Shown here piece by piece: positions 1 through 32,000 of a stretch of DNA of 32,000 nt. Source of the DNA: Acaryochloris thomasi RCC1774 (GTDB lineage Bacteria; Cyanobacteriota; Cyanobacteriia; Thermosynechococcales; Thermosynechococcaceae); assembly GCF_003231495.1 (NCBI RefSeq), contig NZ_PQWO01000002.1:240001-272000 (forward strand). The letters are read 5' to 3'. Numbering within the stretch: position 1 is the stretch's first letter; every line of letters starts with the position of its first letter. The position numbers and the translations under genes were made by a program. The notes below the pieces were generated by a model that was not told the origin of the DNA, ran no database searches, and was given only the letters and a program-made list of their open reading frames with translations.

Positions 1-532
1 GTCCAGGGTGGCTAGAGGCAATCTGGAACGGCTGCTGGGCCACCGGACTATCGCTAGGGGGAATGAACAAAAGCTGTAGCTCATCTTCTAATGCCACCAC
101 ATACAGCAGCCCTGAGCGTTGCCCTGTGAGCCGAGAGAGCTGACCGAGACGCTGAGAAATCTGTGCGGCATCGACTGGAGTCCCTGGGGCTGGCATTTCT
201 AAATACTGGCTGAACTTCTGTGCCTGCCAAGCTTCAACTAGCTGCACAGCCTCTGCCGGTCTGACGTCCTTAAGCTGGTCTTCCAAAATATCCCGAGGTG
301 ACTGGGGCCTGGGGGCCGTCGGGCGGTTGCGAAAGATTTGGAATAGATCTGGTAGGCCAATGCCGCCGCGATTGGGGCGATCGTTCTGATTGTCTGGAAA
401 GGTTCTCTCGTTCTGGCTAATCAAGTCACGGGTTTGCTTTCCCGCCGCAGGGTTAATGCGCTGGGCTTGGGCCGCTGCAGGGAGCAGCATGAGTCCTAGG
501 CAAAGACCGACGGATCGAGCGTAACGCTTCAT
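1..532 (-). CDS. Secreted protein, N-terminal 177 codons only (the rest lies beyond the left edge); probably the N-terminal region of a CHAT-domain protein
   Basis: Absent from the ORF track because it runs off the window. My hand translation from ATG (532..530) stays open to nt 1: MKRYARSVGLCLGLMLLPAAAQAQRINPAAGK... This is a signal peptide with an AQA-type cleavage motif. It continues ...AEAVQLVEAWQAQKFSQYLEMPAPGTPVDAAQISQRLGQLSRLTGQRSGLLYVVALEDELQLLFIPPSDSP. From memory, the motif order (xxxF-xxY, a short leader, then an LxYxx...D-L-L-L block) resembles the region preceding CHAT domains in cyanobacterial proteins. The CHAT domain itself is not in the window. Confidence 0.6.
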   Translation of the reverse strand, partial: MKRYARSVGLCLGLMLLPAAAQAQRINPAAGKQTRDLISQNERTFPDNQNDRPNRGGIGLPDLFQIFRNRPTAPRPQSPRDILEDQLKDVRPAEAVQLVEAWQAQKFSQYLEMPAPGTPVDAAQISQRLGQLSRLTGQRSGLLYVVALEDELQLLFIPPSDSPVAQQPFQIASSHPG

Positions 533-732
533 GGAAAACCTCGCCACAGAAAAGAACTGCAAAAGCATCTGCTTTGCTTTCTAGTCTAGGTCGGCAAGAC
601 CGGATCGTCGATGATGTCGATCGCCTGAAGTCGTGACGGTATTTGCTCTTGGGAGTGATGTGGGTCACCCGGTCGTTGACTGCTTTTTTCCGTTAGGATG
701 AACCTCTGCGATAGCTGTGGGAGAAAAAGCAA

Positions 733-1125
733 ATGTCAGATTCGCAACCTTGGGTGGATGATGGTAAGTCTCGTCCCCCAGTCTGGGTGGGTCATATTGC
801 TCTAGGAACTCGCAATTTTGACGCCTCAGAATCATTCATGCGTCAAATCGGGATGCGGTCCATTGTGAAGCGTGAGAATATTGCTGTTCTAGAAATGCGT
901 GGCGGAACGCATCTGGTCCTCAGAGCAAATCCAGAGGCAGTGCCCAACATAGCTCCCTTCGATCTAATGGTGGAAGATTTAGAGGCAGCTCACCAAGCGT
1001 TAACCCAAATGGGGCTGCAGCCCTCACCTATCCAACCGGGCAAAATTCACCAGTCGTTTACGGTGCGAGAACCCTCCGGCCATCAGATTAAATTTAATTC
1101 CAGCCATGTGGTGGGTCTGGTCTAG
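733..1125 (+). CDS. VOC (glyoxalase / bleomycin-resistance / dioxygenase) family protein
   Basis: 130 aa. Single VOC-like module: VGHIALGTRNFDASESFMRQIGM...GGTHLVL...FDLMVEDLEAAHQAL...FTVREPSGHQIKF. Size is typical of the family. Confidence 0.7.
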   Translation: MSDSQPWVDDGKSRPPVWVGHIALGTRNFDASESFMRQIGMRSIVKRENIAVLEMRGGTHLVLRANPEAVPNIAPFDLMVEDLEAAHQALTQMGLQPSPIQPGKIHQSFTVREPSGHQIKFNSSHVVGLV

Positions 1126-1156
1126 GACGATAATGTGGACCTGCACACTGAACCCA

Positions 1157-1840
1157 TTAGATTAAGCTCAGCTCCTGTAAGAGGTCTAAGTCATTGTCCG
1201 CTGACAGTTCTGAGAAATCGGGTAGCTCTTTAATGGCGACGATCTCTTCATCGAAGGTGTCCTGCAGTAGCTCAAGACAGCTATTGCGATAGACGCCAGG
1301 GGGAATATTGATCAGTAGCTTAATGGCTTTACTGAGCTTCGGCGCAGCGCCTTGCAGACGCTGCTCTAGATCTTTGACTTTATTTTCTTGGCCTTGCTGC
1401 AGTTCTTGAACTTGCTGCTGTAAAGATGCAGCACGCTCATGGGCCTTCTGGTATCGACGTTCGTGACTCTGATGTTTCTGCAGTCTGGCCTCAACGGTTT
1501 CTAGCAGCTCTTGGCGAGAAAAGGGCTTTGTCAGATAGTCATCTGCCCCTAGATTCATTCCCACTCGGATATCGCTCTTGTCTGCTCTGGCAGTTAAAAA
1601 GATAAACGGGATGGATTCAGTGATGGAATCTTCACGTAGGGCCTTTAATACATCACGGCCATCGAGGGCGGGCATCATCATGTCGCAGATGATTAGGTCT
1701 GGCAAGTGCTCCTGTGCCCACAGAATGCCAACGAAACCATTCTCTGCCGTAATCACCTGATACTCTTCTTCATGAAGTAGCTCTGCGATATTGGCGCGCA
1801 CTGCAACTTCGTCTTCAATAACAAGAATCTTGATCATCAT
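1157..1840 (-). CDS. Response regulator: CheY-like receiver plus an unrecognised C-terminal region of about 100 aa (coiled coil, no known DNA-binding output)
   Basis: KILVIEDE..., acceptor Asp in DLIICDMMMPALDG, FLTA and DDYLTKPF motifs. After residue ~120 comes a Q/E-rich coiled coil and then an acidic tail. The start lies 6 nt downstream of the kinase stop (1847), so it is probably co-transcribed. Confidence 0.9.
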   Translation of the reverse strand: MMIKILVIEDEVAVRANIAELLHEEEYQVITAENGFVGILWAQEHLPDLIICDMMMPALDGRDVLKALREDSITESIPFIFLTARADKSDIRVGMNLGADDYLTKPFSRQELLETVEARLQKHQSHERRYQKAHERAASLQQQVQELQQGQENKVKDLEQRLQGAAPKLSKAIKLLINIPPGVYRNSCLELLQDTFDEEIVAIKELPDFSELSADNDLDLLQELSLI

Positions 1841-1846
1841 CTTTCC

Positions 1847-3898
1847 CTAATTGACTGGAATTTCTACTGTAAAAGTTGTGCCTTCGCCTTCTTGACTTTC
1901 AAAACCGATCTTGCCGCAGTGAAGATCAATTGACTTACTCACAATTGCAAGTCCTAAGCCTGTCCCTGATATTGTGCCCACATTGCTAGCTCTATTGAAC
2001 GAGTTAAATACATTTTCTTGCTCTGATTTTGGTATTCCTAATCCATTGTCTCTGACCTTGAAAATGATGTTGTTTTCTAGAGACTGAATGTCAAAATAAA
2101 CATTGCCCCCCAGTGGAGAGTATTTAACGGCATTCCCGAGTAAATTCCCCAATATATGCCTTAATAATTTCTCGTCCATCTTTACGTCAGTAAAATCACC
2201 TGAATGCGTGAAATGAATCTCATGATTCTCGGTGGTGATCTGAATGGATTCCACAAGATCTTCGCAAAATTCGATCAGCTGTATCGGAATTGGCTGAAAC
2301 TGAAGCTGACCCGCATCTGCTTTTCCTAAGAGCAGTACGTCATTCAAGAGGCCCGTCATGTGATGTACTGAAACCTGGATGCGACGAAGATGTTTTTTCT
2401 TCTTATCTTCTGGCCATTTATGGCTATAGTGCTCGATTAGCTCTGATGATGAAAGAATGGTCGCTAAAGGTGTTCTAAACTCATGGGATGTCATCGCTAC
2501 AAACCGTGACTTAAGTTCGTTCAGTTCTCGTTCTTTTTCGAGGGAGTTGCGAATGTCTTGCTCAGCCTTTTTCCGTTCGGTAATATCCCTGATGATTGCC
2601 ATGATCTCGTTCTCCGCGCTGAGGGCAATGCGAGCTTCAAAGTCTGTTTGCGAACCATTGCGTTGAAGCTGGTATTCAAAGATTTTTACTTCTTGCTCAA
2701 GCAGCACTTCGTTGATGCATTTCATTAAAGGTTTGGCGACTTCAGAAGGTAGAACTTCGTAGACTGTGCGCCCTAAAAAATCATCTGTCGGTAATGGAAT
2801 AGTCTCTTGATTGGCGGCTTTGTAGTTAACGAAAGTGCCATCCACACTAATGCGAAACATCCAGTCTGGGATGGCGTTAAGTAGGGCGCGATTGGTGGCA
2901 TAACTGGACCGCAATGCTTCTTCAGCACGCTGCCGCTCATCAATTTCACTAATCAGTCGTTTGTTCGCCTGCTCAAGTTCGGTTGTTCTTTCTTGAACGC
3001 GTACTTCTAGGTCGTCATGGGCTTTTTGTAGGACTTCGCGAAATCTTCGCTCGCTGTTGTGCAGTGCTGCTTGGGTTTGCTTCTTCTCGGTGATGTCAAT
3101 GAGATAGATCCGAATGAGTTCACTGGTTTCTAGGCAGTGAACGGATTGGTTATAGATACAGTCTCGGTGGGTGATCTCACGCTCAAAGAAAGCATCTTCG
3201 TTCTGTTGAACCCGCTCAATAAGGCCGGCGAGCACAGGATGCTGTTGTTGTTGGCGGGGTAAGTCTGGGAACTGCCGGGTGGCGGCTGGATTGAGGTAGG
3301 TAATCTGTCCGGTGCTGTCAACTTCGATGATCGGGTTGATAATTAGCTCGGGAAAGGAGGCTAAACGGACAAGGGAAGCTTCATTATCTTCAACCTGTCC
3401 GCTGATGGTTTCGAAGGGGTTATGAAGGCCGGACAGAAAACCGGACATATCGTCGGTTTCGCAGGAGGTGAGAAAGTCGATGTCGGCGGGGTCTGAGGTG
3501 GCGAAGTAGCGGGCCATGACGTTGCCCCCAAAGATAATCACGTCTCCGTGGACGAGGTTATGGGAATAGCAGCGCTTGCTGTTGATTGAGATGCCGTTGG
3601 TGCTGCGCTGGCCCTGGAGGTTGCCGTCTACGATTCGAAACTGGTGGGTGACGGCTTGAGGGGTGGTCACTCGTAAAAGGATGGCGTGGTGGCGCGAGAT
3701 GGTTTCTGAGACTAAGACGATGGTGTTGCTCTCGCCTCGGCCAATGGTGCAGGTTGCGGCTTCTAGGGCAACGGTTCGCTTTCCCTTTTGGTCTTCGATC
3801 AGGAGTAAGTGGTGAATGGGGCGCTGTTGCTCTCGCTCTTGAACGTTACTTGAGCGGGTTTTTTCGCGGGGGCGACCGCCGATGATTTGGGTATGCAA
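1847..3898 (-). CDS. Sensor histidine kinase with N-terminal FHA domain: FHA - PAS-like - coiled coil - PAS - HisKA - HATPase_c
   Basis: FHA: TIGRGESNTIVLVSETISRHHAILLRV...STNGISINSKR...GDVIIFGG. PAS cap: SFPELIINPIIEVDSTGQITYLNPA. H-box: MTSHEFRTPL. N/G boxes: LLGNAVKYSP...DNGLGIP...GTGLGLAIV. Confidence 0.9.
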   Translation of the reverse strand: MHTQIIGGRPREKTRSSNVQEREQQRPIHHLLLIEDQKGKRTVALEAATCTIGRGESNTIVLVSETISRHHAILLRVTTPQAVTHQFRIVDGNLQGQRSTNGISINSKRCYSHNLVHGDVIIFGGNVMARYFATSDPADIDFLTSCETDDMSGFLSGLHNPFETISGQVEDNEASLVRLASFPELIINPIIEVDSTGQITYLNPAATRQFPDLPRQQQQHPVLAGLIERVQQNEDAFFEREITHRDCIYNQSVHCLETSELIRIYLIDITEKKQTQAALHNSERRFREVLQKAHDDLEVRVQERTTELEQANKRLISEIDERQRAEEALRSSYATNRALLNAIPDWMFRISVDGTFVNYKAANQETIPLPTDDFLGRTVYEVLPSEVAKPLMKCINEVLLEQEVKIFEYQLQRNGSQTDFEARIALSAENEIMAIIRDITERKKAEQDIRNSLEKERELNELKSRFVAMTSHEFRTPLATILSSSELIEHYSHKWPEDKKKKHLRRIQVSVHHMTGLLNDVLLLGKADAGQLQFQPIPIQLIEFCEDLVESIQITTENHEIHFTHSGDFTDVKMDEKLLRHILGNLLGNAVKYSPLGGNVYFDIQSLENNIIFKVRDNGLGIPKSEQENVFNSFNRASNVGTISGTGLGLAIVSKSIDLHCGKIGFESQEGEGTTFTVEIPVN

Positions 3899-4005
3899 TG
3901 GAGTCCTCTACAGAGCGCGAAAGAGCGCAAACACGATTCTGGGTACACTAACCCGCAATATGCCGGTGGATTTTTAGTATCGGCTCTGGAAATTTGCGAT
4001 CGCGT

Positions 4006-4038
4006 CCAAAATCAAGCACAACCCTGTATAACTTGTGC
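4006..4038 (-). terminator. Weak candidate intrinsic terminator after gdhA
   Basis: On the minus strand, 33 nt after the gdhA stop: GCACAA (4021..4016), an 11-nt loop, TTGTGC, then TTGATTTTGG. The stem is only 6 bp. Confidence 0.3.
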
Positions 4039-4070
4039 GTTGTCTGTATACGTTAATGAATCAAGAGAGA

Positions 4071-5360
4071 TTACGGATTAAGATAATCGGTTCGAGTTCC
4101 CTTGGCGGTGACGGCGGCTCCAATTCGGTTGAGGGCATGAACATAGGCGGCGGTTCGCACTGAAATGCCTTGCTGCTGAGAAATCTGCCAAATTGCCTGG
4201 GTCTCAGCGACCATTTTCTCCTGAAGCTGCCCTTGCACCTGCGCTTCTTCCCAATAGAGGCCGCTGCGGTTTTGCACCCATTCAAAGTAGCTGACGGTGA
4301 CGCCCCCGGCATTGACCAAGATATCTGGAAAGACCAGAATATTGTTCTGCTCCAGAATGGCGTCGGCGGCAGAGGTGATCGGGCCGTTTGCCACTTCAAA
4401 GATGTAGCGAGCCTCAATCTGATCGGCGTTCTCTGCGGTGATCTGGCGCTCTAAAGCGGCTGGAATCAAAATATCCACCTCTAGCTTTAGCAGATCTTCA
4501 TTGGTGATCACCTGATGCTCAACTAGGCTACAGACCGTTCCTTCGCAATACACCGCCTGGATTCCACGACTGGCCTCTTTCTGCTGGCGAATACTAGGAA
4601 TGTCTAATCCCTGTGGTGCATAGATGCCGCCTCTAGAATCGCTGACCGCCACAATTCGATAGCCTGCGGCAGCAAGCTGGGAGGCGACGACTGCGCCCGC
4701 ATTGCCAAAGCCCTGAACGGCAACGGTGGTCTCAGAAGGTACCAAGTCTAACTGGGACTGCAGGGTCTCAATGACATAAAACGCGCCGGTGCCGGTGGCG
4801 CTATTGCGTCCCTGGCTGCCCCCAAGGGCCAGGGGTTTGCCCGTGACGACACCTCGGCAAACTTGTCGCTGAATGATGCTGTACTGATCCATCATCCAGC
4901 CCATGATCATAGGGTTGGTGTAGACATCTGGAGCCAGAATGTCGATGTCGGGACCGATAAAATCTGCGATCGCATCTACATATCCACGGCTTAACCGCTC
5001 TAGCTCCATCTTCGAGAGCGCCTTGGGATCGACGGTGATCCCGCCCTTGCCACCGCCGAAGGGCAGATTCAGTGCCGCACACTTAAAGGTCATCCAGAAT
5101 GCGAGGGATTGCACTTCATCGGGAGAGACATTGGGGTGGTAGCGCACGCCCCCCTTAGCAGGACCACGGGTATTGTCGTAGCGCACCCGATAGCCCTGAA
5201 AAATTTGCAGCGACCCGTCATCCATCCGCACCGGTATTGAGATGCTGAGGCTGGCTTTTGGATAGCTCAAAGAGGTGAGAACATCGTCAGGCAGATCAAC
5301 GTACTTCAACGCCAACTGCAGGCGCTGGCTAGCATCGTCAAAAAGGCGATTGTTGGTCAT
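4071..5360 (-). CDS. gdhA: Glutamate dehydrogenase (Glu/Leu/Phe/Val dehydrogenase family)
   Basis: 429 aa. KGGVRYHP, catalytic-Lys glycine-rich motif LPFGGGKGGI, and Rossmann VAVQGFGNAGAV. Confidence 0.92.
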   Translation of the reverse strand: MTNNRLFDDASQRLQLALKYVDLPDDVLTSLSYPKASLSISIPVRMDDGSLQIFQGYRVRYDNTRGPAKGGVRYHPNVSPDEVQSLAFWMTFKCAALNLPFGGGKGGITVDPKALSKMELERLSRGYVDAIADFIGPDIDILAPDVYTNPMIMGWMMDQYSIIQRQVCRGVVTGKPLALGGSQGRNSATGTGAFYVIETLQSQLDLVPSETTVAVQGFGNAGAVVASQLAAAGYRIVAVSDSRGGIYAPQGLDIPSIRQQKEASRGIQAVYCEGTVCSLVEHQVITNEDLLKLEVDILIPAALERQITAENADQIEARYIFEVANGPITSAADAILEQNNILVFPDILVNAGGVTVSYFEWVQNRSGLYWEEAQVQGQLQEKMVAETQAIWQISQQQGISVRTAAYVHALNRIGAAVTAKGTRTDYLNP

Positions 5361-5385
5361 GGGACTGAACCTTGTATAAAAAAGG

Positions 5386-6072
5386 CTAGCTGGGCGCGAT
5401 ACTCACTTTGACCAGCTCAACGTCGTATACGAGGGTTGAGTTCTCGGCGACCGTAACCTCAGGTAAAAAGAATGGCTGATCGCCAAACCCCAGCTCTGGC
5501 GGAATAATCAGACGACGCTTGCCGCCCTTGTGCATGGTGCTAATGCCTTCCAGCAGTCCCGGCAAGATGAATTTGGAGAGTTCGATGTCGTTGCCAAAGG
5601 TGAATCCTAGAGCTTTTTGGTTGCGATCGCGACTCGACACCACCTGGGTACCATCCAGCAGCGAAAGCGTATACTCCAGCAGCAGCAGATCGCCGCGCTG
5701 GGGAATAGGACCCGCCCCCAGCTTGATCTCGGTGTATTTCAATCCGCTTTCCGTCGTGACTTCTTTGCGTTCGTCAGCCGCTAACTCCTGGGTCTGCTGA
5801 TTTTTACGCTCAACCGTGAAGTATTCCCAGCGGGTTTTGAGCTGCTCAAAGGTGAAGGCCAAGGCAATCAAGGCGATCCAGACGAGGGCGAACAAGAAAT
5901 TGCGACGGCCTAAGGCTTCAGCGACTGTTCCGGTATCGTTACTTGAATTCAATAGCTTGGATCGCAGGGCCGCAAACTTTTCTGATTCAGCCGGTGCAAC
6001 AGGCTCAGCCTGTTCGGTGGGTTCCGTCGATTCAGGTTCTGGAGATGGAGGGGCGGATGGCTCTTCAGTCAT
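5386..6072 (-). CDS. Membrane-anchored FKBP-type peptidyl-prolyl cis-trans isomerase
   Basis: Acidic, Pro-rich N-terminus and one TM helix (FLFALVWIALIALAFTF). C-terminal FKBP domain: GLKYTEIKLGAG...GDLLLLEYTLSLLDGTQV...FTFG...LPGLLEGISTMHKGGKRRLIIPPELGFG...LVYDVELVKV. Confidence 0.8.
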   Translation of the reverse strand: MTEEPSAPPSPEPESTEPTEQAEPVAPAESEKFAALRSKLLNSSNDTGTVAEALGRRNFLFALVWIALIALAFTFEQLKTRWEYFTVERKNQQTQELAADERKEVTTESGLKYTEIKLGAGPIPQRGDLLLLEYTLSLLDGTQVVSSRDRNQKALGFTFGNDIELSKFILPGLLEGISTMHKGGKRRLIIPPELGFGDQPFFLPEVTVAENSTLVYDVELVKVSIAPS

Positions 6073-6293
6073 AGCTTATCCTTTGCACTGATAATTGAGA
6101 GGTATGGAATAGCTCTTTCCAATCGTAATAGTAAAGCCTGATGACTGCTGTTTTGATTGGCAGTGCCCGAGAATAAATAAAGGTGAAGCACTATTGCTCT
6201 TACGACAGAGTCTTGGGATGGGGCTTGCCATTAATTAGCCGTCTCGTTCTCCTTCTTAAGGAAATGTTTACCCTAATCTGTAGCCTAGATCCA

Positions 6294-6321
6294 TTGACAA
6301 AAGAACGCGAAACGCTATAAT
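6294..6321 (+). promoter_or_regulatory. Near-consensus sigma70-type promoter (TTGACA-N16-TATAAT)
   Basis: TTGACA at 6294..6299, a 16-nt spacer, TATAAT at 6316..6321. It lies about 200 nt upstream of the Tic22-like ATG (6528). Confidence 0.45.
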
Positions 6322-6527
6322 TCACTTCAATTCGCATGTCTGAGTGGAACCTCGCGTTCTCCTACTGCGTCAAACTATGGGGCAGGTCGTTTAAAAATTG
6401 ATGATCGCGGAAGGACAGTTAAACCAGTGTCCTAGGGCGTTAATCGAATGTTGATTGGCTGAGGATATCCTTGAGCTAGCGAATTGCGAACATTAGTCAA
6501 CCTATTTGAAAGGGAGCATCAGCAACT

Positions 6528-7337
6528 ATGAACCGATTAATGCATTGGAGCCTCATTGCCACATTAGCCGGAAGCGGAGTTGTGGTGCCTTCTGTGACTC
6601 GCAATATGACTGCGATCGCAATTCCCGAAGCTGATGTTCTCAAGCGTCTAGAGCGCGTCCCTGTTTTCACCGTCACCGATCCGAAAGGGACCCCTGTCTT
6701 GGCCTCTCTGCCCAACCCGCAGGATAAGAGCAAGCAAATTCAAGTGGCCTATTTCTTCATGGGCCAAACCGATGCTCAGGCTCTGGTGACAAAGCTGAAG
6801 GCCGATAAGCCAGAGATTGGTAAAGATGCCAAAGTTGTCACGCTTTCTTTGAAGGAAGCCTACAACATCCAGAACGAGAACAAAGACAAGAAAGATCAGC
6901 TTGCTTTCCAGTTTTTGCCGACCCAGCAGCAGCTAGAGTCTGCTCAAGCTGTGTTGACCAAAAACGGTCTAGATCCAAAGAAGTTTACGGGTATTCCGCT
7001 GTTCTACGCCGTTGGTGGCAAAGATAAGGGACTTTTGACCCTACAGCAGGGTGAAGAGAAAGTGATTCCTTTCTACTTCAGTCAGAAGGATCTGGAGGGG
7101 ATGTTGGCGCAGCTTAAGAAGCAGGACGCGAAGCTGAGCGAAAGCACGACGGTTTCGGTGACTTCCCTCGATCGAGTGGTGGGGTCGCTGTTCAAAGAGA
7201 AAGGCGGTGAAATTGAGCAGATTGCCCTGATTCCTTCTCAAGAATCGCTCAAGTACGTGGTGGAGCAGAATAAGGCCAATGGTGGTGCTGCACCGGGCGC
7301 GGCGGCTCCTGAAAAGAAAGAAGAAGAGAAAAAGTAA
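6528..7337 (+). CDS. Tic22-like periplasmic/thylakoid-lumen chaperone family protein
   Basis: Signal peptide. The motif typical of Tic22 proteins appears twice: VPVFTVTDPKGTPVL...AYFFMGQTDAQALVTKLK and IPLFYAVGG...VIPFYFSQKDLEGMLAQLKK. Lys/Glu-rich tail. Confidence 0.7.
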   Translation: MNRLMHWSLIATLAGSGVVVPSVTRNMTAIAIPEADVLKRLERVPVFTVTDPKGTPVLASLPNPQDKSKQIQVAYFFMGQTDAQALVTKLKADKPEIGKDAKVVTLSLKEAYNIQNENKDKKDQLAFQFLPTQQQLESAQAVLTKNGLDPKKFTGIPLFYAVGGKDKGLLTLQQGEEKVIPFYFSQKDLEGMLAQLKKQDAKLSESTTVSVTSLDRVVGSLFKEKGGEIEQIALIPSQESLKYVVEQNKANGGAAPGAAAPEKKEEEKK

Positions 7338-7343
7338 TAGGCC

Positions 7344-8249
7344 TTGCACACGGCGTCGGGTTCTGAAATATGGCACTGGCAGCAGTGGGCGAAAGAGCAG
7401 CTACGGCCTCTTGAGTCTGAGTTTCGCTCAGACCTTGAGGCTGAGTTAGTCTGGCTGCTTCAAGAAGTTGCGGGTCTAGAGCGCCTAGCGCTGCGCCTAG
7501 AGACCTATCGAACGCAAAAAGAAATTGTGCTTGAGCGATCGTTGGCGTCGCTGACACAACTTTGGAAGCAGCGACTGCAGCAGCGACAGCCTCTGCAGCA
7601 GCTGCTTGGTCTTGCCCCTTGGCGGCATTTTGTGCTGCAGGTAACGCCAGATGTTCTAATTCCGCGCCCCGAAACGGAGCTTTTGATCGATCTTGCGATT
7701 ACCGCTACGCGAGACCACGAAATCCTGCAGAGAGGCCACTGGGCTGATTTAGGGACGGGCAGTGGTGCTATTGCTTTGGGGCTGGCAATGGCGTTCCCGC
7801 AGGCGCAGGTGCATGCGGTGGATTGGAGTCGAGAGGCAGTTGCGATCGCAACCCAAAACACTCAAACCCTTCATCTACAGAACCGCATCCAGTTCTATCA
7901 AGGCTCCTGGCTCGCGCCCCTAGACTCGCTCGAAGACCAGCTCAGCGGCATTATCAGCAATCCCCCCTATATCCCATCGACAATGGTGCCAGAGCTACAG
8001 CCAGAAGTGGCTTGGCATGAGCCTCACCTCGCCCTAGACGGCGGCGAAGATGGGCTCGATGCTCTGCGTCACATTATTGCCGAAGCACCGCAGTATCTCT
8101 GCTCGGGCGGGATTCTGCTACTAGAGATGATGGCCGGACAGGATCAGTTGGTCAACGATCTCCTCCATCAGCAGGCGCAGTACTGCGACATCCAAATTCA
8201 TTCTGACTTCGCTGGAATTGCCAGATTTGCCCAAGCCTACCGACAATAG
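7344..8249 (+). CDS. prmC: Release-factor glutamine N5-methyltransferase
   Basis: SAM motif DLGTGSGAIAL and substrate motif ISNPPYIP. The track start is a TTG 6 nt after the previous stop. Confidence 0.88.
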   Translation: MHTASGSEIWHWQQWAKEQLRPLESEFRSDLEAELVWLLQEVAGLERLALRLETYRTQKEIVLERSLASLTQLWKQRLQQRQPLQQLLGLAPWRHFVLQVTPDVLIPRPETELLIDLAITATRDHEILQRGHWADLGTGSGAIALGLAMAFPQAQVHAVDWSREAVAIATQNTQTLHLQNRIQFYQGSWLAPLDSLEDQLSGIISNPPYIPSTMVPELQPEVAWHEPHLALDGGEDGLDALRHIIAEAPQYLCSGGILLLEMMAGQDQLVNDLLHQQAQYCDIQIHSDFAGIARFAQAYRQ

Positions 8250-8266
8250 AGTCAGGAGGTCGCCCC

Positions 8267-8659
8267 ATGACTATGATTGATGCCTTGAAAGAGGATTATG
8301 CAAGATTCCCGAAGCAGCAAAGTTACGACTTATACGCCGAAGATGTTTACTTTGAGGATCCGCTCAATAAATTTCGAGGTGTACAGCGCTACCGCAAGAT
8401 GATCCAGTTTATTCAAACCTGGTTTATTGACACCCAAATGGAGGTCCACGATATTCAGCAACAGGGTGACGAAATTACGACCCGTTGGACGCTGCGCTGG
8501 CAGGCTCCTTTCCCTTGGAAACCCAAGATGGAAATTCCTGGGCGGAGCGAACTGCAGCTCAACGAGGCCGGACTGATCTGTTCTCACATCGATTATTGGG
8601 ACTGCTCTCGACTAGATGTGCTGAAGCAGGCCTTATCGTTTAGGTCGTCTAACATCTAG
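8267..8659 (+). CDS. NTF2/SnoaL-like small protein, probably the DUF2358 family
   Basis: 130 aa. YAEDVYFEDPLNKFRGVQRYRKMIQFI... matches my memory of the DUF2358 pattern from plants and cyanobacteria. Not verifiable here. Confidence 0.6.
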   Translation: MTMIDALKEDYARFPKQQSYDLYAEDVYFEDPLNKFRGVQRYRKMIQFIQTWFIDTQMEVHDIQQQGDEITTRWTLRWQAPFPWKPKMEIPGRSELQLNEAGLICSHIDYWDCSRLDVLKQALSFRSSNI

Positions 8660-8701
8660 GAATAAATCGATCTCTGAATTGCGAATAGCCGAGGCGAAGC
8701 A

Positions 8702-9784
8702 ATGGAAGTTGGTGTTCCGAAAGAAATTAAAGACCAGGAATACCGGGTGGGACTGACGCCCGGTAGCGTTCGTGTTCTGAGCGAAGCAGGGCATCGGGTT
8801 TTTGTTGAAACGTTAGCCGGTGACGGTTCTGGTTTTGACGATCAGGATTATATAGAGGCGGGAGCCAAGATTGTGGCCACGGCATCCGAAGCCTGGAGTC
8901 GAGAGCTTGTGATTAAGGTCAAGGAGCCACTCACTGCAGAATACGGATTTCTCCGTGCGAACCAGATTCTGTTTACCTATCTCCATTTGGCGGCCAATCG
9001 AGAGCTAACGGAGGCGTTGCTAGAAGCGGGAGGCGTTGCGATCGCATATGAATCCGTAGAACTCCCCTCGGGAGCCTTTCCTTTACTTAGCCCTATGAGC
9101 GTGATCGCGGGTCGGCTTTCCATTCAGTTTGGGGCTCACTTTCTAGAGCGACAGCAGGGTGGACGCGGTGTGCTGTTGAGCGGTATTCCTGGCGTCAAAT
9201 CGGGTCACGTCGTTATTCTTGGTGGTGGGGTGGTGGGCACAGAAGCCGCCCGTATTGCCCTGGGTATGGGCGCACAGGTCACAATTCTCGACATCAACGT
9301 CGAGCGATTAGCTTACCTAGAGACCTTATTTGGTTCCCAAGTAGAACTGCTTTACAGCACGTCACAGTCCATTGCTGAAGCGGTACCCGCAGCAGACCTT
9401 GTGGTGGGTGCCGTCCTTGTCCCTGGGAAAAAGCCGCCGACGCTTGTATCACGCCAGCTAGTTGAGAGAATGCGACCCGGTTCAGTGATTGTCGATGTTG
9501 CGGTTGATCAGGGGGGCTGCATTGAAACCCTCAAGGTTACATCCCACAGCAGCCCCACCTATACCAAAGCGGGCGTCGTTCATTACGGCGTTCCTAATAT
9601 GCCGGGGGCTGTTCCGTGGACGGCAACGCAAGCTCTGAATCACAGTACGCTGCCCTATATACTTCAGCTAGCGAACCAGGGGCTGACGGCATTGGAGAAA
9701 AATGCCTCGCTTGCGAAGGGACTCAACGTCAAAAATCATCAGCTTCTGCATCCAGCCGTACAGGAAGTTTTTCCTGATTTATAG
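8702..9784 (+). CDS. ald: Alanine dehydrogenase
   Basis: 360 aa. N-terminus MEVGVPKEIKDQEYRVGLTP. Rossmann VVILGGGVVGTEAARIALGMGAQVTILD. ...HYGVPNMPGAVP. Confidence 0.92.
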   Translation: MEVGVPKEIKDQEYRVGLTPGSVRVLSEAGHRVFVETLAGDGSGFDDQDYIEAGAKIVATASEAWSRELVIKVKEPLTAEYGFLRANQILFTYLHLAANRELTEALLEAGGVAIAYESVELPSGAFPLLSPMSVIAGRLSIQFGAHFLERQQGGRGVLLSGIPGVKSGHVVILGGGVVGTEAARIALGMGAQVTILDINVERLAYLETLFGSQVELLYSTSQSIAEAVPAADLVVGAVLVPGKKPPTLVSRQLVERMRPGSVIVDVAVDQGGCIETLKVTSHSSPTYTKAGVVHYGVPNMPGAVPWTATQALNHSTLPYILQLANQGLTALEKNASLAKGLNVKNHQLLHPAVQEVFPDL

Positions 9785-9807
9785 CGAGAGAGGTGCGGTA
9801 TTTCCCC

Positions 9808-9834
9808 AGTCCGCAGCGGCGGACTTTGTTCTTG
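9808..9834. terminator. Hairpin terminator between the convergent ald and hydrolase genes
   Basis: AGTCCGC (9808..9814), loop AGCG, GCGGACT (9819..9825), then TTGTTCTTG. It starts 24 nt after the ald stop. Confidence 0.5.
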
Positions 9835-9845
9835 TAGACGCGAAT

Positions 9846-10682
9846 TCATTCGCTGGTCTTTAAGTCAGCTTCAACGATCTGTGAAAAATCCTGCAGAGCT
9901 TGGCGATAGCTCGCTCCGGCAACGGCCTGTACATTATTGTGGTGGGCCTCTGGAACCCAGAAGAATTGTTTGGGGTTTGGCGCAGCTTCAAACAGTTCTT
10001 GACCGTGCTTAAAAGCGATAATGTGATCGGTCTGACCGTGAATGATCAGCACTGGACAGTTGACCTTGGCAAGGCGATCAATATTCGGAAATTTCTCAAA
10101 GGGCAGGATCGGGAACGGTAGCAGAACTCTGAAAATCTTGGTAAAACTGCTTTCCAGAATCAGGCCCGCCACCGGCTCTTGAGCCGCAAGGTAAGCGCTG
10201 GGTCCCCCGCCAACAGATTGGCCCTGCACAATAATCTGACTGGGGGACAGTGCCAGCTCATCAACCAGATAGTCATAGGCTGCCTCGATATCTCGATAGA
10301 CCCCTTTCTCTGATGGCGTGCCGCTATTAGTGCCGTAGCCGCGATAGTCGTAGGCAAACACAGAGAATCCCGCCTGTTTGATATCTTCTAAAGCAAAGCG
10401 AATGGTCCCTAGATCGGAGGCGTTGCCGTGGCTGTAGAGAATCGTATATTTGGCCTCAGGATTCTTGAGATGCAGCGCTGAAAGCTGTTGCCCGTCTTCC
10501 GCTGCGATTTTGAGGATTTCGTCCGTATCTTGATAGCTGCTGGGTGGGGGCTGAAAAATCAGGCGATCGCCAAAAAAGTAAATTCCCACCGCAAAGAGCG
10601 CATAAATGATCAAAGTGGAGCGGACCAACCGCAGCACAGAAAACTTCCCGACTAACAGGTTCATTAGCGTGTGTTTGTCCAT
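9846..10682 (-). CDS. Membrane-anchored alpha/beta hydrolase
   Basis: N-terminal TM helix (LIIYALFAVGIYFFG), HG oxyanion motif (LYSHGNA), nucleophile elbow GQSVGG, and a distal IIHGQTDHII block. The start is 17 nt after the CHAT gene stop. Confidence 0.8.
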   Translation of the reverse strand: MDKHTLMNLLVGKFSVLRLVRSTLIIYALFAVGIYFFGDRLIFQPPPSSYQDTDEILKIAAEDGQQLSALHLKNPEAKYTILYSHGNASDLGTIRFALEDIKQAGFSVFAYDYRGYGTNSGTPSEKGVYRDIEAAYDYLVDELALSPSQIIVQGQSVGGGPSAYLAAQEPVAGLILESSFTKIFRVLLPFPILPFEKFPNIDRLAKVNCPVLIIHGQTDHIIAFKHGQELFEAAPNPKQFFWVPEAHHNNVQAVAGASYRQALQDFSQIVEADLKTSE

Positions 10683-10699
10683 TTAGGCTGATCTCCTCC

Positions 10700-13435
10700 T
10701 TACTGTGCTTCACCCATCAGCATAAAGGCCGCCCAGTCTTTGGGATTGGGGTGCTGCTGACGCGTGATCAGCATGGCTTGGCGTAGAGCCTGGGCTTTAT
10801 TGAGAGTAGATTTCTGGCGATAAAATTCCGTCATCAGTGCTGCGGTGGGGGCATCAGGAACTGACCATAGCGAAACGACGATGCTTGGGGTGCCTGCTGC
10901 CATAAACGCCCTGGCTAAACCGACGACGCCATCGCCCGTAATGGTTCCGATTCCAGTGTTACAGGCACTGAGAACAACGAGGTTGGCCTGGAGTCTGAGA
11001 TTGATGATTTCGGCGGTGGTGAGGAAGCCATCGGTGCTGGAAAGGGGAGCCGAAGGGGATGAGGGAGCCATGCTGGCAGAAGAGGGGGTGAGGGCAATCG
11101 CGCCGGGGGTATCTAGGCTGAGTTCATCTAGGAGGCCGTGGGTTGCCAGGTGGATGGTGCTGGCAGTGGTCATCTGTTGAACGACAGCGGTTTCTGTCGC
11201 TGCAGGGCCAATGAGGGCTTGCGTGTTGAGGAGAGTTGCGATCGCAACTGCTTCCTGCTCAGCTCCGGGCAATGGTGTGAGGGGCTGCCGTCTTGAACCC
11301 ACTTGAATGGAAGGCATCTGGGGATTGCCAACCACGAGGCTTTCGCCAGGACCGGACGGAGCTTTGCGCTGTTCTCGCGTGAAGGCTAGCAGTTGAATCG
11401 AGGGCGAACTGACCAGCGTGTGCTTTAGAATCAATGGCCCCTCATCACTCTGGAGCGCGGGGAAGGGCACCAGAAAGAGTTCTCGATGGGGAATGATCAC
11501 AACATGCTGTTCAGGATCGGTGGGCAGCAAATCGGCAATGGGTTCAATCAAAAGTTGATGCAGTTGGCGTAAAGGCGGCGTGCCCGTCTTGTCCGTAGAG
11601 AGATTGGTGGCGACGATAGCAATTCCGCCTCTGTCCTTGATGCCTATTGCTTCCTGAGTTGCCTCAATTAAATCCGGTAGGGACTGATCCGTCAGATCCA
11701 CCGTTCGGAGTTGAATCGCTCCACTGGGAGCAATCACCCAAATCAAAAGCTGATCTTCAAGTAGCGAATACTCGACGAGTGTAGAATCCTGGGCACGGGC
11801 GATGTCTCGTAGTTCCTGGACTGTCAGGGGTGCTTTTGGGGGCCGAGGGTGAGTCGTCTGTGCTTCGAAGCGGGAGGCGAGCAGCTCGATGAAGGCGCGG
11901 GCGCGGCTCCGTTCGGAAACCTCCAAGGCTGCAATATCCTGGCCCTGAGCAATCAGAGCAGATTGCAGGTGCTGATACGTGGCCGCTTGGGTCTCAAAGA
12001 GGGCCACCTGATGCTCATCTGAGAGTCCTGGCCGCAGCGACTCCCAAATCTCAATAGCCTCTAAGAGGTTCGCAGCCGCCTTAGGATACTGCTGAGCTTG
12101 CAAAAGGGCTTGCCCCATATTGTGAAGCGTTAGGCCCATACCGGGCTGATCTGCGGTCCGGCGTTGGATCTCTAGGGCTTGTTCGAAGGTCTGCAGTGCC
12201 CGCTGCATTTGCTCTTGGTCAAGGTAGACCTCTCCCAGATGGTTAAGCGTTGCCCCAATCCCGACCTGATCGTCATGCGTCCGGGCGAGGCTGAGGGCTG
12301 TTGTCAAAGCCTCAATTGCGTTGGAGAGCTTCCCTTGCCTGAAATAGGCCACCCCCCGCGCATCCAGGATCAGGCGTTCACCCCCTGCTTTCCCCGGATA
12401 GCTGGGCGGGAGATATTGGAAGAGCCGCCAGGCTTGTTCGAGGGAGGCCAGCGCCTGAGGTGATCTCCCTTGCTGGATTTGAATCCGAGCAAGGCGATGG
12501 TGCAATAATCCTTCTTCTTTGGGGTGTTCATACAGCCCTCCATCAAATCGGAGTGGGTTTTGGGTCTGGAGGGTTGCGATCGCATCCTCTAAAACTCGTC
12601 CTGCCTTGTCATATTGCCCCAAGCGCTCGTAGGCAGAAGCCAAGCTAGTTAGCGAGATCCCAATCCCTTCTTGATCCTCAATCTCACGCTGCAGCGTCAA
12701 TGCGCGTTGGTAATAAGTGAGCGCCTGAGGATACTGACCGAGCTGTAAATAGAGAGTCCCTAACTGATGCAGACAGTCCCCTTGGCGCTGTAGGTCGCTA
12801 TCTTGCTGATAGATTGCGAGTGCCTGCTGAAAGAGAGACAAAGCCGTCTGAAGATTTCCCCGCTGGCTCTGCTGCTCTGCCCTCGTGTAGATCTCTTGCC
12901 CCGCATCAGAGAAAAGACAGACTGTCGCAGGCTTCACCGGACAGACCTTCGGGTTGATCGGATTCGTGAGGAGATTTAGCAACCGGAGATGCTTAAGACT
13001 TGCCAGTTTACTCACCTCTCGAACCTGATTTTGCTCAAGCACCACATATTCCAGATTCGTTAGCTTCGCTAAGGGACGGATATCCTGAATCTGATTGAAG
13101 GCCAGATTGAGATGTTTCAGTTGCGGGAGCGTCACTAGGGGAGTGATGTCTGTGAGTTCTTGATTAATCAAATCTAGGCTGAGTTGAGTCTCAAGAACTT
13201 GCTCCGCCTGCCGACAATCTGTTGTCGCTGCGACCTGGAGCATTGCCATGATCGTCCGCTGCTGAGCAATTGAAAACTGATCTTGCTCTCTACACCAATC
13301 GGTAAAACGATTTGACTGCGAAGGGGCTGCATTTAGCTTCTCGAGACCTAGTCCTGATCCCATCGCCAACAGCAGTATTCCAGCCCACTGAGCAACCAAC
13401 ATTGCCGCACAGCGACTGCGCCTTCCCCTCTTCAT
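10700..13435 (-). CDS. Secreted LRR - TPR - CHAT domain protein (caspase-like protease fold)
   Basis: Signal peptide. About four LRRs: LDLINQELTDITPLVTLPQLKHLNLAFNQIQDIRPLAKLTNLEYVVLEQNQVREV... About 8-9 TPR-like repeats with recurring ALxxYQQAL / LGxxY patterns. C-terminal CHAT domain with the His/Cys dyad context IHLATHG and LVVLSACNTG. Confidence 0.85.
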   Translation of the reverse strand: MKRGRRSRCAAMLVAQWAGILLLAMGSGLGLEKLNAAPSQSNRFTDWCREQDQFSIAQQRTIMAMLQVAATTDCRQAEQVLETQLSLDLINQELTDITPLVTLPQLKHLNLAFNQIQDIRPLAKLTNLEYVVLEQNQVREVSKLASLKHLRLLNLLTNPINPKVCPVKPATVCLFSDAGQEIYTRAEQQSQRGNLQTALSLFQQALAIYQQDSDLQRQGDCLHQLGTLYLQLGQYPQALTYYQRALTLQREIEDQEGIGISLTSLASAYERLGQYDKAGRVLEDAIATLQTQNPLRFDGGLYEHPKEEGLLHHRLARIQIQQGRSPQALASLEQAWRLFQYLPPSYPGKAGGERLILDARGVAYFRQGKLSNAIEALTTALSLARTHDDQVGIGATLNHLGEVYLDQEQMQRALQTFEQALEIQRRTADQPGMGLTLHNMGQALLQAQQYPKAAANLLEAIEIWESLRPGLSDEHQVALFETQAATYQHLQSALIAQGQDIAALEVSERSRARAFIELLASRFEAQTTHPRPPKAPLTVQELRDIARAQDSTLVEYSLLEDQLLIWVIAPSGAIQLRTVDLTDQSLPDLIEATQEAIGIKDRGGIAIVATNLSTDKTGTPPLRQLHQLLIEPIADLLPTDPEQHVVIIPHRELFLVPFPALQSDEGPLILKHTLVSSPSIQLLAFTREQRKAPSGPGESLVVGNPQMPSIQVGSRRQPLTPLPGAEQEAVAIATLLNTQALIGPAATETAVVQQMTTASTIHLATHGLLDELSLDTPGAIALTPSSASMAPSSPSAPLSSTDGFLTTAEIINLRLQANLVVLSACNTGIGTITGDGVVGLARAFMAAGTPSIVVSLWSVPDAPTAALMTEFYRQKSTLNKAQALRQAMLITRQQHPNPKDWAAFMLMGEAQ

Positions 13436-13556
13436 TGATTTCCCCCGTGGTCTGCTGGCCGCCTACGCGACTAGCTATAGGGTGCCCATTCTGCGGAAAT
13501 CTCAGAGCAATTGCCGATTGACGGTGAGACAGATGCTTTCGCCCTGCTGCAAGCTT

Positions 13557-14099
13557 TTAGGAGCCACACCATGTTGCAGAGCAAGCCGCCACCGTTTGCC
13601 ACTCTTCAATGGTGTCAGGCGAGATGGCGAGTCTTAGCGTTTGGTGATCTGCGGTGGAGATCGATAAATCAAGGAACATTGTATTCCCCAGCTCAATTAA
13701 AACCGGCTGCAGATTCCACTGGCCGACGTGGGGTTCAGTGGGATTCGTTTTGGACACCTGATCTGAAACGTTATCTACCGTTAACTTTTGGCCCAGAGAC
13801 GTGAGCAACATCAGCGGCTGTTCATGGTCAAGCTCCACCGTGCCCGGAAAGCCTACTAATCGGAGTTGAAGAGGGCCAGAGCTGCCTGAACGTGCAAACT
13901 TAAAAGCGACAGCCTGCCAAGTATAGCCTCGCTGATCTTGAAGGGTTCGGCGGGTTTGGTACAGCATCTGACCGTCGTTATCAGGATGGATATATACCTC
14001 TGCGGCAGCAGATCCAGCCGTCCCTCCCAAAAAAAGGCTCATAAACAGTATGAGCGCGCATACTCTGTAGCCGATTGTTTGTCGCTGCTTTCTAAACAT
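13557..14099 (-). CDS. Secreted hypothetical protein (cyanobacteria-type, possibly DUF3122-like)
   Basis: 180 aa. Signal peptide ending AGSAAAEV. No catalytic motif recognised. The family guess is from memory only. Confidence 0.5.
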   Translation of the reverse strand: MFRKQRQTIGYRVCALILFMSLFLGGTAGSAAAEVYIHPDNDGQMLYQTRRTLQDQRGYTWQAVAFKFARSGSSGPLQLRLVGFPGTVELDHEQPLMLLTSLGQKLTVDNVSDQVSKTNPTEPHVGQWNLQPVLIELGNTMFLDLSISTADHQTLRLAISPDTIEEWQTVAACSATWCGS

Positions 14100-14133
14100 A
14101 GCGGCTCCGTCAGTTTTCCTTTGCCTGAACTGG

Positions 14134-14994
14134 CTAGAACTTCAAGATCTGATCCATCATTCGCTCTGCCTGGGAGCCATAGCTGCCGCCAAACAGGTTG
14201 AAGTGGTTCAGGATGTGATACAGGTTGTACAAAATTTTGCGCTGCTGATAGGCATCGTCCAAAGGCCAAGCTTCATGGTAGCCCTGATAAAAGGCTCGCG
14301 GGAAGCCGCCAAATAGCTCCGTCATTGCCACATCGACCTCGCGATCGCCATAGTAAACGGCCGGGTCTAAAATCACCGGCTCACCTTGAGTAAATGCTGC
14401 ATTGCCAGACCATAAATCACCATGCACCAGCGATGGTTGCGGTCTGTGAGCCGCCAGAATCTCAGGAATGGCCTTCAGGAGTGCTGCTTCTTGCAGAAAG
14501 TAAGCTCCACGCCGCTGAGCCAAGCGGAGCTGGTAGCCAATCCGATGTTTGGCAAAGAACGCTCCCCAGTCAGTTGTCCAGGGATTTTGTTGGGGTGTAT
14601 CGCCAATGGTGTTGCTCTGGCGCCAGCCAAAGTGTTCGTTCACTTGGTGGTGCATGGTGGCCAACTGCTGGCCCATTTTGGCCCAGTTTGCCTTGGGACC
14701 AGATCCTAGCTCCAACCACTCCAGCACAATGTAACTCTGCCCCTCTGCTGTTCCCCAGCAGAGCGCCTGCGGGACTCGAATGGCCTGCGCCTGACCCATC
14801 TCTCGCAGACCCAGCGCTTCGGCCTCAAACATCGCCACCTTACTTGCTTGGTTGAGCTTTACGAAGTAGGGCTGACTGCCGTCGCTGATTTGGTATGCCT
14901 GATTAATACTGCCGCCCCCAACAGAACGGCGGTCTTGGATAGAAAAAGAGGTCTGAGTGACCTGCTGAATGTGATCTTGAATTGTCTGCCACAT
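14134..14994 (-). CDS. Fructosamine/ketosamine-3-kinase family protein
   Basis: FVKLN, HGDLWSGN catalytic loop, DPAVYYGDREVD. I prefer ATG at 14994 (MWQTIQ..., as in E. coli YniA-type proteins, which begin MWQ) over the track's TTG at 15006. The TTG start would sit inside the hairpin listed next. Confidence 0.85.
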   Translation of the reverse strand: MWQTIQDHIQQVTQTSFSIQDRRSVGGGSINQAYQISDGSQPYFVKLNQASKVAMFEAEALGLREMGQAQAIRVPQALCWGTAEGQSYIVLEWLELGSGPKANWAKMGQQLATMHHQVNEHFGWRQSNTIGDTPQQNPWTTDWGAFFAKHRIGYQLRLAQRRGAYFLQEAALLKAIPEILAAHRPQPSLVHGDLWSGNAAFTQGEPVILDPAVYYGDREVDVAMTELFGGFPRAFYQGYHEAWPLDDAYQQRKILYNLYHILNHFNLFGGSYGSQAERMMDQILKF

Positions 14995-15004
14995 AAATAG
15001 ACTC

Positions 15005-15045
15005 AAAGCAACCTGGAAATACAGTGGGTATTACCGGGTTGCTTT
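15005..15045 (-). terminator. Long hairpin downstream of cp12, abutting the kinase start
   Basis: Arms at 15005..15022 and 15028..15045 pair at 16 of 18 positions around a 5-nt loop. On the minus strand the 3' arm ends ...GGTTGCTTT and is followed by GAGTCTATTT. Confidence 0.5.
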
Positions 15046-15090
15046 AGAACAGAAACATCGTCTATCGATAGACTGTTGACGGTGTTGTGT

Positions 15091-15318
15091 CTAGTCGTCG
15101 TAGATTCGGCACTCTGCTGCTTCAGGATTGTCGTCGCAGTACTGCTCTAGAGAGCTTTTCTTTTTCTCAGGCTTGCTGCGCTGGTGTGAAGCTTCTGCTT
15201 GCAATTCCTCGACGGCATCCCAAGCTGCCGCGCATTCGCCAGACTGGGCACCTTTGGTATCACAAGCCTCTCGGGCTTGCTCGAGTTCTTGTTCAATTTT
15301 TTCTTTAAGGTCAGCCAT
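15091..15318 (-). CDS. cp12: CP12 (Calvin-cycle GAPDH/PRK regulator)
   Basis: 75 aa. N-terminal Cys pair (EACDTKGAQSGEC), core AWDAVEEL, and C-terminal CDDNPEAAEC followed by RIYDD. Confidence 0.92.
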   Translation of the reverse strand: MADLKEKIEQELEQAREACDTKGAQSGECAAAWDAVEELQAEASHQRSKPEKKKSSLEQYCDDNPEAAECRIYDD

Positions 15319-15468
15319 ATCGTGTCTTTTTATTCCTTGTTCAGAGGTGTTCCGTTCACTGATTTAGTTTAGCCTGAGTCCACCGTAGTCGACATCCATC
15401 TGAAGAAAGGCCCTTTTCATACTGTTTTAGGGATCTTGGCTGACGGGTAGGTCTTTAAATCTAAAATC

Positions 15469-15610
15469 TGTGCCCGTTTATGGAACCTTGACCTCCAAAA
15501 GTGGAAAAAAGTGTAATCCTGGGCACATTGAAGGTGTATTTACAACGTCTTTGTCCATTTACAGAACCTTAACCCCGAAAAATTAAGGAATTGTAAGCTT
15601 GGACACATTC
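15469..15610. repeat. Imperfect direct repeat, two units with a period of 80-81 bp
   Basis: By my hand alignment, 15469..15500 matches 15550..15581 at 24 of 32 positions, and 15511..15530 matches 15591..15610 at 15 of 20 positions. Confidence 0.6.
15512..15527. promoter_or_regulatory. CRP/NtcA-family-like palindrome, copy 1 (TGTAA-N6-GCACA)
   Basis: TGTAATCCTGGGCACA. It retains the GT-N10-AC core. I see no convincing -10 box at the expected distance. Confidence 0.25.
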
Positions 15611-15634
15611 ATTGCCAATCTGTGTTCATATACT
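15592..15634 (+). promoter_or_regulatory. Candidate NtcA/CRP-type class II promoter: TGTAA-N6-ACACA, 22 nt, TATACT
   Basis: GTA (15593..15595), N8, CAC (15604..15606), N22, TATACT (15629..15634). This matches the GTA-N8-TAC-N22-TAN3T geometry with one half-site mismatch. It lies about 35 nt upstream of the 48-codon ORF. Confidence 0.35.
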
Positions 15635-15668
15635 AATTTCCCATAAGCCATAGATAGGGAAAGACGAA

Positions 15669-15815
15669 ATGTTCACGATTTGCGATGACGTCAACCAAAC
15701 TGATTTGCTTCGGTCTTGGGTTGAAGAACTGACGGCATTCACACCACAGCAGGTTGAGAATGTTGTTCAACAGATTCAAGAGAGTGATGATGAGCGTTTT
15801 GTCTCAGTTGCCTAA
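15669..15815 (+). CDS. Small acidic hypothetical protein (48 aa), below the track's size cut-off
   Basis: Hand translation: MFTICDDVNQTDLLRSWVEELTAFTPQQVENVVQQIQESDDERFVSVA*. A purine-rich AGGGAAAG lies 8-15 nt upstream. The ORF ends 62 nt before the glycosyltransferase ATG. No homology support is available here. Confidence 0.35.
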   Translation: MFTICDDVNQTDLLRSWVEELTAFTPQQVENVVQQIQESDDERFVSVA

Positions 15816-15877
15816 GTTTGTGATGGGCTTGGTTTGTTAAACTGCGATGGCTATCCAGAGCAGGTTGACCGAGCTGA

Positions 15878-16945
15878 ATGACTTTGCGTTTGCTATTCGT
15901 TTCTACATCCGTTGGACCGCTGGGGTCCGGGATGGGCGGGGGAGTTGAGCTAACAATTAATAATTTGGCGCACAGTTTGCTCCAGCGGGGGCATCAGGTG
16001 CAGGTTGTCGCGCCAGATGGGTCGCAGTTTTCAGCAGCACCCATCATAAATATAGAGGGGCAACTGCAGGTCTCGGCACAGCATCAGAGTCGGGGGACTC
16101 CGATCGAGATGCCTGGGGACTCAGTTCTTGGCAATATGTGGGCCTACGCCCGTCGAGTTCAGGCAGACTTCGACTTGATCGTCAATTTTGCCTACGACTG
16201 GTTGCCTCTCTACCTAACTCAGTTTTTTCAGACGCCTGTGGCCCATCTCATCAGTATGGGATCTTTAACGGAGGCGATAGATCAGGTTATATCTCGGGCG
16301 ATTGCCTATTCTCCGCAGTGCATTGCTGTGCATACGCGCAGTCAAGCGGAGACCTTTGATTTTGCGGATCGATGCCATGTTTTAGGCAATGGCTTTGACC
16401 TGTCGCTCTATAAGTATTGTGCTGAGCCATCGGCAGGGCTAGCGTGGCTGGGGCGAATTGCGCCGGAGAAGGCGCTTGAGGATGCGGTGAGAGCTTCGGA
16501 GCAGGCAGGGCTACCTCTACAGGTGCTAGGTCATCTACAGGATCAAGATTATTTCGACCAAACGTTATCCCAGTTCCCTGGGGCACAGGTTGATTATTTG
16601 GGTTTTCTGCCTACGGATAAGATGCAGCAGGTGTTACGCCGGTGTCGCGCGCTACTGGTGACGCCACGCTGGGTAGAGGCTTTTGGCAATGTTGTGATTG
16701 AGGCTTTGGCCTGTGGGGTGCCGGTGATTGCCTATCGGCGAGGCGGTCCGGCTGAGATTGTGCGCGATGGCGAGACGGGCTGGCTGGTGGAGCCAGATAG
16801 TGTTGAAGGGTTAGTGGATGCGATCGCAAACCTTTCCCAAATAAACCGCCATGCCTGCCGCCAGCAAGCCGAACAGGATTATTCACTTGCGGCATTGGGG
16901 GAACGGGCCGAACAGTGGTTTGACAAAATTCTGCGGCAGCCTTGA
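15878..16945 (+). CDS. GT-B glycosyltransferase (GT4 / Glycos_transf_1 type)
   Basis: N-terminal GSGMGGGVE and C-terminal PRWVEAFGNVVIEALACGVPVIAYRRGGPAEIVRDGETGWLV (E-x7-E region). Confidence 0.85.
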   Translation: MTLRLLFVSTSVGPLGSGMGGGVELTINNLAHSLLQRGHQVQVVAPDGSQFSAAPIINIEGQLQVSAQHQSRGTPIEMPGDSVLGNMWAYARRVQADFDLIVNFAYDWLPLYLTQFFQTPVAHLISMGSLTEAIDQVISRAIAYSPQCIAVHTRSQAETFDFADRCHVLGNGFDLSLYKYCAEPSAGLAWLGRIAPEKALEDAVRASEQAGLPLQVLGHLQDQDYFDQTLSQFPGAQVDYLGFLPTDKMQQVLRRCRALLVTPRWVEAFGNVVIEALACGVPVIAYRRGGPAEIVRDGETGWLVEPDSVEGLVDAIANLSQINRHACRQQAEQDYSLAALGERAEQWFDKILRQP

Positions 16946-16954
16946 AACGTGGGT

Positions 16955-17218
16955 CTAGCCTCTGTAGTCTCGTTTCAGTTCGTGTAGAGCTTTGTCTGCA
17001 CACCAAGCCCGCGATCTATCGGGGTGCTTCTGGGCAGCATGATTAATCAGACGTTCAGCCGTTGATGGCCCCACTCGCTTTCTGAGTTGTCTTTCACTGG
17101 CGCTCGTTCCTGAGGTCGATCGCTTTCCTGGCCGATGGCGGGACTGATTTTGCCCCGAGGTGTAGGTTGCCAGCATCCATCCAATGACGATGAATGCTAA
17201 CAAAATGACCCACAACAT
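16955..17218 (-). CDS. Small single-pass membrane protein, hypothetical
   Basis: With ATG at 17218 the product starts directly with a TM helix (MLWVILLAFIVIGWMLATY). A basic linker and a C-terminal AERLINHAAQKHPDRSRAWCADKALHELKRD block follow. The track start (17245) is a TTG. Confidence 0.45.
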   Translation of the reverse strand: MLWVILLAFIVIGWMLATYTSGQNQSRHRPGKRSTSGTSASERQLRKRVGPSTAERLINHAAQKHPDRSRAWCADKALHELKRDYRG

Positions 17219-17436
17219 GGCTTGATTTATCCCTAATAAGTTCAATAAATGCCGATCTCAGCACCGGTAAAGGGGAACTGAGTCACTGATCTTAGGGTGG
17301 ACGGCTTCCCTTTAGATTCCGACACTTTGACTGGAGTTGAAATAAAACCTTTGCTCAAACATAACGGTGTAGTAAGAATGGATCGGTCAAGCTTTGCTGG
17401 ATCCTGTCCCCTTTACCGAGATTGCGAGAAGCGCTA

Positions 17437-17793
17437 ATGTCTCTAACTGTTTACGGCATTCCTACCTGTGGCACCTGCAAAAAGGCGATCCAGTGGCTAG
17501 AGGCTCATAACGTGGCCTACGAGTTTATTAATACTAAGGATCACCCGCCGTCAAAGCAGCAGATTCAGGACTGGGTGAGCGCACTGGGTTCCAAGCCCAT
17601 GCGGAATACTTCTGGCAAGTCCTATCGAGAGATCGGAGAAGAGAAAAAAGACTGGACTGATGCCCAGTGGGTGGATGCCTTTGCCCAAGATGCGATGCTG
17701 CTCAAGCGTCCGCTGTTTGTTAAAGATGGCACCGCTGTCCTCGTTGGTTTCCGGGCTTCAGAAGATATGATTCAGCAAGCGTTAGGATTATAG
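17437..17793 (+). CDS. ArsC/Spx/YffB-family thiol reductase-like protein
   Basis: N-terminal YGIPTCGTCKKA redox motif and ...LLKRPLF... typical of the family. I prefer ATG at 17437 over the track's TTG at 17422. Confidence 0.8.
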   Translation: MSLTVYGIPTCGTCKKAIQWLEAHNVAYEFINTKDHPPSKQQIQDWVSALGSKPMRNTSGKSYREIGEEKKDWTDAQWVDAFAQDAMLLKRPLFVKDGTAVLVGFRASEDMIQQALGL

Positions 17794-17812
17794 GCGACTG
17801 TTCATTTGATGT

Positions 17813-17846
17813 GGACACAGCGAATAGGGAAACTCCTGCTGTGTCC
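17813..17846 (+). terminator. 9-bp-stem hairpin between the ArsC-like gene and Anbu (terminator or 5'-UTR element)
   Basis: GGACACAGC (17813..17821), a 16-nt loop, GCTGTGTCC (17838..17846). There is no clear U-tract, so the function is uncertain. Confidence 0.3.
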
Positions 17847-17890
17847 TGTTCATCGCATGGAGTCTGCACACCTTCTTTGGAGTTTCCTGT

Positions 17891-18679
17891 ATGACCTATT
17901 GCCTCGGAATCAAGACCCATTTTGGCTTGGTGATGGCTGCTGACTCATTAACCAATGCCGGAGTGGATTACGTTTCAAAGGTACAAAAGCTGTTTGACTT
18001 TTCTCGACCTGGAGAGCGGGTCATTTTGATTAGCAACGCTGGTAATCTGTCCATGACCCAGAACGTTTTAACGCTGGTGCGGCGGGATATCAAGAATCAG
18101 GCAGAAAATGACATCTACGATCTGCCGACGATGTTTGAAGTGGCTCAGTACCTGGGCAAGAGAGTCCGTGACGTCGCCGATCAGAATCGAAACTGGATGC
18201 AGCAGGACAAGATTGACTTCTCCTGTAGCTTTTTGTTGGGGGGACAAATCAAGGGAGAAGCGCCAGAGCTATACATGATTTACAGTCAAGGGAACTTCTT
18301 GCGGGCGACCAAGGAGACACCCTATTTGCAAATTGGCGAAATTAAATACGGCAAGCCGATTCTAGATCGCACCATTAGCTATGAGACTCAGTTGGACGAT
18401 GCTGCTAAGTGCGCCCTTCTCTCGCTAGATTCCACTATGAAATCGAATATTTCTGTTGGCCCCCCCATTAATATGGTGATGTACGAGACCGATAGCCTTG
18501 AGATTGTCCATCAGGTCAAATTCTTTGACGCTGATCCCTATTTAAATAAGATTCGCCAATCTTGGGAGCAATCCGTCAAGCAGGCTTTTCAGCAGTTGCC
18601 GAGTCCAGATTGGCAACGGGTCGATACCCGCGAGCAAGAAGATAACTGGCTATCTCCCAGCAATATTATTCCTGATTAG
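17891..18679 (+). CDS. Anbu: proteasome-beta-like Ntn-hydrolase ('ancestral beta subunit' peptidase)
   Basis: It starts MTYCLGIK..., so removal of the initiator Met exposes Thr1 with no propeptide. Asp sits at mature position 17 (AADS) and Lys at about 32. Size is ~260 aa. GGAG lies 10 nt upstream of the ATG. The genomic context includes ATP-grasp, alpha-E and transglutaminase genes. Confidence 0.85.
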   Translation: MTYCLGIKTHFGLVMAADSLTNAGVDYVSKVQKLFDFSRPGERVILISNAGNLSMTQNVLTLVRRDIKNQAENDIYDLPTMFEVAQYLGKRVRDVADQNRNWMQQDKIDFSCSFLLGGQIKGEAPELYMIYSQGNFLRATKETPYLQIGEIKYGKPILDRTISYETQLDDAAKCALLSLDSTMKSNISVGPPINMVMYETDSLEIVHQVKFFDADPYLNKIRQSWEQSVKQAFQQLPSPDWQRVDTREQEDNWLSPSNIIPD

Positions 18680-18720
18680 ATGCCCCTGAGCACCGCAGTA
18701 TCTGCAGAGAGGAATGAGGA

Positions 18721-19440
18721 ATGCCAACAGGAATAGTCGCTTTCTTGCTTGTCTTCCTTCTAGTAGCTGGGATCTGTTACTTCACACTGTTTTACCCCCA
18801 AGCGAAAGTGAAGAGGATCAAGAAGAATCTGGTTCTCAGGGTTAAGGGAGCAGATGCTCGCTACTCTGATCTCCCTCTGGGAGATTTAGGTCTGTTTTAT
18901 GAAGTCAAAGATAGGAGTAGGGTTCGTGTCGTACTGCCAAGGCTAACTCCAGACGGAGATGTTCAATATATTTACTCTTGGCACAACCTCAAATCGATAA
19001 GTATTCCGACTCTAAGCAATACAAAAGCTCAGACAGCAGGAAACTTTGGGGCATTGCTGGGCCTCGCGCACATGATTGATGAGCATATAAGATTTGTTGA
19101 GCCAGAGATTTTAAGCCTTAGAAGCCAGTGGCAAGAGATCAATGAATTGCTCGGCTTGGTCACTACATCAGATCTTTATGCTAGCCAACAGGGAATTTAT
19201 GAGCGTGCGCTTGTACAAGTTGAGAATTTACTCGATAAAGCAGAAGAACTAGAGCAAGTCTATATCCGCTTCATTCGAGAAGCTTTGATTAGCAGAAAGC
19301 TGGGCAACTACGATCCAGGCTCACTTCCAAGCAATAGCCTAATGATAGATACGAAGTATCAAAAAATTAAGGAGGAATATCAATATATGAAGGATATGGC
19401 AACCGCCTATGCTGAACTACGAGACATGCATCGTCTCTAG
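18721..19440 (+). CDS. Hypothetical membrane-anchored protein with a C-terminal coiled-coil region (no family recognised)
   Basis: 239 aa. N-terminal TM helix IVAFLLVFLLVAGICYFTLF, a beta-rich middle, and a helical Q/E/K-rich end. A strong GAGGAATGAGGA purine tract lies just before the ATG, 41 nt after the Anbu stop. Confidence 0.65.
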   Translation: MPTGIVAFLLVFLLVAGICYFTLFYPQAKVKRIKKNLVLRVKGADARYSDLPLGDLGLFYEVKDRSRVRVVLPRLTPDGDVQYIYSWHNLKSISIPTLSNTKAQTAGNFGALLGLAHMIDEHIRFVEPEILSLRSQWQEINELLGLVTTSDLYASQQGIYERALVQVENLLDKAEELEQVYIRFIREALISRKLGNYDPGSLPSNSLMIDTKYQKIKEEYQYMKDMATAYAELRDMHRL

Positions 19441-20276
19441 ACTATGAGCTTAATGGATACTTCTGTTGTGAGTGTGGTGGCGCAACCAGAACGATGGGTA
19501 CCTGACACTGGCACGGTACTGCGAGGCTGATAGCTGGTTACTAAAGCAACATGGCGATCGCAAGTCACAAGTCCCAACGTCGGGTCATACCCTCGCCAAC
19601 CGGCACCGGGTAAATAAACCTCAGCCCAAGCATGGAGCGTTTGCTCGCAGGCCGGATCTCCCTGCTCATAGCCGCTGACAAAACGGGCGGCTAAACCCGC
19701 GGCTCGACACGCGGCCATAAATAGGACCACAAAATCACGACAGGATCCCGTTTTTCGACCCCAGGTGATCTCAGGAGGCCAGGGTGGACCTGTGGGACGT
19801 TCTTGATAGTCACACTGATCATAGATGCGCTGATTTAAGGTCGAGAGAAACTCTACTGTATTCCAGTCAACGGCCACTGCGATCTCGTGGGCCAGTTGAG
19901 TGGCAGCCGGAGCGCTGGTGTGGTCTAGATAAGGTGCAAGTGCGGTTCTGATGGAGCTGGGGTAGTCGATGGGGCCTTCGGTGGCCCAGGGCTCCAACAG
20001 ATAATTGAAGGGGTTGGTGATGTGAGTCGTAACGGTTGAGATGGCTGTAATGCTCAGGGTTGCCGTCGATTGAGGGGACCACCAACACTTTGCGATCGCA
20101 TCTCCCTCGGCATCCAATAACTGCGTTATCTCCAGCGGATTGGGTTCCACCTGTAGCTGATATGAATCTAGGCTTTGAAAGCCATCTGACCGAGGACGCA
20201 GGCGCAAAACATGAGGTTCTAAGATTGCCGGTTGCGCGTAGGTGTACCGAGTGACGTGACTAATTTGATACCGCAC
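19437..20276 (-). CDS. Transglutaminase-like cysteine protease-fold protein (Bact_transglu_N + transglutaminase core)
   Basis: N-terminus: MRYQISHVTRYTYAQPAILEPHVLRLRP. Catalytic Cys: GSCRDFVVLF. His: HAWAEVYLPGAGW. Asp: GYDPT. GTG start 2 nt after the alpha-E stop. Confidence 0.88.
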   Translation of the reverse strand: MRYQISHVTRYTYAQPAILEPHVLRLRPRSDGFQSLDSYQLQVEPNPLEITQLLDAEGDAIAKCWWSPQSTATLSITAISTVTTHITNPFNYLLEPWATEGPIDYPSSIRTALAPYLDHTSAPAATQLAHEIAVAVDWNTVEFLSTLNQRIYDQCDYQERPTGPPWPPEITWGRKTGSCRDFVVLFMAACRAAGLAARFVSGYEQGDPACEQTLHAWAEVYLPGAGWRGYDPTLGLVTCDRHVALVTSYQPRSTVPVSGTHRSGCATTLTTEVSIKLIV

Positions 20277-20278
20277 GC

Positions 20279-21319
20279 CTAATAACTCTGTGGGGTAGCG
20301 AAGGTTTGGCTTTGGTTCTGGCCCTGGCCTTGGCTCTGGCTTTGACTCTGAGGCGCAGCCGTGGTCTCTAGCGGCGGCAGGGCAAAAAATGTTTCATAGA
20401 TGCCATTATTGACCTCGTTCATGGACTGCTGCAGTTGATCCAAAAACTCATGGATACCCCGATCGATAATCTCATCGATCATCAAGTATTCCATTTCAGA
20501 ACGGAGGCGACCCAGCGAGCGCTCAATGGGGATATGCCAAGACCCTAGGGGCGTACCGGTGATCCGATGGAGAGACTGCTCGGCCTGCCAGAGGCAAAAC
20601 TGAACCGACCGTGGAAATTCTGGATCGAGGATCAGAAAACCTGAAACCCCCGCCGGAGTGATGCGATGTTGCTGGCTGCTCTGACGGTACATTTCATAGG
20701 CACTGGCCGATTTTAAGAGGGCCATCCATCCGAGTTCGTCGAGGAGTGTCCCGACATCGGTGGCAGAAGGAAGCAACACATAGTATTTGACATCTAGAAT
20801 GCGGGAGGTTTTATCGGCCCGCTCTAAAAAGCGACCCATGCGGCCAAAATGCCAAGCTTCGTTGCGGCTGAGAGTGGCATCCGTGGTGCCGACAAAGGAA
20901 TGACTGGCCTGTTTGACCTGCTCTAAAAAATCACTGAGATCGGATATCGATAAATCCTTAGACGCTTTTGACACCATTTGGTGAGCGGCATTCACCTCAC
21001 TCCACATTTCGGACGAAATAATTTCGCGTACGGAACGGGCATTCTCTCGGGCCATCTGCCAGCAGGAGAAAATCGAGTTGGGATATTGCTGATCAAAGGT
21101 GAGAAACTGAATGACGTTCTCTGCGGTCGCTTCGCCGTAATGCTGTTCAAAGAAAGCGCGATCGCCTGTTGTGGTTACTAATGGCTGCCACTGCTGCTCA
21201 ATTCCGGTGGGAATATCCAGCATCAGATTGATGTTGACTTCTAGAAATCGAGCGACGTTTTCAGCGCGCTCAATATAGCGATTGAGCCAGTAAATTGAAT
21301 TGGCAACGCGACTAAGCAT
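20279..21319 (-). CDS. Alpha-E domain protein (DUF403 type)
   Basis: Begins MLSRVANSIYWLNRYIERAENVARFLEVN, the canonical alpha-E opening. All-helical, 346 aa. The C-terminal tail is PQSQSQSQGQGQNQSQTFATPQSY. Confidence 0.88.
   Translation of the reverse strand: MLSRVANSIYWLNRYIERAENVARFLEVNINLMLDIPTGIEQQWQPLVTTTGDRAFFEQHYGEATAENVIQFLTFDQQYPNSIFSCWQMARENARSVREIISSEMWSEVNAAHQMVSKASKDLSISDLSDFLEQVKQASHSFVGTTDATLSRNEAWHFGRMGRFLERADKTSRILDVKYYVLLPSATDVGTLLDELGWMALLKSASAYEMYRQSSQQHRITPAGVSGFLILDPEFPRSVQFCLWQAEQSLHRITGTPLGSWHIPIERSLGRLRSEMEYLMIDEIIDRGIHEFLDQLQQSMNEVNNGIYETFFALPPLETTAAPQSQSQSQGQGQNQSQTFATPQSY
20306..20350 (-). repeat. Hexanucleotide (CAR-NNC)n coding repeat giving (Gln-X) x 7.5
   Basis: Minus strand: CAG AGT CAA AGC CAG AGC CAA GGC CAG GGC CAG AAC CAA AGC CAA = QSQSQSQGQGQNQSQ. 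Confidence 0.8.
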
Positions 21320-21467
21320 TTTGGATCGAACTCTCTTATGGGCGTAAATTAGGCATCTTGCACTAGTCCCTCGGCCTGTGAGAATCGGGGGGCTGGCTTC
21401 GACGTGAGCGGAGTCGAATGGGGGGCCAAGTGCAGAAACTTTCGCCCATCCATGCAGGAATAGTTCT

Positions 21468-22901
21468 TTACTCGCACAGAACCCAGGTATCTTTGCTACC
21501 GCCCCCTTGAGAGGAGTTTACGACTAGAGACCCTTTTTTCAATGCCACCCGCGTCAGTCCCCCTGGATGAACGTAAATATCTTGGCCGTAGAGAATGTAG
21601 GGGCGCAAATCGACGTGACAGCCGACGAACTCCTGTTCCAGAATGGTGGGGACGCGAGAGAGACAGAGAGTGGGCTGGGCGATATACTTTCGCGGATTGG
21701 CTTTAATCTTTTGGGCAAATTCTTCCCGTTCAGCTTGGGTTGACTGGGTACCCACCAGCATTCCGTAGCCACCGGATTCATCGGCAGATTTGACCACGAG
21801 CTGATCGAGGTTTCCTAAAACATGGTCTAACTGTTTAGGTTCCCAGCAGAGATAGGTGGGGACGTTGGCTAAAATCGGGTCTTCACCCAGGTAATAGCGA
21901 ATCATGTTAGGGACGAAAGCGTAGATCACCTTGTCGTCAGCGATGCCGGTGCCGAGAGCATTTGCGATCGCAACTCTCCCTTCTCGATACACCTGCATTA
22001 ACCCCGGCACCCCCAGCAGCGAATCTGCCTGAAACTCTAGGGGGTCAATAAAGGTGTCGTCAATGCGGCGATAAATCACGTCAACCCGCTGCAGTCCTTG
22101 GGTGGTCCGCATTTGCAGGTGTCCATCTGCCACTACTAGATCGCGACCCTCTACCAGCTCCACGCCCATCTGTTGCGCCAGATAGGAATGCTCAAAATAG
22201 GCCGAGTTATAGATCCCCGGCGTCAGGACCACCACGGTTGGGTGAGCAATATTTTCGGGGACCAGATGCAGCAGCGTATTGAGTAGTTGGCTGGGGTATC
22301 CATCCACTGGCTGAATCGGGATCTCTTCAAATACCTGCGGGAAGGTGCTTTTCATCACCCGTCGGTTTTCCAGCACGTAGGAAACCCCTGAAGGGCAGCG
22401 CAAATTATCTTCAAGAACATACCACTGGCCGTTGCGATCTCGGACTAGATCAGACCCCGTGATGTGGCACCAAACGCCCTCAGGTGGATTCAAGCCCATG
22501 CAGGGCTTCTGAAACCCCGTTGCCGAGAGAATCAGCTCCGCCGGAATCTTGCCATCTTTGATGATTTTTTGATCGTGATAGATGTCGTCAATAAAGAGGT
22601 TTAGGGCATGAATCCGCTGCTTTAGCCCTGTTTCTAAATGACGCCACTCCTGAGCCGAGATGATGCGGGGGATGACGTCGAAGGGAAAGATGCGATCGCT
22701 TCCTTGATTGTCGCCGTAGACTCCAAACGTCGCCCCGAGTTTGAAGAGTGCCTGCTGAGCCGCCTGCTGTCGCTGTAGCAGCTCCCCTGGGCCAAGCTGA
22801 TGGATACGGTCTACGAGAGCAGCTCCTGCCGGTCTTGGCTGATCGGCTGATTGAAACAGTTCATCGTAGAAGTTATCTAATTCATAATTGTCAAATCGCA
22901 A
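21468..22901 (-). CDS. Circularly permuted type-2 ATP-grasp protein (DUF404/DUF407 type amidoligase)
   Basis: 477 aa. FPFDVIPRII, GSDLVRD..G.WYVLEDNLRCPSGVSYVLENR, and the C-terminal LTRVALKKGSLVVNSSQGGGSKDTWVL signature I associate with this family. Confidence 0.9.
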   Translation of the reverse strand: MRFDNYELDNFYDELFQSADQPRPAGAALVDRIHQLGPGELLQRQQAAQQALFKLGATFGVYGDNQGSDRIFPFDVIPRIISAQEWRHLETGLKQRIHALNLFIDDIYHDQKIIKDGKIPAELILSATGFQKPCMGLNPPEGVWCHITGSDLVRDRNGQWYVLEDNLRCPSGVSYVLENRRVMKSTFPQVFEEIPIQPVDGYPSQLLNTLLHLVPENIAHPTVVVLTPGIYNSAYFEHSYLAQQMGVELVEGRDLVVADGHLQMRTTQGLQRVDVIYRRIDDTFIDPLEFQADSLLGVPGLMQVYREGRVAIANALGTGIADDKVIYAFVPNMIRYYLGEDPILANVPTYLCWEPKQLDHVLGNLDQLVVKSADESGGYGMLVGTQSTQAEREEFAQKIKANPRKYIAQPTLCLSRVPTILEQEFVGCHVDLRPYILYGQDIYVHPGGLTRVALKKGSLVVNSSQGGGSKDTWVLCE

Positions 22902-23034
22902 AACTCACGCTCTTCATTGATATGCAGCACTTTGCCTAGATCTATTACAGAGGCCACTGTCCACCCTATCTGTATTGATAGATACGGATGTTAGACAACT
23001 CATGTGCCAGAACGAGAGACCGAATTGTGATCGG

Positions 23035-23751
23035 TCAGCTCAAGTCTTCTTCTGAGATCCCTTCAGATCGTAACCGTGCTAATAGCTTTTCTACATGCTG
23101 TTGAGCGTCATCAGCACGCTGCCGCTCTGCTTCAGCTCTTTCATCATCTGACAGATAACGGTCACCTTGACTGTCATACCAAGCCAAAAGTTCTTGCTTG
23201 ATGCCACCCATCACCTGCTCCGATCTGCCGATGCCTAGGCCCACTTCCGGCATCCAGTAGGGTTCGCCAATTTGAAGTTTGTAGCTGCCGTTCACCAGCT
23301 TGTAGACTTCGAAAGGCTGATGCCGATCCCGCTGCCAAAATTCAGGGTTATAGATGATGTAATACAGCACGCCCAGATTGGCATAGAGAGACTGTTTTGC
23401 CTCGTATTCGCCACCGGGTTGGTGAGACACCATTTCTAACGCCAAAATGGGGACTGTGCCCTCCTCTTCCCAGACGGCATAGCTTTTGCGAGATTTACCT
23501 CCCTTCTTTCGCTCAACACCTAAACTCAAAAAGGCGTCGGGTACCACAGGAACTCTGGGATTAATGCCAGTGGTGTGATAAATCGCCATATCTACGCCGA
23601 AGTACCAGTCCATGCGCTCGGACCAAATACTGCACAGCAGAAAAAGCAGCAGGTTCGGCAGTAAATTCTGATCTTCGTTGTCCACTGGGGTGTCGTCAGA
23701 GCAGGGTAGTTCGTCGGTGCTGGGCAATTGATTTAGGTCAATCTGAAGCAT
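23035..23751 (-). CDS. Uma2-family (DUF820) putative endonuclease
   Basis: PD-(D/E)xK-like core: VVPDAFLSLG...ILALEMVS...K...Y. The C-terminus has the coiled coil common in cyanobacterial copies. I prefer ATG at 23751 (MLQIDLNQLP...). The track start (23826) would overlap uppP. Confidence 0.8.
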   Translation of the reverse strand: MLQIDLNQLPSTDELPCSDDTPVDNEDQNLLPNLLLFLLCSIWSERMDWYFGVDMAIYHTTGINPRVPVVPDAFLSLGVERKKGGKSRKSYAVWEEEGTVPILALEMVSHQPGGEYEAKQSLYANLGVLYYIIYNPEFWQRDRHQPFEVYKLVNGSYKLQIGEPYWMPEVGLGIGRSEQVMGGIKQELLAWYDSQGDRYLSDDERAEAERQRADDAQQHVEKLLARLRSEGISEEDLS

Positions 23752-23794
23752 GGAACCAACCTCAAATGTCTTGACTGTATTGTAAGCGATTGAT

Positions 23795-24721
23795 TTATCG
23801 CGGTAGCCAGCCGGTTGCGATCGCACCTAAAATTGCAGCCCCAAACGCCAGCCGATACCAAACAAACACCCAGGTGCTCTGCTGCCGCAGAAACTTGAGC
23901 AGCCAGGCAATAGCCAGATAAGAAAAAATAAACGCTGAGAGAATACCAAACAACAGGGGAATGGCTGCGTCGAGATTCCCTATGACTTTACGAGATTGGA
24001 ACAGCGTTGCCAGCCCTAGAGTTGGCAACCCCAACAAAAAAGAAAAGCGAGCGGCTGTGTCTCTTTTCAGGCCCAGCAGCAACCCTGTGGTCAGCGTGGA
24101 GCCAGAGCGAGAAGCGCCAGGGATGAGGGCCAGCATCTGACCCAAGCCCACGAGTAGACCATCCTTAATCTCTAACTTGTTAAAGTCCCGTAGGCGACGA
24201 CCGGCTTTTTCGGCGATGCCCAGCAAGATCGACATTAGGATAGATGCGATCGCAATGACAAAAGCGCTTTCAGGAATCGAATCCCGGAAAATATATCCAA
24301 TCGTCAGAGCGGGCAGCGTCCCTATTGCGATTCCCAGCAGGATTTTCCATTCCTCACGCTGCCAATCTTTTTGCTGGTAGGCGGCCCAAGACCCAGAAAT
24401 AATTTGCTTCAAATCTGCGCGGAAATAGAGCAGCACTGCAATGACGCTGCCAAACTGAATCGCATCAACAAAATACTTCTCACCTAAGTCTTCCCAACCT
24501 AGCACCTGCGTCACAATTAGAAGGTGGGCCGTACTGCTGATGGGTAAAAATTCCGTAATCCCCTGGACAAGGCCCAATAGGATTGCCTCTAGTGAAGCTT
24601 GAACAACGCCTCTGGAGGCATCCGTAGCTGCCGTGTCTACGGCTAGAGAGAGGGGTGCTTTGGCTAAATTCCAAGTACTACTGATTATTGCGTTTGACAG
24701 GTTTAGCCCTAACCCAATCAT
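23795..24721 (-). CDS. uppP: Undecaprenyl-diphosphate phosphatase
   Basis: GITEFLPISSTAHL and IPGASRSGSTL motifs in a polytopic membrane protein. The N-terminal ~40 aa are extra, so the true start is uncertain. Confidence 0.88.
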   Translation of the reverse strand: MIGLGLNLSNAIISSTWNLAKAPLSLAVDTAATDASRGVVQASLEAILLGLVQGITEFLPISSTAHLLIVTQVLGWEDLGEKYFVDAIQFGSVIAVLLYFRADLKQIISGSWAAYQQKDWQREEWKILLGIAIGTLPALTIGYIFRDSIPESAFVIAIASILMSILLGIAEKAGRRLRDFNKLEIKDGLLVGLGQMLALIPGASRSGSTLTTGLLLGLKRDTAARFSFLLGLPTLGLATLFQSRKVIGNLDAAIPLLFGILSAFIFSYLAIAWLLKFLRQQSTWVFVWYRLAFGAAILGAIATGWLPR

Positions 24722-25011
24722 GAATATGTCCTATTGTTCTTTGTTGTGAGTTGTCTGTGGTCATTTAAGCATCTAGAGCTGCATCTGTCTCAGGGATAAA
24801 AAAGGCTCCTTTTTCTGCTTTATTCCGTTGTTGTATCGAGGTATCGCAACACTCGGCTGAGCTTGGACAGCCTTTCTCTAGCAGACTATAGTTCGCAGCT
24901 ATTTTAGACTCCTCGTCAATGCGTGTATCGCTAGAAGGACGGGTTTGTTAAAAATAAACGGGTGCTGCATGGCAATTCCATTGATGTATAAATGACCCGT
25001 TATCGTTAAAG

Positions 25012-26583
25012 ATGCCAGAAGAGCTTATGACTTTGGATACGATCGAAACAGATGTGGTAGTAATCGGTAGCGGTATCGGTGGTCTCTGCTGCGCTGCATT
25101 GCTGGCTCGCTATGGATTTGATGTAACGGTGTGCGAGAGTCATACGATTCCGGGGGGCGCAGCCCATGCCTTTGAACGAGATGGGTTCAAGTTCGATTCG
25201 GGGCCGTCGCTTTATTCTGGCCTGTCCTATAGTCCTTCCTCCAGTCCGCTGCGGCAGGTGCTCGACGCCATTGGCGAAGATCTAGAGTGGAAAACCTATG
25301 ATGTGTGGGGCTGTCATCTCCCAGAGGGAAGTTTTAACAATCCCATCGGCACCGACCAGTTTGATGAAGTCTTGGAGCAGTTTCAAGGTCCACAGGCTGT
25401 CGCGGAATGGCACCGATTTAAGAAGGTAATGGCTCCGCTGGCAGAGGCTGCGATCGCAATTCCCCCCGCCGCCTTTCGAGCCGATTTGGGCGTCGTCAGA
25501 ACCCTAGGACGCTATCTACCGGCGATGTTGAAGCAAACGAAGTATATTCGTCAGCTCACCGGTCCCTTTAGCCGTATATTAGGCCGCGAAATTAGCGACC
25601 CTTTTATACACCGTTGGATGGATATGCTCTGTTTCTTGCTGTCGGGGTTGCCTGCCGACGGCACCATTGCGGCTGAAATGGCCTTTATGTTTGCCGAGTG
25701 GTATCAGCCCAACATGGTCCTTGACTATCCTGTTGGGGGAGCCGGTACCTTTGTCGATGCCCTCGTGCGCGGTTTAGAAAAACGGGGTGGAACCCTGATG
25801 CTAGGTGCCCATGTTGAGCAGGTACTGATAGAGAATAAACGGGCCGTAGGTGTCCAGCTCCGCAATGGTAAAACCTTGCGGGCAAAACGAGCCGTCGTCT
25901 CTAACGCCTCTGTTTGGGACACCCTAAAGCTATTGCCAGAGGGTGCCGTCCCGAAAAAATTTGTGACTGAGCGGCAGGCCACGCCGGAGTGCGAAAGCTT
26001 TATGCACTTGCATTTGGGCATTGATGCCGCCAATTTGCCCGAGGATTTAGAGTGTCATTACATTGTCGTTAAAGATTGGGAACTAGGAATCACGGCCCCT
26101 CAGAATATTGTGCTGTTGTCGATCCCCTCTGTTTTAGATCCGTCGCTGGCCCCACCGGGTAAGCATGTGATTCATGCCTATACGCCAGGGAATGAGCCCT
26201 ATGAGGTCTGGCAGGGAATGGATAGACGGAGTGATGCCTATCAACAGCTAAAGCAAGAACGTTCAGAAATTATGTGGCAGGCGATTAAGCGGGTGATGCC
26301 TGATATTTGCGATCGCACCGAACTCACCCTTGTTGGTACCCCTCTTACCCATGCGCGCTTTCTACGGCGACATCACGGCTCCTATGGTCCCGCCATTCGA
26401 GCCGGACAATCCATTTTCCCAGGACCGGGAACGCCTTTGTCGGGTTTACTTTGCTGTGGCGACTCCACCTTTCCTGGTATCGGTCTTCCCGCCGTCGCCG
26501 CCAGCGGCATGATTGCCGCGAACACCTTAGCCACCGTACCCCAGCACTTAAAAATGCTAAAAGAGATTGGTTGTCTGGGGTGA
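25012..26583 (+). CDS. FAD-dependent oxidoreductase of the phytoene desaturase / carotenoid isomerase (CrtISO-like) family
   Basis: Dinucleotide fold: DVVVIGSGIGGLCCAALLARYGFDVTVCESHTIPGGAAH. C-terminal motif: CCGDSTFPGIGLPAVAASG. The substrate cannot be assigned from sequence alone. Confidence 0.8.
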   Translation: MPEELMTLDTIETDVVVIGSGIGGLCCAALLARYGFDVTVCESHTIPGGAAHAFERDGFKFDSGPSLYSGLSYSPSSSPLRQVLDAIGEDLEWKTYDVWGCHLPEGSFNNPIGTDQFDEVLEQFQGPQAVAEWHRFKKVMAPLAEAAIAIPPAAFRADLGVVRTLGRYLPAMLKQTKYIRQLTGPFSRILGREISDPFIHRWMDMLCFLLSGLPADGTIAAEMAFMFAEWYQPNMVLDYPVGGAGTFVDALVRGLEKRGGTLMLGAHVEQVLIENKRAVGVQLRNGKTLRAKRAVVSNASVWDTLKLLPEGAVPKKFVTERQATPECESFMHLHLGIDAANLPEDLECHYIVVKDWELGITAPQNIVLLSIPSVLDPSLAPPGKHVIHAYTPGNEPYEVWQGMDRRSDAYQQLKQERSEIMWQAIKRVMPDICDRTELTLVGTPLTHARFLRRHHGSYGPAIRAGQSIFPGPGTPLSGLLCCGDSTFPGIGLPAVAASGMIAANTLATVPQHLKMLKEIGCLG

Positions 26584-26722
26584 AATTCTTAGAACGCCTT
26601 CGAGATAGAAGAAACCGGTTAAATTTCTTCCCATTCTCAACGCTACAATCAGTAAAAAGAACAAAGGACTTCAATGCTTTGAAGTCTGCCAGCAGCCCTT
26701 AAGAAATATAGGCAATTCCATA

Positions 26723-28837
26723 GTGACTAATCCCGAGGAGAATCAACGTCAGCGTTTTCGACATTTGTTTATTGTTGATGACGCTGAGGGACGACGCACC
26801 ATTTCCCTCGAAGCCGCTACCTATTCCATTGGCCGGGATGTCACCAACTCCATCGTGCTGCACTCTAAAATGGTGTCGCGGCAGCACGCTATCTTGCTGC
26901 GGGTTACAGCTCCCGAAACCTCTAATTACTTGTTTCGGATCATTGATGGTGATCTCCAGGGTAAAAGAAGCACCAATGGCCTAATCGTGAATGGTCGCCG
27001 TCTCTTTTCCCATGACCTTAAACATGGTGATGTTGTCGTTTTCGGCGGAGATGTAAAGGCACAGTATTTTGTGGCTTCCAACCTCTCAGATGAAGCCTTC
27101 GACGAGTTCCGCGACACCAGCGACCTCTCCACCATTCTCAAAAATTCCGTCAACCCCTTTCAAACCCTCGTCCCCACAGACGCTGACTTCCAAGATATGA
27201 GCGAAGCCGCCCTCGTCCGGCTGGCCTCTTTCCCCGAACTGACCCCCACTCCGATTCTCGAAATTGATTTGTCCGGCACCGTCACCTATATGAATCCCTC
27301 TGCCGTCATGCAATTTGAGAATTTATCCGAAGCCGGTTTAGCGCACCCTCTCCTAGAAGGACTGCTGACCATGGTGAAAGTGGACAGTCCTGAACAGGGT
27401 AATTTCTTTGTCCGTGAGGTCAGCATCAAGGATTTGGTCTTTGAGCAGTCCGTTCACTACATTTCTGAAAGTGACTTAATTCGCAGCTATATCACCGATA
27501 TTACCGAGCGAAAGCGCGCTGAAGAGCAGTTGCGTCACCAGGCTCAGCGAGAAGCAATCATTAACCGGATTGTGCAGGCTATGCGTGGCACAATGGTCAC
27601 CGCAGAGGTCTTAGATATTACCGTGGGCTTATTGCTAGAAGCCTTGGGGGCCAGTCACTGCCTCATTGTTCCGATTGAATCAGAGAGCGACTCCCCCGTC
27701 TTCTACGCTAGTGACCGATCCGTTGAGCGCCCTGACCTTGTACAGGCAAACGAGCGATTTTTGCGCAATTCTCAAGACTCTCTTGCTCAGGGGCAGCAGG
27801 TGGTGTTTGAAAGCGGCGATACGTCACTTGCGCTAGAGCTGCAGGCTATCTGCGATCAGTGTCAGATTCAAACCCTCCTGTTAACGCCGCTTCTCTATAT
27901 GCAGCGGTATCTGGGCAGCATTAGTCTCTATCAATGTGGGCCATCAACCAAAGAAGCCCGCCAGTGGAATCTAGATGAGCTCAACCTCGTTGAAACCATT
28001 GCCAATCAGTGTGCGATTGCGGTTCATCAGGCCCAGCTTTATCGTCAAGTCCAAGATCTCAACACTGACCTAGAGCGGCAGGTCGAAGAGCGCACCGCTC
28101 AGCTGCAGCAAAAAATGCAGGAGCTTGAACGCCTGAACATTCTTAAAGACGACTTTCTCAGCACTGTCTCCCATGAGCTGCGAACGCCCATGTCTAATAT
28201 CAAAATGGCGATCCATATGCTCAATCAGTTTCCTCTCGAAGATCGACAAACCCGTTACGTCAAGATTTTAGAAGCTGAATGTAGCCGCGAAACTGAACTC
28301 ATCAACGACCTCCTAGATCTGCAGCGCTTAGAAGCAGATACCGAACCGATGCCTTTAGAAATGTTGGTGTTGTCCGAGTGGTTAGCCGGTGTGCTAGAGC
28401 CCTTTCAATCTAGGGCCCGCGATCGCAAGCAACATCTAAACATTCACTGCGATCCCGAAGCCGTGGCGGTGCAGTCCAATCGCGTTAGCCTGGAACGAAT
28501 TTTAGCTGAGCTGCTCAATAATGCCTGCAAATATACCCCTGATGGTGGCGATGTGTACTTCAATATTGAACGTTTGCAGAACCCTGACCCCTTTGTCCGT
28601 TTTCAGGTGACCAACCAGGCGGAAATTCCTGCCTCTGAGCTGCCTCGCATTTTCGATAAATTTTATCGAGTGCCCAACGCCGACCCCTGGAAGCAGGGTG
28701 GAACAGGTCTCGGGCTGGCTCTTGTTGAAAAGCTAGTCGAACAGCTCCAGGGCAATATCAACGTCACCAGTTCCCAAGGACAGACGACGTTCACTATCGA
28801 GCTACCCCAGCCAGAAACGGTCTCGGTTGAGGTGTAA
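26723..28837 (+). CDS. Sensor histidine kinase with N-terminal FHA domain: FHA - PAS-like - GAF - coiled coil - HisKA - HATPase_c
   Basis: FHA: SIGRDVTNSIVLHSKMVSRQHAILLRV...STNGLIVNGRR...GDVVVFGG. PAS cap: SFPELTPTPILEIDLSGTVTYMNPS. GAF-like region at ~280-440. H-box: VSHELRTPM. N/G boxes: LLNNACKYTP...GGTGLGLALV. GTG start per the track. Confidence 0.9.
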   Translation: MTNPEENQRQRFRHLFIVDDAEGRRTISLEAATYSIGRDVTNSIVLHSKMVSRQHAILLRVTAPETSNYLFRIIDGDLQGKRSTNGLIVNGRRLFSHDLKHGDVVVFGGDVKAQYFVASNLSDEAFDEFRDTSDLSTILKNSVNPFQTLVPTDADFQDMSEAALVRLASFPELTPTPILEIDLSGTVTYMNPSAVMQFENLSEAGLAHPLLEGLLTMVKVDSPEQGNFFVREVSIKDLVFEQSVHYISESDLIRSYITDITERKRAEEQLRHQAQREAIINRIVQAMRGTMVTAEVLDITVGLLLEALGASHCLIVPIESESDSPVFYASDRSVERPDLVQANERFLRNSQDSLAQGQQVVFESGDTSLALELQAICDQCQIQTLLLTPLLYMQRYLGSISLYQCGPSTKEARQWNLDELNLVETIANQCAIAVHQAQLYRQVQDLNTDLERQVEERTAQLQQKMQELERLNILKDDFLSTVSHELRTPMSNIKMAIHMLNQFPLEDRQTRYVKILEAECSRETELINDLLDLQRLEADTEPMPLEMLVLSEWLAGVLEPFQSRARDRKQHLNIHCDPEAVAVQSNRVSLERILAELLNNACKYTPDGGDVYFNIERLQNPDPFVRFQVTNQAEIPASELPRIFDKFYRVPNADPWKQGGTGLGLALVEKLVEQLQGNINVTSSQGQTTFTIELPQPETVSVEV

Positions 28838-29029
28838 TCGATGAGACCCAGGCTGTGATTTTGGCTTGCCTCAGTAACTCACTGCTAGAGCCATTGGTTT
28901 TATCGAGGTAAAAGGGCTGCCTTGTAATTTGACCACAAGCGAAGGCCCGTCTTATGCAAAGATAGAACAGGTGCGGTTACGACGCGGTTCGGGCAGCATC
29001 GTTGATGATTAAGGACGAAAAGTAGGGTT

Positions 29030-29251
29030 ATGCAAATCGGTGATCGGGTTCGAGTGAAATCAGCTGTCATTGTTTATACCCACCCTGATCATCGTAATCA
29101 GCCCTTTGACATCTGCGGCACCGAGGGAGAGGTTATTGATATCCTCAAAGATTGGAAGGGACGTGTGATTAGCCCTAACTACCCCTATGTCGTCAAATTT
29201 GATAAGAAGTTTCGCGTGCACATGCAAGACGCTGAACTAGAGCAGGCATAG
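29030..29251 (+). CDS. ftrV: Ferredoxin-thioredoxin reductase variable subunit
   Basis: 73 aa. MQIGDRVRVKSAVIVYTHPDH...FDICGTEGEVIDILKDWKGRVISPNYPYVVKF closely follows the Synechocystis FtrV pattern as I remember it. Confidence 0.85.
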   Translation: MQIGDRVRVKSAVIVYTHPDHRNQPFDICGTEGEVIDILKDWKGRVISPNYPYVVKFDKKFRVHMQDAELEQA

Positions 29252-29255
29252 TGCT

Positions 29256-30548
29256 TCATACAGCATCACTGTTTTGATCAATCAGCAATGCTGTATCCAC
29301 AACTGTATAGAGCTGACTGTCTTCTAAAAACGTCGAGCCACGGTTATACTCTGGCTCAGCGCTGCCTGTCCTACTTTGTAGCTCGAGGGTTGAAGCGGTA
29401 ATTAGACGCTCAATCTCGATCTTCAAAGCAAAAATTTGATTAGGGTGCTGAACGAGCAGCAATGTTGACGACTGCCTATGGCTACCGGGCGACGGTGTCA
29501 ATAGAAGGCTAGAGTTTTGCCCCCTGAAAAACTGTGTCAACGGATAAACCGGCAGTGTGCGTCCCTGCCACTTCAATTTTGCAGGGACGATGGTTTCATC
29601 AATCTGATCGTGATTAGGGATCAAAATTTCAAGTACTTGACTAGAGGGCAGCAAGAAAACAGTGCCGCCTGTTTGCCAAACGAAGGCATCAGATATATCC
29701 AGGCTGATGACTTTGGCAACGTCTTCGTCCGAGGCTTCATCTGATTCTATGGAGGAGCTCTCCGCCCATTGGCTGTTTCCTGCAGCCTGTGGTTGGGTCT
29801 CCCGATATCCAGCTAGGGCAATTCGGCCAATTATTGCGGCTGTCCGTGGACTGGCCCGCAGGCTGGCCACGGCTGTTTGAGAAATTGCCACTAGCTCCGA
29901 AAGATTCGACATCTCTCCCAGATCGCGTAGGCTCTCAAAGAGCTGCAAGAGTTCTGTTGCGAGTGTCTCTGAGGGGGGCGACGCGAGCTGCGATTCGAGC
30001 TGCATCAACCTTTCTTCTACCTCGGCGGTGATGGCAAGAGCTGTGAGTTTGTCTTCTGATGGGGGAACAGACACGCTTGAAGAGCTCTTCAGGACTGGAG
30101 CCTGATGCTGCTTCTTCTGGAGCTGCTCTTCTAACTGAACGAGAATAACCTGAGCTGCAGTGCAGTCAATCTCCTTTGCTCCGGAGGTTTGCTGTACATG
30201 AGCCAACAGGGAGAGTTTGAGTGTTTGACTAACCTGGCAGAGCCTTTCTAGCTCGGTCGTCCGCGGATGCGGCTGCGATAGAGAACAGAGCCGTTCTACA
30301 CGATGCATTGAATATTGAAGCGTTGTGAGGCCCAGTTGAGCGGCCCCGCTTTCGATAATCTGTACGGCCTGAACAATGGATTGTCGCTGATCAGCAGAGC
30401 TGGGATTTTGTGCTGCTTGACGGAGATCGGCTTCGATTTCCTGAAATAACTCCACTGCTTCTTGGACAAAGAGTTGATAGGCTGAATCTCGGTCTTCTAG
30501 GGGAAGGGAGGTAAAGGATGAAGATGGGGAGCTGCCGTTATCATGCAT
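29256..30548 (-). CDS. Chemotaxis-type scaffold: N-terminal Hpt-like helical domain(s) plus a C-terminal CheW-like domain, with no dimerisation or ATPase domains
   Basis: N-terminus LFVQEAVELFQEIEADLRQA...IVQAVQIIESGAAQLGL...SMHRVERL resembles CheA P1/Hpt. C-terminus AFVWQTGGTVFLLPSSQVLEILIP...KWQGRTLPVYPLTQFF...LLLVQHPNQIFALKIEIERLI resembles CheW. The start is 8 nt after the MCP stop. Confidence 0.7.
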   Translation of the reverse strand: MHDNGSSPSSSFTSLPLEDRDSAYQLFVQEAVELFQEIEADLRQAAQNPSSADQRQSIVQAVQIIESGAAQLGLTTLQYSMHRVERLCSLSQPHPRTTELERLCQVSQTLKLSLLAHVQQTSGAKEIDCTAAQVILVQLEEQLQKKQHQAPVLKSSSSVSVPPSEDKLTALAITAEVEERLMQLESQLASPPSETLATELLQLFESLRDLGEMSNLSELVAISQTAVASLRASPRTAAIIGRIALAGYRETQPQAAGNSQWAESSSIESDEASDEDVAKVISLDISDAFVWQTGGTVFLLPSSQVLEILIPNHDQIDETIVPAKLKWQGRTLPVYPLTQFFRGQNSSLLLTPSPGSHRQSSTLLLVQHPNQIFALKIEIERLITASTLELQSRTGSAEPEYNRGSTFLEDSQLYTVVDTALLIDQNSDAV

Positions 30549-30556
30549 GAGTTCGT

Positions 30557-32000
30557 CTAACCTTCTATGGCCTCTACAGAACTCGTTAAACGGTTAAAAG
30601 ACTCTACCACCGTCGCGGATGTCTCGGCGGTGTGATTGGTAAGATTGGCAACTTCCACGGCTGAATGATTTGCGGCTTCTGATTGATGGGCTTGATGGGT
30701 CGCGGCTTGGGTCATCTGTCCCAACAGGGAGAGGAGTTGATAGCTAGAGGCTGCGACTTGTCCGAGTTGCTGCTGGATCTCAACGACAGCCTGGGTACTG
30801 GTCAACGTTTGCTGCTGACCGTTAATGAATAGATTAGAAGTGTTTTGAACATTTGCACGGATAGTTTGTACTAGGGGCTTGACTTCAGTGAGGCCGCTGT
30901 CTAACTCACGGGCAAGGGCATGGATTTTCTCGCCGATATCGGCAAATTCCTGGCCTGCGCTTCCCTTGCGGGCCGACTCTAGGGTCACGTTCATGGCCTG
31001 GAGCTTGACTTCTGCAGCTAGGGCATTCACTTGAGTGATCAGGGCATCAAGCTGCTGCGCAGGTTGTCCCAGGACTTGAATTTGCTCCGCCGCGCTGGTG
31101 AAGATGGTCTCTAGGGCTGTGATGCTGTCTCGCATTTGCTCTACCACTGCCTGGTTGGTCTGGATGCCTTGATTGACTCGCTGGCTATGCTGTTCTCCCT
31201 GCTCGAAGGCTCGAACCATCCCCTGTGTGGAGTCTGCTAACGCTTTGATGTGATTGTAGAGTGTGCTCACCGACACCATCTGCTGACGACTTTGATCCGC
31301 TAAATGCTGAATGGCACCTTTGCTCTGTGAAAGAAAGGTGCTGATTTGCCGCTGTAGGTTTTCTCTCTGCTGCTGATTCTGTGTAGAGGTTCCCTGTGCC
31401 AGTTGATACGCTTGGTCCATCTGAGCCAGTAGGCGGGCATGATCGAGGGCATATCCTACCTGCTGGGCGACTTGAGTCATCAATGTGATGTCGGTGGTCT
31501 GCCAATGACGAGGGCCAGAGCATTGGTGGGCGATCAGAAGGCCAAAGAGCTGTTGGTCTTTCAGGATCGGAACAACCAAGTTGGCTCGGATTCCAAACTG
31601 CTCGAGCTGCTGCCGATAACATTCTCCGATGCCTGCAGATTGCACATCAGCAATGCTGTGGGCGCGACCCGACTGATATTGCTTTACGAAACCTTCGGCA
31701 AAGCAGGGATCTTTGATCTCAGCCCATAGTGTCTTTGGAAAGCCGGGTAAGACAGCTTCAGCCACGACGGTGCCATACCAATCAGCATCGAAGCCATATA
31801 TAATCACGCGGTCTGCTTTGAGGGCTTTACGCATTTCTGTGACGGTGGTGCTGAGGATATCTTCTTCAATTAGAGAAGCACGAATACTTTGGGTCAGACT
31901 TTTGATCAGACGCGCTTTTTGATCTTCGGCATCTAAGCGAGCTGCAAAACGAGCGTGTTCGAGGGCATATCCTACTTGGAGGGCGATCTGGCCAATGAAG
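30557..32000 (-). CDS. Soluble methyl-accepting chemotaxis protein with tandem GAF domains (PixJ-like); the 5' end lies beyond the right edge
   Basis: The track starts at Met 31834, but the frame stays open to nt 32000: ...FIGQIALQVGYALEHARFAARLDAEDQKARLIKSLTQSIRASLIEEDILSTTVTE-MRKAL. That is the end of an upstream GAF domain plus a linker. The in-window GAF has DRVIIYGFDADWYG...DPCF...GECY...IRANLVVPI...LLIAHQCSGPRHWQ. The C-terminal MCP signalling domain has KLQAMNVTLESARKGSAGQEFADIGEKIHALAREL. Confidence 0.85.
   Translation of the reverse strand, partial: FIGQIALQVGYALEHARFAARLDAEDQKARLIKSLTQSIRASLIEEDILSTTVTEMRKALKADRVIIYGFDADWYGTVVAEAVLPGFPKTLWAEIKDPCFAEGFVKQYQSGRAHSIADVQSAGIGECYRQQLEQFGIRANLVVPILKDQQLFGLLIAHQCSGPRHWQTTDITLMTQVAQQVGYALDHARLLAQMDQAYQLAQGTSTQNQQQRENLQRQISTFLSQSKGAIQHLADQSRQQMVSVSTLYNHIKALADSTQGMVRAFEQGEQHSQRVNQGIQTNQAVVEQMRDSITALETIFTSAAEQIQVLGQPAQQLDALITQVNALAAEVKLQAMNVTLESARKGSAGQEFADIGEKIHALARELDSGLTEVKPLVQTIRANVQNTSNLFINGQQQTLTSTQAVVEIQQQLGQVAASSYQLLSLLGQMTQAATHQAHQSEAANHSAVEVANLTNHTAETSATVVESFNRLTSSVEAIEG

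Follow-up and report, generated by a model that had tools for sequence, protein, structure and literature searches.

The closest described relatives of the locus analyzed here are the Anbu operons of proteobacteria (Yersinia bercovieri, Pseudomonas aeruginosa and P. putida). They contain the same four families as Acaryochloris thomasi: the proteasome-like Ntn hydrolase Anbu, and a trio composed of a circularly permuted ATP-grasp protein, an Alpha-E protein and a transglutaminase (TGase)-fold protein. Anbu homologues are known to assemble into dodecameric split rings of the lock-washer type (PMC5666114, PMC6376114). In vitro, neither peptidase or amidase activity of Anbu nor a complex with the other proteins of the operon was detected (PMC6376114, PMC5666114), and Anbu was inactive on proteasome substrates (PMC6376114, PMC5666114, PMC8665760). 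Of the ATP-grasp proteins, that of Y. bercovieri is reported to release Pi from ATP, the only activity described (PMC6376114).

The proteobacterial operon has a link to nitrogen limitation, as we predict here for the cyanobacterial trio. The trio is among the most induced genes of P. putida in nitrogen limitation (note added in proof, PMC3235984), and a trio-only cluster of B. cenocepacia (I35_5080-5083), reported to be under NtrC control, shows 8- to 9-fold NtrC/sigma54-dependent expression (PMC5491218). Domains of the module co-vary with urea metabolism in marine metagenomes (PMC3597751), and "transglutaminase family" genes of Microcystis, which are candidate orthologues, fall together with nblA, urt and glnA after ammonium or urea (PMC13485200). 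For Synechocystis Anbu, several stresses, nitrogen starvation not included, gave no induction (Valas & Bourne, PMC3235984).

We analyzed a 32-kb window of the A. thomasi RCC1774 genome, in which an earlier note had reported five open reading frames (ORFs). All of them were found where it placed them and on the same strands, and profile HMMs (Pfam) assigned Anbu, CP_ATPgrasp_2, Alpha-E and Bact_transglu_N plus Transglut_core to the expected ORFs. The literature that the note had named is also given correctly (Valas & Bourne 2008, PMC3235984; Iyer et al. 2009, as cited in PMC5666114 and PMC6376114). The Anbu/ATP-grasp/Alpha-E/transglutaminase module has already been described, and the A. thomasi copy is an ordinary one, in which the tightly packed minus-strand genes of the trio form one operon and Anbu is a separate, convergent gene.

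Anbu (17891 to 18679, plus strand; 262 aa) makes up its own transcription unit. It matches the Pfam family Proteasome (E=4e-8), and its identity was established with phmmer by full-length matches to the solved Anbu proteins 5loy, 5nyw, 5lox, 5nyj and 5nyf (E=3e-78 to 8e-61), query residues 2 to 242 being aligned with chain residues 1 to 240. In this alignment, Asp17 and Lys32 match the catalytic residues of solved Anbu, and neither varies in any of 80 related loci. A Thr residue directly follows the initiator Met in all 45 cyanobacterial loci, and in the window this Met-Thr pair lies at the earliest possible start codon of the ORF, which makes a propeptide impossible. The Met-Thr start without propeptide, the Asp17 and the Lys at about position 32 that the earlier note had listed are thus all present (Thr1/Asp17/Lys32). 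Its view that the enzyme looks catalytically competent holds for these residues but needs to be qualified at position 19, which is Leu and not the near-invariant Arg. Arg occupies this position (Thr1 numbering, motif DSRTN) in 78 of the 80 loci and in the proteobacterial operon, and Leu is found only in the window and in L001 and L002, its two nearest relatives, whose Anbu proteins are 93 to 94% identical and whose flanking synteny is the same. As the dN/dS ratio of Anbu is 0.02 to 0.03, Leu19 represents a clade-specific variant rather than decay. Position 19 is a conserved position in the substrate-binding strand, not a formal family-defining feature.

The first gene of the operon (21468 to 22901, minus strand) codes for the circularly permuted type-2 ATP-grasp protein, of 477 aa with a TTG start. 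It matches Pfam CP_ATPgrasp_2 (E=7.6e-173) and also CP_ATPgrasp_1 (9e-151), with 575 bits for CP_ATPgrasp_2 (COG2308; cut-off, 32) over profile positions 1 to 374 of 374, and is similar to a solved member, PDB 3n6x (E=5e-168). This protein is the orthologue of Synechocystis sll0335 and is 53 to 58% identical to its proteobacterial orthologues. The Alpha-E protein (20279 to 21319, minus strand; 346 aa; PF04168, COG2307) carries the ER motifs IERAEN and LERADK and covers profile positions 1 to 294 of 294 (Pfam E=7.5e-104, 348 bits). A structure search found no solved relative for it. Its C-terminal (Gln-Ser)n tail is clade specific. The TGase-fold protein (19437 to 20276, minus strand; 279 aa) contains Bact_transglu_N (3.7e-21) and Transglut_core (2e-19) domains, both above the gathering score. 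It aligns through its catalytic core to TgpA 6g49 and to 3isr, and its Cys179/His215/Asp231 triad is invariant in 26 of 26 sequences. Direct reading confirmed that its GTG start lies 2 nt past the TAG stop of the Alpha-E gene, as had been noted. All four genes of the module are under strong purifying selection (dN/dS of 0.02 to 0.12), with ratios of 0.02 to 0.04 for the ATP-grasp gene, 0.03 to 0.06 for Alpha-E and 0.11 to 0.12 for TGase.

Upstream of the operon we identified a predicted NtcA box, GTATCTATCAATAC (GTAN8TAC; 22972 to 22985, minus strand), which starts 84 nt before the TTG codon of the ATP-grasp gene and is the sole perfect GTAN8TAC in the window. A perfect motif is found upstream of ATP-grasp in 23 of 24 cyanobacterial loci, at 68 to 95 nt from the gene (214 nt in one locus), for a background rate of 0.045 per 300 nt. 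These 24 loci are related by descent, yet dS exceeds 1 even for the closest pair, and the outer triplets of the box are invariant while the inner bases vary freely among loci. The motif is present in only 2 of 47 regions upstream of Anbu and 1 of 29 orthologous promoters outside the cyanobacteria. This conserved, predicted NtcA box in front of the trio but not of Anbu is possibly a new point.

In NtcA-activated (class II) promoters, the NtcA box is followed, about 22 nt downstream, by a −10 box of sequence TAN3T. In the window, a −10-like hexamer, TGTAAT (22944 to 22949, minus strand), with G instead of A at its second position, lies 22 nt downstream of the box, as it does in L001 and L002; TAAGAT occurs at 24 nt in Acaryochloris loci. 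This canonical spacing of 22 to 24 nt is restricted to Acaryochloris-type loci, other clades having no clear −10 box there; in Chamaesiphon, the best −10-like hexamer as read from the sequence is farther from the box. The partial canonical spacing would fit a site for another CRP-family factor, or a different RNA or DNA element, in which case the trio would not be nitrogen regulated in cyanobacteria. So would the wider conservation around the box, GTATC-N5-ATACAGTT, which exceeds the minimal NtcA consensus, and the early direct NtcA regulon of Synechocystis, given that sll0335 is outside the 79 direct targets at 4 h of nitrogen starvation in Table 2 of PMC5714215. We nevertheless consider such an explanation quite unlikely. 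The strictly conserved GTA and TAC triplets define the NtcA signature, GTAN8TAC, whose usual position is −41.5 from the transcription start site (PMC5714215), and the fixed distance between box and start codon permits a class II position with a short 5′ untranslated region. The near absence of the box from the noncyanobacterial promoters also argues against it, as does the induction of the same operon by nitrogen limitation, documented in two proteobacteria through NtrC. The conserved NtcA box fits this known induction, the predicted regulator in A. thomasi being NtcA rather than NtrC/sigma54.

The arrangement of the module was compared among cyanobacteria, as the earlier note had proposed, and the linkage between Anbu and the trio is kept in most of their Anbu loci. 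The opposite-strand Anbu that the note had taken for a special variant is in fact the usual cyanobacterial layout, since Anbu and trio converge in 25 of 38 informative Anbu loci, and also in two of four loci picked via ATP-grasp (Trichocoleus and Oxynema). It differs from that of the proteobacterial operon, in which Anbu is not convergent with the trio; outside the cyanobacteria, 23 of 35 loci are co-directional with Anbu as the last gene of a single operon. The convergent layout is common to Acaryochloris marina MBIC11017, Chamaesiphon, Trichocoleus desertorum, Oxynema, Lyngbya confervoides and the Synechocystis sll0335 operon, and these other cyanobacterial loci share with A. thomasi the TGase-AlphaE-ATP-grasp order opposite Anbu and the NtcA box before ATP-grasp. 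The coding regions of Anbu and the trio are separated by 2 nt in three loci and by 6 to 70 nt in most others.

Nevertheless, Anbu has no trio nearby in 12 of the 38 loci and is missing from the other two ATP-grasp-chosen loci (Planktothrix and Leptolyngbya FACHB-261), indicating that functional coupling of Anbu and trio is not obligatory. Both belong to the operons that contain ATP-grasp and Alpha-E, with or without TGase, but no adjacent Anbu, as in B. cenocepacia, and have the same ligase-side genes and upstream NtcA box as A. thomasi. Cyanobacterial Anbu might then be a constitutive general peptidase independent of the trio, their adjacency being a remnant and the trio performing an unrelated, nitrogen-controlled job. 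The solitary Anbu genes and the Anbu-less pair or trio loci are in line with this idea, and so are the different promoters of the two units, the lack of physical interaction in Y. bercovieri (PMC6376114) and the unchanged form of P. aeruginosa Anbu when co-expressed with the remaining proteins of its operon (PMC5666114). However, convergent adjacency, often within 2 to 70 nt, is found in Acaryochloris, Thermosynechococcaceae, Chamaesiphon, Synechococcales, Lyngbya, Trichocoleus and Oxynema, and it has been kept although synonymous sites are saturated. Proteobacteria and planctomycetes have the four families linked as well, with different gene orders and orientations. It would be difficult to account for a linkage that recurs in this way if Anbu and the trio had no function in common, and their independence thus appears rather unlikely.

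The fifth ORF, the orphan C1752_00808 (18721 to 19440, plus strand; 239 aa), is an inserted passenger that does not belong to the module. The earlier note had put it forward as an extra partner gene. On this reading it would be a dedicated fifth component, for instance an adaptor, a regulator or a membrane anchor onto which Anbu docks, and its co-transcription with Anbu would reveal the partner of the protease. The orphan is co-directional with Anbu and starts 41 nt past its stop codon, with its own GAGG ribosome-binding site. It yielded no match in Pfam, NCBIfam, PADLOC, PHROGs or PDB. Nevertheless, it belongs to a well-conserved family (28 invariant columns) confined to cyanobacteria (51 clusters), and a confident structure model, for which no fold match was found, predicts a transmembrane helix at the N terminus together with a small beta domain and a region of three helices. 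Its homologues adjoin Alr1449-domain genes or sit among toxin-antitoxin, recombinase and Uma2 genes. In some Nostocales the homologue follows a gene with an Alr1449 domain fused to an M16 peptidase, which would provide a second protease-adjacent context.

Comparative context has already largely refuted the notion of a partner gene, which we regard as extremely improbable. A search as permissive as E≤10 detected no orphan homologue in any of the 80 Anbu loci, and among the cyanobacterial loci an orphan between Anbu and TGase is present only in the window. Relative to L001 and L002, where the Anbu stop abuts the TGase stop, the gene is a clean insertion of about 760 bp, and its GC3 of 0.43 (0.429) is foreign to the neighboring genes (0.54 to 0.59). 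None of eight other cyanobacterial contexts of its homologues contains Anbu, ATP-grasp, Alpha-E or TGase. Clustering of the ORFs around Anbu returned the trio as its sole conserved neighbors, with no fifth component, and the same junctions have taken up other, unrelated insertions: the A. marina gap between Anbu and TGase holds a different, lipoprotein-like gene, the Chamaesiphon trio is interrupted by Uma2 and a GNAT/TacA toxin-antitoxin pair, and in the window a Uma2 gene is inserted upstream of the ATP-grasp promoter. Both the orphan and this Uma2 gene are passengers, each inserted as a single gene and specific to the lineage of A. thomasi, and the two distinguish the locus from the proteobacterial operon. 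The idea that the orphan may show what Anbu docks to is likewise not supported, in view of its lineage-specific insertion, foreign composition and lack of linkage to Anbu or the trio in the eight other contexts.

Overall, the locus is probably the known Anbu module in its usual cyanobacterial form, with the following inferred, NtcA-driven mechanism. NtcA would switch the trio on in nitrogen limitation. The ATP-grasp protein, aided by Alpha-E, would spend ATP on joining a carboxylate to an amine of peptides or proteins through an amide or isopeptide bond. The amide-linked products may be cleaved or processed by the TGase-fold cysteine enzyme and by Anbu, the Thr1 hydrolase. As a net result, the nitrogen of proteins or peptides would be remodeled or recycled.

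The same domains have inspired a ubiquitin- or Pup-like model, in which the trio tags proteins with a peptide or amino acid and Anbu is a compartmentalized protease that degrades them (Iyer et al. 2009; Valas & Bourne 2008; as summarized in PMC6376114 and PMC5666114). Domain logic speaks for it, as a ligase and a transglutaminase-fold enzyme occur together with a homologue of the proteasome. A proteasome-family Thr1 hydrolase is common to the Anbu module, the Pup-proteasome and HslVU, and the Pup-proteasome also combines an ATP-dependent amide ligase with its protease. In contrast to those systems, the Anbu module has no linked AAA+ partner, none being present among the scanned ORFs of the window, and ORF clustering revealed no conserved candidate tag gene in the cyanobacterial loci. 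Moreover, Anbu is an open lock-washer and not a closed chamber, no peptidase activity has been seen (PMC6376114, PMC8665760), proteasome substrates included, and here the two units have promoters of their own. Degradation of tagged proteins by Anbu is therefore a distinctly improbable model; we take the likeness to the Pup-proteasome and HslVU to be one of logic only, and claim no membership.

The junction of the two units offers another view of their relationship. The orphan and TGase stop codons overlap in a shared CTAG (19437 to 19440, both strands; TAG on the plus strand for the orphan, CTA on the plus strand for TGase), leaving the two convergent units without intergenic room for a terminator. 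In L001, L002 and L010, tblastn coordinates place 2 nt between the last codons of Anbu and TGase. As read from the alignment, the stop codons of Anbu and TGase appear to share the same CTAG in L001. As an NtcA-driven trio would run head-on into Anbu without terminator room, the starvation-induced trio might lower Anbu through antisense RNA, although such antagonistic wiring in cyanobacteria is very unlikely. In A. thomasi, this RNA would cross the orphan and then Anbu. If true, Anbu would remove or edit the product of the trio rather than act downstream of it.

The function of the Anbu module is a question that has stood since 2008 and bears on the origins of proteasomes and on bacterial protein modification. 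As the "extra partner" is a passenger gene, the window does not bring this function nearer in the way that had been hoped. From the NtcA box, the cyanobacterial nitrogen starvation regulon is predicted to include the operon of the ATP-grasp, Alpha-E and transglutaminase genes and to leave out Anbu, in parallel with NtrC control in proteobacteria. One may then ask why the transcription of Anbu is uncoupled from that of the trio in cyanobacteria. If control by NtcA is confirmed, nitrogen step-down would be the condition under which to hunt for a substrate or a phenotype of the module.

All five open reading frames of the Anbu locus lie at exactly the coordinates that the earlier note had assigned to them, and Pfam places the four module proteins in the predicted families: Anbu (17891-18679, plus strand) in Proteasome (4e-8), the transglutaminase-fold (TGase) protein (19437-20276, minus strand) in Bact_transglu_N (3.7e-21) and Transglut_core (2e-19), the Alpha-E protein (20279-21319, minus strand) in Alpha-E (E=7.5e-104) and the ATP-grasp protein (21468-22901, minus strand) in CP_ATPgrasp_2 (E=7.6e-173). 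The fifth, an orphan open reading frame (18721-19440, plus strand), lies between the Anbu and TGase genes. The Proteasome-family protein is Anbu specifically, with full-length matches to all five distinct solved Anbu sequences (E=3e-78 to 8e-61). PDB entry 3n6x is a close relative of the ATP-grasp protein (E=5e-168) and the catalytic core of the TGase-fold protein aligns with TgpA and 3isr; Alpha-E has no relative of solved structure. As claimed, the TGase gene starts at a GTG 2 nt past the Alpha-E stop codon, and Anbu has no propeptide, the M-T start being the first possible start codon of the frame. The predicted catalytic residues of Anbu, Thr1, Asp17 and Lys32, are likewise all present; Asp17 and Lys32 are invariant over 80 related loci and Thr1 over the 45 cyanobacterial ones among them. 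Ser rather than Thr follows the initiator Met in seven of the 35 non-cyanobacterial homologues (loci L046-L080), suggesting that a variant Anbu uses Ser1 as its nucleophile. The Cys179/His215/Asp231 triad of the TGase is kept in 26 of 26 orthologues. Compared with the two closest relatives of the locus (L001 and L002), the four module genes show dN/dS values of 0.02-0.12 at dS 1.0-1.6, indicating strong purifying selection.

The layout of the module was analyzed by mapping the window proteins onto 80 genomic loci that encode relatives of the window Anbu, 45 cyanobacterial and 35 non-cyanobacterial. In 25 of the 45 cyanobacterial loci, including those of Acaryochloris, Thermosynechococcaceae, Lyngbya confervoides, Chamaesiphon and Synechococcales, Anbu is followed by TGase, Alpha-E and ATP-grasp genes on the opposite strand. 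Anbu is solitary in 12 of 45, with at least 4 kb downstream devoid of the trio; seven loci are too short to judge and one is odd. The stop codons of Anbu and TGase are 2-135 nt apart; only loci of the A. marina type, with another gene in the gap, deviate. The canonical co-directional operon is found in 23 of the 35 non-cyanobacterial loci. Two of four additional loci chosen via the ATP-grasp protein are also convergent (Trichocoleus, 6 nt; Oxynema, 21 nt), and the other two have the trio or a pair but no adjacent Anbu. Thus, Anbu on the opposite strand, which had been taken for a special variant, is the cyanobacterial norm. Clustering of all open reading frames around cyanobacterial Anbu genes yielded no fifth conserved neighbor, as only the trio recurs.

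We next consider the orphan gene, proposed in the earlier note as an extra partner that might show what the protease docks to. Its product matches C1752_00808, a hypothetical protein of Acaryochloris thomasi RCC1774, at 100% identity, and no homologue was detected in the 80 Anbu loci, even at E<=10. In L001 and L002, whose Anbu proteins are 93-94% identical to that of the window, the Anbu and TGase coding regions are 2 nt apart, and the flanking GT4, o96, ArsC-like and UppP genes are common to the window and L001. A three-way DNA alignment revealed a clean indel of ~760 bp that corresponds exactly to the orphan gene, with TAGA at both ends. The GC3 of the orphan is 0.429, versus 0.536-0.586 for the Anbu, TGase, Alpha-E, ATP-grasp, ArsC-like, Uma2, UppP and GT4 genes. 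The family is restricted to cyanobacteria (51 clusters at 34-64% identity, with 28 invariant columns), and in eight other genomic contexts its members never lie near Anbu, ATP-grasp, Alpha-E or TGase genes. Absence from Anbu loci, a clean indel, foreign composition and an unlinked family leave the docking-partner idea without support, and the orphan is a passenger insertion.

In Nostocales, orphan homologues are located 10-54 nt downstream of a gene for an Alr1449 domain (PF27270) that forms a protein of 192 aa by itself or is joined to a Peptidase_M16 pair in one of 508 aa, as in L081 (7369-8714), L085 (7413-8702), L086 (650-2887), L087 (2057-4294) and L092 (5369-6561). The Alr1449-domain gene may therefore be the real conserved partner of the orphan family. 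Outside Nostocales, the orphan homologues are surrounded by HicAB, HigB, PemK, recombinase, methylase and Uma2 genes. A defense or phage gene was considered and rejected, as PADLOC and PHROGs gave no support. Pfam, NCBIfam and phmmer or profile searches of PDB sequences gave no match either, the best hits being at chance level (YajC at 0.14, on the transmembrane helix, and a designed protein at 0.038). The AlphaFold model of the orphan, a confident one (pLDDT 86.8), combines an N-terminal transmembrane helix with three long helices and a small beta domain, and Foldseek found nothing significant for it in the PDB (best E 0.068, TM <=0.33) or among viral models (best E 0.019, TM 0.35).

Junctions of the module take up insertions repeatedly. 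Next to the trio, the window also carries a Uma2-family gene (23035-23826, minus strand) that is missing from the syntenic locus L001 and is thus a second insertion of a single gene specific to this lineage. This gene shares 32 nt with the 3′ end of UppP (23795-24721) and lies just upstream of the promoter of the trio, which it leaves undisrupted. In the A. marina type, the gap between Anbu and TGase holds a different, lipoprotein-like gene with a signal peptide ending in ...SACSS (L012, 10806-11369, minus strand; L008, 1252-1932, minus strand), indicating that the same junction has been hit independently. In Chamaesiphon, 0.9-2.6 kb of DNA lies between the ATP-grasp and Alpha-E genes (L039, 12732-15095; L037, 5098-6932; L031, 8089-8694). 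The intervening open reading frames were rejected as extra components of the system, since those in the sampled gaps are co-directional Uma2 genes, joined in two cases by a GNAT-toxin/TacA-antitoxin pair, apparently inside the operon.

The convergent junction itself is compact. In the window, the orphan and TGase stop codons share a CTAG palindrome (19437-19440), read as TAG on one strand and CTA on the other, and the alignment suggests that the Anbu and TGase stop codons of L001 are joined in the same way by a CTAG at ~6604-6607. With the 2-nt spacing found in L001, L002 and a third locus, L010, the two transcripts must either overlap at their 3′ ends or terminate within the opposing gene.

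The trio of Burkholderia cenocepacia is NtrC/sigma54 dependent (PMC5491218) and that of Pseudomonas putida is highly induced under nitrogen limitation (PMC3235984). Because of this nitrogen control, boxes for the cyanobacterial nitrogen regulator NtcA, defined as GTAN8TAC (PMC5714215), were sought upstream of both transcription units, a question set beforehand. The window has a single perfect box over its 32 kb, at 22972-22985, which falls within the 133 bp preceding the ATP-grasp start; a TGTAAT hexamer lies 22 nt downstream of the box. Among the Anbu-chosen cyanobacterial loci with enough sequence, 19 of 20 have a perfect box 73-95 nt upstream of the ATP-grasp start, against a background of 0.045 per 300 nt, as do all four ATP-grasp-chosen loci (at -68, -76, -84 and -214), i.e., 23 of 24 cyanobacterial loci overall. 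As controls, a box was found in only 1 of 29 upstream regions of non-cyanobacterial ATP-grasp genes and in 2 of 47 upstream regions of Anbu. GTA and TAC at the two ends are invariant and the bases between them are free to vary, with GTATC-N5-ATACAGTT as extended consensus. As dS exceeds 1 even for the closest pair of loci, recent common descent does not explain this conservation. The locus is a three-gene operon with an NtcA-type box and a convergent, separately transcribed Anbu gene, and these motif counts make the trio, not Anbu, the predicted NtcA target.

Canonical spacing between box and -10 hexamer is limited to Acaryochloris-type loci. A promoter and terminator scan of 17000-23200 gave counts at chance level (9 versus 6.0±2.6 and 8 versus 4.8±2.3), and a crude sigma54-type pattern was found upstream of 2 of 29 non-cyanobacterial ATP-grasp genes. 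The Synechocystis ATP-grasp orthologue sll0335, identified via the name on protein record P0152, does not appear in Table 2 of PMC5714215, which gives 79 direct early targets of NtcA. In a Microcystis field study (PMC13485200), 'transglutaminase family' genes, possibly orthologous to that of the trio, fall together with nblA, urt and glnA after addition of ammonium or urea. The literature searched, whose coverage is limited, yielded no paper stating NtcA control of the ATP-grasp/Alpha-E/TGase operon.

The most likely mode of action is a nitrogen-responsive amide chemistry. ATP-grasp enzymes join a carboxylate to an amine via an acyl-phosphate, Cys-His-Asp enzymes of the transglutaminase fold form or cleave (iso)peptide or amide bonds, and amide bonds are what Ntn hydrolases cleave. 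Nitrogen limitation would induce the trio, which would form and process an amide-linked adduct on peptides or proteins; Anbu, from its own promoter, would hydrolyze the same class of product, and the net effect would be turnover or recycling of nitrogen-rich material. The whole chain, from induction under nitrogen limitation through adduct formation and hydrolysis by Anbu to nitrogen recycling, is tentative, and we think it rather unlikely to hold throughout. The architectural description of the locus is very probably correct, and architecture and mechanism judged jointly, a verdict that weighs mainly the architecture, are probably right.

Two module proteins carry clade-specific features. Codon 20 of Anbu (17948-17950), position 19 in Thr1 numbering, encodes Leu in the window, L001 and L002, while 78 of the 80 Anbu loci and the Trichocoleus and Oxynema proteins have Arg, a near-invariant residue of the DSRTN strand that adjoins the catalytic Asp17. 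A dN/dS of 0.02-0.03 argues against decay and for Leu19 as a stably kept, clade-specific change to the substrate-binding region. The C-terminal ~25 residues of Alpha-E (20282-20356) form a low-complexity Gln/Ser tail (PQSQSQSQGQGQNQSQ...), whose length varies among Acaryochloris/Thermosynechococcaceae-type loci (window, L001, L002, L010, L012, L011, L006), some having none or a few residues; Chamaesiphon and Synechococcales Alpha-E proteins lack it. Being encoded beside a TGase-fold gene, this Gln-rich tail could act as an in-built acyl-donor substrate, or simply as a disordered linker.

The remaining window is ordinary chromosome, and scans for Rfam families, tRNAs and tandem repeats were empty over its 32 kb. 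A response regulator (1157-1840) adjoins an FHA-PAS-HisKA-HATPase sensor kinase (1847-3898, minus strand), of which an FHA-GAF-HisKA-HATPase kinase (26723-28837, plus strand) looks like a paralogue, both with N-terminal FHA domains. Two nitrogen-metabolism enzymes, glutamate dehydrogenase (4071-5360, minus strand) and alanine dehydrogenase (8702-9784, plus strand), are encoded 8-14 kb from the module; no such linkage was seen in the other loci. A 911-aa LRR-TPR-CHAT protein (10700-13435, minus strand) lies between the dehydrogenase genes and the module. Other neighbors encode FKBP, a Tic22-like protein, DUF3122, fructosamine kinase, CP12, a GT4 glycosyltransferase, a Spx/ArsC-family protein, UppP, an amine oxidase-like protein and CheW/MCP-like proteins.

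The literature background given in the earlier note proved accurate. Valas and Bourne named Anbu in 2008 and described it in operons with COG2307, COG2308 and transglutaminase genes in cyanobacteria and proteobacteria (PMC3235984), and a peptide-synthesis/tagging role was proposed by Iyer et al. in 2009, as summarized in PMC5666114 and PMC6376114. Those two studies report no peptidase or amidase activity of Anbu, no stable complexes with the other operon proteins and no change of its form upon co-expression with them. Searches of the later literature under Anbu, DUF403/404/407, COG2307/2308 and sll0335 turned up neither a substrate nor a phenotype, and the module genes carry family-name annotation in public records. 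The locus is a member of the already known Anbu module, in a layout typical of the phylum. Of interest beyond this are the conserved NtcA-type box upstream of the trio, which may be a new regulatory signal and implies transcriptional uncoupling of Anbu, the lack of space for a terminator at the convergent junctions, the replacement of Arg19 by Leu in one clade of Anbu, and the (Gln-Ser)n tail of Alpha-E, likewise clade-specific and encoded beside a TGase-fold gene.

What the first reader, a model, noticed from the sequence alone, without database searches (positions are those of the whole stretch)
18721..19440. AT-rich orphan membrane/coiled-coil gene wedged between Anbu and the transglutaminase
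Seen in sequence: a 239-aa ORF with one N-terminal TM helix and a long helical C-terminus follows Anbu after 41 nt, with a strong purine-rich ribosome-binding tract (GAGGAATGAGGA-ATG). Its TAG (19438..19440) overlaps the transglutaminase stop codon on the other strand (19437..19439) within a shared CTAG. Composition differs from the neighbours. My hand counts give 25/60 GC (19081..19140) and 19/60 GC (19321..19380), against 34/60 in the adjacent transglutaminase gene (19681..19740). I recognise no family. Inference: either a laterally acquired insertion, or a lineage-specific partner that tethers or regulates Anbu at the membrane.
Basis: partly seen in the sequence, partly recalled or inferred. 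Interest (0 to 1): 0.6.

Follow-up and report, generated by a model that had tools for sequence, protein, structure and literature searches.

The report
Unnamed cyanobacterial membrane protein beside Anbu
The ORF is a real gene from an uncharacterised family found only in cyanobacteria, it sits in the gap between Anbu and the transglutaminase operon only in this genome, and nothing comparative links it to Anbu.

Summary
A 239-aa ORF lies at 18721..19440 (+), 41 nt after Anbu. It has a GAGAGGA tract 8 nt before the ATG, and its TAG shares a CTAG with the transglutaminase stop. It has the lowest GC (0.435) and GC3 (0.429, z = -3) of 27 window ORFs.

It is not an orphan. The window matches Acaryochloris thomasi RCC1774 (C1752_00808). 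The protein belongs to an unnamed family: 41 cyanobacterial species and 138 clusters at 50% identity. No Pfam, NCBIfam, PADLOC, PHROG or PDB relative was found. Informative pairs give dN/dS of 0.05-0.22.

Predicted architecture: an N-out/C-in membrane anchor, a small possibly SH3-like beta domain, and three long helices, all facing the cytoplasm.

None of 66 homologue loci carries Anbu or its operon genes, and none of 6 other Anbu loci carries a homologue. Two other cyanobacteria have Anbu and the transglutaminase convergent with 26 or 161 nt between them and no gene. So the gene is best read as an insertion into that junction.

AT-richness marks the subfamily in most hosts, so it does not date a transfer. 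The A. thomasi copy lacks the conserved upstream boxes of its relatives and is probably read through from Anbu. Function is unknown; a membrane-tethered adaptor is the best guess. This is ordinary accessory-gene biology.

The parts
18721..19440 (+). Coding sequence of the 239-aa protein (C1752_00808 of Acaryochloris thomasi RCC1774). It belongs to an unnamed cyanobacteria-restricted family.
   Evidence: ORF. 100% match to P0001. 34-sequence alignment with 20 invariant columns. Family dN/dS 0.05-0.22.
18707..18713 (+). Shine-Dalgarno-like GAGAGGA tract. The GAGG core lies 8 nt before the ATG.
   Evidence: Sequence. It is unusual for the family: only 1 of 35 homologues has an SD core at -16..-7.
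18680..18720 (+). 41-nt spacer between the Anbu stop and the target ATG. No terminator-like or promoter-like site was found. It lacks the two upstream boxes conserved in relatives.
18733..18795 (+). N-terminal transmembrane anchor (about residues 5-25). It is followed by a basic flank KVKRIKKNLVLRVK at residues 28-41. Predicted topology is N-out/C-in.
   Evidence: Hydropathy maximum 2.77 at residue 5. 7 K+R against 1 D+E in residues 26-45. The same pattern holds in nearly all family members. AlphaFold2 helix 3-34.
18823..19020 (+). Small beta domain (residues 35-100) carrying the invariant Y83, S86, W87 and H88 of the YIYSWH motif. The fold is possibly SH3-like.
   Evidence: Strands 38-41, 56-63, 67-75 and 81-89. 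Domain-only model with pLDDT 84. Only weak Foldseek hits to SH3b/SH3 domains, best E = 0.26.
19045..19434 (+). Acidic three-helix region (residues 109-238, pI 4.9). It carries the family-wide S150-x2-Y153, Q156, Y160 and I185-R186-E187 motifs. This is the most widely conserved module of the superfamily.
   Evidence: The same module is fused to a Ser/Thr kinase in P0278.
19437..19440 (.). CTAG shared by the two convergent stop codons. The target TAG is at 19438-19440 and the transglutaminase TAG on the minus strand is at 19437-19439.
17891..18679 (+). Anbu (proteasome-type protease), the upstream neighbour and probable source of transcription.
   Evidence: Pfam Proteasome, E = 4e-08. Homologues named proteasome-type protease.
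19437..20276 (-). Transglutaminase-like protein, last gene of the convergent Anbu-associated operon. Its C-terminus is intact.
   Evidence: Bact_transglu_N and Transglut_core. 56% identical over 278 aa to the L050 orthologue.
20279..21319 (-). Alpha-E domain protein of the Anbu-associated operon.
   Evidence: Pfam Alpha-E, E = 7.5e-104.
21468..22901 (-). Circularly permuted ATP-grasp protein of the Anbu-associated operon.
   Evidence: Pfam CP_ATPgrasp_2, E = 7.6e-173.

Best explanation
The ORF is a genuine protein-coding gene of an unnamed family found only in cyanobacteria.

Architecture (predicted). The protein is a single-pass membrane protein with a very short N-terminus outside and the rest in the cytoplasm. 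The cytoplasmic part is a small beta domain, possibly SH3-like, followed by an acidic bundle of three long helices.

Location (shown by comparison). In Acaryochloris thomasi one copy sits in the tight convergent junction between Anbu and the transglutaminase/Alpha-E/ATP-grasp operon. That junction is empty in other cyanobacteria with the same layout. The adjacency to Anbu is therefore an accident of where the gene landed, not a conserved partnership.

Expression (inferred). The copy lacks the promoter-like and leader boxes conserved upstream of many relatives and instead carries a Shine-Dalgarno-type site 41 nt after Anbu. It is most likely expressed by read-through from the Anbu promoter. Its transcript must end inside the antisense strand of the transglutaminase gene.

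Function (low-confidence inference). It is probably a non-enzymatic, membrane-tethered adaptor or scaffold. It would bind partners through the beta domain/helix-1 region, where the subfamily-invariant YxYSWH and E121-H122 residues lie. It may oligomerise through the helical bundle.

Composition. The AT-richness reflects an accessory-gene character shared by its subfamily in most hosts.
For: Real gene:
- 51 homologues at 34-64% identity.
- 41 species in the genome collection, all cyanobacteria.
- 138 clusters at 50% identity in the exhaustive search.
- 20 invariant columns in the 34-sequence alignment.
- dN/dS 0.05-0.22 for pairs with dS 0.2-1.5.

Architecture and topology:
- AlphaFold2 pLDDT 82 and pTM 0.70. 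Beta domain alone pLDDT 84.
- The basic flank lies on the C-terminal side of the anchor in nearly all members.
- In 2-TM variants and in the 4-TM kinase fusion, the domain still comes out cytoplasmic.

Not an Anbu partner:
- 0 of 66 homologue loci carry an Anbu-operon gene, and 0 of 6 Anbu loci carry a homologue.
- The nearest homologues are in unrelated contexts.
- The neighbour census shows only clade-specific neighbours: DUF3172 in 10 loci, ABC2_membrane in 6, and the PF27270 'Alr1449' family in Nostocales.

Insertion:
- L050 and L056 show Anbu and transglutaminase convergent with 26 and 161 nt between them and no gene.
- The Anbu and transglutaminase C-termini are intact in the window.

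Read-through:
- The gap is 41 nt, with no terminator-like or promoter-like site in the spacer.
- The upstream box TTTGNGATACTTRAR occurs once per locus in 10 loci and is absent from the window.
- An SD core is present here but in only 1 of 35 relatives.

Composition:
- Lowest GC3 of 27 ORFs.
- Homologues are AT-richer than their neighbours in all 32 loci, and GC3 z is below 0 in 28 of 32.
Against: - No expression data. Read-through from Anbu is inferred only from spacing and the absence of signals. A weak promoter-like site (9 of 12 matches) lies inside Anbu at 18525-18552, although the number of such sites in the region equals chance.
- The insertion polarity rests on two outgroup genomes. 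Three other cyanobacteria have Anbu unlinked from the operon, so the local gene order is fluid.
- The adaptor function has no direct support. No structural or sequence relative of known function was found.
- The invariant His/Glu/Ser residues could equally mark a metal or catalytic site.
Confidence: 0.7

Rival explanations
1. A. thomasi-specific Anbu partner. After landing next to Anbu, the protein was recruited to tether or regulate the Anbu particle at the membrane. The two would be made from one transcript and interact physically.
For: - Same strand, 41-nt gap, own SD-type site and no terminator between the genes.
- Both proteins are predicted to be cytoplasmic, so contact is possible.
- No interactor or activator of Anbu is known (PMC5666114).
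Against: - 0 of 66 homologue loci are near any Anbu-operon gene, and 0 of 6 other Anbu loci have a homologue.
- The A. thomasi protein keeps all family-invariant residues, with no sign of a new interface.
- Petrachloros has an unrelated toxin-antitoxin pair in the same position after Anbu. This suggests the site simply tolerates insertions.
Confidence: 0.07
2. Recent lateral transfer from a low-GC donor. The AT-richness would be un-ameliorated donor composition, and the gene would be a newcomer with little integration into host biology.
For: - GC3 z = -3 and codon-usage distance second highest of 26 ORFs.
- Patchy distribution. No other named Acaryochloris appears among the hits.
- The gene sits in an otherwise conserved junction.
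Against: - The nearest known homologue is about 60-64% identical, and the A. thomasi protein is a long lone branch at the base of its clade.
- There are no mobile-element hallmarks and no phage or plasmid copies.
- The same AT offset occurs in most hosts, including z = -5.3, -4.1 and -3.3 in Vacuolonema, Microcoleus FACHB-1515 and FACHB-471.
- The stop-codon overlap and the host-type ribosome-binding site suggest a settled locus.
Confidence: 0.15
3. Self-contained stress or anti-phage module. The family would be a mobile single-gene system whose membrane anchor acts as an effector and whose cytoplasmic domain senses a trigger.
For: - Variable genomic context, AT-richness in most hosts, and its own conserved promoter-like box in several genera.
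- Membrane anchor plus cytoplasmic domain architecture.
- Fusion to a Ser/Thr kinase in one relative suggests a signalling or sensing module.
Against: - No PADLOC or PHROG match for the protein.
- The immediate neighbours are not enriched in defence genes.
- A Leptolyngbya-type clade shows stable synteny with DUF3172 and host-like GC3, as expected of a resident housekeeping-type gene.
Confidence: 0.06
4. Spurious ORF: a chance open frame in AT-rich intergenic DNA.
For: None beyond the lack of annotation as anything but 'hypothetical protein'.
Against: Full-length homologues in 41 species, 20 invariant columns, dN/dS well below 1, and a confident fold prediction.
Confidence: 0.01

Closest known systems
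Unnamed 'hypothetical protein' family of cyanobacteria (for example H6G27_26770 of Nostoc linckia FACHB-104, JYQ62_12135 of Nostoc sp. UHCC 0702, and Vacuolonema iberomarrocanum and Leptolyngbyaceae homologues)
   Same: - Full-length alignment of about 234 aa.
- N-terminal anchor with a basic flank.
- YIYSWH, E-H, S-x2-Y and IRE-x-LI motifs.
- 33-64% identity to the target.
   Different: - The A. thomasi copy is the only one next to Anbu.
- It lacks the upstream boxes conserved in many relatives.
- It has an SD-type site instead.
- It is a long lone branch in the family tree.
Anbu operon (ATP-grasp COG2308, Alpha-E COG2307, transglutaminase COG1305, Anbu; Valas and Bourne 2008, PMC3235984; Fuchs et al. 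2017, PMC5666114)
   Same: Physical position between Anbu and the transglutaminase, and probable co-transcription with Anbu.
   Different: - It is not one of the four conserved components.
- It is absent from the five other cyanobacterial Anbu contexts inspected.
- No homologue elsewhere lies near the operon.
SH3-like small beta-barrels (bacterial SH3b domains such as in 3m1u, and eukaryotic SH3 domains)
   Same: The size and strand order of the predicted beta domain resemble them. Best Foldseek probability is 0.98 with TM-score 0.51 normalised to the query.
   Different: All E-values are 0.26 or worse, there is no sequence similarity, and the model is a prediction. This is a resemblance only.
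Helical-hairpin membrane-remodelling proteins (ESCRT-III/CdvB, PspA/Vipp1) and NINJ1
   Same: Long antiparallel helices next to a membrane. Weak Foldseek hits to NINJ1 (E = 0.075, target-normalised TM-score 0.68) and to CdvB (probability 0.75).
   Different: No Pfam PspA_IM30 or Snf7 match. Query-normalised TM-scores are 0.31-0.36. Generic long helices explain the hits.

Membership tests
Unnamed cyanobacterial family (C1752_00808-like) | Full-length homology to other members | tested here: met
   E-values from 1e-35 to 1e-87 at 90-100% coverage. Profile search recovers 46 clusters at E <= 1e-30.
Unnamed cyanobacterial family (C1752_00808-like) | N-terminal membrane anchor followed by a basic flank | tested here: met
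   Hydropathy maximum 2.77 and 5 K+R in the 15 residues after the helix. The same pattern holds in nearly all 41 members.
Unnamed cyanobacterial family (C1752_00808-like) | Invariant motifs Y83/S86/W87/H88, H122, S150/Y153, and I185/R186/E187 | tested here: met
   All are present in the window protein.
Unnamed cyanobacterial family (C1752_00808-like) | Conserved upstream boxes (TTTGNGATACTTRAR, and RCAAAACYDGCTYYR abutting the ATG) seen in many clade members | tested here: not met
   0 matches in the window at up to 2 mismatches. The alignment shows no similarity. This is a locus feature, not a protein feature.
Anbu operon component | Recurrent co-location with Anbu, transglutaminase, Alpha-E and ATP-grasp across genomes | tested here: not met
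   0 of 66 homologue loci and 0 of 6 Anbu loci.
Anbu operon component | Phyletic co-occurrence with Anbu at whole-genome level | not testable with these tools
   Only loci of about 12 kb were available, not whole genomes.
Anbu operon component | Physical interaction with Anbu | not testable with these tools
   No complex prediction or experiment was available.
Genomic island or mobile-element cargo | Atypical composition relative to the host | tested here: met
   GC3 z = -3 and the lowest of 27 ORFs. Codon-usage distance second of 26. The same offset is seen family-wide.
Genomic island or mobile-element cargo | Flanking direct or inverted repeats, an integrase or transposase, or a tRNA target | tested here: not met
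   No meaningful flanking repeats. No tRNA in the window. The neighbours are Anbu and the transglutaminase.
Genomic island or mobile-element cargo | Copies on phages or plasmids | tested here: not met
   None in IMG/VR, the plasmid collection or PHROGs.
Known anti-phage defence proteins (PADLOC) | Match to a defence-system profile | tested here: not met
   0 families at E <= 1. The immediate neighbours are not defence-enriched.
PspA/Vipp1/ESCRT-III superfamily | Sequence-profile or structural match to the helical hairpin core | tested here: not met
   No Pfam hit at E <= 0.1. The Foldseek CdvB hit has E = 0.37 and TM-score 0.32.
SH3-like beta-barrel fold | Significant structural superposition | tested here: inconclusive
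   Best hit 3m1u_B has E = 0.26, probability 0.98 and TM-score 0.51. Several SH3 domains follow at E = 0.45-1.4.

The most novel reading that the evidence does not exclude
The family could be a self-contained, mobile single-gene module. It has its own conserved promoter-like box and leader, it is AT-rich in most hosts, and it has no fixed neighbours. It would encode a new kind of membrane-anchored cytoplasmic sensor or effector. In A. thomasi it would have been stripped of its own control region and wired into the Anbu transcript, where it could provide the missing membrane tether or regulator for Anbu.
Probability: 0.07. Interest if true: 0.6.

Novelty: new member of a known kind. Interest (0 to 1): 0.22.

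Why it matters
The result removes a tempting but unsupported lead on the still-unknown function of Anbu. The membrane protein next to it in this genome is a one-off neighbour.

What remains of modest value:
- A cyanobacteria-only protein family of at least 138 sequence clusters with no Pfam entry and no structural relative in PDB or BFVD.
- A confident predicted architecture: membrane anchor, small beta domain and three-helix bundle, all cytoplasmic.
- Conserved upstream boxes in several genera that could guide a regulatory study.
- A clean example of a single gene inserted into a convergent gene junction so tightly that the two stop codons overlap.

Tried and rejected
Searches on the protein that found nothing:
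- Pfam and NCBIfam gave no family. The only entry was a sub-threshold YajC hit on the membrane helix.
- Pfam scanned over 96 family members gave no shared family.
- PADLOC and PHROGs gave nothing significant.
- The PDB sequence-profile search gave only coiled-coil noise at E >= 0.028.
- Foldseek of the full model against PDB and BFVD, and of the beta domain against PDB, gave nothing at E <= 0.001.

Searches for mobility that found nothing:
- No relative in viral contigs.
- No match in plasmids.
- No flanking repeats.
- No tRNA and no Rfam family in the window.

Other checks:
- The promoter and terminator scan gave counts at chance level and nothing in the spacer.
- The neighbour census of 85 flanking genes against Pfam and PADLOC found only clade-specific neighbours and no functional theme.
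- The contexts of two distant members gave no clue: DUF3352 and mutS in one, and unannotated genes in the other.
- The conserved upstream region of relatives had no Rfam hit and no consensus RNA structure.
- Literature searches found nothing for Alr1449. DUF3172 appeared only as an uncharacterised membrane protein, Slr1660.
- The A. thomasi genome paper contained none of the GC-content or gene-transfer terms searched.

Rejected readings: spurious ORF; conserved Anbu partner; phage or plasmid cargo; member of the PspA/ESCRT-III superfamily.

Full report
**Observation**

It runs 18721..19440 on the plus strand and encodes 239 aa. The Anbu gene (17891..18679; Pfam Proteasome) ends 41 nt upstream. 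The spacer ends in GAGAGGAATGAGGA, and the GAGG core at 18709..18712 lies 8 nt before the ATG.

The TAG at 19438..19440 overlaps the minus-strand stop of the transglutaminase gene (19437..19439) in a shared CTAG.

Over the whole gene:
- GC is 0.435, the 2.4th percentile of 720-bp windows in this 32-kb window.
- GC3 is 0.429, the lowest of 27 ORFs (mean 0.552, sd 0.041, z about -3).
- Codon-usage distance from the other genes is the second highest of 26.

So the composition anomaly is real but moderate. Another stretch near position 1801 is lower still, at 0.408.

**Not an orphan**

The protein is 100% identical to hypothetical protein C1752_00808 of Acaryochloris thomasi RCC1774.
- A word-indexed search found 51 homologues at 34-64% identity. 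Every named one is cyanobacterial: Nostoc, Calothrix, Desmonostoc, Vacuolonema, Leptolyngbyaceae, Oculatellaceae, Chroococcidiopsis and Pseudanabaenales.
- A scan of one genome per species found the family in 41 species, all cyanobacteria.
- An exhaustive profile search of 1.84 billion representatives found 138 clusters at E <= 0.001 and 46 at E <= 1e-30.
- The distant members that carry a name are also cyanobacterial.

A 34-sequence alignment has 20 invariant columns, including Y83, S86, W87, H88, H122, S150, Y153, Q166, E175, I185, R186 and E187. Nei-Gojobori estimates for pairs with usable divergence give dN/dS of 0.05-0.22. This is a real gene under purifying selection.

No Pfam, NCBIfam, PADLOC or PHROG family covers it or any of 96 relatives scanned.

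**Architecture**

AlphaFold2 with the family alignment gives mean pLDDT 82 and pTM 0.70. The model has:
- an N-terminal helix at residues 3-34;
- a small sheet with strands 38-41, 56-63, 67-75 and 81-89;
- three long helices at 109-149, 154-193 and 205-238.

The only hydrophobic segment starts at residue 5. Four uncharged residues precede it, and KVKRIKKNLVLRVK follows it. Nearly all members show the same asymmetry. By the positive-inside rule, the bulk of the protein faces the cytoplasm.

Relatives with two membrane helices, and a relative in which the C-terminal helical module follows a Ser/Thr kinase domain and four hydrophobic segments, also place the module in the cytoplasm.

The helical part is acidic (pI 4.9) and the beta part basic (pI 9.7).

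Foldseek found no significant relative:
- For the whole model in PDB or BFVD, the best hits were NINJ1 at E = 0.075 and CdvB at E = 0.37.
- For the beta domain alone (pLDDT 84), the hits were weak and SH3-like, with the best at E = 0.26.

The helical module carrying the S-x2-Y and IRE-x-LI motifs is the most widely conserved part of the superfamily.

**Relation to Anbu**

The literature defines the Anbu operon as ATP-grasp, Alpha-E, transglutaminase and Anbu. It reports no interactor (PMC3235984, PMC5666114). The window holds all four. Anbu is on the plus strand and the other three are convergent on the minus strand.

I fetched 66 loci that encode homologues of the target, from genomes, assemblies and metagenomes. 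I searched each with the four operon proteins, and none has any of them within about 6 kb.

The closest homologues lie next to pheT, or between an OmpA-like gene and a CheA-type kinase.

Conversely, none of the six other loci that carry Anbu (five distinct cyanobacterial contexts) has a homologue of the target.

A census of the immediate neighbours in about 45 non-redundant loci shows only clade-specific companions:
- the PF27270 'Alr1449' family directly upstream in some Nostocales;
- DUF3172 directly downstream, and an ABC-2 permease divergent upstream, in a Leptolyngbya-type clade.

The census shows no defence-gene enrichment. The idea of a conserved Anbu partner is therefore not supported.

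**Insertion**

Lyngbya confervoides BDU141951 (L050) and a Leptolyngbyaceae genome (L056) have the same convergent layout. Anbu is followed on the other strand by transglutaminase, Alpha-E and ATP-grasp, with only 26 and 161 nt between the two stop codons and no gene.

In the window, both flanking proteins keep their conserved C-terminal residues (Anbu tail). The extra DNA is essentially 41 nt plus the gene itself. The simplest reading is a gene-sized insertion into a pre-existing convergent junction.

The order is not universal. In Petrachloros, Cyanothece PCC 7425 and another Acaryochloris, Anbu is unlinked from the operon. In Petrachloros, a PhdYeFM/PIN pair sits right after Anbu. This suggests the 3' flank of Anbu tolerates accessory genes.

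**How recent, and from where**

Nothing marks a recent event:
- There are no flanking repeats.
- There is no tRNA.
- There is no mobile-element gene nearby.
- There are no phage or plasmid copies.

In a neighbour-joining tree, the A. thomasi protein is a long lone branch at the base of the clade that holds the Nostocales, Oculatellaceae, Elainellaceae and several Leptolyngbyaceae sequences. Its nearest neighbour is 59.5% identical over the trimmed alignment.

The AT offset is not peculiar to A. thomasi:
- In all 32 homologue loci with enough flanking genes, the gene has lower GC than the mean of its neighbours.
- GC3 is lower in 28 of 32, with z below -2 in six. Examples are Vacuolonema at -5.3, Microcoleus FACHB-1515 at -4.1 and FACHB-471 at -3.3.
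- Only the clade with stable DUF3172 synteny is host-like.

Low GC is thus a trait of this subfamily. It is consistent with the general AT-richness of accessory genes (established knowledge), and it does not date the A. thomasi acquisition.

**Expression**

Many relatives from different genera share two non-coding boxes upstream of the ATG:
- TTTGNGATACTTRAR lies 35-65 nt upstream. It reads like an extended -10 element. It occurs exactly once per locus in 10 of 74 loci, always before this gene.
- RCAAAACYDGCTYYR abuts the ATG.

Only 1 of 35 relatives has a Shine-Dalgarno core at -16..-7. These boxes form no conserved RNA structure and match no Rfam family.

The window has neither box. It has an SD-type tract instead, and the scan found no promoter-like or terminator-like site in the 41-nt spacer.

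I infer that the A. thomasi copy is expressed by read-through from Anbu. Because the stops overlap, its transcript and that of the convergent operon must overlap in antisense. This is inference, not observation.

**Function**

Function is unknown. My committed best guess, at low confidence, is a non-enzymatic membrane-tethered adaptor or scaffold on the cytoplasmic face of the plasma or thylakoid membrane.
- The beta domain and the start of helix 1, carrying YxYSWH and E121-H122, would form a binding site.
- The helical bundle would mediate oligomerisation.
- The fusion of the helical module to a membrane Ser/Thr kinase in one relative fits a protein-interaction or signalling role.
- A metal or catalytic site formed by the invariant His, Glu and Ser residues is not excluded.

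**Verdict**

'Orphan' is wrong. The insertion reading is supported, and the Anbu-partner reading is not. The gene is one more member of an undescribed but ordinary conserved-hypothetical family of cyanobacteria. Interest is low to modest.

Noticed in passing
L012:5893-5907, L013:5935-5949, L024:5939-5953, L029:5177-5191, L046:5909-5923 and others (related loci, not the window): Two conserved non-coding boxes precede the homologues in several genera. TTTGNGATACTTRAR reads like an extended -10 and lies 35-65 nt before the ATG. RCAAAACYDGCTYYR abuts the ATG in place of an SD. The first box occurs once per locus in 10 of 74 loci and nowhere else in them. It is absent from the A. thomasi window. 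There is no Rfam hit and no consensus RNA structure.
   Followed up: partly
32 homologue loci (L001-L044): The family gene has lower GC than its neighbours in all 32 loci, and lower GC3 in 28 of 32 (z down to -5.3). The Leptolyngbya-type clade with conserved DUF3172 synteny is host-like instead. This suggests a mobile or accessory subfamily and a resident one.
   Followed up: partly
L001:7369-7947, L007, L008, L009, L010, L021: In some Nostocales, a 192-aa protein of the PF27270 'Alr1449' family lies directly upstream on the same strand, within about 10 to 150 nt of the homologue. In two short assemblies it is called as a fusion to a Peptidase_M16 protein. I found no literature on it.
   Followed up: partly
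L032-L041 (for example L040:6686-7339): In a Leptolyngbya-type clade, a DUF3172 protein (family of Slr1660, uncharacterised, with an N-terminal membrane helix) follows the homologue on the same strand after 35-74 nt. An ABC-2 permease is divergent upstream.
   Followed up: partly
P0278 (L074:2615-4633): A 672-aa cyanobacterial protein joins an N-terminal Ser/Thr kinase domain, four hydrophobic segments, and the C-terminal helical module of this family. Another relative (P0303) ends in a SHOCT domain.
   Followed up: partly
window 17891-22901; L050, L056, L047, L049, L055: In cyanobacteria, Anbu is either convergent with the transglutaminase/Alpha-E/ATP-grasp operon with almost no spacer (26 nt in L050) or unlinked from it. 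It was not seen in the co-directional four-gene operon described for proteobacteria. In Petrachloros, a PhdYeFM/PIN toxin-antitoxin pair follows Anbu.
   Followed up: partly
window 20279-20350: The Alpha-E protein ends in a low-complexity tail, QSQSQSQGQGQNQSQ. It is encoded by short tandem repeats of TGGCTTTGGTTCTG-like units.
   Followed up: no
window 1847-3898 (-) and 26723-28837 (+): Two histidine kinases with an N-terminal FHA domain lie in the window. One is FHA-PAS-HisKA-HATPase and the other FHA-GAF-HisKA-HATPase. The first is followed by a response regulator at 1157-1840. Its 3' part is the lowest-GC stretch of the window (0.408).
   Followed up: no
window 10700-13435 (-): A 911-aa protein with LRR, TPR and CHAT domains. 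CHAT is a caspase-like protease domain.
   Followed up: no
window 15091-15318 (-) and 15319-15877: A CP12 gene (Calvin-cycle regulator) is followed by a roughly 560-nt stretch with no long ORF and lower GC (0.45-0.47).
   Followed up: no
window 16955-17245 (-): A 96-aa ORF with one hydrophobic helix and a basic tail, with no Pfam match. I did not check whether it is a real gene.
   Followed up: no
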